Assembly: GCA_965285935.1 (NCBI GenBank)
Contig: OZ260667.1
Location: forward strand, 22,878,001-22,942,000
DNA: 64,000 nucleotides
Source of the DNA: Ophelia neglecta
Taxonomy: Eukaryota
Reading direction: 5' to 3'
Part shown: piece after piece, positions 1 through 64,000 of the stretch
How positions within the stretch are numbered: the first letter of the stretch is position 1
Layout: every line of letters starts with the position of its first letter
Program-made: the position numbers and the translations under genes
The notes under the pieces: generated by a model
Database searches by the model: none
Told to the model about the DNA's origin: nothing
Seen by the model: only the letters and a program-made list of their open reading frames with translations

Positions 1-1538
1 CTGTATGAATTTTCTAAGATGGTCTGTATTATACATTCATGCTAGCACAGTGAAAAATATGTCTGTTATCGAAAAATCATAAATAAACGAAACCTAATTA
101 ATAAAAAGTATTAATTCCCACAGTAAATTAGGTATATTTATAAATATATACATATATATATGTATACATATATATATAAATATTCTGTATAGCTAGGTGA
201 TACATTATCGTTTAAAACATGATTTATTGACTTCTCGCTATAAGGTTTTATTCAGAATTTATCTAGTGTCAATTTATTGTGTAAAAATGTTTAATCAACA
301 TTACAAAAGTCCTGCCCCAAAATACTACTTGATACTACTTTAAAGCATCTACCGGAGTCCGTGGAAGTACATTCTGGAATAAATTGAACACAATTAATAT
401 TTTAAAGCATTGGAGTACCATTTATGTATGCGATGGCAGATGTGTCTCCAAAATTTCCAGTGGGCAGGTACTCATGTGAACATATTTATGAATTAAAAAG
501 AGTTTTTTTCGAACAGTTTCCTAGTAAAAGCAATGCATCAGAGATAGTCACATTTCAGCACTGCCAAACCAACACCACATTGTTGATAAACGCATGAATA
601 AAATGTATAATATCTTATAGTATACAGTGCGTATACTCACAAGGACCTCTGCACATTACAAACATGATGATGTAGAAGTTAAGTTTGAGGTAAGATGTCT
701 TGCCCTAAAATTCGATAACACTATTGGGCATCGGTGAAATTCAGTTAGTGGGTCGGGGGATTTTATTTGGTAGGTACTAGAAGTGATCAAAAACTTTAAT
801 CTGGGATAATTAGGGCCTAAGGTCTAAACAACAACATGTAAAGCACATTCCACTTTGTTCAAATCTTAGTCATTTCAGTTTAATTTCTTTAAATAATATC
901 CAATTGTAAAAAGCAGTCTTTTGATTAAAAATAGTGTAGGGTACAAACTACAGAATATAACAGTACGTAAAATATGTAAGAACATTTAGATAAAACTGTC
1001 TTGTCAAGCTATTGATTCTTGATACTTGCGCTCTATGGCATGAAAATAAAATGGATAATAAACTGTCAAAATATTATATATTATTCGCCGATATCCTTCA
1101 ATGACGTGACTTGTTATTTTTTCCCCGAACATTATACGATGTTTGACATTTATATAATTACTCACGAGCTGTATTTTTCTTCTAGCTGTGCTACAAATTA
1201 CCTACGCTAGCTGTATCTGCAAATAACAAGGAAAATGTTTAGACATGTAACGCCATATAGTTGTAATAAACATATAATCTATAATCATAGAGAGTTTTTA
1301 CTAAATGTTTATTGCTTTGTGGGCAACACATAACAGATAAAAAATTGTTTTCCGATGCCCAATGCCCGTAGAGGCAAGATTGATTTTTTTATTAATCCCG
1401 GCTTCCGGCGCCCTTCCTTGTTTGCCGTTTAAGACTTAGGAAAAGGGTAATTAACGAATTAGTTAAATATCGTCAACTAAACTCAAACTCTAAAGATGAA
1501 ATCAACCTACAACTCAGAGTTCGTTGCCCATCCAGACT
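1..1538 (+). repeat. Copy 1 of a long direct duplication (left end runs off the window)
   Basis: Positions 1-1538 match 11027-12564 at a constant offset of 11,026 bp. The 63-aa ORFs at 1019 and 12045 are identical, and I saw no mismatches in the parts compared by eye. The copies diverge after ...GCCCATCCAGACT. Confidence 0.95.
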
Positions 1539-2054
1539 AAACACTAGTCTAATTTTTATATTTCAATTAGAAATGGTTCTGTCAGTATCAAGCTTAATTT
1601 CTAGAATATGAAGGATATGATAGGCCTATAACAGTTAATTTGTATTGGCCGAGAGTTATTCATATTTAAATCACACCTACGATACATCTAATAAATACCA
1701 GGTACTTAACTTGATGCTAGCCTGCCAAGAAAATTTTGATAGTAAAAATGATTCAATAATTATATTCTAATCCATATACAGTATATTAGCCTACCTACAA
1801 ATACTCTTGAATATTATACGATTGAATAAGTAAAGAGGGTTTAATGCGTATTGCAAATCAACTGACATAGGGCCAACAATTGTTCTAAATATTGACACAA
1901 AACACATGTTTTTTCATATGCATTACGAAGAGTGGCCCAGGGTGGAATTTTATAAATATTGATATTCTCAGAAATGGGGGGGAGGGGGGGGGTAATTAGA
2001 AGTTGTGGCAGAGCGGGGAAAATGAGTAAATAGTGGGCGTCTCCGGGGCTGGCG

Positions 2055-2065
2055 GGGGACTTTCC
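2055..2065 (+). promoter_or_regulatory. Perfect NF-kappaB consensus site in a GC-rich promoter-like patch
   Basis: GGGGACTTTCC at 2055-2065; YY1-like AAATGGCGGC at 2251-2260. Motif match only. Confidence 0.3.
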
Positions 2066-4109
2066 AGCAATGTGGACATATATCTCACCTTTTGTAGCGT
2101 CTTTGCTCTGGCAATAATGTATTCCACTTTTAATGTTCATAAAGCCCGCCACAGAATATTGAGTATTTGTCCATAGTTTAAATTATTCGAATTTCCCTGT
2201 GCGTGTCCATATAGACAAAAGTATATTCCACACATGGATCGTCTGACTGCAAATGGCGGCCGGGCAAAGGACTCTGGTAAGGAGTAAACAAACAGTATCA
2301 CTTCCCGTTTCAATATGTATAACGGTCTAATAACATAACAGGTATGGACAAAAGTAGTGCGCTTGTCGAAGGTGAAAAAATTGAGAAGTTGAAAAAAATG
2401 ATAGGGAGGGTGTAACCGTTTGGTTTAGGATAAAATGAACTCTCGAAATTAAGAAATTTTATATTACAAGTTACGTTGAACAAATTAAATTTAAGACTTG
2501 TTATTTTGTTTTTCTTACACTTTATTTTTTACTAATAAACAACTGTATATGCTTCTGCCCCTGATCCCTTTCTTTTTTTTTAGATTCCTTTCTTAATAAT
2601 AAAAAAAAGCTTTTATCATATCGATATAGGGAATTTAGCAAAAAGGCAACCATTACTTTGTCTTTTTCCACAGCTGATCCACAGGTGTAAAAATGATCGG
2701 GTTTTTAAGCGTCTGTCTTATTTCAACGTAGAAATTCTTTTTTTTTCGTAATTTATTGTTTTGTGGGGTAATTTTCAGTTGTTTGTCGCTATCATAGTTT
2801 AATAATACCTACACGTCTACACTGTAAACAGTGAAATATTCGCTAGATGGATCGATTTTGTTTCTTGGGGTTTTATGACATTCCAAACGTATTTCATAAT
2901 TCAGTTTCGACTTGAAAGAAAGATAATTATTGCTGGTATCCGATGATCTGGATAATAGGCAATATTCTGTGATGCATTAAAGAAATTACCAATAGATAGT
3001 GAAATGACATTATACGACATGTTGAGTGCATTGGAATGAAAATGTAAGATGTCCAAATATATTTTGCCCTTAAAGGATTTTAAAAGCACCACCATATCTT
3101 CCTCTACAATTGACTTAATTAATAATCATTACCACTTGACGGTCAGTGTTTACGGTACGCCGGTCCCACGTGAGTAATTAGTGACGGCCTTGACCTCCAA
3201 AACCAAAACAGGAATACGGAGGACATACAAACTTTGGTCAATGTTATTGATCAGAAACATCACATTTGGAGGCTAGAGACTAGAAATGGTGGACGAGTGC
3301 AACGTGGTCTATTGGCAGAAGGAGTTTGTAAGTTTACAGTTTATGGTATTGTCCAAGGCTTCACTGAAGGAAGCACCTGTCTGTGAAATCAATCAGAGTC
3401 TAGTTCTGTTTATTAACATGGCCGATCCGGACCATGTATGATTAAACATTAACTCCGGTTCTAAAATGACAATTTTAGGACCATAATGACAGATTCATTA
3501 CGTCTAGTACGTACAATCTCAAACTTAGCAGGAATTGACTTTGGATATTAGGGTTAGGGCCAACAGAAGTCTTGTAACCCCTTCCATTGCCCCACCCACC
3601 CCCACCCGGGTTCTCTTCCCAAACCACCTCCACAACCTAAAAAGCCCTCATAATATTAATATATTTAATGACAGGTCTAATATTAGTATAAGCTCCCTGC
3701 ACTGTCTGAACTTTTTATTCAGAAAGACCTAGCACTTACAGAGATAATAATCGTCAAAACTACTGTCCTTCGTGAGATGCTACTGCATTCATAAATGACA
3801 TTTTGCTGGCTTTGTTCGAGTTACTGGATTATATTTATAATTAAGAGACGGAAATTTGTTTAGAGTCAAAGTCTAAAATTAAAGCCGGTTATCATGAATA
3901 TGCCTGCAATAGTAATAAAACAGACGCCTCCATTAATAATGAATAGTACTCATAATACGTCACAAAACTTAATAAGATACTTTATAAATAACACAATAAT
4001 GTTCCCCAGTTCCCAAATACTGCGTTGTCTAACGTTATTCAACTCATTTTTAAGCGCACAGCTTGAAATTGTGAACTAAATCACGCAGTCTTCAGAAAAG
4101 AGACCATAC

Positions 4110-4570
4110 AAACGCTCCAATTTTCATTTATTTATCCTTACTCATTGTACTGCATAAAAGTGTTGGGCAATACTTTCATGAAATATTTATAGCCCTTGAA
4201 CGTATTATAAGAGCGAGCCATCCGTTGATATCTGGTATCTCAAGTGTATCTCATACTTCACCACATTTCAAAGAACTTAATATTCTAGACCTCCATCAAT
4301 TCTATAAATATTCTATTTTACTATTTATGTATATATATTTCCATGGCCATCTTCCTAATAACATCCGTTGTCTGTTTGATCATAACTCTGATGACCACTC
4401 CAACACCACTAGAAGTGCCAGCCTGCTTTGTGTCCAAAGCTGTAGGCTGTTTGTACTTCAAATTCTACGAAGCATCATAGTGTCAAAATATTTAATGAAT
4501 TTGTGAACATTATTTATTTCAAGGGATCTATCTCCACTTTTTTAAAGGGAATGTCAAATACTATTTCATT
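4110..4570 (+). mobile_element. Decayed CR1-group (L2/Crack/Daphne-like) LINE, ORF2 C-terminal fragment
   Basis: Frameshifted translation contains SFIYPY..YCI.V.GNT, RAIR, and ISGISSVSHTSPHFKELNILDLHQFYKYSILLFMY...HSNTTRSA, typical of the post-RT region of CR1-group LINEs. Confidence 0.75.
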
Positions 4571-5329
4571 GATGGTGCCACTGATGATGTTAACACTTAG
4601 AATCTGCTGTGGCTGGGGGGCGTGTGGGGTGAGGGGGGTAGGAGTGAGAGGGGTTATATAGTTTCTGGTTCACTCTTTGGTTTTCCCTGGCGATTTTATG
4701 GGTATTGGGCTGGACATAAAATATCTATCATTATTGTGCATTTGTGTATGAAACTGCCTAGTATCTTTTGTTTCTTCTATTTAATTTGCTATTATTGGTG
4801 ATTTTGTTTTTATACTATATGCGATATGCTGGATGCAGGCCCCTTAGTGTGTAGGGTCACTTGGTATATACGCACTATTTTGTTTGTTGCAGTATTATCT
4901 TTACTTCAGCCACGCGATGAAATATGTCCGAGATGGTTGGACTCTTTTCTGTTCTTCTCTTGTTAATTGTTCCTTTTGTATTTACTTTCAATTCATTTTT
5001 TCTTGTGACAGTCTTTGGATTTTAATGTATTTGGATTTGATGTATTGGTGGTAGATACTTGTAGGTATGATATATTTATTGGTGGGTCTGGTATTTAGCA
5101 AGTAAAAGCCCCCCCCCCAAAAAAAAAAAAAAAAAAAAACAATGTGGAGCCCCCTTCCCTTGCTGCCCTTCCTTCCCCCTTCCCACCCCTTCTCCCCTCC
5201 ACCCTGAACCCTTTTTTTTTTTTTTGAAATCCCCACTGTTTGCTGTTTACAATAATAAAATCACCTTTAAGCTGTGGGGACCTTTAAACTAACGGAAGTT
5301 GATATGTAAAACAGCGTCCAATTTCTTTC

Positions 5330-5870
5330 TATGAATTTCCTGAGCCATGTCATTTTTATAAAGTCAATGTCGTCTGCTGAGCAATGGATGAGAACTCTTT
5401 ACGAAAACAATGGATCCATTATCTTTGGGAAGTTATCTTGTTAACAAAAGTGACCGGACTTTGCTACTGAAGTGCAGCCTCGATAGACTAATCTTTACTT
5501 GTTAAGCGAGGGTTTCTGGGAGCTAAATTTGGTTTTAAACCTTGCCACTTTGGTCTGAAACTTAATCCTTGTCCGTGCAAGCTCCGTATCAGCTCATCAG
5601 CTAAACTGTTTTTTATCAGTTTTGGTTAACCTATACGTCAGGAATTGGCCAATATTATGCCTTATGATGTGGAATAGAAATGGGTCATACATGCCTTATA
5701 TTTAATTCTTTTAGGGCAATAAGTTCTTTTCTTCTACATACTTGGCAATCTTTTATTTTCGTCCACACTACAAACTGTTTTGCTTTTTTTGCTTCTAGAT
5801 GCAAGTGGGCAGTTGTTATGATAATGAAAGCTAACATCCAAGCTGTTGAAACTGCTAACGGAATTGTAAG
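5330..5870 (-). mobile_element. Decayed Academ-like DDE transposase fragment
   Basis: Minus-strand translation across stops and frameshifts gives DELIRSLHGQGLSF..KVARFKT..LA..ETLA..RVLIHCSADDIDF. This resembles my recollection of the Academ pattern LIxxLHxxGxSxSYxxVxxFxTxxA...IHFxADNID. Not verified by search. Confidence 0.45.
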
Positions 5871-7489
5871 TACTGTCATTTTATAACAATTTAACAAATT
5901 CATAACTCCGGCAATGCCAATCCCGAGGGGTGGACCGACTCATACCAACCCCTTACCCCTCCTATGCCACTGCCGGGGTTCGGAAAGAATCTTACCAGCC
6001 CCAACCCCCTCGCAAGGCTTATCCCGAGGTCCAGATATGAACCTCAAAAAAAGCATGACAAAAACTTTTTGTGCGCGGAAACTATTTCGCAATGGACTTG
6101 TATTGTGGCAGTTTATAAATTAACCTTGACAAGTGATATCATACTGTGGCAGTTTCTTTGCATGTGATTAGGAAAACGAAAATATTCTCACTGAAATGAA
6201 TCAAAAATCGAATCATGAACACCTGATATATAACCAAAGTTCCAATATGACATGAAACAAATCATAATGCGAAATATTTACATCTAGGTCCTTAAACCTG
6301 AAAACAGGCTGCATTCTCGCTTAATAATATCAAGATCGGATGTGCGTGTATGTGTGTGTATGTATCTATGTATCTATGGTGTATATATCAACAGCTACTC
6401 CTTTGAAATTACCCTACATTATCATAACCCCGAACACTTATATCAGGAGGGGGCTGTTTTTAGTAATTATAGTTTTCCCTGTCCTAAACCTTGTTTTTCT
6501 GTATAATGGACATTGGTCAGATATTCTCTAGCTGTGAGGAGATCGTGATAGATCGATGCTCTGGGAAAAAGAAGGTGTTTGGTCAACTTAACAAATTAAG
6601 CCAGGCATAATTCCTATATTGCTACCAATAACGGCCAGGGGCCACTCTTGATTTTAAGAGGACTCAGAATATGAACTCAGTCACTTTTAAGGAAGTCTCG
6701 GGTGATTAAAGAGAGGTCAAAAATGTCAATCCATTGGGGGATGGGTGGGAGCTGGGGTGGGGTGGTTGGTCATTCCAAGACACTAAGAGTCTAATTATGA
6801 TGTGTGGGTACTTTTCCACCGATATACCTCGTCAGAGAATGTCGGCTGCACCACCTAGCATGAATCTAAACTCAACTTGTTCTATATAAACAGAAAGCAA
6901 AGTTCTTTTATGGGCCTGGTTTCGCGAATTTACATAATTCTTACTGTGTGGAATTGAAAGATGCCTAGCGCAGTGCTCAAGGCAAACAAATCCTACATTC
7001 TGCCCGGAATTAAACGATAGGCGAAATAATTATACTTTAATCCCACTTTGAATCCCCCAGCAGCTCCAGGCGCATTGGCGCCTTTACCCAAAGTCTTCCC
7101 AGTGAAAATGGACTTAGTGTGATGTGATATAGGGTGGCGGGGGAAACGGAGGAGGCGGTAGGGTGGGGTGGGGGGGGGGGTACGAGGGGGAATAACAAAT
7201 TACCTGGACTCGGATACATTGAACTATAAGCAGTCACTACTCGTACCTCATCAACTCTGAGATGGCATTGACAGTAAAAACGGCGGTCATAGTAAATATG
7301 AGCGTTCCGAACAGATGGGAATTTAGCTTTAGTTTCTAAAAGGAAACGCAGTCTGGACAATTCTAAGTTATGAAAGTGGTCGCAGTTTAAGCATAGCTCG
7401 CGCAAAATGGGATATTAGTCGTTTGAGGTGATGAAACTTTGGTTCATTGACATTCTATAGTGTAATAAGGGTTGTGTCTTTGGAATTGC

Positions 7490-7836
7490 AGGGAAAGGTC
7501 AACCCCCAGGTGGCCAGGTGTTGATACCCCAAGCTGACCGCTCATTGTTATCCAGTGAGGGCAATTTTGATAATCCAGAACTCCCGTAAAAGGGAGCCGC
7601 CTATCCCTCGAATGATATCAGTCTTCTGCCCATTCCAGAGAGTGGGGTGGCGGCATAGTGCCCTCACACTCCTTATCGGAGTGGACATACAGGCCCTTTA
7701 CCCTCGAGGAGCACTCTGGGGCGAGGTGGAGCAAGGACATAGTTTGTTGTCCTACCCCTGTATCAGCTCTTTGAATACGCCTTGTTCAACAAAGCAGCCA
7801 AATCACCTGGTGTCCAGTCCTGCGTGACGAGTGACC
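7490..7836 (-). mobile_element. GC-rich, self-complementary segment; possibly an isolated 5'-UTR of an I/Nimb-clade LINE
   Basis: Many nested inverted repeats (see findings). Minus-strand words GTAAAGGGCCTGTATGTCC and ATCAACACCTGGCCACCT resemble my recollection of I/Nimb LINE 5'-UTRs; unverified. Confidence 0.3.
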
Positions 7837-8419
7837 ACACATGTTACACAACGCTGTACAAACAGTGCTTGACAGTGGGTTTCTTGCCATTTCCACAGTA
7901 TAAGTCGACACTGAAATCAACGTGGTTCATTTGTGCTGGGCGCTCGCATTTAACGCTGTAAATTGATATTTCTTGGACTTGTCAGGACAAAAGTTTGACC
8001 GGAACTGCTTGGCCGGGTGCTATATATACACATGCGCAGCTACCGAGTAAGCTAGCATAAGTCGCAGTGTTTACTTGTGGATAACAGGATATATTAACGT
8101 TCACATTCAGGACTTCTTGGGAATATTTTACTATTCACATTCACATTCAGGACTTTATGGAGTATTTTACTACGCTTTTGGACTCTGAGGAACTGCACAT
8201 ACGCCCCGAGCAATGTGACATGATAGATGTTATTCATATTTTCATCTGTCACTCGTATTGTTTAGTGTGTAACACTTCATCAGGATAAAGACGTGTGAAG
8301 TATGACATATGGTAAGTAAACATGAATTATATTATTAGTCTTATAACACCTGTCTTCATGGTTCCTTTGATCTATGGGACCTCCTGATTTCTAGTCCCTA
8401 GAGCACTTGGCATGCTTAC

Positions 8420-8806
8420 TAGACGCACTTGTTGTTTTTTCAATGGATAGCTGCTTATTTGCTTACTCCAACTTTGACAGTTGACAACTAATATCTGTGA
8501 TCTCTCTCTAGGCCCATTTAATTCATCTGATAATTCATGTGCTATCATAGACGCACTTGTTGTTTTTTGAATGGATAGGCCTAGCTGCTTATTTGCTAAC
8601 TCCAACTTTGACAGTTGACAACTGATCTGTGTGATCTCTCTCTCTAGGCCTATTTAATACTTCTGATAAATTCATGTGCTATCATAGACGCACTTGTTGT
8701 TTTTTAAATGGATAGCTGCTTATTTGCTAACTCCAACTTTGACAGTTAACAGCTGATCTGTGTGATCTCTATCCATTTAATAATCTGACATTGCCTGTGC
8801 TATCAG
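8420..8806 (+). repeat. Tandem repeat, 3 copies of ~125-137 bp
   Basis: TAGACGCACTTGTTGTTTTT...CTGCTTATTTGCT.ACTCCAACTTTGACAGTT recurs at ~8420, ~8548 and ~8685. Confidence 0.9.
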
Positions 8807-8969
8807 TCACTTACAGATTAACAATTCATGGTGCAAATTTTCTCTGCTACCGGGGTAATCTTGCCTTCCGGCACTCAACCCCACCCCCTTCTTTAACTTT
8901 AATTCATGCAAAATAATAACATTCGGCCAGTTTTGAGTTATTTTTAGTATCTTTTAACCTTTTCAAAGC

Positions 8970-9500
8970 GCCTAGAAGCTATATTTTCGTTTTAGGGCAG
9001 TTTTCGTCAGAGAACCAATTAAAGCTATTTTTCATAAGAAAAGCTTCAAAAAAGGCTTTTCAGAATGACCCCATGCACTTTACAGTTTTATTTTTCGTTT
9101 CACTGCTTGTAATGCCAATCTGAGGGGTTAATGCAAGCTTGATAGCTCTAGAGTTTGTTTTAAAACAATATTTTTCATAAAATGCTGTTTTTCATGAGAA
9201 AACTAAAAAACGACTTTTCAGAAAGACCATATACACTTTTCAATTCATTTTTTTCGTTTTTGTTCTTATAATGCCGTTCTGAAGCGTTTGTGAAAATTTC
9301 AGAGCTGCAGATTGATTTTAAATGTTCTTTTTTTTATTTTTTTTTGGTAAAATTCTGTTTTTGCTCAGAAAAGCCTTAAAAATGCCTTTTCAGAATGACC
9401 CAATGCACTTTTCAATGTATTTTTTTTCTTTTGTGCTTGCAATGCCATTCTGAAGCTTGTGTGAAAGATTCAGAGCTCTAGGATTAATTCTAAAGGCCTT
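8970..9500 (+). repeat. Diverged tandem repeat, ~3 copies of ~165 bp
   Basis: CTTTTCAGAA.GACC..AT.CACTTTT...T.ATGCC..TCTGA recurs at ~9056, ~9214 and ~9386. Confidence 0.8.
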
Positions 9501-9858
9501 TTTATTTAGTTATATTGCTAAAATCATTTTTTATTATATTCTAACTGGTTCCAATAGCAGTGCAATATTCAATAGCAGAACTGCATATAGGGGCTGTTCA
9601 TGTGCATAAATCGGCAATTAAATATTTTATTTTATTTCAGGAAAAAAAAATATCTAGAAATTTGGAAAAAATTCAATTCCCCCCTCTCTCTCTCCCTTCC
9701 TGTCCCCTCCCCCCCTCTCATCTCTGCCTCCATCTCCGTCTCCCCTCTCTGGCTCGTCTCGGGTCTGCTCAGCTCCCTCCTGCTACCGTCTGCTGGAATG
9801 AAACACATATCAATGTTAGTACAGTGCGACGACTTGTATTTCAGAATTCGACTCTCTT

Positions 9859-9929
9859 ACCTCTGTCCAGGATCGAACCCCGGACTCTGGCGTGGTAGGC
9901 CCGCACTCTATCCACTCACCCACGTAGGC
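9859..9929 (-). mobile_element. tRNA-derived (SINE-head-like) sequence
   Basis: Minus strand has A-box-like TGGGTGAGTGG and B-box GGTTCGATCC within the T-arm TCCGGG/CCTGGA. Acceptor and anticodon stems are imperfect, so it is not a functional tRNA. Confidence 0.6.
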
Positions 9930-9964
9930 GCGCCTGAGTGAATAAAGTTGGAACTTTGTGCAAT

Positions 9965-10355
9965 GATGTTAACCGGAAGTACTCTACTATAGTACAAACT
10001 TGCCCGCATGGTGGCAGCACGTGGTCTACTACACTACTCGCAAGAAAAGTAGTATCTAAAAACTACTTCCCCCTTGCCTGAGAGGACGACGTTGAAATTT
10101 TTGTCATCAACCGGAAAGCACTCTAAGATAGTACCAACTTTCCCGCAGGGTGGTAGCACGGGTTTTTGGTACACTACTCAAAATTAAGTAGCATTTAAAA
10201 ACTACTGTCCGCTTGCCTGAGAGGATAAAGTTAGATCTTCTTGTCATTACTTTAACCGGAAACTACTGTTCTATAATATAACTTTTTCGCAGGATGGCAG
10301 CACGGGGTTTGTTTTACTACTTACAATAACGCAGTATTTAAAAACTACTTTCCAG
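9965..10355 (+). repeat. Diverged tandem repeat, 3 copies of ~140 bp
   Basis: AACCGGAA...CGCA.G.TGG.AGCACG...TACT...AGTA..TAAAAACTACT recurs at ~9971, ~10109 and ~10254. Confidence 0.8.
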
Positions 10356-11026
10356 TAGATTCTTGACTTCAATATGTGAATTTTTAAAAGAGCAGTTTTT
10401 ATTTCGAACTTCACCACATAACATTATCCGAGGTTTATCCAAATCATAAAGGGGCTAAGTGGAAACACTGAGTACAAACAAATAGAAAACACATCAATAG
10501 TCTGCAGTAATATTACACACAAAAGAATGCGGGTGACAGATGAAAATATTTAACATCTATCAGTCCGCATGATTCTATGCGTCTCTGCAGTTTCTCAATG
10601 TATGAAGATTCCTCCAAAATGCTGTCAAATTTGGTGAAATCATACCGAGTATGTTCGATTTATCCCCACTCGGCTAACTTGATTGTTGTATGCGTCTAAG
10701 ATGCCTAGCTGGTCTGAACTGTCTGCGTATGTCCAAGTTCCTAGCCATGGTGTTCCGGTCTAGCTTGACCTAGTATGACCTCCGCACACGTCGAATGTAC
10801 ACCGCTTTAAATGGTAAATTCCAAGAGAACTGACAGAAATTAATCCAAATTGCTTCAGTTTCGGTTTATTTCCGGAAGTGCTTGTTATGAATGTTATGGT
10901 GTGTTCTAGGCCCATGTGTGAAAGCATGGTCACTCGTCCCGGTTGGGTGACCTCTAAGGAAATAGGCAGCTTGCTTGAACACAACACCGTTTTAGTTTAC
11001 GACATGACCACCTGGTAGAGTTTGAG

Positions 11027-12564
11027 CTGTATGAATTTTCTAAGATGGTCTGTATTATACATTCATGCTAGCACAGTGAAAAATATGTCTGTTATCGAAA
11101 AATCATAAATAAACGAAACCTAATTAATAAAAAGTATTAATTCCCACAGTAAATTAGGTATATTTATAAATATATACATATATATATGTATACATATATA
11201 TATAAATATTCTGTATAGCTAGGTGATACATTATCGTTTAAAACATGATTTATTGACTTCTCGCTATAAGGTTTTATTCAGAATTTATCTAGTGTCAATT
11301 TATTGTGTAAAAATGTTTAATCAACATTACAAAAGTCCTGCCCCAAAATACTACTTGATACTACTTTAAAGCATCTACCGGAGTCCGTGGAAGTACATTC
11401 TGGAATAAATTGAACACAATTAATATTTTAAAGCATTGGAGTACCATTTATGTATGCGATGGCAGATGTGTCTCCAAAATTTCCAGTGGGCAGGTACTCA
11501 TGTGAACATATTTATGAATTAAAAAGAGTTTTTTTCGAACAGTTTCCTAGTAAAAGCAATGCATCAGAGATAGTCACATTTCAGCACTGCCAAACCAACA
11601 CCACATTGTTGATAAACGCATGAATAAAATGTATAATATCTTATAGTATACAGTGCGTATACTCACAAGGACCTCTGCACATTACAAACATGATGATGTA
11701 GAAGTTAAGTTTGAGGTAAGATGTCTTGCCCTAAAATTCGATAACACTATTGGGCATCGGTGAAATTCAGTTAGTGGGTCGGGGGATTTTATTTGGTAGG
11801 TACTAGAAGTGATCAAAAACTTTAATCTGGGATAATTAGGGCCTAAGGTCTAAACAACAACATGTAAAGCACATTCCACTTTGTTCAAATCTTAGTCATT
11901 TCAGTTTAATTTCTTTAAATAATATCCAATTGTAAAAAGCAGTCTTTTGATTAAAAATAGTGTAGGGTACAAACTACAGAATATAACAGTACGTAAAATA
12001 TGTAAGAACATTTAGATAAAACTGTCTTGTCAAGCTATTGATTCTTGATACTTGCGCTCTATGGCATGAAAATAAAATGGATAATAAACTGTCAAAATAT
12101 TATATATTATTCGCCGATATCCTTCAATGACGTGACTTGTTATTTTTTCCCCGAACATTATACGATGTTTGACATTTATATAATTACTCACGAGCTGTAT
12201 TTTTCTTCTAGCTGTGCTACAAATTACCTACGCTAGCTGTATCTGCAAATAACAAGGAAAATGTTTAGACATGTAACGCCATATAGTTGTAATAAACATA
12301 TAATCTATAATCATAGAGAGTTTTTACTAAATGTTTATTGCTTTGTGGGCAACACATAACAGATAAAAAATTGTTTTCCGATGCCCAATGCCCGTAGAGG
12401 CAAGATTGATTTTTTTATTAATCCCGGCTTCCGGCGCCCTTCCTTGTTTGCCGTTTAAGACTTAGGAAAAGGGTAATTAACGAATTAGTTAAATATCGTC
12501 AACTAAACTCAAACTCTAAAGATGAAATCAACCTACAACTCAGAGTTCGTTGCCCATCCAGACT
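11027..12564 (+). repeat. Copy 2 of the long direct duplication
   Basis: Same sequence as 1-1538. The true left boundary cannot be defined because copy 1 is cut by the window edge. Confidence 0.95.
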
Positions 12565-13499
12565 GATGTGAACCCACTATCATCCACGCGAAGGAAAATG
12601 GGGGGGGGGGAGTCTTATGTCGGCCTATTCTAAAAAGTAATAGAATCAATTAAATTAATTATTTCTGCCTGCATTAAAACGTGTTTATAAACACTGTGTA
12701 CATCAGGCTCCAGTAGGTTGGATGAGTTAACCCCTGTGTTTGGTTAATCAGATGCCCCGTAACCAGAGTCAGATATTTTCTAATGTAAGCGTGACTTGGT
12801 CAAACAGTTATTTTGGGTAAAGGTTAGCACGTGTACAATTTAAACTGGACGCTCCGAGAGATTCTGTAGAAGAATCTATTTAACAAAGGCAATGCCTGGA
12901 ACTTTATAATCAAATGTTCCCGTTACAAAACGGATAACCTTGTTTTGAAATATTTATATCTTTAGAAATAAATTGTCGCAGCTGCAAATCCCCAAATATG
13001 ATGCATGAATCTAACAAGGGCTGAACAATGGAACCCTATCATGCTTATTTCTGAAAACTTTCTGCTGTCGGGCAAACAACGTTGCTATTGGGAAGAGTTT
13101 CATCAAAAACTAAACTCCAAGATATTTCGCAGTTTCATTTTCTGGCCTTTACTGTTAATCAATGTATCAAAGGAGAATAATTTTGTCTGAATAAAAAACC
13201 CACTATCTTGTACAAGGTGGCATTTAACTTCCCTTACAGCCTAACCTGTTTTTTGTTCAGTAAATATTAGCAGATGTCAGTACAAATGGTGCAGTGCTAC
13301 ACACACCTTGCATTTTTGTCTGCAATAAATACATAACGGGAGGTCTAATCTGAATCTCATTCAATAGTAGTTAAAGTTGACCTTGGTAGCACTTCATTAG
13401 TTGTCTTCAAATACTACTCTTGACAAGGATAGACAGCCAGTCATCGTTAGGTTGAGACATCTGAAATAATTAAGAATGCTAATTACGAGTGTGAAGCTT

Positions 13500-13657
13500 T
13501 AAGGCCTGTTTCCTTATCATTTAAGTGATTCAGCTAAAATAATGTCTAATGTCGATATGTCGGTGTGCGTGTAGTTGTGGGAGGGGTCAAGTAGAGGCCT
13601 TTTGGGTTCGAAATAAAATTTCGGAGCCATAACCTATATGAATTTTTACTATAGGCC
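13500..13657 (+). repeat. Left target-site duplication (158 bp; partner 14497-14654)
   Basis: Colinear at offset 997, with 6 substitutions counted by eye and no indels. Confidence 0.9.
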
Positions 13658-14496
13658 TGCTGGACACATTCTACAAGTTCCGTCTTACAGAAACACTCAT
13701 GTCGTGGCTCCACAAAGGTCAGGCGACCCATAAGAGACAATGGAAACTACATGTCCAAAATGTTACAAAACAATTACTAGAAGACGACTGGAGACTCCTG
13801 TGTGTAATGTCTCCGTCCCTGGACATCTACCGATTAATGTTCAATAAGTATGGGCAGTTCGAGTGGTGGAAGTCTGCAAAGACCATGAAGGCCATCAGAG
13901 GGGTACAAACAATCTTGAAGTTCATTACTAAATCGTCAGCTCTATATACCCACTTTGGGAGGTATGTATCACCTCATATCTCTGAATGTCCTCTGTGCCG
14001 CTCGGGAACAGACAGCCTCGCCCACTTTCTCCTACAGTGCGAAGCTTTAAGCGATGAGAGGTCCGAAATACAACGACGAATGATAGTCACAGAGGGCTAT
14101 TTTAACCCGTGCCTGAGAATGCTCCATTGGGACACCTACCTACCTGGGGATCGTCAGACCGTCCTAACTGTCCTTTCTGCCATGTACCAGAGGCGAGTTC
14201 ACTGCACCGCTGTGTAAATGCTTATATGATAATATCAAACCAAATGTAAAAACAAAATGTGTCGACGTCCTGCACCCCATATAAACCAAAATACCAGTAA
14301 AACTACCGGAGGGGTGGTCAAATAAAAGCAATACTGTTTATCTTGTGTGAAAGCTGCTGTAATCTACTTATTCATTTATTTTTGTACATACCTTTTTTCC
14401 TATGGTTTTCCAGTTTGAATTTTGACTGCCTGTATTTTCATACATGTACTACTATATGCTCTTCGGAAAGCGGAGGTTAATAAAACATAATAATAA
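13658..14496 (+). mobile_element. 5'-truncated non-LTR retrotransposon (RTE/RTEX-like) with (TAA)n tail and 158-bp TSD
   Basis: Frame is open from the 5' junction to 14217 and contains the CCHC knuckle CPLCRSGTDSLAHFLLQC. The 3' UTR ends AATAAAACA(TAA)4. Flanked by direct repeats 13500-13657 and 14497-14654. Confidence 0.9.
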
Positions 14497-15033
14497 TAAG
14501 GCCTGTTTCCTTATCATTTAAGTGATTCAGCTAAAATAATGTCTATTGCCGATATGTTGGTGTGCGTGTAACTGTGGGAGGGGTCAAGGAGAGGCCTTTT
14601 GGGTTCGAAATAAAATTTCGGAGCCATAACCTATATGAATTTTTACTATAGGCCATATTAACATAAGCTATCTATCTTAACTGAATCATAGAAAATAGAC
14701 ATGTACGCGGCGCCTACTGTATCCAGAGCACGCGATCTATTATAGGCCCAATGATGCTGAACAAAAGCCAACAGCTTTAAGGGCGGGAACAATGCGCCTC
14801 TTTTACAAGTTTTCCGGGGGAGAAAAGGCAGAAAACCGAGGCCCTCCTATAGGTCCAAAAGGGGAGAAAATCAAAACACCGACCCTGGGGCTAAACCTAG
14901 ACCCTCTTATCAATTCCATGAAGGAAAATCCATGATCCCCCCATCCCTTAAACGTACCTCCTGGCCATACTGGTTACTTTTGACGGGGACTTAATATCAC
15001 AGGCAATAACTTCGGGGGGGGGGGGGGGGGGGG

Positions 15034-15302
15034 GCGACAGCAAGGAGTTTATCCGCGAATATGTATAGTTGTTGACTGCCAATTATGCTATAAGATTGAG
15101 TATTGAATATTGTAGTTATTCGTTTGTAAGGGAGACAAGAAAAGTATGTGCACCAGTAATGAAATTAACTAATTGAAACAGTTTAATGTTGTAAATTTCA
15201 TGACAAAGGCCACTACATGGTCAGACTGGTTAAAATGACCATATAAACTCCATTTCAAAGAGAAAAAAACCTTAACTATATTTTTTGCAGTTATTAATAA
15301 AG
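15034..15302 (+). repeat. Diverged dispersed repeat (partner ~17049-17397)
   Basis: Both begin GCGACAGCAAGG.GT.TATCCG and share TGCTATAAGATTGA, GACAAGAAAAGT, CATGACAAAGGC and AACTCCATTTCAAAGA in the same order. Confidence 0.8.
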
Positions 15303-16489
15303 TAAACTAGTCAACTTATTACTTCACTTTTCATGAATCACAGCGAAAGTGACATAGATTGTCAATAGATATTACATGACTCACTATGCAAAATTTGAAA
15401 CAAATATCTTGCTTAGTTTCAAAGATATGGCCAAAAAGGTGTTTTCAACAAAATGATTAATACAATTATTATTGATAATAAAATAAAGTTAACTGGTAGC
15501 CTTATTAATATTATTGTTAGACACAATGTTAAACCAAACCAACTGGAGCATTGTGTTTATGTTCAAAAAGAAAGTATATACTAACTACCATTTTAAAGGT
15601 CAAGTCACATTGATTATTGGTATCTACATTAAATCTTATATATAGTTGCATGACAGCATTATAAAACAGGGAGATCACAAGTTCTCATAGGAAGCATTGC
15701 AAAAGAAACCTCCAATTATACAGTTATTTTTTTTCTCAAATTGACAAGGCTTTGTTTTGTGCTGTCGGAGAAATATAAGCAACACCCCTTTTAAAATCCA
15801 ATGGCATTGTGGTTGCTAACATAAAAGTCAATCAGATCTAATTTCTGCACCAGATATGGGCTGATCTTGACAATGTATATACTGTGTGAATTCTAATATA
15901 ACTTTTAATCATACTGCTTGTTAACCTGCATGAATTGAATATCATCTAATCATTCAAGATTTTTGAGTTGCCATCAGCTAAACCTCTGCCTTCATAAGCA
16001 AGAATAAGGATAAGATTTTTAACAATATAATATATGTTAAGCTATATAAACCATGAATTGACCTGAATTATTCTATTTATCTTTGTGTCTAGTCATCAAT
16101 ATCACCCTAGACAGAGCTATGGTGATATTCCCTCATTGAATTTCCGAAAATCCCATGTATAATTTCCAAGGGAAGACATAAATGTGGGAATACTTTATAG
16201 TATTTTGTGTTGAACATCGCATAAAAGTTTGAAATGCCAGCTAAAGTTGATAACGTAATTCTCAGGTACCGCCCATCTTCCATCATCGCCGCTAAAAAAA
16301 TGTTTCATAATAATTTTGCTTATTAAAAAAAGCTACCACCATCAGCATATTCGTGTTGGGAAACAAAGCCGCCCGCCTCTATTGCACATGTAATAAATTG
16401 TTATACTCGGCCAGATACATAATACTGAGTTAAGTTGAAAGTGAGCCTGTTTTATATATTAAAAATTTGATCGATAGGAAACAAATATG

Positions 16490-17045
16490 AAGACCCTAAT
16501 AGTTATGCTCTGCTAGCGGGGGACATGAACGCAAGTGGTAACATGGCAGGTTATATTGTGAATATCACTGAGTTTATTACGCTACCAGATGAATATATTA
16601 TGGGAATGTAGGTATATTTATCTGAAAATGGTTCATCCATGGTCGATATTAAATTAGCAAATGAAGAAATGCTAACACATATTAAAGATTTTGAAGTTAA
16701 GTTCCCTATAATTTGGAAGGATCTCTGTCAAATACGCTTTCCCTAGAAGTTGAACTATACCAAGAAATAAATTCAGAATCGGGCCATAGTAATGCGAAAG
16801 AACGGTTGTATAGGTGAATGAAATTGGATGCTTGACAATTCCACATTGACGTGATTATTAATGAACTGAGTGATATTGCTGATAATGAAGCAAATTTGAA
16901 TGATGCTGTTAATATTATTTCTGAGAAACTTAATATATGCGATATGGATAGTTTTGCTATAAATAGAGTCGAGGAATCAGCTAGTGATCTCAAAGGGTGA
17001 ATGTGTAACATATGTAAAGAGCAACGACAGTATTTTAACAAGGCC
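16490..17045 (+). mobile_element. Decayed LINE AP-endonuclease fragment
   Basis: Translates to DPNSYALLAGDMNA (GDxN catalytic motif) and YLSENGSSMVDIKLANEEMLTHIKDFEV (SxxD-type motif); multiple stops. Confidence 0.65.
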
Positions 17046-17048
17046 TAA

Positions 17049-17397
17049 GCGACAGCAAGGGGTATATCCGTTAATGTGTGCAATTTCTTATTGGCGAAAA
17101 TGCTATAAGATTGATTAACGAATATTGTAGAAGTGAGTTTGTAAGCAAGACAAGAAAAGTGTGCGCACCATTAATAAAATTAACAAATTGAAATCGTATA
17201 ATGTTGTAAAATGCATGACAAAGGCATGGTCAAACTGCCCAATATAACTCATTAAAAAAGATCTAAAAGCTTAACTAATTTTTCTATGATTATTAATAAA
17301 GTTAACTCAATAACCAATTACAAATGATTAAAGTGTCCATATTAACTCCATTTCAAAGAAAAGACCCTTAACTGTTTTTTGCAGTTATTAATAAAAA
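17049..17397 (+). repeat. Diverged dispersed repeat (partner 15034-15302), with an internal duplication of its 3' part
   Basis: Colinear similarity to 15034-15302. The AACTC...CTTAACT...TTATTAATAAA block occurs twice here. Confidence 0.8.
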
Positions 17398-17713
17398 AGC
17401 CTGCGAATCACTTTATTAGCTTCAGGTGGCCAAATTCGAGATTTTTGACCACTCGGTTCGTTTTCTATAGGGAGATTCCTCAGTCATCTTGTTCCTGTAT
17501 ACTTTTCTTTTGCTACATACTGGGTAGAAAACAGAGTACCCGTCTCTCCCAGTGGGCGACACGCAACTCTTTCATCATATAGACTTAACTGTTTGGAAAC
17601 CGCTGATTGCCGCTGTAATATATGCTAGCCATGGGCCAATGTGTAATATGTGCTATCTGCTGTATTGTTGCAATTTTTTTATGCGAAATTCAATCAATTA
17701 ATCTATCAATATA

Positions 17714-17886
17714 GAGTGAAACCTGGTGTAAAGGGCACCTGGAAATTAGGGACACCTGATAATTAGGGACAGCTACATTAGGACCCAACATATCGTTTTA
17801 TATGTAAAATTACCTTGAGGGGCACCTTAGAAAACAGGGCACTTTAACACAGTCCCTTGCCTGTCCCTAATTTCCAGGTTTCACTG
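17714..17886. mobile_element. Tc1/mariner-type MITE (173 bp)
   Basis: Termini GAGTGAAACCTGG / CCAGGTTTCACTG, TA on both sides, and an internal inverted repeat CCTGGAAATTAGGGACA / TGTCCCTAATTTCCAGG. Confidence 0.85.
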
Positions 17887-20800
17887 TACATACATTGTAA
17901 TAACTGTCTGGTTGTGCTTATGGCCTTCCAAAGATAGTAGCATTATGGAAACCAATTCTTGTCTGTATTTTACCTCTTATCACTTACCTCAGAAGACAAT
18001 AGGTCCGTGCAGTTAAACCCTCAAACATTGTATCCTCTTAATGAGAAATTCCTTGCATTATATTGATAAATATGATGATGTCTACTAACTAGCGGTATTT
18101 TAAAATATCAAACCGTGCTTTCCAATATGGCGGCCTCCTAAGTGTTTTCGTTGGAGGACACGCTTGACTGACCATTGTGGTGTTACACGCGACATGCGAT
18201 CGGAAGGAGACTGAGACAACTGTGAACTGTAATAAGGAGAAAGAGAACAAACATTGTGGCCGACGCAAGAAGGTTGGGTCATTGAAAACAGGAAAACAAA
18301 TAAAGATTATCATTTGCTTTAAGTGTGTGGGGGGAAGCACATTTTGGAACTAACTTCTTTGGGTATTGAGATCTTAGGACTTTGGGGTGCTTTACTTCAT
18401 CTTTTTACAAATTAAGTTAAAAAAAATAAATCCCGATTTTTTTTGTATCACTGTATTTATTTTCATTGCTAGACACAAGTTTAAAAAGTGCGTATTATTT
18501 GTGATCTGTCATCTTCTATTTGTGTTAGTAACCCTTCAATGTACCAAGATCCATTCGGGAATCAGCATTTATTTTAGTGTAATGGCTTTCCTAGTACTTT
18601 AAAGAATACTTAGCTACTTACTTATTACATAACACTCCAATTTTAAGATAACAATATTTTGTAGGAATTCAAAATATTTCTTTAAATTCACATTATGTAG
18701 ACTGCTTACTTTATAGACACCACAACTCACATGCACATATAAAAGCTTGTGCATCATTGTCTTTCACGGCCACATTACAGGTCAATGCACCAAGGCCGAG
18801 TAAAGCAAATTTCCCTAAAACCAGTAGAAAGAAATCGTGTGCCTAGCGTGTGTGTGGTTATTAAGCCTACGATATCTATTTTTAGCAGTTCTCATAATGA
18901 TTGTAGACCTGTCCCATTGATAGTTGCAATCCAAACGAATTGTCATTTTTGCTCATTTATGCTAGAATATCAACCGCGTGGTTGAATTAATAAAGATACG
19001 CGTATAACGATACTACTGCCCCATTAATCTGTACTATGAAGGCCAACGATTTCATTTATCATGGATGGATAGTCGTGGATGGATTAAGAATTATTCGCTG
19101 TTTAACCAGAGCCCATGCAGGATCGATTCGAGCCCTATGCAGGTGAAATCTAACGACATTTCCACACAATTCCATATTTAATATTTAATGGTTTCACGAC
19201 AAAACACAAACCCGACTGTAACAAAATACTTATTTGTAAATCCGGTCCAGAGTCCTATGAAAGTTTGCATTTTTAAGATGGTAAGCCAGCTGTTATAAAG
19301 TATATTTTTTATAGGCACACTTTAAATAGGATAACTCTATAGTTCTATTTTATTCTCGAGGTGGCCTGTACATGTACAGTATAGGCTTACAAGGATGCTA
19401 CTGAACAAAAAATGAAAATACCAATTTTATGACACCATTACATGATATCAAAGTTAAATCTATTTGATTGATTTAATCATTTTAATTAAGTAAAACTTTG
19501 GTCGTTGTGATTTTAACACCATATGTTCTTAGCTGGCGACAATCATTCGTCTTTGCTGTCGACATTATTACGTTATTGCTGGTGACATTTATTCAAATAT
19601 TAAACCTACATTATCTCTGTTTGATTTCCATGGCAATAGTGGAATGGGTGAAGATGGAGACATTTTCAAATGATGGTGACAGCATAAATTATAATTTCAA
19701 AACTCTGTACAATTTAAAATGGAGTCCTATTTTCAACATTCAACAATCGCACACCTGACGTTTTTGCTAAATACAAACCTTCACAGTGTAAAATATTAAA
19801 AATAAGAATCAAACGAAAAGTGTTTTTATACGTAGGAATTATGTTTGCATTTTCTAAAGAAGTATTCATTAAATCCTGCAAGGAAAGGGCCATCTTCGCC
19901 CACCAATGTGTCCGTATAGGATTTCCGAGCCGTATCCTATCACCGTCCTGGTCCAATGAAATATATGACTTATTTCAGTAAAAATCGCCGTGTGGACCAA
20001 GCTGCTGTTCAAACCCTGAGGGTTAAAATTACGGTTTGGTTTCTTATTGACACTGGATTTGGACAAATTATCAGCCATAGATTACAATCATGCTGTTTGA
20101 CTTTCAAAGTTATTGAGGTTGCATTGGAAATAATTTGCCGCCTGAAGATGAGTATTGACCCGGGAGTATTGACAGCTGTGATAGATTATCCAACCCTCGG
20201 ACCTACAGTGCGAAAATATATGAAAAGCCAAACCCGTTATAGTAAGCCTTTAAGTCCTACACATGGCGGTTTAAGTCTAAGAAACAATATAGTTATTATT
20301 TCTCAATGCTAAGGGCCAAATGCAGCTTTGAAGCGACAACATTTACTAGGCGGCTTTTTCTAAGGGTTTTCTAAAGAGAAAGCAATCCTATACCCAGGCA
20401 TATAACTAATGAATGTATGCATGATCATCTGTATACAAGTTAGCCTATGTAAATTAAGAAGTGCTGTGAATACAGGATGAGATGGAAAGTATGTGTGAGA
20501 AAGAGTGCACAAGTGATTTCATTGTGATAATGGATCTAAATGATTTGTGAAACAAGATTTGTGTGCCAGAAAGACAAACGTCGGTATTTTAATTGATATG
20601 AATTTTTAAAAAATAAATGTTTGCATGCAAAACAAACGCTTAACTGTCTAGCCGAGGCTGTTCCCATTCGCGAGATCGAAAATTCACCCACAACGTAAAA
20701 TGTCGCTCTCGCGATAGCCTACATTGGATATGTAAGAAATTTTGTGTGTAAATTTGGAAATCAAACTCAGCTGAAGAGATCTATCGTTTCTACGATTTTA

Positions 20801-23800
20801 CACACAAACCAGTCCGTTAATGAGAAATTGTATACCCAAAATTATAATAATACATCTGTTTAACCAACGAAAAAATACTTTGCTTCAATTATCAGTTTGC
20901 TGTCAACGAGTATCGTTTGGGTCCTGTGATTTGAAAGCATGAAAGATTTTGGTAGTCCCTCTGTGATGGCCATTTTCTAGTTCAGGATATAATCAGTGGG
21001 TCCTGTGCTGAAATCTATATTCTACATAAATTGGGAACTATAAGGAAAGTGGTAAATTGCATGATAAAGACAGTTTACATTTGCGGTGTCCAATGGTAAT
21101 ACTGAACGATTTATTTTAAGAATGGCAGTGGCTGTCTGAAGAAATCCATATAAGGCATAGAAGCTGAGGAGCTATCGCTCTTTGGGGGAAAAAAATTTAA
21201 ACTTACCTTTATTTAGAATCGTAATGCCAATTGAACTAAAATACATATCATAGGTCCTGACAACAATAACCTTACCAAGTAATAATGAAGTAGGTGAGAG
21301 GATGGAAAACCGTATTAAGCAAACAACTACATGCCATGCATGTGAACTAGTAACAGGTGCATATATTGACCCACAGACAGCCGAGTTTTGATCGAATTTG
21401 TTTAGAGTTTTATCTGTATCAAATTTAACTTTTGTGTATCAAATTAAACTTTCGTGTATCAAAAATGCACTAAGAAGTGCAGACCGCGACGTTAATGATT
21501 GTTTTCTTTATTATAAAGTTTCCTGGTATCCATTTGTTTGAAAAGTGATTAATAATCCCTGACGCATTAAAACATGGCCGTCTGTGGTATTTACCCTTAG
21601 CAATAAATTTCTAAGCATTTTTGGGTTGAGAACGTCTCATTGAAGTTTGCATTTTCTATTGTCTATTTTTCCCTCGTCATGATAAAATATCATAATCTTT
21701 TAAATGCATCTAGAGTCATGCATGGGTCAAGGCAGACGTGACACATAGTTATAAAACGAGTCTAACAAAAAACTATGATTAAACTCCCATAGCACATTAC
21801 TCAACAATAATATTTACCTATATAATATCCATTGGAAACCATCCCTAAACAAACATATTATACTGAATAAATCTCATTTTTCTAACCAGAAGCGTTCGAT
21901 CTGATCTTTTGTTGCTTATTTTTTTTCTATTGAAGAGACACGTTTCGTAGCCACGGTAATTAGCTGGGTGTCCTGCTACTCGCCCCTGCCACTGTTCAGG
22001 TGACAAGGAAATGTGGTCCTTTCTCTAGTTTTACAGTAAATAGAAAATAGTTGATGACTGTTGATTCAACCAGGGCCCCGGTATCCAACCAATATTATCA
22101 GGAGTGCTGCCGACCCGGAGTAGAATAAGTCAAAACCCCGATGGTACTTACTTCACTGTTCATAGTTGAGTTCTCATACGTCTGTACCAAAGATCGATTC
22201 CCCAAGCTTAATTGTCTTCAAACTACTTTGTTTGCGAAACGTGCCGCTTCAAACATTGCTTTATCAGATCAAACATATAATACCACTTTCTGAATATACT
22301 ATTAATGTAACAATTGCCATCAAATACAGCCTGAGGTTGTGTAAAGATTTGATTTGCGAAAATGGGAATAACCAGCTTTTATTACCATGGTAACGGCATG
22401 GAGCCCCTTGTGGATATTTTCGACCGTCGTTCAAATCAATTAATAGCATTTCTATCAATTTTCTGAAAATTGTATATATTGTGAAATGGACTTGAATGAA
22501 CAACACCACCGAAAACATCAAAAGGTCTTTGAAAGCGACCAATTTCATTTATTTACATGCATGTTTACTGGACTTGCTACATGGTCTTATGCTACGGCCA
22601 GCAATTATATTTTCAATGCAAAATTTGTTGAAAGTATACAATTTGGGGAAAGACTTACTATTTAACAGCAAGGCAAATAACCATATAGTCTGTATATTTA
22701 AATTGACAAACATTTGTGCATGTAATACAGAAGAAAGTGAATCATTTGATATCGAAAGGTGGGGTTACTGTGTTTATGTGTGGAGGGGGGGTATGAATTT
22801 TACTTCCAAGCCTCAAAGAAATCAAAATAATGAATTAGAGAAAGTTTCAAAGTCATTTTGTACTTAACATTTCTCGGAGGCTTTTTTCTACCTTTTGACA
22901 TTTTTTTTTCAATAGAAATTTTCGCCACCTATCTCACTATAAGTTTCACTAGCCCCAGATATTTTTTTTTCTTTTTATGAAGATCGATTTTTTTGGGGTT
23001 TTCGGCTTTATTTTCAGGGTTATGATATGTTTACTTTACATCACAGTATCCGATTATGTATTCGTTAGCAAAAAGAGTTAGATTTGTTTACGTCAGAAAT
23101 ACGCATGACCCCCCCCCCCATTCTACCCTCCCCGCCCTTACTTGCATACCAACCCCTGCCCCCCTCCTCCCTGCCTTGGATAGGACATGGTCTCAGCTTT
23201 TGAACTTTTGTTCCAACGGGACTATGGGAGTGATATTAGAAGCGAGGCCTAAATTTTTTTTATAGAAAAGTGACAATGTTGTATGGCACCTTTGCCTGAC
23301 AGATTATTAAAATTCAACTTTACTCCCCGCTCACACCCCCCCCCCCCCCGCCCCTACGTCCCCATCCCATTATCCCCTCACCCCACCCATCCCTCCCCTC
23401 ACCCTATCCAGCCCACCATTACTTATATATATCCTTCTCCCCCTAATCATTTTCTTCCGCCTCTTGTTTTCATTGAGCACGTGTTAAATGCTCCGATATC
23501 ACCGTTTGATTATGGCACCAAACATAAAGCTAATCGATTAGTTACTGTCTTTTGTTATAACGGTGAGATAAGTAGACTAAATGAACGTTTGTAATTTCTA
23601 TGCCAAGCGGCCAATCAGTAAACAAGCGTCGGTTAGTCTCATGAAGGCGCGAGACCCGGTTGTTTACCTGCTGCCAAGACTTGGTTTTGTTCTCAGGTCG
23701 CTCTACTGTCATTTCTCAGACGACCATCACGCCTTGTGGGTTTAACACTATTAAAAAGGGTTTTAGAAAAATAAGATACCATGGGAGCCTTAAACAGCGG

Positions 23801-26800
23801 CGATGACCAAACAGCAATCATTCAGTACATGTTTGGACAGGAAACATCACTGTTGATGATAATCATGTCCTCCGTGTTGTCTCCAACTTTATCACCACTT
23901 GTTTTCTTAACTAAACATTTGGCAGGGGTTACTACGCAAGGGAGTCATGGAGGATTAAGAGTAATATATATTTTATTGGTTTTCTTATTAAACGAAAGAT
24001 AATAACCTCGAAAATGATTTGATACACTGCCAGAAGCATTTTTTCTTAATAATACATAAATAACCAAACAAAAATCGCAAATAAATTACAAACAAATCAA
24101 ATAGAAAAAGAGCACATTTTCTACCTCGTGATTTCTTTTTCAAATCCAATGTAAACGAGCCTTTATCAAAACATCATTTGTAGGAAATATCCACAACTTG
24201 GTTTGACCCATAATCTACCAAATGAAGCTTCACCCAAATTTATTTTCTGTATAGGTAACACACCCCTGTTAGATGTGCTCAGGGGATCCCCTGTGGCCAG
24301 CCGACGGCTATATATATAGGTAAAATACCGCCGACAGTCCAGCTTCTCGCTTCTCACCTCCCCAGTAAGTCCCATTAGGTGTAAGGAGGATCGAGAGAGA
24401 ATTCACCTGCTAGGGTCAAGCAATTATATGAGACTATAGCTGCCGCCTAAGTCGACTTATTTTAATAGCACGAGGGTTGAGCAGACCAATTTTATATTCA
24501 CTCGATAACAGCGAGCATTTTGAGAGCATACACTTAATTGATACTTGTTAAACATAGATTGGGACATCAAAGTTGAGTGAAGGAGTTTAGGTACAGATTA
24601 AGTGGTAAGTACTTTGGCAATTTTGTACAGTATGAATGATTATTGGTGCTTTTTGTCTCTAAATTTGACTATTCCTTGTTGTTACGCCGTAGAATTTTCG
24701 CTATGGGTAGAATCATTATTTTGGTAGGAGTTTCTGAAGGCAATTATTTGATCCGTTTAGAGCCAAAAAAATTATGACCATCTCAGTTATATGCTGATGA
24801 AAACGACATTGCATTTTTATTTACCATTAGATAATGTGACGAAAAATAGTTGAAACTTGAATGAGCCCGTTTATGATGTTAATATGCGCCAGCAAGCCGC
24901 ATGTGTAAAGAAAGACGATAAGAGGAGATATTTCTGAGCTATGGTTTTCTCGCCAACTATATACAAATTTACCTTTCGTTCAAATAGACATGTTGGATGC
25001 TTCTTTTTATGTTAAATCAACATCAGAGAAAATACAAAATGAATAGATTGTTTGCACAGTGATTGAAATTTATCATCTTCCAATATGATTCTTAACATCC
25101 AGCAAACGCAGCTTGAAGCTTTCCTCATAACTTTTAAACTTTTTTTTAACCACGTTTGACTACACAGCGAATTGTGCCATTTAAGATGGTTTTCTTAAGG
25201 GTCAATATAGCATCATGTGTGGTTGTAATGTAGTCACAGTTGCCGCCTATATATTACTTTTTAGGCAATTTCAATATCTACACATGATTATACTTTTTGA
25301 ATGTATTTCTTTATGTGCGATTTCTTTTTAGAAACGTAAAACAACTTTTGTTATGCCTATCTCAAGCGTATTTTCTATTACAAGCGTATTTTCTATAACA
25401 CAAAATTGTCCATCCACGACCGATCCTGTAAACATGAAATTGTTTCCAGTGTAGATATCACCTGACAAAACGAATATAGTGACAGGTCATTGCCTTGCCC
25501 TGCTCCCCAGTTGATTATATTCCTGTTGCGGACGTATCTTCCCTTACAATTTGACTTGATTTCTAGACTACTTGGCCGCTGTGTTAACTGATGCATCAAT
25601 AACCCCTATCATGCACATGTAGGTCAGGGTTTTTTTACTGTATCCCTTCAGCATACTTAATATCGGGGACTTCGAGTGGTTTATAAGTATTTCTGTGCTT
25701 TTGAATTTAATCGTAATTAATTATACGCCTTAATAAATAATGTAAGTAGAATTCCAGACACGATTTTCAAACATTGCATGGCACCCTGTGTAATAACTGT
25801 ACTTGACTATTCCCTGGCTGTCCACTTTGCGGTAAATTTGCGTTACTTAGACATTCTACGCGACCTTGTTAGGGCCAATAAGGCTTTTGAGGAATTTTGA
25901 ATATACAGGTATAATAATGACCATAATTAGATGGATTTCTCCTATAAATGTACCATATGACACTGTACATGTGATACATTGCCTAGTACTGGCCATTTTT
26001 GTCAGATATTACGATGGGCCTGAGTAATACTTAAACAAATTGTTAAAGTCTCACGATGCTCGTTGTTGCAAGGGTTAAACGAAGTACAATAGTCAATAAC
26101 ATAATATGCAAAACTGTGAGTAATAAACCGTCGGGCGAGTATTAATTACCACAATTAACATTAATGAAGGACGTTAAGTTTGTAGAAGGTTAGGACCAGG
26201 AGTTTTAAGTGCGCTCCTCTAGGTCTCATCTCACTGCCGCTTTTTTAAGTGCACTTCTCGAGGTTGGCCTTGATGAAAATAACAACCGAAAGAACTAGGT
26301 GGGTTTTTTTTTGTCTAGGAAACTGCGATCAAGATCTAAATAATATAAGGTGACATCCTAGTCACTTGATCACTAAAAGTCATCATTAATTAATCACTCT
26401 GACGCAGGGAATGACAAACTCACACCAAGTCTAAGGTTGGATCTCCATCACCATACGACATTTTCACCAGTTTTAAACTGTAACACAGCAATTGTACTAT
26501 CTCAAGCGACATTCAATACACACTGCCTAATATTTGATACATGGCGTATCCAAAGACTTGGTAATGACTCTGGTCAATTTAGAAAGAATTATCCTCTGCT
26601 GACATACAAAATATCAACATGTAAACCGCTGCTAAACATTGCTTGCAATGGAACTTAAAAAAATGTCAAACTCAGGTAAGACAAACGCCAGTATTATAAT
26701 GAACAAACATATGGGAGTTTCAATGTTAGATTGTATATCATTTATTCACATAAAGGTAAATATATTTTATATCAAGTGTTTGTAGTCCTGGATGGGAGAG

Positions 26801-29490
26801 GGTGGGCCAACCCCACAGTCATTGAAAATAACCTAATACACAAGTAATCAATCAAAACATTATGTCCATCTCTGATTTGAATTTGAATTCTATGAGGCCT
26901 ATGTGGAAATTTAAGTGTAGATTTGTTCGATATATATTTAACATGTTTTTCCTTGAAATAGAAACTACAATTATGCAAATGGGAAAACAAATTATTATCA
27001 TTCGTTTATCGTTAAAATATGTCGTCCTTTTTTCGCTAATCAACAGAACCAATTGTTTTGGCATTCTCTTGGTCGATGTTTGGACCTTTGAATATTATCA
27101 CGGCCCAAATTTAATGTCCTCTCTTAAACTTTTTGCCATTTTAACTGCCCTCTTTCAGAGAGTGTATAGGTGTAGAGATCCATGTAATGCACACGGAGTC
27201 TTTGTATTTTACATCTTGTGTGTAAAGGTACATGATTACCCTCAAGAGTGGGCCTAATGTGGTTACTGTTAGGCAAACTTATTATTGTGAAATAGAGTAT
27301 ACGTAAGAACATCAATATCTCACCATGCTGCTTTTAACTTTTACTCAGAGGAGTCAGTGATCAGAAAATAATAACGAAGTAGAAAGACAAATAGGCCTTA
27401 GACTGTTTTTGATGTACGAGGTTAACTTGTTATGTATTTAGGGAATATAGACCTATTTTCATTTAACTGAAAGTCCTTTTGGAGACTTAGATAATCCTTT
27501 CAGTTTGATCGTCCCAGCATTACTTTTGAAAGTTTTAAATGATTTTAGAGTTTTCGGGGGAAATACATATAGGTCTTAATATAATGTTTGTAGCCCGTGG
27601 AAACCCGAGTGTGAGCGATCATCTTCCAGGAGATAGTCGGATGATCCATCTTGGACTAAATTGAATATCTGAGGAAGATCCAACATCCTGAACTCGCGTT
27701 AGTGACTCTTGCATTTGAGACCAAGTAGTGCATAAAGCAAAAGTTAGAGATTGTATGCGTCCATACCTGCTGACCCGAAACAAATTTGTTGCTCATCTTT
27801 TCATTGGTTAATGGGTAGCTTGCGTGTAGGCCGATATTAGAAAAAAAATCTCTCATTGAATCTGGAGTTTGCCCCCTCTCGTAGAGAAGGATATTTTTTC
27901 CATTTTTATGCGGTTAATATAGTGCGTCTGATTTGATATTAAAGTTAATTACTGCTAAAAAAATCAGAAGTGCAAACAGAACAGGATATAACAATAGGTA
28001 GTGCGTTTGCAGACGACATTCTATGTCTCCACATTTAAATGTGGTTGGCCCAACGTCAAGACGACGCCATCATCAACTAAGCAAGACGCAAGCGGAACTC
28101 ATCTAAAACAGGGATTCTTTACCAAAGAGGTAAATAAACCCAATACGCACTACTCGTCTTTCCCTTTTGGGTCTTCTGCCAAGATAAAAATGGATGGTAA
28201 ACGTCCGGGCTGTAGTTAATTCCCGAAGAAAAATCAATATACATGTAGCTGACAACGGTTTCCGTAATCCCCATAAGTGGTCGCTTTCTTCTGAAAGTTT
28301 TACTGATGGCGGCACCGGTACAGCCGATAACATGTGATTAAAAATGAGACGTATTGTTCTTCTTATCGTTCAATGCCGCTGCGCACCAAAAACAATGATC
28401 AAGCCTTTTGGTGATCTATGTTTGTCAGTGAAAAGTATGTTATATCACCTAGCAACACATCATTTTAAATGATGTAGCTACTATAAAAAGCATATCAAAA
28501 TTGTAATTGCGGTTCTTGCTGATTGTCTGTTAGAAATCACCCTCTAAAGACCATCAGATGTAGTTGTTTCCTCTTGTTGGGAAAAATGTAGTCGATGAGA
28601 ACTTTTTATCAACCGGGTATATTCTCTTTTTTGACAACCGCCTTGACGTCACGAGACATTAGTCCATGATCTGAAAAGGTTGTTTTGCATGTTTACAAAA
28701 TAGACTATATCGCTTTACCTTTTATACTGCCTGCAGGCCCGAACAACAATTTATCAAACACAAATTCTTAACTGATGTGCATAGAAGCAGGAGACCCCAC
28801 CATCCCTATTCAAAGGAATAGAAGATATGTCAGTTAAAAGATTCACTCTGGACGAATTGAGAAAAGGGGGTAAAACCCGAGAACTCTATCAGATGTGAAG
28901 AATACAATTCGATATGACATTGCAGAATCCCAATGACGTCCTGCCCCATGATGTTCTACGCTCTATACTAGTAGCTAATTAGTAAAATATATGCGGAAAT
29001 AATTTTATTCAGATGACCTTGAAAAGGCGCCCCGTTATATAATCGAAGAACTCGTTATGATGCACAAAACGTGGTTTTATAGAAGTTCTACGAACTCCTA
29101 TGTTGTGAATAGTGTATGAGCGCTAATATTTAAAATTGACCTCAATTTAATTACCGATTGTCCCTTGCAAAAAATGGACCCAGAGGTCAAACCTGATATC
29201 GCCATTAGAATCACAATTCATCACGTTAAAATGAAGGAAGGCCCCATATCTTGTAAAACCAAAATACTAGCCATTCTGAAGTAATTGTAGCAGCCACAAC
29301 TGTAATTTATATGCTGGTAAAGACTAGATCTATATGCGCAAAAACTTAGTTTACTCATTTCAAATAAAATGACCTTCATTCTTTTCAAGGTCGACACTTG
29401 CGTTTCGAATATAGTAGTGGTGTTTTCAGCCTTATGTTCGATACGAGATAAACTTGGCATAGAGCCTATAATAGTCATATGCCAAGTAAT

Positions 29491-29592
29491 AGTTATATCA
29501 TGGGTTTCTGGTGGTACTTAGTGGCGTTATAAACCGGGGCGACAGTCGAGCTTTATATAGATCTGAGTTACACCAAAACCCATGCTATAACT
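29491..29592. mobile_element. Small foldback/MITE-like element
   Basis: AGTTATATCATGGGTTTCTGGTG (29491-29513) pairs with CACCAAAACCCATGCTATAACT (29571-29592) with one mismatch and one bulge. Confidence 0.6.
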
Positions 29593-31695
29593 CATTAAGC
29601 ACCCTCCAACCCATTTCGCCCTGAGTTGCCTATTTGCCGAGATGTCGACACTGAGGACTAGTTAGGTGGGCGCTTAAGGCTGATAACCATCAACATTTCG
29701 GGTTAGTAGTAAGGCAAGTTAGATTATCTTGAGAAGATATAATTGCGAATCCAGTTTGATGTCAGGCCTATTTGTCGAGTACATTAATATATGTACTTTG
29801 CCACTAGTTTTAAGTATTTACAATTGGACTAATGGGGTGAGGTTTACCGTTGAGGTGTCTCAAAAATGGAGGATTGCTAACGTTGCACCTGCATTCATTA
29901 GGGAGCCCAGCACCTAGCGGAAAAGTACCATGCAGATTAGAGGGAAAACTTCTAGTTCTTAAAATATCTCCCAAAAAGAAAGAGGATTTGAAACCATGTG
30001 TTCACTTTATACTAAAATTATAAAATTACCAAAAATCATCAAATTCTCCGGAAATTATTAAAATGGTTAATCAATTATGAAGAAACGGGTAGGGGCCTAG
30101 TGTTTGATAGAAGCTATCGTTTGTATTATTTCTGCCAGTGAAGTGGGTAAAATGTGTCAAGATCACCAAATCAACTTTATTCATAGACAGATATATAAAA
30201 TGTAACATCAATAGACCTAGAATGCAGACAATATCAAAGCCAGAAAATAGGTATAGCGTTCTTGGGCTCAAAAAGGTAACGTATGACATTTGACCTTGAA
30301 ACTGATTCTTGTTTTTTTTTCGCCTGGGATAATTGAGATTGATTATTTACTAGAGTTTGTGTTCTCGATTGCCTTAATAATGTGTAAATAGTAATGTACT
30401 GCCTATTATTATATATAGACTATAAATGTACAAACATAAATAACAGAGCAGCTATCTATGGAAGCTTTAAAAAATCCTGTCCCCAAAGAAAGAGAATGTT
30501 TTGCATCGGAGTAACAGTTTGTCTCTCGTAGGGTCCGTACAGAGGTCATATGAGAGTAGACATGCCGATGGTAAGGCCTAAAATTATGAGTTAAATAGAG
30601 TTATCGTGCATTGCTATTTGGGCAGGAAAAAAACTAAAATCATTCCTGTGTTCCTTATATAAACATGAACGCCTATAGTGAAAAAATGCCTCACATGTAA
30701 ACCTACCACGTTTACATTTTTATAATTCGGTTAATCTATTTCATACGTCAAAGTGAGACCATTTGGTAAAGGGTAACTACGTCTATGACAAAACACGTAG
30801 TTATTGACGTGGATCTTTATTGTGATTACTATATGTAAATCAAACCACGTTTATGGTAGGCGACTCATCGGCGTCTTCATGCCTATCACCGATGAAGTGC
30901 AGTTCAGCCGTCCATACATGTATGATATTTACAGGAGAGGCAGGCCAACAAGTGTCACAGTGATTTTATATGATAATTAAGTGGACACATACTGTCTTTC
31001 GAACCAAAATATTACCATAGAAATTGACGCAAATTAAACCGGTAGGCCTATAGAACTACATTAATAAATGCATGCTCTATTATAATACACGTAAGAGGAT
31101 GTTAATAGCATATGCATGAAAAACATAGTAGTAAGTTTAAATTACAAGGCGATCTAATAGAAAGTTTTGTTGCCACGAAAAATGTCAAGGAGGGTGTAGA
31201 TTTAGGATTGTGTGGATTACTTAAACTTGCTTGTGTGGTAAAAACACCTTGTCCTAACAATCAATTGAGCATAAAACCGAAGCACTCACTTATGACTAAA
31301 TAGTTCTCACAATGTAAACAATTCTCGAGTTAATAAAGGGCTTTTACAGCAAATGACGGAACCAGAAAGTTCAAACAGGAAGTTTTCAACCGTCCTTTAC
31401 AAGAAATTGTTACATAAACGACCGCTGTCTTGTTCCTGCGAATACACCGGAAGCTGGTTCTTTCCTGTCTAAAGCACGAAACATTGATTTTCTGAAATAA
31501 TTACAAGTCAAATATCTTCACATAGATTTGTATGAAAGCCACCGTTTGCTCTCTTTGCTATAACAAACTTTTTTTCTTTTACAAAGCCATGTCAGTGATA
31601 TAACTTCCAACATTAATGGGATGCAAATTGATACAACATCAACAATCTTTATCCTGTTACAGATTGGAGTCACAGCCAACCGGGAATAAACCGAG

Positions 31696-34600
31696 ATGGC
31701 ACACGTCAACCCCACATTCGAACCCGACACTGTAAGTACAGTTTTCATTAAGTTCCAAAGTTCCATGTCACTATAATTTGAAAACGTTGAGTAAGGTTAC
31801 TCCACAGTGTATATATTTACGTTGTCACTGCCACATGTGAACGCGTTCACGAGTAAAATGGAAATGTACGAAATTTGTGCAGTGAAGGATCCAGCTGAAG
31901 ATTTGAAGGTAACTGAGAAATGCAAATAATATATTTTTCATTGTATTGGTATTCGGCCAAAGCAATATGACTTGTGTTTGTTAAGTTAAGCTAACATTCA
32001 TCCGAAGTCTAAAAGAGGATGCAATATTACATTGTTACCATGCTGTATAGTAATGCAATGATATCATTGAATTTTAGCAAAAGTTTCTCAAATTATAGTA
32101 GTTATATGCACCTCTAAAAACTTAAGGCAAAATGCGTCTGTCATTGGCAATCGTTGGACCAGTCACCCGGGATAACCACACAATGACATGGTGTTTTAGA
32201 CAGCCGGTTATAGGGTTTAAGGAAGTTGAAAAAACAGGGTCTTATTTGATAAACTTTATAATTTTATGTTATATGGTATGGCATGTTTGTAATCCCGCCT
32301 TAACCAGGACGGTTTCCATTTGTTAACATTGTGAAGTCGGTGTAAAGTGACGGAGAACATGATAGAAGAATCGTTTTTGAATACGCAAGCGGCCTGTCGA
32401 GGACCATATATTTGTAAAGGATAATGTCACGAAAACTTAACACTCCTCAAAAGTGACAAAACAACCGGAATAAGAAAGGATTTATGGCGAACTAAATCCT
32501 CAATTTAATGGCGCACGGTTTAAAAAAAAATGTTGATCATTTATTCTTTCATGTGTGATAAACACTTTTGAACTTATGCAAACAAGCTAGGGATTTAAAG
32601 TAAGGGGGTGGGAGTGGAAAAGAGTACATGAAGTATAGTTAATTGACAACTTTGTCACTGTTACTCGTCTGATGGCAGATTATTTCACCAGAGGATCCAA
32701 TATCTCCGATGACATGACTGATCCCTTGGAAAGTCGGGTGCTAACACCAGGGCGCGCTCAAGGGGGCTTTGTAACGTTGTTAATTTATAAGTAAAATAAA
32801 ATGAAAACGCAGGAGAATCGTTCAGTGTATGAACTTCTATGTTGACCATCCTGTAATGAGGGGACATCTATCTTATCCTTTTTTATTTGCGATTTCCTAA
32901 CCTGATCACAGACAACAATTTACCCTGTAAGATCCCTCGATATAATTATCTAACGTACGATCACTGGGAGCAGGGTAGAAATTTTCCTTATGTCCCTTTA
33001 ATATCAAAATTGATTAAATTATGTGGAATAACTCAAATACGCACAGTCATGTGTTATATTGAGTTGCTCTCTTTTTTGCAGCAATGTTAAGGAAGGATCT
33101 AAAAAGTAATGCTAATATGCTTAAGCAATCATAACATATTCCGTCAAAGAATTCGACCTACCCCTTAACACTGTTACTTATGAATTCAGTATTACACGTA
33201 CATCCTCCCTAGGCCGACATGTGATAACTACATATGTTTGCCAAATGTGTGTACACGTGTAAATGATTGAAAATGGTAATTAATTCAGCCACTTACAACC
33301 CACAGTATAACAAATGAATTATTTCCTAGCTTACGTGTGATTACATGCATCTGCACGCGGATGTCAACTCAATAATATCTTGGTTGGTTAATTTCTATCC
33401 ACTTTATGGACATTGGCCTACATGTGTATATTCGCATCATTGTGCATTTAACGAAAGAACTAATGTCGGAGATCATTTTCACAGGTACTTGTCTCCAATT
33501 AATGATATACGATGGGTAACCCATCCCCCTCCCCAATACCACTATTTATATAGTATTTAGTACTAAAACAAAAACGTTCTAGCAACCTTTTTTTGGCAAG
33601 ACCACAAACTGAAAGGACATGTTTTTTGATATTTCGTGCATATCCAAAGTCGGTGTTTATGATGTCATGTTTTTCGGATATCTTCCGTCAAGACACTTAA
33701 GGAAAGATATAATGTGCTGCCCGCACCCACCCTACCCCTCTACCCTCGTTCGGCATGGGATGTATTATACACCCAACACCCAACACCATACCCTATAAGG
33801 GCAACCTGACTTTATATGTTCCCGATGTTTATGTAAGATTGCCAAATGAACGGTATTTACATAATATTATGTTTGCATGATTTGCTATACGACACTGCCT
33901 TAAGGGTGGTGCCATCCCGTTAATTGTCAAATGCAAGCACTGCAGCATTTCTGTTTTTATCTAGAGGTTATAGGGCGGCTTTATTGCTGTTACTCAGAAG
34001 AGATAAAAGAGGTGCAGCTGAGTCTTCTGTCCTACTCCCGAGTAGCAAAAAATCCCAGTGACATCCTTATAGACCCCACCAATGTCGAGTATATGGTATA
34101 TTACTGAGATACTTGTGAGTGTAGTGAGGGCGAGTAGGAGCAAGGTTAACCCGGTCGTTGTCTAGGAAAAGAAATATCACCATCTCCGATATGTTTCCCG
34201 AGGATTTAAACTCTTGTTTAATTACTGTTTCACCCTAAAACTTTGAGGTTTATAAAGTGATATCGACCTGATACATTTACTCTAGATTGAAAAAAAGACA
34301 AATAATAACGATAAGCAGCGACAATAAACCCATACATATGTATATCCTTTTGACAAGCCTCTCCAACTTTTATACATTGTACAATTTACGCCTCAGAAAT
34401 GCAAAATGAACTGATATATAATCACGTATTAAAAGCATCTTTATCCCCGAAATTAAATTAATGTCTGACTCTGAAATCCGGAAGATATATTGAAACTTTG
34501 AAAGCTCTGTCCACCCAGTCGTATTATCACATTGAAAGACGGGAACAAATTATGGCACCCCAAATTTTCGTCTTTGGAGTTAAAAATTCCGACCCGAATT

Positions 34601-37600
34601 ATAAAGGTTTGTAAACCTAACATGATTATATTCATTGTGACACACCCCTCTACATGTGATCCACCCCTCCACAGACACTGTGACCCACCCCTTCACAGAC
34701 ACTGTGACCCACCCCTCCACAGACACTGTGACACAGCCCTCCACAGACACTGTGACCCACCCCTCCATAGACACTTTGACCAACCCCTCCACAGACACTG
34801 TGACCCACCCCTCCACAGACACTGTGACACACCCCTCCACAGACACTGTGACCCACCCCTCCACAGACACTGTGACACACCCCTCCACAGACACTGTTAC
34901 CCATCCCTCCATCGACACTGTGCCCCACGGCAGCTCACGCACGAGCCGAATAAGAAGGCGAGTGCGCTACACATTCCCGAGGATGATTAATGCAAAACGG
35001 TGTAAAACCATTTCCCCGCTTTTTAAATCATCAAAAAGAAGGTTTTAAAGAAAATAAAAACCAGTCCATTCGATCTTTAAAACATTTAGACCGCAAGAAA
35101 TCAGGACTACACATGGCCTGTAAATTAATATCGCCATTATTTTTTTTCTAACATCTAAGCATAAGTAAATAGTACCAATGCAAGTGCTCTCTATATTGGC
35201 TGTTTCGAATAGACCTTCCATCTACGACTTAGGAACCTTAGGAACCTGTGTGTGGGAGGGGTGGGAAGGTCATGTGTATGAACAATTAGCAGGCGGCATA
35301 TATTCTTTTAAATGTGAATATCAAAACGAGCTTACACAAATAATATTTCTGCCAAAAGAATGACCTTCACATTTCATCGTTGTCAAAGCAAAAACCTGAT
35401 AAACTGGTTTTTTTTTTTTTTTTTTGCATATTATTCTTATATGCTTTTATTTATATAATTTGGTATATTTTAACAGAGTCATTCTGAGTTTTTCGAAAGT
35501 TACTTCGATCCACTACTTAACATTAAATTTTATTTTGCCTCGAATTTAAAGACACCGTACAAAAGCTACTACTTATAAGTGAGCCTCGTTTCCTCGGTGA
35601 AGAGGGGTCCAGTTTTTTTGTGTAGTATTGTGTAGTTACTACGAAAATGATTCTATGCTAGAACACCAACAAATCGTGATAGGTGGCCTCAGTACAGATA
35701 ATTCAATACTTTTCAAGACAAATAATGTTTTGCTTATACATGCTGGCATGTTCAGGTACCGTTCTAATGCGTTGCTTTGACTGTACAAAACAAATCTCAT
35801 GACATTAAATAACATTGATAAGTACTTATAAACTCATCAACTTGAATCTGATATACCGATAGTGTCATTTTTAAACTTCATCTATTGGGAACTTTTTCTA
35901 TATCCTGTGTTGGTAAATTTTATAATTTTCTTCAAAGTTATATGGATGAATTGTTATATTTACTGTGGCGGTGGATTGTATACGCTCTGTGATCCAAAAT
36001 TTGACCAGACAGTGTGAACGCCACCTGTCGACACTTGGGTATCGACCTTGAACATTTCAACCTTAGATCACATTAAGTTTACCAGCTTACTAATTAATTG
36101 GGGAAATGTAAATAATGAGTCTCCGGTGACAACCATCAAATATTTAACTAACAGTGCTATGCAATTAACTGTGTTAAATTGGTGCGAATGGATTTCCTTT
36201 ACCGTAGTTAGCAAGCTACTTTTCTTCAAATTAAAAGATCTTGTAAACATTTACATATAACACAGCTTAAAAATACTTAGAAGTGCTGCTGATCTGGATG
36301 TGAGTTGGCACCCTGACGCATTTAACTCTAAAAAAAGTGGTGTTAGTTAGAACGCAGAAATAATACTGTTATTGCCATATACGCTGTTGGTTCTCCATCT
36401 CCCCTACACATAATACAAACGGTAGTTAGGAGATGGCCATTTATTGAATGGAAAGTAGTTAAAACACGTACACAATGACAAAAAGGTCCGTTTAGCACAA
36501 AGCCATTCTAATGTCAATACGTGTCTCAAAATTATGTACATGTGTATAATTATAACCTACACTAGTGACTATACTGGTGTTTAACAACAATCGCCAGAGT
36601 TAATATCTCACAAGAACTCGCTTGTTGACAGTTTTATAGGCCTGCCCTCACACTGTGGTTTCGTCTTGCTAATAAGCATTTGAACATATACCGGGTACTA
36701 CCACGGCATTTTTCTGCACCTAAATTGACTGCTATCCAAAAGATATAAGATATACATTACATATGGCCCAGGCGAAGGCAGCAGGCAAGCTATTACATGT
36801 AGGGTCTCAACAATCACTTTATAATGTGCTAGCGAAAGCACTCAAAACATTTCTCAAATTACAATATTTGCGGTTAGTAAATTATCTGGATATGTAAATA
36901 AATAAACATTTTAAACGGTTAGAAATGTTCAATACAGTTCGAGATCCTTATTTGAAAGTTATTGAAACTCATGTCTTCGAATAAATTTACTGTAAAACAT
37001 ACGCTATAACACAATGTTAGACAGCCGATCTCTCAATTCTAGATAAGCAAACGTCATAGACAATATTGTATTGGGGACACATTGGCAAGTCTCATTCGAA
37101 CCCCTTGAATGATCCGTAACATGAACATTTGGTATATGGTCAACACAAATAAAGGTCGAAAGGACCAAGAAAAGTATAGCAAAATTATCTCTGTCAAGTT
37201 TACGGTGCAAGACATATTTGACTAAGCATAATGCCCTCTGCCATGTGGATTACAGCGGAAATATAAAATATTTCGTTTGGTCACCCGCAAATGGATTTCG
37301 TTCAGTTTTACCACCAATGCATTTTATTAATTCAAAACTAAAGCCGGACAATAGTACTAATGGCTCATCATGAAACTGTGGTACTGCTGAACAGGGTTAG
37401 CACGTTTATATGTGTCCCTACAACGATCTATTGAATGTTTTAGAAAGGTTAGCCATTACCAGAGTGTTGTCGCATGTGAACCGCCATGTTCTTTTTTTAT
37501 AGGTTGAGAATGGTGTTGCCGTACAAACTATTGCAGAAGGTAAAGACGGTGACAATAACTCGTCAACTGAAGAAGACGGGAAGGAGACAAAGGAGGGCTT

Positions 37601-40600
37601 TAAGGCTGAGCTGCTATACACCATAGACCAGACCCCACCATGGTATACCTGCATTATACTCGGGCTACAGGTAGGCTATGAACTGATCATCTCGTAAAGA
37701 GTTATTAATGTGATTTTTACATTGATACGGATGATAAAAAGAAATAATGGGTTATCAAATTTAATTCAATTTTAACAAATATCAGAAAATATCACGCTTT
37801 TCGAAATGCTTTTCAGTTTACTTCAAACAAGGACAAATCAAACATTATCTGAAACGTTAACCATTTATTGCCGTGTGAAATTCCTGTTAATTTCGCCAAT
37901 TTTGTGTCACAGCGAATTCAAATATTTTAATCGAGCACTATTTCCCATTAAGAAAGTGGAAAATATTAAAAGTAGACGCAACAATAGGCTAAAAGGTGCT
38001 ACACCTAAACGACGCCATTCTTTCATGTTTTCAGCATTATTTGACTATGTTCGGGGCGACCTTTGCCATCCCGTTGATCGTGGCTCCCAGTCTGTGTATC
38101 GGAGACGACATGTTGGCCACGAGCGAAATTCTAGGCACCATTCTCTTCGTCTCCGGTATAGTTACCATCCTCCAAGCCACATTCGGAAACAGGTAGGGCT
38201 ACCAAGAATACCATAGAACTTATAGTAAAATGTTCTTTTAAGTGTATAAATGTTTAAGGGTCATTTTCTTATTTTATTGGCCAAGAACCTGCTAAAATAT
38301 CGCTAGCAAAAACAAGACAATCCTAACCTTTAAGTTTGGCGGCCCCTGTTCACTTTAATATTTTTCAACGGCACTTATGCTAAGGTTCCTGTAAACGGGT
38401 TATGATAGTCAATTCGACATAGTTATCACTGATTTCAGATTACCTATTGTACAAGGAGGGTCCTTTGCATTTCTCGCGCCTATATTCGCTATCCTGGCTT
38501 TGGATCAGTGGAAATGCCCACCAGTTCCTGGTATGTATACACATTTACGGGTGGCGCTCTCATCCAATATGTTTTGATTCAGTTTGCGAAGAGTCAAAGT
38601 TGAATATAAAAAACACAAGGCGCCTGCTTGGAAAGCATTGTTGTTAGGCCTAGCCTAATTCGTTAGACCATTATCTGTGCATGGGGTAATGTAGGTCATT
38701 ATTTGATTCCGCCTAGTATGGTGAATCTATGTAAGTTCGCGCAACATCTACTCGAACTGACAAGGATTTCCCATTATCTTAACAATTTTTTCAACCTTCT
38801 TCAATCTGTATATTATTTGTTGAAATTACTATCGTATGGGACAAGAACCAGATATTTGTGCAAGACCAATATCGGATAAGCGATTGAAGTAAGCTAGACC
38901 GATCCGTTTTGAGTTTTAATTCGCGCAGCTTTGGGTAGAGTCGCGATCCCATTCTAGTTCTAGTTTGCGCATCCGGTCTTTCAAGTTACGACCATTAAAA
39001 GTGTCTGACGAAAACTTTTATACTGAGGAAAAGTGAATCAATATTTATGACGAAAATAACTACTTAGCTAGCATGTAATACATCTTTTAATTCCGTACAG
39101 TACAGTTTGAATAACAAATAAGATTCATTCGTTGGTTTTAGCAAAAATGACCTTTTAAGTTCGCGCAATAGAACCGTGTTAATTGCGTTTAGTAAAGTAA
39201 AACAGCTTTAATATTGGATGCGTGGGTTCCTTACACCAAAGCATGATTAGAATGTTGTTATGAGCAGCAGAAGCAACCAACTGAACCACTACTGATGATA
39301 AAAAAAGTGTTATTAAATAATTTATAATGAGTCAAAAATCAAAGGAGTGTATATTCACCTTGAAGTTGACCTCAAAATGTCAACATCAAGGTTCGTCCGG
39401 GCTGACATGACATCATTGGGCTCCTACAAGGCGCTCATTCTGACAGGCTGCAGTATACATGGTACACATCTGTCACAATAATCCATCGTGTTTTTTATCA
39501 AGTTGAGACCTTGGTTTTCGTCAAGATTTTCTATCCAGGATGAGACCTTGAAAATAAACCCAGACCATTTATAGTAACACATAGCCTAGTTTAGCTCAAT
39601 TTGCCCAAAATTCTTGATTACTATTAAGGGACGTTACTACAACAATACATCTTACTTTTATTCGTATATGTTTGGGCATAACAGACATAATCTAAAAGAA
39701 ATTAGTACATGCAATACTCTGAAATGACGAAGTTATAAACTCCTACGAACTAGGCAAATGGTCATTATTTAACAAAAGATTCAAACGCCCTAACACAGTT
39801 GTATTAAACATGTCGTTTTATAAAGTCTTTTTTTTTCACAGGCAACTACACTGTAAACAACGTCAGTACGGATTATTACGGTAGTGCAGAACACAGAGTG
39901 GTCTGGACTGATCGCATGAGAGAGGTGAGGCAAAATTCATTAAAGTGTTATCATGAAGTAAAATATAATATTTCCTCGTAAATTGGGGGAAACTCCCATA
40001 GCACTCGACTTTGCACTGTACGTTTAAAACGCATGCGAATTCAATATCTTCAGAGTGACTGGCAAATTTATAGTTGCCGGCGGGTATTGGGAATTGTATT
40101 TTGAAAGGTGAAGACAGTCGAGCTTATCAGAATTTTTTTTTAAACTCATCCATGTTCTGACTTGAATAAGGTTTGTCACCATTTGACTAAATTCAAAAGA
40201 CGCACTAGTATAGTCTCGACATTTAAGAAATCCACCCCAGTCCTCGGGCGTAGAAAGCTTGGCTATTTTTTTACGGAATACTTGATAATTCGGAATAAAA
40301 AGAAGTAAGCTAGATCTACTAAGTAAGAAGTGAGCTAAGTTCCTTCCAAGCTCAATTAGCAGCATTGTTGCGACTTCCGCTTCCGGTTATCGGCGCTTCT
40401 TGAGCTGTGCGAACGTTGGCGCTGCTGCTTTTTCCGGTCACGTGGTTTAGGGCAGGCTTATTCGCTAGCGGACAGGGAAGCTGCGCTGATTATACGGATA
40501 GCAATCCTAGGCAATAGCAAGGCATATGATTATTCTAAAATTACCAATTCTTTTCAATTTAACAAATTGTAGTTAATACCATTCTTTTAATCACTGTACA

Positions 40601-43600
40601 TTGTTTCAGATCCAAGGAGCGATAATAGGGGCCTCTTTCTTCGAGGTTCTTATAGGGGCGACGGGTCTGGTGGGCCTCTGTCTGCGGTTCATCACTCCAC
40701 TCTCCATCGCTCCCACCATCGCCCTTGTGGGGATGTCTCTCTTCGGGGCCGCTGCTAACTTTGCCTCTAGACAATGGTGGATCGCCTTAATGTACGTGTA
40801 AACAACCAATTTAAATAGCCAATTGTGCATTCGGCACAAATTTGAACGTTACATTTGCAACATGTTAAAATGTTGCAAAATATTATATAAAAGGCCTATT
40901 GCATATTTAGGCTAGCCTAGCCAATATGTCATTATTAAATTCATGTAACTTACTTATCATAGGTACTATCCCCCCCCCAAAAAAAAAACCCAAAGAAAAA
41001 CAATATTCCAGATTAAAATAAAAAGCTGTTCGTCACTCGATCGTGCACGTGTTTGTCTTGTTGTGGACGCCCATTGCAAGCGTTTACATTGAAAAAAGAA
41101 GGAGGTCACATCTGAAACCGTTTACTACTCAGCAAACACGTGCAGCCCTATCTGTTTTTGTCATACAGTACGGGAACCATGTATGTTAAGAATAACCACA
41201 AACTAAAGTTCAGCTACAGCTTTAACAGCTGCCTTTTAATGTCATAACTTGCGCATTACTATTTTCAGGACAATCGTGTTGATCATCATATTCTCCCAAT
41301 ACATGAGAAACATTCAAATTCCTATCTGCTCCTGCAACAAAGGCTGTAAAGACCTGCGCTGCAGCGGCAAGCTGCCTCTCTTTAAAATGTTCCCGGTAAG
41401 AGTAAAGTCTGTGCTGCCTATTAAATTATAATTTATCAGATATTTAAACCAATAAATATGAAGGAAATTGTGTTTATCTTCGGTTTTGTCTATGCATATT
41501 CATTCGGCAAAGGTGGTATGATTATATTGATGGCCATATCAACGTATAACCCGCCTCTGATTTAACTTTTCACTGACAATATTGTGTAGGATAATGCACG
41601 GTTATTCAAAGATATACAGGGTAAAATGGAGAGTGACGTTTAAAGAAATAGACAAAGCTTGTATGGTGCAGACCGATAGACCGGCTGCCCCCTTAAGTTA
41701 GGGATGTGCTTAAAGGGTAACAATTAAATATATCTACTTTGCACCGGGTAAGAAGAGTTACCAGTGTTCACAGGGATAATTTCATGGTGTAGATTTTTAG
41801 ATCTTTACAACCATGCAGTATATTCTACAATCACTATATCCCTCTCCAAATTGTTCTGCTATGATAGTCTCAATTAATCATCTCAATAAATTTTTTCACA
41901 AAGCTTCAGGATTTCATCTCCGAGGTTTATTTCCAGGCGAAAATTCGTTTATTCATGCACATATAAAAATAGTTTCATTATTTAAAAAGCTTTTAAATTT
42001 GGTAAAATATGTAATGCGTCGGCCGGGAGTCGAACCCGGATCGATTGCTTGGAAGGCAACCATGCTAACCGCTACACCACCGACGCTGGTTGAATGATAT
42101 CGACAAAGATTAACTGGCAATGTCCAAAGATCAATAGGCTATACAGGCCTTTTACTCAGGTAACGTTACCGCTGATTTCTGCTGATTTGTGTACCTATAT
42201 GCGCGGAGAGTTCATCACATTTATAATATCTTGTAGATGACAAAATGGGCAGGGGTGGGGGTGGAGGGGCTAGAAGCTAGATCATTGGGTATGATATTTG
42301 GAGAAAAAGTTGGTATATCAGGTTCAGGCAGCCTCTCTCCACACCACTTTAGTTGTTTATGGGCATATAGGACCTTAGTAAGAGAGTTTTCAGTTTGTTA
42401 TTAAAAAGCGACACGTGTTATTTTTAGTGCATTTTTCATAGCAGCCATTTTACTTGTAGGCCTGGGCCTAAAGGCAGGTTAACTCTTCAAACGTGCTAAC
42501 TAGGGTAGGTTATAATCAATGATTTGTATTAAAAAGTTTAAAGAAAAAAAATATTTTCTGTTTTTCAGATCATAATGGGAGTAGTGTTATCCTGGTTGAT
42601 CTGTGCTATTTTGACTGCGGCAAATGTTCTCCCAAATGACAGTAAAGAGTGGGGTTACTACGCCCGGACGGACACCAAGATAGAGGTGCTCTACAAGGCG
42701 AAGTGGTTCCGATTCCCCTACCCTGGTGAGTTCCTTGTCTTCAATGACGAAAATGATGTCAGTTCGGTTGATTGGTTTTCAAGAATGAAGTTTAACAAAA
42801 GTTTTTGGCGCATTCAGGATTAATCGCATTAACCTTGTGTAGACCCAGTTACTATAGTCGTGTTAATAGCTTAAGAAAACAAAGTTACTATCATAGTCTA
42901 GTCTGTTTAGGGTCTCTAATAAATTGATTTATAAAATCACTTTATTGACTGTGACAAATAAATGAAAAGGTTTACCAGGTCACGAGAACAGTAAACCATA
43001 TATGAGCATGGCAGAGGAGCAAGGACGGTTTGCTGTTTACATGGATGCAGCATCCCCCCCCCCCCGCCCCCGCCAAGAAAAAAAAACCCAAAAAAACATA
43101 TACAATAGCCTACACACAAACGTCCGGACGCCGAACATGCCCTCTCAGCAATTAACTCTTTTTGTCTGGATCTGTATGAGCGTATCGTGTGAGCGTGCGC
43201 ATATGCTTATATATTTAACAAGTGTAGGAATTAACAAGTGTAGGAATTAAAATAATTTGAAACCAAAGATTATTGTCACTAATGAACCACTTGCAGCGAC
43301 ATAGTTCTACTTTAAAATGTTTACTAAAAATGGCTCTAGGCATCTATAACAGCCCCACACATGTAGAGAACAATCATAGGCCTAATTCATTCCTTTTATA
43401 TAACAACCCATTTTTTCCTTATTTAGCGCAATGGGGATTGCCTACCTTCAGTGTAGCCGGAGTTTTTGGGATGCTTGCGGGAACTATTGCCGGGATGATG
43501 GAGTCAATAGGAGACTACTACGCATGCGCTAGACTCGCTGGGGCTCCCCCTCCTCCAGTTCACGCCGTCAACAGAGGTAAGACATAGGATTAGGGAAATT

Positions 43601-45415
43601 TGTCAACTGATGTATGGGCTCATAAAAATTGACTCTACAGGCATGTGTTTGAACCACTCAGTTTCTGTTTCCCAATCTGTCATTGCCGGTATGGTACGTT
43701 TTTGATGTTCCTATTTTCTCGGTTATAGGTGTTTTCGTCGAGGGACTCGGTTGCATTTTCTCGGGACTATGGGGCACCGGAAGTGGAACTACATCATACA
43801 GTGAAAATATCGGAGCCATTGGTCTTACTAAAGTATGGTTCAAGACTAACTATTTACCCTAAATACCACATTGCTATTCTTAGGCAATATAACTATTATA
43901 GTATAAGTATCTTCCTTCGTATTATAACTTGTGTTGTTTATTATTAAATAATAAATCACATAAATATTGTATTAATTAGGATTGAACCAATACAATTTTC
44001 TTGGTTATTCTCTTTGTATTTGAGATCTATCTTCACAAATAACGAGATGTCGTGTTTCGTTCCAGGTAGCCAGTCGACGTGTTATACAAGTGGGGGGAGT
44101 TGTTTTTATTTTCTTCGGACTTTTTGCAAAGTTCGGAGCGCTGTTTGTATCACTGCCAGATCCTATCGTTGGAGGGGTTTTTATGGTCATGTTCGGTTAG
44201 TAGATGGCAAATGAATTCCACATTCAGCCGCTGTTTTAATTTGACTTAACAATTTATAGTAGTATCTATGGAAAAAGAATCGTTGAAACCTTTCCAGTAA
44301 CAGTTACAGCTTCTTTTTATTAGAATTGCTTGTTAAAGTCAGACACAATTCTTTACCTGTATGATCTGAGAACAGAACTACACAAGCAGTTGATGCCTTT
44401 ATATGTCACTACAATACAGGCCTTGTCTACAGCTCTGCATTCGCCAGCTTCTTTAGTTTTTTTTTATAAGCGTTAAACATTTTGTTTACAGGTATGATTG
44501 CTGCCGTTGGAATCTCAAATTTGCAGTTCGTAGATATGAACTCTTCGCGTAATCTTTTTATTTTTGGATTTTCCTTGTTTTTTGGACTCTCAATGCCTAA
44601 TTGGATGTCAAACAACACGTCTACCATTAAAACCGGAAACAGTGTGGTCGACCAAATATTTACTGTACTACTCAGTACCAGTATGTTCGTCGGCGGCGTA
44701 GTAGCTATTATTTTGGACAATACGGTACCTGGTAAGTTTTCCTGCATGAGTTGAACCAAAAGGAACGTCTTCTTATTTAGTTCACAGAACTTCTTATGTA
44801 TGATGAATAAGTCTATGACTTTGCGGTATGACTGGTGTCTGGAAACTTCTCTATGAACTTGTTAATTCGAGTAATTATTACTCGCTGTCTGAGTGGTCGA
44901 AATTGCGTGAGAACATCATTAGATATGCCTAATAATATGTACATTCTATTATAGTATATTTTATTATTAAATGATCTTCTATTTGTCTCACATTTTAACG
45001 TAAAATGTAATATGGTAAACATCTGGCACATGTCGCGTTAATGGCTAAGAGCTTTGTTTTTCTTCTTTTAGGGACTGATGAGGAGAGAGGAGTTGTCCAG
45101 TGGCGGGCAATGATCAACGGCAATGCATCTTTGGAAGACGCGGAAGGTGTTCGGACATACGACTTCCCGTTCGGAATGAATGCCATTCGAAAGGCCAACT
45201 GGTTGCGTTTTATCCCACTCTGTCCTACATACAAAGGATGGGGCTATAAGAAAAGAGCAAACAGTGTCAAAGACGAACCGGAAGTTATAGTCAAAGCGCC
45301 ATCTTCGAATGGGGAAAATGTCCACCATCGGAAATCCGGTGACCGCCAGTCACCTCCTCCAAAATACGACGCAGTGTCAAGCGAGAATAGAAACGCCGGT
45401 TCTACGGATATGTAA
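31696..45415 (+). CDS. SLC23/NCS2 (nucleobase-ascorbate transporter) family member, 13 coding exons, 656 aa
   Basis: Exons 31696-31731, 37503-37670, 38035-38192, 38439-38530, 39842-39924, 40610-40791, 41269-41395, 42569-42725, 43427-43576, 43729-43832, 44066-44195, 44492-44731, 45072-45415. All introns are GT-AG and phase-compatible; total 1971 nt. Motifs: PPW...[64 protein letters not shown]. The first exon ([12 protein letters not shown]) is less certain than the rest. Confidence 0.95.
34636..34928 (+). repeat. 24-bp minisatellite, ~12 copies, intronic
   Basis: Unit TGTGACCCACCCCTCCACAGACAC. Confidence 0.97.
42015..42086 (-). tRNA. tRNA-Gly-TCC: tRNA-Gly (anticodon TCC), intronic and antisense to the SLC23 gene
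   Basis: GCGTCGG TG GTGT AGCGGTTA GCAT G GTTGC CTTCCAA GCAAT CGAT CCGGG TTCGACT CCCGG CCGACGC A forms a complete 72-nt cloverleaf with A and B boxes. A T4 run lies ~8 nt downstream. Confidence 0.96.
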
Positions 45416-47013
45416 TTTACATCATTTTATCCATGGGAACACATAAAATAACGATCAAGCATAAGAAATGTCGAACATGGAAAACTTTAATTCCTATTCA
45501 GCAGCGTGTTTTTTGTCTTTTTCTGCGTGTATCTCTCACATAAAGAGCCACAACGTTTTCATTTGCAGAACACGTTTCCTTCAAAAGGAAGCGGTTTGGC
45601 TACAGCTTATGACTGGTGACTCTTTTTCGGGGACTACCAAGTCGCATATCTCAACATCTACTTTTTATTTATTGCTTTCCAGCACCAGTATGATATGATA
45701 ATCGGATAATTAAATCATTAAAGTAGGACTAATGTCAAAGTTAATTATATGCCTATTATATGTAGCCAACAACCTTTGGTATGCTGGGCCAACAGTGTTT
45801 TGAGACTTGCTAAATCATAGAGTTTAGTATATGAAATAATTGATAGGCCAACAATAGTTTATGTTATGGACTAGAAGTCTTGAACGATTTATAGTTACTG
45901 TTTTTCTATATACATAAATCAAAGATATTTATTTTTACATGTGGTCATAGAATATTTATTCATATCATATTCGTTAATTGCTTATATGTTTTGTTTTAAC
46001 GTGTAATCATTGTGTTTAACTATGGATCCCCCAGATCCTTGCTGTTTAGATTTAGGCATTCATATAAAAATGATTTTTTCCTTACATAGTAATATTTCGT
46101 TTATTGTTTCTTCATCAATCATTATCGTTTACCCTACAAGTTCCTCCTGCTTTACTCACATGGGCTCAAACAACCAATCGGAGCCGGAGCCAATACTTGT
46201 GTGTACCTCGTCCGTACCTGGATTGGCTCTTCGATCTATAAAGGGAAAGTATAGCTTACAAAGGTAATTTCCAAATCGTTTAGGACATCTGTCTAAAACA
46301 GCAACACCTGAGTAACTTGCGGTTCGGGGTCGGGGGTTCGGGCATGCTCAACAGAGAATTTGAGCCCTTCGAAACTTCCGATCAAATATTATTGAAATTA
46401 AACAATAAATGGCTAAGGCATTGTTTGACATGTTTACACTAGTCCCGAAACCGAAATTGTATCTTGGAGAGACACAAGCGAGTATGAAGCACGTTGACCG
46501 ACAATTAAGTTCAGATAAATCTTTCTATGCAAAGGTGAGAAAGGATGACAATTGGCATTTGACATTTTCAACATTCATCTAGTTTGTTTTCAAAGACACA
46601 CACACTCAAATCCAAATCATACCCCTATGAATCCAATGATACCTTCGCAATGCATAGCACGGTAAAGATTGACACCGATTTTCGATAGAGGAATGTAATA
46701 TTATACCTGTTCTGAAAGATGGAGCGAAAATAAGGCTTTCACGTTCGCTACTTGATCCTAAGTTAGTAACAACGTGGATCTATATTTCGGTGTTATTTAG
46801 AAAGTCCACCGAGCGACCTTTTCATAAATAGTTTCATTAAAAGAAGGATTAATAATGGATATAAATAATACTTTCCCCGGATATCTCTTGCAATTTTCAT
46901 TTTAGTTTTTTCATTGTCTCTGCCATACAGGTTGGAATGGTCGATTAGTATAGGGTAGGAAAACACCAGTTCACTACACTAAGTATTTAGTTCGTAAAAT
47001 ATCTGACACAAAA

Positions 47014-47730
47014 GATTATTTATTTATTCATTTATTTATTTAAAAACATCTTTATCCTGGGTAGCCCTTTCAGCCACGCTGTTCTCTCAAGGGGCTCAGC
47101 AATTAAAATAAAATACAACGAAACGATATAATCATCATACAGTAAAATGGAATTATTGAAAATAAGTCATCAATAAGTAATTATCTACCGACATAATACA
47201 ACAAGCAGATTTTATAATTTACAGCAATACAATGAACAAATGGCCTACACTTTTAACTAAAAAAAAAGGATTTCGTAAGGCTTTTATAAAAGATAAAAAA
47301 AAAATTTTCCCCATAACTCATTGGGGTGGCGTTGAGCTAAATACTCTAAAGATCATTTGGAAAGGTCATCTTATGTGTAATGAGGGACTAGTTTGTTTTG
47401 TTTTTTTGTCTGTTTCTGGTAGTACGAGTATAATAATCTGCAACAAAAGTAAGTTTGTCAGACAAACTCTAAGGCGCCAGGCCATGGAGACATTTAAATG
47501 TAAATAATGCGATAAAATAACATCGCATCTCTCTCAATTTCATGATTCCAAGGAGCTTACGGAGTCTAGATGCGCTAGTATTTCTGTCGAAATTACCTGT
47601 GATGCAGCGGGCTGCTCGATTCTGTAAAATGATGAATTTTATCAAAACTTTGAGTGGAGTAGTGACCCCAAATAGTTTAACAATAATCAAAGTGTGGTTG
47701 GAAACAGAGCATCTTAAAAAGTTCATTCAC
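47014..47730 (-). mobile_element. Decayed 3' end of a CR1-group (L2/Crack-like) LINE
   Basis: Translation includes LQNRAARCITGNFD...LLGIMKLREMRCYFIALFTFKCLHGLAP. The minus strand ends GGGCTACCCAGGATAAAGATGTTTTT followed by an (AAAT)n-like tail. Confidence 0.8.
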
Positions 47731-48632
47731 TGATAGAACATGAACACATTGAGCCGGTAACTATAAACGGATATATTAAAATTTTTGTTATCAAACTTCG
47801 AACCTTGATATGTTGGTTTGTACCATGGTTTCAAAAACCTTAGATGGTACACAATACTCATCCGCAGCACCAAAGTTACAGTTCTTATCACAATCACGGG
47901 AAAATACATGTCCCGATGATGTCACATTTACAAGTGGCCAATCACAGTTTGCTTGATAAAATGATGCATGGTGCTTCCTTTATTTTTTGGCCAATGAACA
48001 TAAGCTCTTATGGTTCAAATGGACTTGGTCTTTAAGAGCATGCATGAGTTAATATTGTCATTTGGCACATAATTCAAATCATTCTCCACGCATGCAGTTC
48101 TGATATACCGCTAAGCATTCAACCAGTCGATTTCGACTGAGAATCCTGGGTGTCCTGACGGTATGTCATGCCCGAAAACGTGACATTCCATATTCGTCTC
48201 TATCTGAGATTTGTTGTGAGTCTCTGAAGACATGCACTGAAGGTTTTGACACCTGACTTATCTGGTGCCAACTGTGATCAGAAGTCTGAAAACTGAAACG
48301 TTGTCTAAATCGCTTTAAAGCCATTCGTAATATGACAGTTTATATGATTCGGTCCTTTTATTTCCAGCTCTAAATTAGTATATTGCAATTTTGTAGAAGA
48401 GTCTTATCTTGTTGCGCGTGTAAATCTTATGTTTCATTATATCTGGACCCGGTAGGGGCGGAGAATTAAGCGTATTATTGCCTTGAAATATATAGCAAAT
48501 ACTTCAGCATTAAGCAACGAAAAAAAGCATTGTTGCCAACCTATGAGCAATATCCTAGCTCAATCATGACTGTATACATAACGAAACGAGAGTCAGGTTT
48601 TTTTTAAAAAAATGCTTAGACCCTAGAGGAGG

Positions 48633-49778
48633 TTATGAATGAAAGGTCCAAACATGTGGGAGGCCGCATAGTTCAAACCCCATGCGTGCTGCCATTTTTG
48701 CCAGACCCTCAGTTTCAATGTGGTTTTCGAAAACAAATGGAGGAAAAATAAGTCCTTTTCGGTGGCAATTAGCTCTCACAAGTAAAACACACCCTCCAAC
48801 ACCATCGATTTTTACAACATTTCCTTCTTTATGGATAGCAGGCAAGTATATTCGTTTGCTTTCATCGTATCCTTCAAGCATTAAGAATTCTCTGTTCACC
48901 TTGCTCAGGAACTCCTTAGAGCGATTGGTTTCACGCCACGTGTTCCTGTCGTAAACCAGCGAAACCCCGGTCCCAGCAGTGTACATGCAAGACGGAGCAA
49001 CGATGTCCTTTTCTGCTGAGAGGAGATGTTGAATTAAATCAGGGGGGACGTATTTCACATCACTGTCTATCCACAACACCCAGTCTTCATCAGTGATCCC
49101 GCGAGCCATTAACTGATTACGCGCAAGCGCCAAATGACCCCTGCGCACGCGCTGGAATCCCGGATCGTGCCGTGTAAACGCTGGGCGCTGGCGTAAGCCC
49201 TCCGCCGACCGGAAGACGCTGATTTTCCTGAAATGGTGTTCTAGTTTATCAGCATGCACTTTAGCTATCGAAAACGTCTTGTCCGTGCTCGTGTCCTCGC
49301 CTAACGCTATAGAAATCAGCTCGTGGGGATAGCTAAGGCTACAGAGTAAGTGAAAATAATGTGCTAAGTGGGATGCTGCATTTGACACGGGAGTTAATAT
49401 CACAATTTTCGAAGTAAAATTCTGTTTGAACGCCTCAGAATAATTTGACTTTTGAGACAACTGCAGAAACTTCTCATAGTCACGGTCCTCCGTTTTATTC
49501 ATTATGTATCCTGAGGGGCATTTTGGAGAAATGGTCGCAAGTTTCGGCACTTGGCAACCAGCCCTCGTCAGCTGATAAACCGATTCAGAATTAATGTCTA
49601 GTTGCGTTGTTCCTACGTTTGACACAACTCGGATGTAGTTGGTTCTGTGATGAATAAGTAGGTAAAGAATCATACAAAATGTTCCTATGTTAAACACAAC
49701 GAACATATTTTTCCATGTCGGAGTCATTTCCGGTGCGTTACCTCTGACTGCAACCGCACACGATGTTTTAGCAAGCAT
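48633..49778 (-). CDS. Anp1/Mnn9/Van1-like (GT62, GT-A fold) glycosyltransferase, type II membrane protein, single coding exon, 381 aa
   Basis: Intact ORF with an N-terminal TM anchor (MFVVFNIGTFCMILYLLI). Family motifs: IVILTP, LSYPHELISI, QRVRRGHLALARNQL, WVLWIDSDV (DxD), IDGVGGCVLLVRA..HR.G..FP, IETEGLAKMA..MG. A polypyrimidine/AG acceptor lies 24 nt upstream of the ATG (exon starts at 49802). Candidate 5'-UTR donors are at 51329 and 51910. Confidence 0.9.
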   Translation of the reverse strand: MLAKTSCAVAVRGNAPEMTPTWKNMFVVFNIGTFCMILYLLIHHRTNYIRVVSNVGTTQLDINSESVYQLTRAGCQVPKLATISPKCPSGYIMNKTEDRDYEKFLQLSQKSNYSEAFKQNFTSKIVILTPVSNAASHLAHYFHLLCSLSYPHELISIALGEDTSTDKTFSIAKVHADKLEHHFRKISVFRSAEGLRQRPAFTRHDPGFQRVRRGHLALARNQLMARGITDEDWVLWIDSDVKYVPPDLIQHLLSAEKDIVAPSCMYTAGTGVSLVYDRNTWRETNRSKEFLSKVNREFLMLEGYDESKRIYLPAIHKEGNVVKIDGVGGCVLLVRANCHRKGLIFPPFVFENHIETEGLAKMAARMGFELCGLPHVWTFHS

Positions 49779-50728
49779 GAAATAGCCTCTAGACTAAACG
49801 CACTGAAACAATGAAAGAAAGTTTAGTTAAACCAATAACAGTTGTGAAAAGTATTCAATAATTCTTCCTGATAAAATGCATAGGCCTTGACATTGACCAT
49901 TGGGGGTATTGAAGTCACATATAACCCATCGGAAAATAATGCCAGCTAAAATTTGACAGCATCGCCAAAGATAGGCAAGCTATTTTCATTCTGGCTACAC
50001 GCGGCATAAGCCCACCAGAGAAGTGGCGTGGGGTACAAGTCCTGACAGTTACACAAACACTGATCATAGTGGCTGCTCTGACTAGTCGGAATGAATGAAT
50101 TGTAGATATATTTGATAATTTAAAAGATATTTCCAGTCAACATATGCCCAAGCTGCATGTACTGTAGTATCAAGTACCAAAATGCTGTCACAAGTCAGTT
50201 ATTGCTTAAAGCTTGTATTGCATTTATAAAACAGCATATAGTAACAAAACTATGACCCTTAAAGCGTGGTTTAAGAGACAAAACTATTTATAACTTGTTT
50301 TCATCTGTTATGAGAAATAGGCACGGTCAAACGTTTAATTAAAAATGATTATTTTGATTTTAAACAGAGAAAGGACAGCATTTGCAGCTATTCAATGAAC
50401 CCTTCCCTGTAGTATCGCCGGAGTATCATACGAAGGCTTACACATTTCAGGCCTACATGTACAATAAAGTATGAATTAAACAACATTTGCCCTGGCAAAT
50501 GTACTCTCACCCAAGGAAGTTCGTAAAAGGAAAGTTTTTCCACTTATTCTCAAGCGAATTAGCTGAATTCCAAATCACACATTGTAAAATAATCTTTAAA
50601 TACGCGTTAGGCCTACGTGTGTATGATATTTTACGTCGACTCACCCTTAGGTTCGTAGACACAATAGTGTTTTTCAATTACTCTTGCGGCATATAATATG
50701 ATAACGATTTACCTGACAATAAATATTA

Positions 50729-51187
50729 GGGAGTGTTCATTGTTAATATGAGCGGGGGGGGGGGGCAAATTTGAAAGCGGCATCGTCAATACTTATTGGA
50801 CACCCTCTATTGGCGCGGTCTAACTTTATAACCCACCAACCCTCCCGACCCCACCCCACCACAAGGCGGAGGGAAAAGTAAGCATGTGCATAAATATCGC
50901 GCAGATTGTAAAATATCTTGTAGTATTATCAACTTTCCAGACGCCATTGCAAATGGAGCGCATATACACACAGTTTTGGCAAGGTTAAAGGCATTGCGGA
51001 TGTGGGAATTCCAAGAATGGATGCCAGCCAGCAAACATGGCACCACGGAGTGTGGGGGCATGCTTAACCTACACCGCCTTATCCCCATCCCTCACCGACA
51101 ACCCCCACCCGTACACCACCCCAAAGATGGAGAGCGCTAATTTTTTTCGACCCCCCCCCTCCCATGTTAATAGTGACCACTACTCCT
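50729..51187. mobile_element. PIF/Harbinger-type MITE
   Basis: Imperfect TIRs GGGAGTGTTCATTGTTAATATGAGC(G)n and (C)nTCCCATGTTAATAGTGACCACTACTCCT; flanked by TTA (50726-50728) and TTA (51188-51190). Confidence 0.65.
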
Positions 51188-52652
51188 TTACTTGGGCGGA
51201 GGTCAAAATGATAAATACAATATCCATGTTTGACAGGATAGTGTTATACATGATTGGCGGGTCTTTTGTTTAGTTTCTAAATTTTGCAGTACCTCGTGAA
51301 GAATGAAATGGAGCGTGTAAGCTACTTACCTTTCTGAGTTTCCCTTACAGTGTTAACAGTATTTGAACATTCAAAGTTCAGGGTTAACATACTTCCATAA
51401 GTGACATGCACAAAAGCCACGATATATAGGTCTTAATGATGAGAAACCGAATATGAGAGCGCGCATAAAACTATATAAATAATGGCGTATTAATGTTCAA
51501 TAAACTATATGTTCTGCGATAGTTAATTATAAATAGGTAAGTTTATCTCATTCTTTTTACTTCAGTTGTTAACCCTCGTCAAAAATATGTTTAGGGCACA
51601 TATGGCACAATGAAAATCTCACTTGTATATACACGTACATCGCAGGTAATCAATTAATTATGATTTCTTGCCTTTACACAGAAGTACTGTTCAAAGTTCA
51701 TTGACAACAGGTGTGACCTTCTCTTGCACGGTAACCACCGCTTTATAAGTGTACAAGCTGTACCTTGAGTCATAAGAGGATACTGTTGTAGTTGCATGTT
51801 TAATATTGACGATTAACTAAACGACTTCACTGGAGAGTGGGCAAAGTCCAACTCGATACATTATACAATGTGTTTAAAATATTACAGGTATAGTAAGTCA
51901 TTTCGCTCACCTGGATAGACACGCGGTACATTGTCATCCGGCTGAAAGCAGCAAACCAATCACGCCGTTTTCAACATAACCATATTTTATTGCTATAGTC
52001 GGCCTTCATAATTATGTAGAAATCAGTCGTTTCTATACCATACACATCCAATTTTTAGCCAGACAAGCTTATATGCTTTAGGCCTACATTATACATATCG
52101 AAATATGGCTCATATTGTGAGACATGTCTACAATTCTATTGTCGTATTACATAGAATAAAATGATCAAGCCCCAAGCGTTCTTGTGTCAATGCTATACAC
52201 ATACCATCGAATACACAGGCTCTCAGTTATCGTATCAGTTGGCTACGGCACGATTCAGTTTGTCCCAAATAGATTCTCTCTATATGTATCTACCCAGCCG
52301 GTACTCATACCGGCGGTTCCGGTTCCTTGCGCAATCGTTAAGGATGTTCAGGGGTTAACCATTACATTTTTAGTGGTATTGAAAAAAAACACTTAACAAA
52401 GTGTGATTTTTCAGAACGATTCAGAAATCGAGCACCACAAACAGTAGGCATTAAATACTTCATGATTTACACGGTGCCAAACTTAGTGTGCTTTCAATAT
52501 CATTATATAAACTTCCTTGGTATAAGGATGTTAACATGTATTTTTTTTCTTCCAACGAAATCGAGCACCGCCTCCCGCTAGTTCCTTCATACATGGGATA
52601 TGGTGCTGATGGACTGGGCATGGTGTAATTCACCGAGTGCCATTGCTATTTT

Positions 52653-54095
52653 TGCTAGGTTAGTTCCACTCGGAACTTTCCCACAATACATGCTAGGTAA
52701 GTTCCACTCGGAACTGTCCCACAATACATGCTAGGTTAGTTCCACTCGCAACTGGTTCACAGTACATGATAGGTCAGTTCCACTCGGAACTGTTTCACAA
52801 CAGATGATAGGTCAGTTCCACTCAGAACTGTTTCACAATACATGATAGGTTTGTTCCACTTGGAACTGTCCCACAATACATGCTAGGTTAGTTCCACTCG
52901 GAACTGTCCCACAATACATGCTAGGTTAGTTCCACTCGGAACTGTCCCACAATACATGCTAGGTTAAGTTCCACTTAGAACTGTTTCACAATACATGCTA
53001 GGTTAGTTCCACTCGGAACTATGCTAGGTTTGTTCCACTCGGAACTGTTCAACAATACATGCTAGGTTGGTTCCACTCGGAACTGTCCCACAATACATGC
53101 TAGGTTTGTTCCACTCGGAACTGTCCAACAATACATGCTAGGTTAGTTCCACTCGGAACTATGCTAGGTTTGTTCCACTCGGAACTGTTCAAAAATACAT
53201 GCTAGGTTAGTTCCACTCGGAACTGCCCCACAATACATGCTAGGTTTGTTCCACTCGGAACTATGCTAGGTTTGTTCCACTCGGAACTGTTCAACAATAC
53301 ATGCTAGGTTAGTTCCACTCGGACCGGCCCCCAATACATGCTAGGTTTGTTCCACTCGGAACTGTCCAACAATACATGCTAGGTTAGTTCCACTCGGAAC
53401 TATGCTAGCTTTGTTCCACTCGGAACTGTCCAACAATACATGCTAGGTTAGTTCCACTCGGAACTATGCTAGCTTTGTTCCACTCGGAACTGTTCAACAA
53501 TACATGCTAGGTTAGTTCCACTCGGAACTGTCCCACAATACATGCTAGGTTAAGTTCCACTTAGAACTGTTTCACAATACCACAGGTGCTAGTGTCAATG
53601 TCAATGCTACCCACTGTGTATAAGAGCGAAGCGCTTCGCTCTTATACACAGTGGGTAGCATTGACATTGACACTAGCACCTGTGCACAATACATGCTAGG
53701 TTAGTTCCACTCGGAACTATGCTAGGTTTGTCCCACTCGGAACTGTTCAACAATACATGCTAGGTTAGTTCCACTCGGAACTGTCCCACAATACATGCTA
53801 GGTTTGTTCCACTCGGAACTGTCAAACAATACATGCTAGGTTAGTTCCACTCGGAACTATGCTAGGTTAGTTCCACTCGGAACTGTCCAACAATACATGC
53901 TAGGTTAGTTCCACTCGGAACTGTCCCACAATACATGCTAGGTTAGTTCCACTCGGAACTGTCCCACAATACATGCTAGGTTACTTCCACTCGGAACTGT
54001 CCCACAATACATGCTAGGTTAGTTCTACTCGGAACTGTCCACTCGGAACCGTCCCACAATACATGCTAGGTTAGTTCCACTCGGAACTGCCCCAC
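52653..54095 (+). repeat. Minisatellite of ~38 units (38-bp long form and 26-bp short form), each with an internal hairpin
   Basis: Consensus CATGCTAGGTTAGTTCCACTCGGAACTGTCCCACAATA. The short form lacks GTCCCACAATAC. AGTTCC-actc-GGAACT is an inverted repeat. Confidence 0.97.
53581..53684. mobile_element. Perfect 104-bp palindromic MITE with 8-bp TSD (P-element-like or hAT-like)
   Basis: 52-bp arms with no spacer and no mismatches; termini CACAG...CTGTG; CACAATAC duplicated at 53573-53580 and 53685-53692. Confidence 0.9.
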
Positions 54096-54175
54096 GAGTT
54101 TTATGCATCAACGATACCAAGGGAACCACACGACGGTATCCCCAGGGAACCACACAACCGTATCCCGAACACATA

Positions 54176-54320
54176 CAGTGAAACCTGTGAAATAAGACCA
54201 CCCGACTTACTAGATAAATGTGAACGAAGAGGTTAAATCGTGTAGGGATTTACTATTGAATCTATAGTCGGTCCAAATTTTTCGTGTGGTCTTAGGACAG
54301 AGGTGGCCGTTAAGGCAGGT
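54176..54320. mobile_element. Partial Tc1/mariner-type MITE related to 17714-17886
   Basis: TA-CAGTGAAACCTG left end (same TIR as the right end of the 17.7-kb MITE). Internal TAAGACCAC / GTGGTCTTA inverted repeat. Right end is degenerate. Confidence 0.55.
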
Positions 54321-54942
54321 AACATGGAAACAACAACACAAGGTGTTAGACTAAAGTTAGTGCGACCACAAGGTAGTAAGTATAATACCCCAACGGGGGT
54401 CACTGTCGCACTTATGTACAAATAACACGAAGTGATACTGATGTGTTAATTTGTAACTTATATGACTGCAACTGCACCGAACAACGGCACTGATAGCAAT
54501 ACTAATAGAAAAGAATAAACAACTAAGTAGGCCAAACAGCCCATACACATGGAAAGAGCACAGTTACTACTTTTACTAGCGTCCCTTGTTAACAGGTGGA
54601 GAACTACATACTGTCATTTAAGCCCATAGCCCAGAGAACGCAAACCATAATTCACAGCCCGTGGGACACTGGAGGTACTACGTTATGCCTGATAGAAACC
54701 CACTAATGGGCAGTTGCCTGCTTAAATGCCCGCCGACGATACCAAGTAGGACGGTAGCATGCCTAATGATTAAGGGAGGAACGAAATCACTTTCCGAACC
54801 CAAAATTGCGTGCTTCAATTGTTTAGCATACCCAAGTCTGCCGTACCACGTAAAGACAAGGACGTATTAAGGCGATGACAAATCTGCGGTCAGGAAAACC
54901 ACGTGGGGTTTGACTCCGGCCCCCACGTAGGCGCTCGGAACT

Positions 54943-55289
54943 CCCGGGGGTACTCACTAATTGGAGGTAGGTAGGTAGGCTCCGCTGGAATGACCCCCCT
55001 TTTTTCAGGTCACATAGAATTTTGATACCTACTTTTTGCATGCAACATAGAATTTTGACCCCCTGTTTTCACTCAACATAGAACTTAGCCCCTCATTTTT
55101 AATGATACAACAATTTTGACCCCTATTTCATTTGAAAAACAAAGATTTTTGACCGCTGTTTTTCCGAAAAACAAAGAATTTAGACCCCCATTTTTACGAC
55201 AGACATAGAATTTAGAACCCCCATTTTGAACCTTCCGGGGAGCCTACCTACCCACTTTGGGCCCGAGTAACCCCCCCCCCCCCCCCGGG
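54943..55289. mobile_element. MITE with CCCGGGGG termini and internal ~31-bp tandem subrepeats
   Basis: CCCGGGGGTACTC...GGTAGGTAGGCTCC pairs with GGAGCCTACCTACC...GAGTAA(C)nGGG. About 7 copies of a CATAGAATTTTGACCCC-like unit lie inside. TSD not clear. Confidence 0.8.
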
Positions 55290-56907
55290 ATTCAGTCCAA
55301 CAGGTGGTGAAAAGGTTAGAGATCGTGCGAACATACAGGGCTAAAGGCTAACTGATAAACGACATTTTAGAACAATAGCAATGAAACTCACTGTAGCAGT
55401 CACCGTGTTCGCTGACCCGTAGTGTCCTTTGTAGCGGTAGCGAGTCGGGTAAACCGAGCCAAAGTAAACGTGACTTGTTGATTCAGCGAACAGGCAGTGA
55501 AAGGGCGCTAGTAACTAGACAGAGGGAGACGGTACGCTAATTGGCCGTTGGAGGTCACGTGCCCTGTGATACGCGAGACCTACGATATCAGCCCGCATAA
55601 GGAACATAATGCCAATAATATCACAATAAAAGCTTTAAACAAATAAAATATTTAACAACTCATTAATTAACATACGTCAAAGAGAATTACCGTAATCATA
55701 CGAGTAGCTGCATACCGTAACAGTACTTCAATGGCAGATTTTTGAAACGTTCGATGTAGTTAAATGAGCTCTTCACCTTGTTGTTCACCGCTTTTTACGT
55801 CAAGAGTGCACGGGTAGATTGAGTTGAATATATTCTTGACTAAAGGAACAAAGTTACGTCTCGGTTGATAGGCTATTTACATTTTGCGTCAAGCAGCAAT
55901 CATTTTCTGTGTATAAAGTCATCGGTTCCCATGTATGAGCAAATTTTAATGATTTGTTAATAGGAAAACGTTAGTATTCAGATGAACACTCATACCCTTA
56001 AATACTGTAATATTTCAATAGGGCAGGTGAATTATGTTTCATTTGTTGAATACTATCATCTATATATAAACTCTATATACACCTATTTTATGCAATCACA
56101 GCCATATACTTTGTATATCGTTTGTATAAAAGTCTTATTTTATGTGCGCTTAGAAGATTTTAATTGGAAAAACTAGCAGCAAATGAAAGCATATGCACAA
56201 CGAAACCGATAGCATCATATATAACAAGTGATCTTGAAGGCTTATGGGAATAAGGGCCAGTATGTCTGTAATGCTCGTGAAAATTTTGTAAGTTGCCATG
56301 GCGACGTTCATCTAATTACAAAACTGATTAGCACATATGTAATAATTATTTTATGGTAAAGATACTGCACAAACACACGCGGAGGTGAGATATTTCTATA
56401 AATGAGTGCGCAGATCTGCACCCCTAACAACACAGCTTTAATCCATTTATTTTGTTTGCAAATACGATTTTGTAATAAATATTGCGTCCGCGAGTTCAAC
56501 ACCTGGTTGAACGAACTAAGCAGGAAAGCAATGATTTTAAACGACTGCCTAATTTTACCTTCTACACAGCGGTCCGCAACAATATTCATATAAACTTAAA
56601 CCTTTAAAAAAAAATTAAAATCGGAATTTATATTCGAGTGCCTGTGCATTAGGCCGACAAATAAAACATCTATTCCTGCTCAATTTGTAGGCTAGTATAG
56701 GCGTTTAGATAGAGAGTTATATAAATTCGGTTTATAATGATGATAACAACAATAACGACAACAACGGTTATGACGATGATAATATAATAATAATTATTAT
56801 TACCATACTAATAATGATATTGATAATGCAATCGCTATCTTGTACACATAGGGTCCATCATATTTATAACGTATGAAGCAATGACATGCGCTTTTTAATG
56901 TAATGTA

Positions 56908-59900
56908 TTACAAGTGTGAAATCTCTAAGGAATTCTGGTCAACTAATGAATTGGTGGTGGATGATTTTGTTGTTGTGCAAGGCCTGCAAAATATAACGTA
57001 AAAACGACTTGTAATGTGTCAACAATACTTTAAGTACGGCCTAATCTCTCGACCCGTTTCCACAGAGATAAAAAGTCCGAACCAATACATGTGCCAAAGT
57101 GATGTATGTTTGTTTTTATAATTCGGTTCGACGTTATTATTTAAAGCAGGTATACCTTCCAAATGCCTCCGCTTCTTCGACGGTATCGGTGAGCGAACAG
57201 CCTCTAGTTTCGGGCAGGAAGTATGTCAGGGCTCCAGCTATAGTGCCCGATGCCCCAAATATCGTTGCTTGCATTGGGAGCCATATTCCTGTCTATCAAA
57301 ACGAGATCTTTATAACTTCATTTTTGCCAAATTTAATGCAAATTAACTACACGGTGCAAACTTTTTTTGAGACTAAGCAGGTTTAATATTTAATTTTAAA
57401 AATTCATAAAATAAAATTATAACAGATAAAAGTAATGGTTGTGAAACAAAGACCAAATTGCACCTGTGCAGTAAACAAAGTACAGTCGAATGTATGGGCA
57501 ATCATCGGACTGAGCATATTAACCCTTAACTTGCAGATGCCCTCAATTTCAAAACTGCCTTTTTTATTAAATCATTTGCCAATTGACAGTTTATCTTTAG
57601 TACACATAACAAATAAGAGTATGCCCTACTGTTAGGTATTATTGTAAGTGCAATCATTGGTTTTACATATAACACCTTAGTTCCAAAAAGTTGCAATCAG
57701 AAAATCTTTATATGCCCATTTGGTTAAGTTTGTGGGTGGTAGTTTATTATCTTCTTCTTCACATGCATCATTCACTCTTAGCAGCCTCAAAATCAACTCC
57801 TTATTGCCTTTAATTCGGAAAGTTTTAGCGGAGTCAAGGGGCCAAAATCTTGCCCTTAATTCTTGATTCAGAGGTGCCCTTTATACATTGCTATCTCTTA
57901 TTAATCCCATGAAAATCTGACGGGACTGAACAAAAGCGCCCTTAATTCAAAGATACCCTAATTCACAGATACGCACAGGGACAGATTCGACCGTATGTCC
58001 TACATTACTACATTCCTAGCGATATCTATGCAGCGTGTAATTGCATTACCAGAAAGATTATTCAGGTTTGGTATGACTGGAGGGAGTAAGAGTCAAAGGG
58101 GACGGATGTGTCATCAAAATTACGAGTAAATCGTCTCTTGACATTTTGTCATATTTGAATAAGTTCTTAACTCACCAATGGCGCTCCCATATAAGGCGCT
58201 GCCATGCCACCGACTCGAGCTACCATCGAGCAGACCCCGAATCCGGTGTTTCTCACCTCCGTCGGAAATATCTCTCCCGAGTAGACAGTCAAACCAGAGA
58301 AACTGATGGTGACAAAGCCTCTCCCAATAAGTGACACCGTCGTATGTGCTGTGCCGAAATCATATAGCAACAAGGGAATTGTGATAAAGCAAGACATTCC
58401 AGAAGCGACGAGGGCAATGCCGGAAGTAAGTCTTCGTCCAAGAAATCTCCAGTCGAAGCAGAATATGACAAGAATGTGGGCGGGAATTTCTATTAAACCG
58501 GAAAGAAACAAGTTGAGGTACACATCCCCGGACAAGGCAGCCGTGTTCAGTGTGAGCGAATAGTACACCAAACTATTCACGAACCTAATGAATAGAAAGA
58601 ACTGATATTCGATACAATGCTCCAGCGTGTATACCTTGATAACAAATCGATATAAAAGCCTGGTTTAGAAGGAATGGACTATTCCCATTGACATAGCTAG
58701 GGGCCACTATACAATATTTACGGAGAAGGTAAAATAAATATATATGTTACCATTTTTTGTCTTCAATTTTTGTTAGATGACATTTTTGGCAGTTGATTAA
58801 TTTACTTCGCCTTTGAAACATAAAAGAGGTGGACTGGGGGACAGGGCACCTATCATTTAAATCATACCCAACGTGGTTCTGGCAAAACGCGATATTATCT
58901 TAAATCCCTAAACGATTAGTCGCAAACAGCCAAGCGGTTATGTACGCTATGGGTCGATTGTACGCCGGTCATTTTATAATCCATCGCCAAAGCGGCAATT
59001 AGAGAAAAACTATTCTCGGATTGCTTTTTCGCGTCATCAATTTGATGCCGCCACACCGATATTCGCTTCATATCTGATGGGCAGATAGGATTTTTACCTC
59101 AGGAAGGTTTATCATGAAGGGTAAACAATTTTTTTCCATTCGAAAAATGTAAATGTGTCTTCATGAAACTAGACTGATTGGTAGTCGGATCATTATGAGA
59201 ATGGTCAATAATGACAAATGATAAAGACCAATATTATTCTAAAAGTAAATGATAAATTTGTCTTCTTATTTATTGTATGCAATAAGTACCAGTAGTATTG
59301 CACTAATTAATAATAACTCATTCTAATCTACACTACGATCTAATAACCCATTGTAAACCACGATAACCAACGATAACCCACAATAAATCACGACAAGCTG
59401 CGATTATCACGCTAAATCACGATAAACCAAAATAACCTGCGATAGACCACGATAAACCACAATAACTCACAATAAACCACGAGAACCCACGATAACCCAC
59501 ACTGATAATATTGGCCTTCAAAAACTTAGTCAAAATGACTAACTTAGATTAGTCACGAGAAAATGACTAACCTAACTTAGTCAGAAAAGGACAATGTTAG
59601 TCAAATGGCTAATGTTCCTTAGTCAGGAGTTATTCCACCTCGTACATTCAGCCTTGAACTTGACACACAACTAACGTATCTATAGAACCCCCCCCCCCCC
59701 CGCTCAAGGGGTCTACTATACACATAGGCTTGTTCCAGAATGTCAGAATGACCCCCTAAAGGAAGGAAACCGGCTTGGTTTTCAACCTCTTTTTTCACGG
59801 GCTTTTTTACTGACTTGACCCGCCTAAAAGAAAGGTTTGGCTGTAATCCACCCCCTAAAAGAACATTATATTTCTCGGGGACGGGTTATAATATACCACT

Positions 59901-62900
59901 TTTTCTTATTTCTCGGGGTTAGTTTGAAATTACCCCTTTTAATTTTTTTTCGCGGAGAAAGTAGGAAAGGACCCCTTAAGGTCATTCTTTTCAGTCCCTT
60001 CTCCTTTCAATGTATAGGCCTATAATATTGTATATATATGAATATATATCTTGTAGGTAAAATCATATTGATTTACTTGTCATGTAGTCTGGAGCGCCTG
60101 TGTATTTTAGCATGAAACTTATATTTATTTATGATGTTCTCTGCAACTGAAATCGCAATATACTACTCACAAATGCGTTCACACGCGTTCACCTTCTCGG
60201 GCATCTTTGCTACTTTCGCCAACACACCGGAAGGCAGAAAGCGCGACCTCCATGTGCTCCAAGGACGAAGCGGGTCGGACATCACAAGTTCAATTTACTG
60301 GCAAGTGGTTACATCAAAGTTTTTTTATCTTCAATTTATATGAGCCCGTTTGAAAGTAGGACTATAGATCCTGTTTTTCCATCAGAGCTTTTATTGAAAT
60401 CAGCCTCTCTCGACAGACCACTTGCATGGAGAGACGATCATATGGGTTGTCTTAGCTAGGCAGTCTCACTATAATTTTTTAACACTTGTATTTTGATGTA
60501 TGTACTTGTATAAAGCATGGTACTTTTTTAATTTCAGAGACCCGGCTTGTATATAAAAACTGATATACCCGTATCCAGGTTCTCCGAAGAAGACATCTTC
60601 AGGCTGTCCTGCTCCTATTGTATGCCACCTGCATCTTCAACCTGTTGTACAATGATAAGTGAGGCGCACTTGTATAATAGTAGACTATTTTTTATATGAA
60701 ATTATATTTGTATGAATCCCTCTTTGGTATCAGGGAATAGGCAATTCTCACTGTTGAGCAGGTTCTATGTCACGTAGGGCTGTTCCATTGAACAAGTGTA
60801 AGGCATTATTTTTAATGTTAGTAAATAAAAGTTAGAACAGAACAATGTTTCGTTATGATCCCCTAAAATACAGATTTATCCCTTTGGGTAACTTAGGTTA
60901 GTCATTTGACTAACTTTTGTTAGTCATTTGACTAACTTTTGACTAACATGACTAACACGGGTTAGGACATTGGCACTTAGCCACAAAGACTAAGGTAAGT
61001 TAGTCATTTTGACTAAGTTACTTAGTCAATATATTTTCAGTGCACGATTACTCACAATAAAACACGATAACTCACAATAACCTACGATAACCTGCGATAC
61101 CTTGCAATAACTTACATTAATCACAAAAAAATGTGGTGATGGAAAACTGCATGTCAGTTCAGAAAACAGCACCAGAAGCACGTTTAAGGATTTGTTAATC
61201 AAATTCTGTTACATATACATGTATTATTGGCCATGATTTTTTTTTAACCATTGGCAAATTGGACTTATACATGGTGCATTTAAGTCCGTCGCTTGCGTTC
61301 CGTTACTGGTGCAAGGACCGCTCGAGCTGTTGCAAATTTCTATCCTATCGGTGGTTTTTCGATAATTTCAGGTCCCCCTTCCGGATACTAGATAGCTTTA
61401 GGCGAAACTAGGACAAAACCACCCCTTGGTCCCCAAATGCTGCCAAGGTACACAACTCTACTCGGATGCCCGGCAATGTCTTCAATGGGTGGAGGGGTTA
61501 TGGGAACGGAGTGACTGCAGAAAAGCACTTTGTGTGCTTATTTGCCAGATGAAATATAGTCCACCTAGTCACTGTGTCCCTCAAAAGGTATACATGGAGA
61601 GAAACCATCTAATTTCTAACATGAGGAAAAAGGTTTCAGTTTAAACCATCTGTTTCATTGTTAATGATACGTCAGTTTGTATAAAAAGGATAAAAGTTTA
61701 AAATGAATATTATCATTTTGATATCATAAAAGTAAGGTTAGTTCAGACATATATATTGAAACTAGATCCCTTCCATAGCTTGGAGCTAATCTAGGTAGGT
61801 CCAGAGCATGTGTCGATTCGAATCGAGATGGTCTGGCATTTTAAAAGAAACCCTTAAACACCAGACAGCCATGTGCTTCCCTGACTAAAAGTCGTGTAGG
61901 CATGTTACCAATGAAGGCAGAGGACTAAAGTCCAAACTCTAAGGCGCTTCGTCTTCACCAGGGCTAAACAATTTTGTTGTTTTAATGGTTCGAAGATTTC
62001 GATCTGCAAAAGAAAATTTATCATTTAGTGGGAATTTAGTTTCGAAAAAAAGAAAACAAAATCGTTTTAAATATCCATGTGATAGGAATCACAAAACAAA
62101 GTGCCCACCTTTTCCTTTTCTAGAGCATATAAATCAATATGCTCCGGAAAGTGTTTTCCATTGACCTTTGCAATCTTCTTCAGAACATTGCCTGCCTTTT
62201 TAAACCGACGTCTTTCAAGAAGCCACCGAGGTGACTCGGGCAACAACCTATAAAGAGTACACTTATCAATTCAAGACACCCAACTAATGTTTATTTATTG
62301 TTCTCTTCATTCTAGTTAGTGGATGGTTATAATTATGCAACTATAAATACCAAAAGTCAGCAGATAATCAACAAATTTATACAACACACCAATCCTGACA
62401 AGATGACAAAATAATATGGCCCATTGAATATTAATGCACATAAAACAAACAAAAGATCATTAACATGTGTCGTATATAAATCTATAGGGTTAAAACCGGT
62501 GATTATGAAATATGAAATTGATTCCATTAGTTACAAATATCAATTACTGCGAGGCTTATATTCACCATGTTCAAACTTACCAAACATGTGAAATAAAAAT
62601 AATGTTTGGAAGCAACATGGCCAACTGCAGCATCCGGTCATCTCTGATAGCGTAAGCTAAGCCGGAAACTACCATTATGCCGATCGCAAAGGATATATTG
62701 GACGCAACACCAAGGGATGTCCGATAAGCCGAGCCTACTATTTCCATTACTAACGGCAAGAGAAAGTTAATGAATAATTGACATAATCATGTAATTGTTC
62801 AAAGTGTAGAGAACATGGACGCTACTTCAATGTAGTTAGAGATTCAGGTAGAGTAGCCGGATGGTTCGGAAGGTCGACTCCCAGACGAAAGTTTTACGAT

Positions 62901-63733
62901 CAATCGATAGCTTCCCGGAAGTGACACTGTCTAGTTCTTCGCGTGAAAGTACCTAAACCCCGTAGTGCACCACATCACCCAAGTTAAGTTGGGTCACAGT
63001 TCACAGTTGGATGAACATTAAAATATGAATTGTCCAATTCATAAGAATAAGCTATTTCTGAATTCTGATATATTAAAATAATAAATCCCTAGTCTACTCT
63101 TCCAGGTGGCAGCAAATGAAGGTCATTGAGATATTTACAAAGGAGGCTTGAAATCGAAGATAATGGTCAAGTAAAATGACCAATCCCAAGGGCCAAAAAT
63201 GCTCTAAATCTCAAATTAACCAGCTTACCTATAATGAAACCGGATTGGTAGCAACCGAATGATCCCCATCCCTGGAAAAACTTTCCAATGCAGAACAAAA
63301 TGTAGTCATCAGCGACCAAAACCAGGATACCGGAAAGCAGCTTAATCACTATATTTGTCATTAACCCAACTTTCCTTCCAAATCTATGAATATACACGAA
63401 TTTCAAGAAGTGATATAGAAAACATATCTGCCTTGATGAAGAAGTATCGTATTTGGCTCAGAATTGAAGATAGAAATGAGACATCGAAAAAGGCTGGAAA
63501 GTGCCTTATACCAGACAGAACTAGATCGATGTTGACAAATTATTTTTAATTCATTCATAAGGCACAAATGAACGTCCACGAATCAAATTATAACTGTTAG
63601 TTTAGTTAGTTGTAGCATGCATAACATACTTGTCGGATATAATACCTGTGACAAGGGAACACACGAGTATGCCACCAAATAATAAAGTGGTGGAAAGATC
63701 TCGAAGTCCGCTTTTGTTACAAACTAAATTGTA
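56908..63733 (-). CDS. SLC22 organic cation/anion transporter-like MFS protein, 5'-partial (8 coding exons in window)
   Basis: Exons 63733-63630, 63383-63229, 62749-62581, 62247-62109, 62003-61909, 58584-58176, 57292-57156, 56983-56908. All introns are GT-AG and phase-compatible. Motifs: [58 protein letters not shown]. The protein ends ...LEISHL*. Confidence 0.95.
59330..59499 (+). repeat. 10-bp minisatellite (CACGATAACC-like), left part; resumes at 61043-61125
   Basis: CAC(G/A)ATAA(C/A)C repeated in register on both sides of the CACTG...CAGTG element. Confidence 0.85.
59500..61042. mobile_element. Non-autonomous CACTA/EnSpm (CMC)-like DNA transposon, 1543 bp, in an SLC22 intron
   Basis: Termini CACTGA / TCAGTG; 2-bp TSD CA. 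Perfect 24-bp subterminal inverted repeat at 59523-59546 / 60996-61019. Clusters of TTAGTCA/TGACTAA at both ends. Confidence 0.85.
62851..63000 (+). mobile_element. Decayed tRNA-derived SINE
   Basis: A-box-like GTAGCCGGATGGTT, followed by a core-like AAAGTACCTAAACCCC...CACCCAAGTTAAGTTGGGT; highly degenerate. Confidence 0.4.
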
Positions 63734-64000
63734 CTGTAATGAAAAAATAACAATAAGTGATAAGTGAATCCAAACGTACATTAATTTACGAAAAACATCC
63801 AAAAACCCTAGGAGAGAATAAAGTCCTAATTGTTCCGTGTGAGCAGAGTTCACTAGAGCCCATAATGCAATGTTATACGTACAATGTTTATTGTTGAACT
63901 TGTGAGAGATTAAAAAAAATGAGCCACTGTCATATCCTCATTGCAATTATGAAGTCCATTCTTTCTAATCATTTGTCATTGTACGTGCATATCTATTTAG

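Follow-up and report, generated by a model that had tools for sequence, protein, structure and literature searches.

A young 5'-truncated LINE copy in Ophelia neglecta with a probable 153- to 158-bp target-site duplication, likely produced by ordinary TPRT with a distant second-strand break

Our analysis of a 64-kb stretch of Ophelia neglecta DNA (the whole of which is here called the window) points to a young, 5'-truncated LINE copy that duplicated 153 to 158 bp of single-copy DNA upon insertion. We consider it probable that this copy arose by ordinary TPRT, with an unusually distant second-strand break and with no specificity of the element for AGGCC. A long target-site duplication (TSD) is the best reading of the 158-bp repeat around the LINE copy, since the depth of the repeat is that of single-copy DNA and one contig appears to represent the empty site.

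The insert consists of the last ~840 bp of a multi-copy LINE. Its coding part comprises the C-terminal ~185 codons of ORF2, which are 5'-truncated and open on the plus strand from 13658 to 14217 (stop at 14215-14217), and the open frame that contains them, 13642-14217, spans into the insert. A zinc knuckle of the form C-X2-C-X8-H-X4-C lies at 13987-14040 (+); its residues C110, C113, H122, and C127 are invariant in the alignment of relatives. The insert has a weak Pfam zf-RVT match (E 0.0011, below the curated cut-off). The 3' UTR of ~270 bp (14218-14487, +) closes with a small predicted hairpin (14461-14475) followed by AATAAA (14479-14484). It is followed by a (TAA)n tail at 14488-14499 (+), in which (TAA)3 occupies 14488-14496 and the last TAA (14497-14499) doubles as the first three letters of the duplication. 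Frame, motif, and tail coordinates thus bear out the first-pass annotation of this DNA, which had described a 5'-truncated LINE with an open frame, a CCHC knuckle, and a (TAA)n tail. The insert also behaves as a dispersed LINE, combining 5' truncation with an intact 3' end, a simple-repeat tail, and several different 3' flanks among its copies. Six of the eight coding differences between the window copy and the majority sequence are synonymous, which argues that the window copy is young and stems from a slightly different, recently active lineage. An exact 28-nt pattern of the 3' end had no match in metagenome contigs, and in a word-seeded protein search for longer forms that contain the fragment, not one of 98 candidates scored.

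The left copy of the duplication (copy A, 13500-13657, +) and the right copy (copy B, 14497-14654, +) both abut the element ends directly. BLAST recovered them as a direct repeat of 158 bp with 96.2% identity (E 9e-71) that starts with TAAGGCCT, ends in TAGGCC, and contains an internal AGGCCT, exactly as had been described before. At the 3' junction, TAA is common to the tail and the start of the duplication, so that 0 to 3 letters can be assigned to either side. At the 5' junction, CC (13656-13657, +) belongs to the target end as well as to the element at its truncation point: the element upstream of the truncation reads ...GGTGT-CC-TGC, and in all three contig runs described below the element contigs start matching the window at 13656, with a loose end before that position. 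The 0 to 3 shared letters at the 3' junction and the 0 to 2 at the 5' junction allow 12 break registers, which give a TSD length of 153 to 158 bp. A BLAST search with 13400-14900 found no second copy of the insert or of the repeat in the 64-kb window, and a clade-profile search and a search for the terminal hairpin pattern each returned one match in the window, in both cases the LINE copy at 13658-14496 itself.

We compared the region from 13100 to 15000 with contigs, not reads, from three runs (X1, X2, and X3) of one sample, which is possibly the source of the window. The 158-bp segment has a depth of 15.3 in X1, next to 15.3 and 13.7 for its flanks, and is covered by one contig in each run; on these grounds, we rejected the segment as the end of a MITE or as another repeat. 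The element itself stands at ~11 to 18 times flank depth beside the truncation point in all three runs (227/15, 76/5-7, and 197/11; rough values) and higher still at its 3' end, and its contigs extend 5' of 13656. An X3 contig joins 13499 to 14497 without a mismatch, skipping 997 bp, and thus reads as left flank, right copy, and right flank; this apparent empty-site contig carries the right-copy letters. In X1, a contig joins the left flank to right-copy letters and breaks off at 13657, precisely the point at which a branch into the element would be expected, and in X2, a contig runs from the tail into the right copy without a mismatch. That one place was resolved in three ways in three runs indicates that graph simplification was at work, so that an empty allele with a single 158-bp copy is likely and could also be a graph product. 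The right-copy version was retained in all three runs, which mildly favors it as the commoner one, and contig depth is too noisy to tell a heterozygous from a homozygous insertion.

The same contigs bear on whether the structure, or at least the set of six letters by which the left copy differs from the right, could be an assembly artefact such as a two-haplotype join. These six letters are absent from all listed contigs of the three runs, none of which crosses the 5' junction either. Furthermore, the window contains a pair of segments (1-1538 and 11027-12564) that are 100% identical over 1538 bp, lie 11,026 bp apart, reach the left edge of the window, and end abruptly; this pair is either a segmental duplication of very recent date or a duplication made in the assembly. 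Nevertheless, the tail-to-right-copy junction is present without a mismatch in the X2 contig, the X1 contig ends at the expected branch point, and contigs drop bubble variants, so that the absence of the left-copy letters from them proves nothing. We therefore regard an assembly artefact as scarcely credible.

The six substitutions between copy A and copy B, at offsets 50, 53, 62, 75, 76, and 93, lie within 13549-13592 of the left copy. They span 44 of the 158 bp (P 0.006, or 0.02 with the dinucleotide counted once), in agreement with the earlier observation that all of them cluster in ~45 bp. If the empty-site contig of X3 is real, all six differences are in the left copy. Their number exceeds expectation at a divergence of 0.4 to 0.55% per copy (P 0.002 to 0.03) and is unremarkable at 1.2 to 1.5% per copy (P 0.18 to 0.34). 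Two of the changes turn the left copy into a perfect repeat of the adjoining AATGTC, which would suit slippage. A single event is the most likely cause of the cluster. We give about half of the weight to a divergent allele as the source of the letters, copied either during fill-in or later, and about a third to error-prone fill-in, with separate mutations taking the rest.

An origin outside TPRT would account for the cluster in another way. In this scenario, the LINE would have inserted at the junction of a pre-existing tandem duplication, or a break repair that duplicated 158 bp would have taken up LINE cDNA, and the six clustered differences, more numerous than the apparent youth of the copy predicts, would fit copies with separate histories. 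However, the insert lies exactly between the two copies and has an intact tail, an overlap of tail and target, and 5' microhomology, all of which are TPRT hallmarks. The site is moreover single copy on one contig, and the differences become unremarkable at the higher divergence range given above. We consider such an origin improbable and retain a TPRT insertion as the preferred reading.

Within that reading, we propose that the APE of the element made its nick in the bottom strand, at 5'-CCTT^AAAG or CCTTA^AAG. The exposed TT or TTA would then pair with the UAA tail and prime cDNA synthesis. After ~840 nt, the cDNA would anneal via CC, flanked by an imperfect TAGG..CC match, to a 3' end of the top strand ~155 bp away. 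The probable source of this distant end is a host nick, or else unwinding and trimming, and not a fixed second cut. Finally, fill-in of both single-stranded stretches would duplicate the interval. Passages of published work offer parallels: in RTE-clade elements, the first TSD base follows the tail repeat (PMC6007223); the ends of truncated LINE inserts are joined through annealing at microhomologies (PMC4245944); extremely long L1 TSDs accompany 5'-truncated inserts (PMC2912911); and a distal, unrelated nick has been proposed for long L1 TSDs in cells deficient in NER (PMC5223499). In the last of these sources, L1 TSDs of >100 bp make up to 10% of inserts in HeLa cells and 57 to 91% in NER-deficient cells. 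The long TSD in the window is thus probably a rare outcome of the ordinary mechanism, a judgment that represents a prior and not a count, since the other copies were read with one flank at most. The nucleosome-like spacing comes from one event.

The first-pass annotation had instead proposed an endonuclease that nicks both strands directly 3' of AGGCC, one nucleosome apart. Its statement that both breaks fall 3' of AGGCC, 155 bp apart, stands in so far as the register is compatible with the sequence, but this register is just one of 12, and it assigns TAA to the element while assigning CC to the target; with equal treatment of the two, the symmetry is gone. When the shared letters are counted as target bases paired with the element, the first nick falls at one of the two positions given above, an ordinary T-rich/A site, whereas the AGGCC register leaves the UAA tail without target bases to pair. 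The reported enrichment of AGGCC was reproduced, with 105 occurrences on both strands of the window versus 51 expected from base composition (2.06-fold). An inverted 5-mer is common to both breaks of the proposed geometry in 1.5% of 354,880 randomly drawn position pairs given equal register freedom, but the motif was chosen post hoc; allowing the 5-mer on either side of the cut raises the figure to 2.9%, and allowing any orientation raises it to 6.1%.

The target region is also a local cluster of the motif. In the pre-insertion allele, five AGGCC starts fall in 340 bp (13502-13653 and 14650-14839), with spacings of 93, 58, 94, and 95 bp and no evident repeat unit. The junctions of other copies speak most directly against nicking at AGGCC: GGCC occurs in none of the six displayed 3'-junction rows (28 to 30 letters each; three distinct resolved sites) and is absent directly after the tails of the relatives L001 to L003, and the terminal CC at the 5' junction is element sequence. 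The six displayed rows (of 14, counting eight further loose-end rows) consist of four single-contig rows with three distinct flanks (beginning with CAAGAC, GGTATT, and CAGCCG) and two mixed rows, and some of the readable 3' flanks may come from related families with the same last 40 to 55 bp. The AGGCC symmetry is thus mildly unusual and contradicted as a rule. The element likely lacks AGGCC target specificity, and we consider the double-nick proposal very improbable.

Several other sequences of the sample match only the last 40 to 55 bp of the element (14444-14498 in the window, with loose ends) and probably come from related LINE families or from short dependent elements. The loose ends that precede 14444, 14456, and 14458 could be taken for 5' junctions of very short copies. 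We rejected this, as at least one of these sequences can be aligned by eye with the 3' UTR and looks like a diverged relative; they probably represent related families that have the terminal hairpin in common. None of these three loose ends ends in AGGCC.

The affiliation of the element was approached through its relatives. The 185-aa fragment has 37 relatives at E ≤ 0.001 (the best at 6.9e-13, with 31% identity), and RVT_1 was found in 11 of 14 relatives scanned (E ≤ 0.01). A profile built from nine relatives matched 475 proteins at E ≤ 1e-30; among the 120 matches listed, many are 1150 to 1230 aa long and carry APE and RT. The C-terminal CCHC pattern is present in 55 of the 56 stored relatives of 1100 aa or more, and Exo_endo_phos and RVT_1 occur together in all three full ORF2s from related loci. 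The combination of APE and RT is thus a property of the relatives, the window copy having lost both domains. Through the APE, RT, and CCHC of these relatives, the earlier view of an RTE-superfamily-like element gains support.

ORF1 is at least 480 aa long in L002, 674 aa in L006, and at least 300 aa in L005; L002 lies inside the main group of the C-terminal tree, and L005 and L006 lie outside it. In that tree of 41 rows, the window fragment sits on a long branch (2.46), outside every starred small set. According to passages of PMC3905857, ORF1 is rudimentary or absent in strict RTE elements, which is not what we found in the in-group relative L002, and an SGNH esterase occurs in ORF1 of some RTE-X members. 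The ORF1s of the three relatives, two of which are cut at the 5' end and none of which comes from the window's own family, had no esterase match in Pfam. Taken together, the features of the relatives point to the Proto2/RTE-X section of the RTE superfamily and away from strict RTE. A long ORF1 and a C-terminal CCHC are marks of Proto2/RTE-X. Judged by its relatives, the element is likely a Proto2/RTE-X-like member of the RTE superfamily, a label for which we presume these motifs to be diagnostic.

The 3' ends of the distant relatives L001 to L004 share the layout of the window copy, a small hairpin followed by AATAAA and a microsatellite, and this conserved end is likely an RT recognition signal for the clade. 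The hairpin folds are individually weak (z -1.57 for the window copy), and the fold of the whole of 14380-14500 is no better than that of shuffled sequences (z 0.21). Among the terminal layouts kept (14455-14499 of the window and L001 to L004), the tail units vary and comprise TAA, TTA, CATA, and ATTGA.

It is also conceivable that TSDs of ~100 to 200 bp are normal for this LINE family and involve no sequence specificity, the second strand being resolved at a distance set by the host, such as a nucleosome or the end of an Okazaki fragment. Rte-1 of C. elegans may also have long TSDs, with repeats of ~200 bp. Family-wide long TSDs have precedents in R9 (126 bp) and Dualen-4b (more than half of TSDs >50 bp, median of 900 bp), according to passages of the bioRxiv preprint 10.1101/2022.05.23.493040, and no short-TSD copy of the window family was seen either. 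However, passages of PMC6007223 place RTE-clade TSDs mostly at 7 to 15 bp, and those of SR3 measure 10 to 12 bp (PMC1291365, in part). A long flanking repeat was also absent at the best 6 related loci (of 80 kept from 297 confirmed), a result that is nearly uninformative, as most of these contigs lack one end. We consider long TSDs as a family trait unlikely. In a fuller version, the family would routinely resolve the second strand about one nucleosome or Okazaki fragment away, yielding TSDs of ~150 bp, and a fill-in templated by the homologous chromosome or made by an error-prone polymerase would leave a cluster of substitutions in one copy. We judge this version quite unlikely. A rare, distant second-strand break in an otherwise ordinary insertion accordingly remains our preferred reading.

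Beyond the insertion, the window holds several features of separate interest. An uninterrupted 386-aa frame at 48633-49793 (-) has a strong match to Anp1 glycosyltransferase (E 3.7e-53), and a frame at 58167-58664 (-), probably one exon, has a weak match to an MFS transporter (E 0.00095). A 143-aa frame at 4075-4506 (+) resembles, by eye, the C-terminal end of a second, older LINE ORF2. A composite minisatellite at 52653-54095 is built from 26- and 38-bp units with higher-order periods of 64 and 102 bp. Two related arrays of a 10-bp unit (59343-59554 and 60988-61099), with a 32-bp inverted match and ~1.5 kb apart, are possibly the ends of a nonautonomous DNA transposon. Finally, 15034-15308 and 17049-17307 form an older, diverged duplicate pair with 74% identity over 276 bp.

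The finding would matter if duplications of ~150 bp proved to be the norm in this family. How LINE integration deals with the second strand is poorly understood, as passages of PMC4245944 state, and a family-wide, fixed long spacing would provide a natural, APE-only system in which the question of the second cut becomes testable. It would also constitute a steady source of small tandem duplications that are missed by annotation tools designed for short TSDs; the search ranges described in passages of two studies were 10 to 49 bp only (PMC6007223) and 5 to 30 bp only (PMC2912911).

With respect to known systems, the relatives resemble Proto2/RTE-X in their long ORF1, an ORF2 of 1150 to 1230 aa with APE, RT, and C-terminal CCHC, and a microsatellite tail. 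This is a likeness by features; the nearest stored relatives are only 21 to 36% identical over the fragment. Proto2 and RTE-X are sometimes confused by classifiers, according to passages of PMC10294476. With the strict RTE elements (RTE-1, BovB, and SR3), the window copy shares an AT-rich trimer tail and a tail base that matches the start of the TSD, but it differs from them in TSD length, which is mostly 7 to 15 bp there in the passages of PMC6007223, and its in-group relative L002 has an ORF1 of at least 480 aa, versus a rudimentary or absent one in strict RTE. The annotators' view of very long TSDs as known mainly from the RTE clade did not hold against these passages; the long cases verified are L1, R9, and Dualen. 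In the open literature searched, to which subscription papers and Repbase reports did not belong, no statement of long TSDs turned up for RTE, RTE-X, or Proto2, nor any TSD data for Proto2 or RTE-X.

A close parallel is human L1, whose long TSDs (termed L-TSDs when >20 bp, and reaching >100 bp; passages of PMC4245944, PMC5223499, and PMC2912911) likewise accompany 5' truncation and 5' microhomology. The two are also alike in APE type, which for the window element is taken from its relatives, in a T-rich/A-compatible nick, and in duplications of >100 bp as a minority outcome. In contrast to the L1 inserts, which were obtained in cultured cells, the window copy is a natural genomic copy of a non-L1 family with a (TAA)n tail, and the six clustered differences between its TSD copies are a feature of its own. 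R9 of Adineta vaga, with its 126-bp TSD, and Dualen-4b of Chlamydomonas, with its median of 900 bp, share with the window copy a duplication of at least 100 bp flanking a LINE (bioRxiv 10.1101/2022.05.23.493040, in part). There, however, the long TSD is a family trait, whereas the window LINE provides one copy; moreover, R9 is rDNA specific and R2 related and Dualen combines RLE with APE, whereas from the relatives of the window element Pfam recovers APE alone. The window copy thus represents one more natural LINE with a very long duplication, from a poorly described clade, and adds little to what L1, R9, and Dualen have already revealed.

What the first reader, a model, noticed from the sequence alone, without database searches (positions are those of the whole stretch)
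48633..49802. Fungal-type GT62 (Anp1/Mnn9/Van1-like) glycosyltransferase in an animal genome
Seen: an intact 381-aa Golgi-type II protein with a DxD motif and the Anp1-family motifs. The CDS has no introns, although both neighbours are intron-rich, and it appears to have a spliceosomal 5'-UTR intron. Knowledge: GT62 proteins form yeast mannan polymerases (alpha-1,6-mannosyltransferases), have bacterial homologues, and are not part of the vertebrate or Drosophila glycosylation toolkit. Inference: a domesticated horizontal acquisition or a patchily retained ancient gene, pointing to an uncharacterised glycan pathway in this animal. Linkage to animal-type genes argues against contamination.
Basis: partly seen in the sequence, partly recalled or inferred. 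Interest (0 to 1): 0.75.

Follow-up and report, generated by a model that had tools for sequence, protein, structure and literature searches.

The report
Yeast-mannan enzyme family in worms, molluscs
This animal gene encodes an intact relative of the yeast mannan-building enzymes, with close counterparts in molluscs, segmented worms and ribbon worms, so it is an old inherited gene rather than a recent fungal import, and it likely adds mannose in a sugar pathway still to be identified.

Summary
An intronless 381-codon frame (49778-48633, minus) encodes a membrane-anchored GT62/Anp1 protein (Pfam E 4e-53; predicted fold matches yeast Mnn9, Z 31.6), with every residue shown essential in Mnn9 present. 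It lies between spliced SLC23 and SLC22 genes.

A lineage-specific or fungal transfer is not supported. The gene sits in a clade (100/99) whose named members are molluscs, annelids and a nemertean, and the mollusc branch roughly follows species relationships. GT62 also occurs in amphioxus, a choanoflagellate, a moss and bacteria. The clade nests in neither bacteria nor ascomycetes and carries eukaryote-type marks (anchor, His204, EGY loop). Patchy retention versus ancient transfer from a microbial eukaryote stays unresolved: no AU test rejected a placement.

New here: the clade's nucleobase pocket is remodelled (GED in 137 of 155 members, 0 of 117 others) while metal- and sugar-side residues are kept, so donor or linkage may differ from yeast. 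RefSeq already auto-labels such genes 'mnn9-like'; six literature searches found no description, and one paper calls the family fungus-only. The scan's earlier notes concern bacterial GT62 only. Verdict: an undescribed lophotrochozoan subfamily of a known family, likely a Golgi alpha-mannosyltransferase.

The parts
48633..49778 (-). Intronless coding frame of the GT62/Anp1-family protein (381 aa plus TAA)
49650..49706 (-). Predicted signal-anchor/transmembrane segment, residues 25-43, after a short N-terminal tail (type II topology inferred)
   Evidence: hydropathy 2.05; helix 20-53 in the model
49293..49301 (-). G160-E161-D162, clade-specific motif in the nucleobase pocket
   Evidence: 137 of 155 clade members, 0 of 117 other GT62; aligns with AnpA Leu158 region and COLGALT1 Asp91 (counted by hand)
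49140..49145 (-). R212/R213 = yeast Mnn9 R209/R210 (donor-sugar and phosphate site)
   Evidence: alignment counted by hand; PMC3787745
49059..49067 (-). DxD motif D238-S239-D240 = Mnn9 D236/D238
48948..48950 (-). D277 = Mnn9 D280 / AnpA D286 (essential; acceptor side)
48867..48875 (-). E302-G303-Y304 loop = Mnn9 E305 / AnpA E311-Y313; eukaryote-type, absent from the bacterial homologues examined
   Evidence: 143 of 155 clade members, 33 of 33 ascomycete, 0 of 38 bacterial
48639..48641 (-). H380 = Mnn9 H389, metal ligand
49779..49830 (-). 24-nt untranslated leader (49779-49802, with in-frame TAG) preceded by a candidate 3' splice site (AG 49803-49804, pyrimidine tract, branch-like sequence); unverified
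   Evidence: sequence; no RNA holder listed
51324..51332 (-). Candidate consensus donor (AAG|GTAAGT) of a non-coding first exon, one of 11 consensus-like donors between 49800 and 58000; unverified
37503..45415 (+). Neighbour: SLC23-type nucleobase/ascorbate transporter, 12 exons
57140..63457 (-). Neighbour: SLC22-type transporter, at least four exon fragments

Best explanation
This is an intact member of an old lophotrochozoan subfamily of GT62 glycosyltransferases, shared with molluscs, annelids and a nemertean, that is predicted to sit in the secretory pathway as a type II membrane protein and likely transfers alpha-mannose from GDP-mannose to a terminal sugar of a glycolipid or glycoprotein glycan. 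Mechanism, by homology to Mnn9/AnpA (inferred): D240 and H380 with the donor diphosphate hold Mn2+; R203/R212 bind the phosphates; R212 and E355/T356 line the donor sugar; D277, N279, E302 and Y304 hold the acceptor; transfer is retaining. The acceptor and linkage are unknown. A single capping or branching step, such as the alpha-1,3 mannose of molluscan Man-alpha1-3Man-beta1-4Glc-ceramide lipids or an alpha-1,6 mannose, is more likely than a yeast-style mannan polymer. The gene has been inherited vertically since before the mollusc/annelid/nemertean split. Its deeper origin is eukaryotic, either patchy retention from early animals (about 50%) or an old transfer from a microbial eukaryote (about 40%). 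Shown: sequence, family, fold, residue conservation, clade. Inferred: location, donor, linkage, acceptor, origin, and that the host is an annelid.
For: Pfam Anp1 E 3.6e-53. Model pLDDT 90.4; 3ZF8 is the top fold match at Z 31.6, rmsd 1.9 A over 249 residues, against Z 20.9 for the next entry, COLGALT1 (Foldseek E 2.5e-24). R209, D236, D280 and H389, essential in Mnn9 (PMC3787745), map to R212, D238, D277 and H380. The six residues R212/D238/D240/D277/E355/H380 are all present in 150 of 155 clade members. 13 of 17 AnpA substrate-contact positions (PMC9769593) are identical or conservative in the query; R130, L158 and Y287 differ and N404 lies beyond its end. Rough comparison with L041: pS 0.93, pN 0.34. 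Clade support 100/99; query with two Capitella sequences 100/95; chiton, limpet, octopus and two bivalves group at 99/92. Eukaryote-type marks: H204 154 of 155 vs 1 of 38 bacterial; EGY 143 of 155 vs 0 of 38; hydrophobic segment before the domain 119 of 155 vs 1 of 38, 14 of which have no room for one. Bivalve glycolipids with Man-alpha1-3Man-beta1-4Glc-ceramide are cited in PMC3606520 (passage).
Against: No activity, expression or localisation data. The nucleobase pocket differs from all other GT62 groups examined: K/R at the Mnn9-Q124 position in 25 of 155 vs 110 of 117; D162 in 145 of 155 vs 0 of 117; [DN][FY] at 192-193 in 4 of 155 vs 96 of 117. So GDP-mannose use is not assured. The characterised GT62s read here make alpha-1,6 bonds, and no alpha-1,6-mannan product was found described for these animals. 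The origin is unresolved: no AU test rejected any grouping. The host's phylum rests only on this gene's own tree position.
Confidence: 0.6

Rival explanations
1. Same gene and history, but the lophotrochozoan subfamily switched donor: it is a retaining transferase that uses a UDP-sugar (for example alpha-galactose or alpha-glucose) rather than GDP-mannose.
For: Clade-wide remodelling of exactly the base-contact region: GED 160-162 in 137 of 155 vs 0 of 117; loss of the K/R that buries guanine and of the [DN][FY] motif. D162 aligns with COLGALT1 Asp91, which shapes a uridine cavity (alignment counted by hand; PMC12003778 passage). The clade has a long stem branch (0.41).
Against: Yeast Mnn9 itself departs from the other GT62s in this region yet uses GDP-Man, and the AnpA guanosine contacts are van der Waals or main-chain. 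COLGALT1 has Arg at the position where the clade lost K/R, so that change is not a UDP signature. Donor-sugar residues R212, E355 and T356 are unchanged.
Confidence: 0.3
2. Origin by ancient horizontal transfer from a microbial eukaryote (protist or early-diverging fungus) into the lophotrochozoan stem, with amphioxus having a separate copy.
For: No named member outside Lophotrochozoa. The amphioxus protein lacks the GED signature, keeps the outgroup KDY motif and is only 35% identical. The careful tree does not join it to the clade. The coding frame is intronless here and in L041.
Against: Joining clade and amphioxus gave a higher likelihood than the free quick tree (+10.3; p-AU 0.64), and adding the choanoflagellate group was not rejected (p 0.44). 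No donor lineage is sister to the clade. Single-exon coding frames are common among animal Golgi transferases (recalled).
Confidence: 0.4
3. Transfer from bacteria into animals.
For: Bacterial domains are the closest non-clade group by median identity (39%, maximum 43%); grouping clade plus bacteria is not rejected (p-AU 0.53).
Against: The 14 bacterial rows form their own branch (99/90) and the clade is not nested in it. All 38 bacterial sequences lack the EGY motif and 37 lack H204, which the clade shares with eukaryotic GT62; 1 of 38 has an anchor-like segment.
Confidence: 0.07
4. Recent fungal transfer into this one animal, or fungal contamination of the assembly.
For: Only the family name and the lack of introns.
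Against: 45-62% identity to annelid and mollusc proteins versus 28-35% to ascomycetes; clade support 100/99; GC3 0.46, like neighbouring exons at 0.45-0.55; contig depth over the gene similar to that over SLC23 in three runs of one sample (weak, depth is not copy number).
Confidence: 0.02

Closest known systems
Saccharomyces cerevisiae Mnn9 (CAZy GT62, Pfam PF03452, PDB 3ZF8), with Van1/Anp1 in mannan polymerases I and II
   Same: GT-A fold (Z 31.6, rmsd 1.9 A, 249 residues, 33% identity), type II topology, and all four mutationally essential residues plus E305, E364 and T365.
   Different: Not an orthologue of Mnn9, Van1 or Anp1 specifically; the Mnn9 hairpin I262-N283 is five residues shorter (C264-T280, counted); Q124 is S132; no partner subunit was looked for; activity untested.
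Aspergillus fumigatus AnpA (GT62 alpha-1,6-mannosyltransferase of galactomannan core; PMC9769593)
   Same: Metal, phosphate and most acceptor contacts map one-to-one through the orthologue P0367; a precedent for a GT62 recruited to a non-N-glycan product.
   Different: Guanosine contacts R130 and L158 become S132 and G160; acceptor contact Y287 becomes R278; AnpA orthologues form a separate branch.
Automatically annotated 'mannan polymerase complex subunit mnn9-like' / 'anp1 subunit-like' proteins of Haliotis, Argonauta, Pecten, Mizuhopecten and Mytilus, and unnamed Capitella, Owenia, Helobdella and Lineus proteins
   Same: Same clade, 40-63% domain identity, same architecture and signature.
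   Different: None found characterised; the names are automatic labels. One annelid branch has an apparent intron; bivalves have expanded paralogues.
Branchiostoma floridae mnn9-like (XP_035670100.1) and Hartaetosiga gracilis GT62
   Same: GT62 with all catalytic residues.
   Different: 35-37% identity; lack the GED signature; placement relative to the clade unresolved.
Human COLGALT1/GLT25D1 N-terminal GT-A domain
   Same: Nearest animal solved fold (Z 20.9; profile E 2e-8).
   Different: 15% identity, far below Mnn9; the window gene is not a COLGALT or LH3 family member.

Membership tests
GT62 / Anp1 (PF03452) | Profile score above the Pfam gathering cut-off | tested here: met
   181.1 bits vs 28.8; profile positions 15-262 of 263
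GT62 / Anp1 (PF03452) | Mnn9-type GT-A fold | tested here: met
   predicted model: 3ZF8 first, Z 31.6 vs 20.9 next
GT62 / Anp1 (PF03452) | Catalytic set R209, D236-x-D238, D280, H389 of Mnn9 | tested here: met
   R212, D238/D240, D277, H380 (one search counted by hand)
GT62 / Anp1 (PF03452) | Type II membrane anchor, as in the eukaryotic members | tested here: met
   single N-terminal hydrophobic helix predicted; Golgi location itself not testable
GT62 / Anp1 (PF03452) | GDP-mannose donor (guanine pocket like Mnn9/AnpA) | tested here: inconclusive
   P130, L216, A219 kept; K/R132, L160 region and [DN][FY]192-193 replaced clade-wide
GT62 / Anp1 (PF03452) | Mn2+-dependent retaining alpha-1,6-mannosyltransferase activity | not testable with these tools
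   needs an enzyme assay
Yeast mannan polymerase complex (M-Pol I/II) | Orthology to Mnn9/Van1/Anp1, nested among fungal GT62 | tested here: inconclusive
   not nested among the three ascomycete rows in the careful tree; forced grouping 36 log-likelihood units worse but p-AU 0.127; yeast Mnn9, Van1 and Anp1 themselves were not in the tree
Yeast mannan polymerase complex (M-Pol I/II) | Heteromeric partners and an Och1-primed N-glycan acceptor | not tested
   no whole genome held
Recent horizontally acquired gene | Restricted to one lineage, best relatives non-animal | tested here: not met
   best named relatives are annelids, molluscs and a nemertean
Ancient horizontally acquired gene | Animal clade nested with support inside a non-animal donor group, vertical grouping rejected | tested here: inconclusive
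   not nested; p-AU 0.64, 0.44, 0.53 and 0.13 for four groupings
Ordinary animal GT-A families (COLGALT/GT25, LH3, GalNAc-T) | Best profile and fold placement in such a family | tested here: not met
   COLGALT1 phmmer E about 0.1 vs 1e-35 for Mnn9; Z 20.9 vs 31.6

The most novel reading that the evidence does not exclude
Lophotrochozoans own an undescribed GT62 subfamily, kept for over half a billion years from a family described as fungus-only, whose rebuilt nucleotide pocket and acceptor site give it a new donor or linkage; it is the missing enzyme behind a lophotrochozoan-specific glycan such as the alpha-1,3-mannosylated (mollu-type) glycolipid core.
Probability: 0.25. Interest if true: 0.75.

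Novelty: new variant of a known kind. Interest (0 to 1): 0.5.

Why it matters
GT62 is treated in print as a fungal family (PMC5225481: PF03452 genes 'only identified in fungi') and as an antifungal target (PMC3787745). A conserved, apparently active subfamily across molluscs, annelids and nemerteans, with further copies in amphioxus and a choanoflagellate, corrects that picture. It points to a glycosylation step in a large animal group, including farmed oysters, mussels, scallops and abalone, whose enzyme I could not find described. It gives glycobiologists a named, expressible candidate for unexplained invertebrate alpha-linked sugars, and a natural test of how a GT-A nucleotide pocket changes.

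Tried and rejected
Whole-genome check for paralogues and partner enzymes: no genome held. Expression and the UTR intron: no RNA holder listed; the three runs laid cover introns and intergenic DNA evenly and show no splice-like joint at 49803 among the joints listed (28 joints not shown). No listed contig bridges the gene to a neighbour's exon, so linkage rests on the window assembly. Viral source: 4 pattern matches in viral contigs, none confirmed. Look-alikes in the scan's notes: none by sequence or place. Literature on animal GT62: searches (1 paper, on fungi; 0; 2, unrelated; 4; 25 of 62 listed; 40 of 340 listed) showed none by title or abstract start; in two of the papers 'mnn9' occurs only in references, and the other two were not opened; PMC7185993 has no 'GT62' in its main text. 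The library omits most subscription journals and CAZy was not available. Searches for a mollu-series mannosyltransferase found no paper naming one; that the enzyme is unknown is recalled. Atlas hits to rotifer and giant-virus clusters without Anp1 were not followed. Rooting the origin: four AU tests on a quick LG+G4 tree, none rejected. No complex prediction was run because no binding is claimed.

Full report
1. Observation. The minus strand holds one open frame from ATG 49778 to TAA 48633, 381 residues. It scores 181 bits on Pfam Anp1 (cut-off 28.8, E 3.6e-53) and matches yeast Mnn9 (PDB 3ZF8) at E 1.1e-35. One hydrophobic segment starts at residue 25. An AlphaFold2 model built on 101 homologues (mean pLDDT 90.4) shows a helix at 20-53, a low-confidence stretch at 54-69 and a GT-A domain whose best solved match is 3ZF8 (Z 31.6, rmsd 1.9 A, 249 residues; next COLGALT1, Z 20.9). 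A pyrimidine tract and AG end 24 nt before the ATG, an in-frame TAG lies in that leader, and a consensus donor sits at 51329 among 11 consensus-like donors. The UTR intron is therefore plausible but unproven; no RNA holder was listed.

2. Context. Left is an SLC23-type gene: 12 exons with GT-AG introns give about 645 open codons. Right is an SLC22-type gene seen as four fragments. GC3 of the GT62 frame (0.46) is like three neighbouring exons (0.45-0.55). Three contig sets of one sample cover the gene at depths similar to SLC23, and one contig spans the whole frame with its gaps outside it. This sample may be the window's source and depth is a weak measure, but nothing suggests contamination. 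No whole genome was held.

3. Relatives. Of the 120 hits listed (176 found), 34 carry an organism name: 32 molluscs (chiton, gastropods, bivalves, cephalopods) and 2 annelids; 86 are unnamed. A near hit clusters with Capitella. A profile of 26 clade members added Helobdella and three Lineus proteins, and no other animal phylum by name (only 8000 candidates scored). Several are auto-labelled 'mannan polymerase complex subunit mnn9-like' or 'anp1 subunit-like'. Outside this group, GT62 was named in amphioxus and the choanoflagellate Hartaetosiga (2 of 10 looked up), the moss Ceratodon and many ascomycetes, Hyaloraphidium, 40 bacterial genome loci, and Atlas clusters led by Zoopagomycota and Oomycota. 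So the statement in PMC5225481 (passages read; its supplement listing sampled genomes was not read) that PF03452 is fungus-only does not hold.

4. Tree. A careful tree of 75 domains (chosen from 452; LG+C20+F+G4) gives the 24 clade rows 100/99 support on a long stem. The query groups with two Capitella sequences and two unnamed ones (100/95). Chiton, limpet, octopus and two bivalves form a branch (99/92) that roughly follows species relationships, and a second chiton/cephalopod paralogue pair shows early duplication. The 14 bacterial rows form their own branch (99/90); the three ascomycetes lie deep in another. Amphioxus is long and unplaced. AU tests on the quick LG+G4 tree rejected nothing: clade + amphioxus p 0.64 (likelihood 10.3 higher than the free search), + choanoflagellate group p 0.44, + bacteria p 0.53, + ascomycetes p 0.13 (36.3 lower). 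Yeast Mnn9, Van1 and Anp1 were not available as rows. Character evidence favours a eukaryotic root: H204 is in 154 of 155 clade members, 33 of 33 ascomycetes and 1 of 38 bacteria; EGY in 143, 33 and 0; an anchor-like segment in 119, 28 and 1 (the 155 were assigned from the tree and ranks, include near-copies and are mostly unnamed). Introns vary: L041 encodes a whole clade member without one, while L106 and L109 show an acceptor-like AG three codons before the YDRN motif and no upstream match. The host is likely an annelid, but only this gene says so.

5. Mechanism. In PMC3787745 (parts 1-3 of 6 read) R209, D236, D280 and H389 are essential to Mnn9; by the alignment, counted by hand, they are R212, D238, D277 and H380, and E305/E364/T365 are E302/E355/T356. 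Six of these are intact together in 150 of 155 clade members. A rough codon comparison with L041 gives pS 0.93 and pN 0.34. Substrate contacts from the AnpA simulation (PMC9769593, section 12 and passages) map one-to-one through P0367, with changes at R130 (S132), L158 (G160) and Y287 (R278). The enzyme is thus very likely active, metal-dependent and retaining (inferred). The most likely donor is GDP-mannose, as in the characterised GT62s read here.

6. What differs. The nucleobase pocket is rebuilt across the clade: GED at 160-162 in 137 of 155 vs 0 of 117 others; K/R at the guanine-burying position in 25 of 155 vs 110 of 117; [DN][FY] at 192-193 in 4 of 155 vs 96 of 117. D162 aligns with COLGALT1 Asp91, which shapes a uridine cavity (PMC12003778 passage). 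Against a donor switch: Mnn9 itself departs here and still uses GDP-Man, the AnpA contacts are non-specific, COLGALT1 has Arg at position 132, and the sugar-side residues are unchanged. I give GDP-Man about 60% and another donor about 30%. A candidate product is the alpha-1,3 mannose of bivalve Man-alpha1-3Man-beta1-4Glc-ceramide lipids (PMC3606520 passage). That its enzyme is unknown is recalled, and it would need a change of linkage, so this is a lead only.

7. Novelty. Six searches showed no paper on animal GT62; the library lacks most subscription journals and CAZy was not consulted. Passages of PMC6367135, PMC8724618, PMC6994554, PMC7185993, PMC11897130 and PMC12987934 were read and added no description of it. 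The scan's own notes cover only bacterial GT62. The genes exist in public annotation, so this is a new variant of a known family: an old, conserved lophotrochozoan subfamily with a distinctive pocket.

8. Verdict. Observation confirmed; recent or fungal transfer and contamination rejected; ancient origin unresolved (retention about 50%, transfer from a microbial eukaryote about 40%, bacteria under 10%). Interest 0.5; 0.75 if the enzyme proves to have a new donor or to make a lophotrochozoan-specific glycan.

Noticed in passing
L001, L020, L029, L031 and proteins P0299-P0315: Many bacterial GT62 domains are the C-terminal module of long proteins; one search lists several with Och1-like PF04488 and GT2 domains (one with CAP59 PF11735), echoing the yeast Och1-then-Mnn9 order. 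The bacterial domains lack the EGY loop and mostly have Trp for His204.
   Followed up: partly
P0190 (Branchiostoma floridae) and P0176 (Hartaetosiga gracilis): GT62 proteins in a cephalochordate and a choanoflagellate, outside the lophotrochozoan clade; a moss clade (Ceratodon, P0358) also exists.
   Followed up: partly
L106:739-1056 and L109:793-1110: Last exon of a clade member (79% to P0039, Helobdella branch) begins at an acceptor-like AG, so this branch appears to carry an intron that the window gene and L041 lack.
   Followed up: partly
proteins P0086-P0119, P0142 (Mercenaria, Ruditapes, Mya): Bivalve paralogue expansion: six Mercenaria copies share one longest-contig length, suggesting a tandem cluster.
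   Followed up: no
window 42015-42086 (-): tRNA-Gly(TCC) gene inside an intron of the SLC23 gene, on the opposite strand.
   Followed up: no
window 13642-14217 (+): 191-codon frame with a weak zf-RVT match (E 0.001, below cut-off), likely a retroelement remnant.
   Followed up: no
window 52653-54040, 34655-34928, 53616-55607: 38-bp satellite with 26/38/64-bp higher-order units, a 24-bp minisatellite, and very high-copy repeats by contig depth.
   Followed up: no
window 133-183 and 11159-11209: The same TA-rich array pattern with identical scores occurs twice 11026 bases apart, hinting at a local duplication.
   Followed up: no
ESM Atlas rows 14 and 20: Rotifer-rich clusters look alike by features (0.94-0.95) without an Anp1 label; possibly a separate GT62-like set in rotifers.
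   Followed up: no

Follow-up and report, generated by a model that had tools for sequence, protein, structure and literature searches.

How a 104-bp stretch of DNA that is its own reverse complement came to lie inside a tandem array, and whether a transposase placed it there, is the question raised by a minisatellite of Ophelia neglecta. We analysed this locus within a window of 64,000 nucleotides (contig OZ260667.1, positions 22,878,001 to 22,942,000), and all coordinates below refer to that window. The palindrome sits inside array unit 25, between direct repeats of the sequence CACAATAC, and the features of the locus are as follows.

52653..54095, plus strand: host minisatellite, 37 segments, mostly of 38 bp and 26 bp
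52958..52996, plus strand: empty paralogous array unit 8, a 39-bp variant
53573..53580, plus strand: left target-site duplication, 8 bp, within array unit 25
53581..53632, plus strand: left arm (terminal inverted repeat, TIR), 52 bp, begins CACAG
53586..53609, plus strand: four tandem hexamers (arm bases 6-29), consensus RTGYYA, mirrored in the other arm
53633..53684, minus strand: right arm, exact reverse complement of the left arm (100% complementary), no spacer
53685..53692, plus strand: right target-site duplication, 8 bp

The inserted palindrome and its empty site

The palindrome at 53581-53684 consists of two 52-bp arms with a 0-nt spacer. The earlier note had described it as perfect, spacer-less and flanked by an 8-bp target-site duplication, and this description is exact: the 104 bp equal their own reverse complement, and 8 bp is the only one of 18 flank lengths (2-19 bp tested) at which the flanking direct repeats are identical. 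Elsewhere in the window, the longest perfect palindrome reaches an arm length of 13 bp in AT-simple sequence, and 100 shuffles of the window by hexamer blocks yielded palindrome arms of at most 11. The element, with a GC content of 48%, is short and non-coding, overlapped by no listed frame of at least 100 aa. Both junctions are clean, without deletion or filler, and the palindrome stops exactly at the borders of the duplication. The duplication and the element begin with the same four bases (background 0.9%), which makes the right junction an 8-bp palindrome; this match may reflect chance, target preference or repair microhomology. Within each arm, the tandem hexamers are candidate repeated subterminal transposase-binding sites, judging from their sequence; their periodicity, which was spotted post hoc, was matched by 1 of 2000 shuffled arms and by 38 of 1500 random 52-mers from the window.

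The array also preserves an unoccupied counterpart of the insertion site. Once the element and one copy of the duplication (112 bp in total) are removed, unit 25 is identical to unit 8 at 39 of 39 positions, and since 4 or more edits separate unit 8 from every other unit in the comparison (34 in all), this pairing is specific. The empty site claimed earlier at about 52958-52994 is thereby borne out, with an end two bases short. The two units belong to a block duplicated within the array, units 7-15 corresponding to units 24-32, in which 7 of 319 positions differ (2.2%, 95% interval 0.9-4.5%); the comparison is confined to these units, as the lengths or sequences of those outside no longer match. 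That the insertion followed the block duplication, as had been proposed, is the simplest order of events, but a precise deletion from one copy is also possible, since a hairpin between 8-bp direct repeats could have been lost precisely from unit 8 by slippage. Perfect arms between exact 8-bp duplicates, together with the empty paralogous unit, agree with the reading of the palindrome as a non-autonomous DNA transposon made of TIRs alone. We also asked whether a larger TIR element might enclose the whole array; the best inverted match between the array flanks scored 20, the median of the shuffles being 22, and the idea was rejected.

The arm is foreign to the locus and was not templated from the array or the window. 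The longest word that it shares is 6 with the array and 11 with the remaining window, both at chance and typical of shuffled arms. An inverted repeat of foreign origin whose ends coincide with both borders of an exact short duplication is the footprint of a cut-and-paste transposase.

The age of the insertion can be bounded from the arms and the block. The perfect 52-bp arms limit their divergence to less than 5.6% (95%), and at the block divergence of 2.2% zero mismatches over 52 bp have a probability of 0.32; the insertion is thus probably no older than the duplicated block, and recent without implying present activity. The earlier note had inferred a very young element and an active transposase, which goes too far for arms expected to be perfect 32% of the time at that divergence. 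Such arms may, moreover, correct each other. The same note held that long perfect palindromes are normally unstable. Long, spacer-less, identical arms do increase the risk of breakage, but the surprise was overstated, as the human genome contains about 180,000 near-perfect spacer-less palindromes longer than 40 bp (PMC7999016). Long ones are described there as highly AT-rich, so that at 48% GC the palindrome is less usual, not unprecedented.

Relatives and the candidate transposase

A search of the 64-kb window with the 20-bp end at up to 3 mismatches found no second copy, its 2 matches both being the palindrome itself, and neither a parent nor a sister element was found in the window. Six pairs of CANRG-ended sites with 7-8-bp flanking duplications occur in it, and the ends match in the palindrome only (20/20 against 5-11/20). 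The window holds no transposase-sized frame and no THAP/P-transposase frame; its sole stop-free frame of at least 200 aa is an Anp1-like gene, and a Pfam search of the 13 longer window frames gave no transposase domain and a family of any kind in 2 of 13. Beyond the window, the arm was without match in the phage collection and in E. coli genomes, and gave 26-bp matches at E 0.9 in 3 records of the plasmid collection. GTDB genomes returned 5 exact 18-mer matches against about 17 expected by chance; the inverted arm was present in 0 of the 5, with exact runs of 18-21 and 11-15 of 34 matches past the seed. These collections are prokaryotic and so have no bearing on copies in the host genome. The literature, searched by topic and not by element sequence, yielded no element combining a zero spacer with an 8-bp duplication, and Repbase-type libraries may contain the family; no table of transposon terminal motifs was found in that search.

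The terminal motif of the P superfamily is CANRG and that of hAT is YARNG. The ends of the element, CACAG, are compatible with the former, although five partly degenerate bases carry little weight; they do not match the latter, their third base being C. V(D)J signals are built of heptamer and nonamer motifs; the arms do contain a CACAGTG heptamer, but by eye no nonamer lies at 12 or 23 bp, and a V(D)J-type signal was rejected. A match to a THAP site was likewise dropped because the motif is too degenerate.

P elements produce 8-bp target duplications (PMC1562414, PMC7776569), and so do Zisupton and hAT (PMC12730594), the last in agreement with what had been noted before. A duplication of 8 bp consequently fits P (8- or 7-bp), hAT and Zisupton/KDZ, and is not unique to P. 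The ends of the D. melanogaster P element are asymmetric, with a spacing from TIR to transposase site of 9 versus 21 bp (PMC7776569); those of the palindrome are identical, and unlike ends are not required throughout the superfamily. Compared by eye, the target site is without the end-complementing bases described for P (PMC2577343). The clade of CACTA, Chapaev and Transib shares CA..TG ends but makes 2-5-bp duplications (PMC12730594); flank lengths of 2-5 yield no duplication here, and the clade is excluded because the duplication is 8 bp long. The earlier assignment to the P superfamily therefore survives in part: the 8-bp duplication fits and the CACAG ends would fit, but Zisupton and hAT also generate 8 bp and the window contains no transposase. 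A P-type transposase is, tentatively, the likeliest driver, and an unclassified or Zisupton-type CA-ended family is a quite possible one; hAT appears unlikely, and other superfamilies equally so.

Among known systems, the closest are families of miniature elements (MITEs) whose whole sequence is essentially fold-back, such as the PALTA/PALTTAA families, Cele7, CeleTc2/5 and Mirza of C. elegans and Hairpin of Arabidopsis (PMC3814204). Like these, the palindrome is short, non-coding, essentially all inverted repeat and flanked by a target duplication; unlike them, it is a spacer-less palindrome of 104 bp with an 8-bp duplication, a comparison made by description and not by sequence. Hairpin, for instance, is 238 bp long, its arms measure 114 bp and its target is CTWAR (PMC5172404). 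The zero spacer differs from known fold-back MITEs merely in degree. The P-MITEs of Anopheles gambiae resemble the palindrome in being non-autonomous, in their perfect 8-bp duplication and in retaining the ends, but their TIRs measure 27-32 bp, their 5' and 3' parts differ, their middle is unrelated and their family names indicate lengths of 205-2450 bp (PMC1562414). The palindrome, unlike these, lacks a middle and has identical ends, and no master element was found in the window. Zisupton and Dileera share the 8-bp duplication, and Kyakuja the CA..TG ends, but the two fungal Dileera entries begin with GACC and Kyakuja has 7-bp duplications without TIRs, both unlike the palindrome (PMC12730594); terminal sequences were compared for fungal entries only. 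MER53 and Made1 are likewise short hairpin-forming MITEs, but of the mariner type, with a TA duplication (MER53 being 193 bp long), old and multi-copy (PMC2996404; PMC3814204).

Neighbouring genes and other elements of the window

A neighbouring gene, at 48633-49778 on the minus strand, is a single-coding-exon glycosyltransferase of the Anp1/MNN9 family (381 aa from the ATG, Pfam E 3.7e-53). Its named relatives come first from lophotrochozoans (annelids, molluscs and one nemertean, with identities of about 38-51%) and then from bacteria, a distribution that hints at an old horizontal origin. By eye, a clear splice acceptor ends at 49803, just before the coding exon (minus strand, ATG at 49778), and an upstream exon is therefore likely. 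The region 55391-55560 (minus strand), possibly the first exon of the Anp1-like gene, carries CCAAT and CACGTG motifs and, near 55540-55560, a patch that is CpG-rich and promoter-like; a donor follows downstream at 55391 and would place the array within intron 1. Alternatively, with a full-consensus donor at 51329, the array could fall upstream of the gene; the donor-like sites listed numbered six.

Other genes in the window are a tRNA-Gly(TCC) gene at 42015-42086 (minus strand), nucleobase/ascorbate permease exons at 43261-45415 (plus strand; Pfam Xan_ur_permease) and, by eye and without a Pfam match, SLC22-like transporter exons at about 56900-63750 (minus strand). Adjoining the host minisatellite are a fragment at 54169-54305 with 23-bp imperfect inverted repeats, which we take to recall a Tc1/pogo-type MITE, and a 32-33-bp tandem array at 54991-55227. 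At 59523-61019, another element of about 1.5 kb is fold-back-like as well but unrelated to the palindrome, with 32-bp inverted ends (94%) built of short repeated motifs and flanked by 10-bp tandem repeats. Farther away, an element of about 2.4 kb at 8186-10597 has degenerate inverted ends (about 110 bp, 72-77%) and several tandem arrays inside. Two 158-bp direct repeats with 96% identity at 13500-14654 surround a 191-aa frame without a Pfam match that, by eye, is like the C-terminal zinc-finger end of a retroelement protein, possibly a truncated Penelope-like element or LINE. A perfect 20-bp AT-rich inverted repeat at 30014-35929, with its copies 5.9 kb apart, encloses a 24-bp tandem array at 34655-34928 and no long frame, and may be due to chance. 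Positions 1-1538 and 11027-12564 are identical over 1538 bp (100%) at a distance of 11,026 bp, the left copy being clipped by the window start; the pair is either a very recent segmental duplication or an assembly duplicate.

Competing origins of the palindrome

We consider it highly probable that the palindrome is one copy of a non-autonomous fold-back MITE composed entirely of terminal inverted repeat. A DDE transposase encoded elsewhere in the genome would have bound both identical ends, possibly via the four subterminal hexamers, and excised the element from a donor site; reinsertion would have taken place at an 8-bp staggered cut in the minisatellite, with the duplication arising from gap filling. 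Less securely, the family may have been born once from a longer element, either by template switching during gap repair, whereby one end was replaced by a copy of the other, or by deletion of the interior between self-complementary microhomologies of the TIRs. With end copying or with such a deletion, a single step could be enough to leave a palindrome without a spacer. For the birth of MITEs, microhomology joining during gap repair has been described, as has template switching in one family with 54-bp TIRs (PMC3814204). Against this reading, besides the lack of a transposase-sized frame in the window and the differences from P ends and targets given above, stand the single copy seen within the 64-kb window and the identity of the four starting bases, possibly a repair microhomology.

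The single copy and the four shared bases would be accommodated by a one-off repair event, in which a hairpin or fold-back fragment of other genomic origin was caught at a staggered break of the array by microhomology-mediated end joining, without a transposase or a family. The shared four bases and the 8-bp palindrome at the right junction are what such joining could leave, the window is without a second copy, and the array, which has rearranged, is full of small hairpins, most of its units containing one internally. This origin is nevertheless very unlikely, as the junctions are clean and coincide exactly with the duplication borders, the arm has no local template, and the CA..TG ends and hexamer repeats resemble those of transposons. 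An artefact of sequencing or assembly, be it a fold-back read or an adapter remnant, is less probable still. A perfect palindrome placed within a tandem array invites that suspicion, as does the 1538-bp identical duplicate elsewhere in the window, and a 12-base stretch of the arm (53615-53626) is similar to the central part of the Tn5 mosaic end. In a fold-back read, however, the flanking DNA would be inverted, whereas here all 37 of 37 units keep one orientation (26 plus to the left of the insert, 11 plus to the right, 0 minus); this constancy and the foreign arm, matched by nothing nearby, make a fold-back read unlikely, and an exact 8-bp duplication exists. The Tn5 likeness was set aside as coincidence, since the likeness to the adapter does not extend beyond the 12-mer and the duplication length does not fit, and the arm gave 0 matches in E. 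coli genomes, 0 in phages and only the 3 chance-level 26-bp matches in plasmids. A third origin keeps the transposon and moves the birth of the palindrome to this site: a longer or asymmetric element inserted, generating the duplication, and was later reduced in place to a perfect palindrome, either through deletion or because one end was copied, so that the 104-bp form never moved. One copy is known, inverted ends do arise by gap repair with template switching (Goblin; PMC3814204), and symmetric ends would be accounted for if the transposase needs unlike ones. We regard this as unlikely, though less so than the foregoing alternatives, because one more event would have to fit into the brief interval that the block duplication allows (7/319 differences), and fold-back MITE families are already documented. 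Our estimate for it is not additive to that for the preferred reading, as both share a transposon origin.

Finally, the perfection of the arms might have been kept by selection on a functional small-RNA gene, a precursor of miRNA or hairpin siRNA. The predicted RNA fold of the palindrome is a 50-bp stem closed by a 4-nt loop (-97.4 kcal/mol), with z-scores of -20.8 (RNA) and -20.4 (DNA) and equally stable shuffles in 0 of 200 in each case; the stem is retained in sequence context on both strands, and a transcript of either strand would form it. Made1 has been linked to miRNA genes. A possible location in a 5' intron of the Anp1-like gene would suit such a role, and miRNAs have arisen from palindromic MITEs (MER53; PMC2996404). 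Against this, no Rfam family reached its gathering score over the element, and five matches to miRNA models (34.8-59.6 bits against thresholds of 70-100) stayed below threshold and reflect pairing alone. The insertion is recent and lies inside a minisatellite, and perfect arms require no selection. A typical animal pre-miRNA does not resemble a 50-bp perfect stem with a 4-nt loop. We therefore judge a small-RNA gene highly improbable, and the palindrome copy most likely has no host function.

The transposon insertion is real, and the element is most probably a member of an already documented kind; as a single copy, it leaves the general picture unchanged. The filled and empty units of one array nonetheless form an internal before-and-after record of the event. 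It is improbable, if less so than a repair insertion, that the 104-bp form represents a currently mobile, high-copy family with spacer-less identical 52-bp ends and a P-like or unclassified CA-ended transposase. The persistence length of DNA is roughly 150 bp, and 104 bp falls below it. Should such a mobile family exist, it would be a natural minimal substrate, its enzyme needing neither unlike ends nor looping room and perhaps pairing the ends through a cruciform, and its intronic copies would seed perfect 50-bp dsRNA hairpins genome-wide. If the palindrome does belong to a family, it would cleanly mark a transposase that makes an 8-bp cut and was at work recently in the host animal, and its very small size and full symmetry would suit it as a substrate for studying the requirements of transposon ends.
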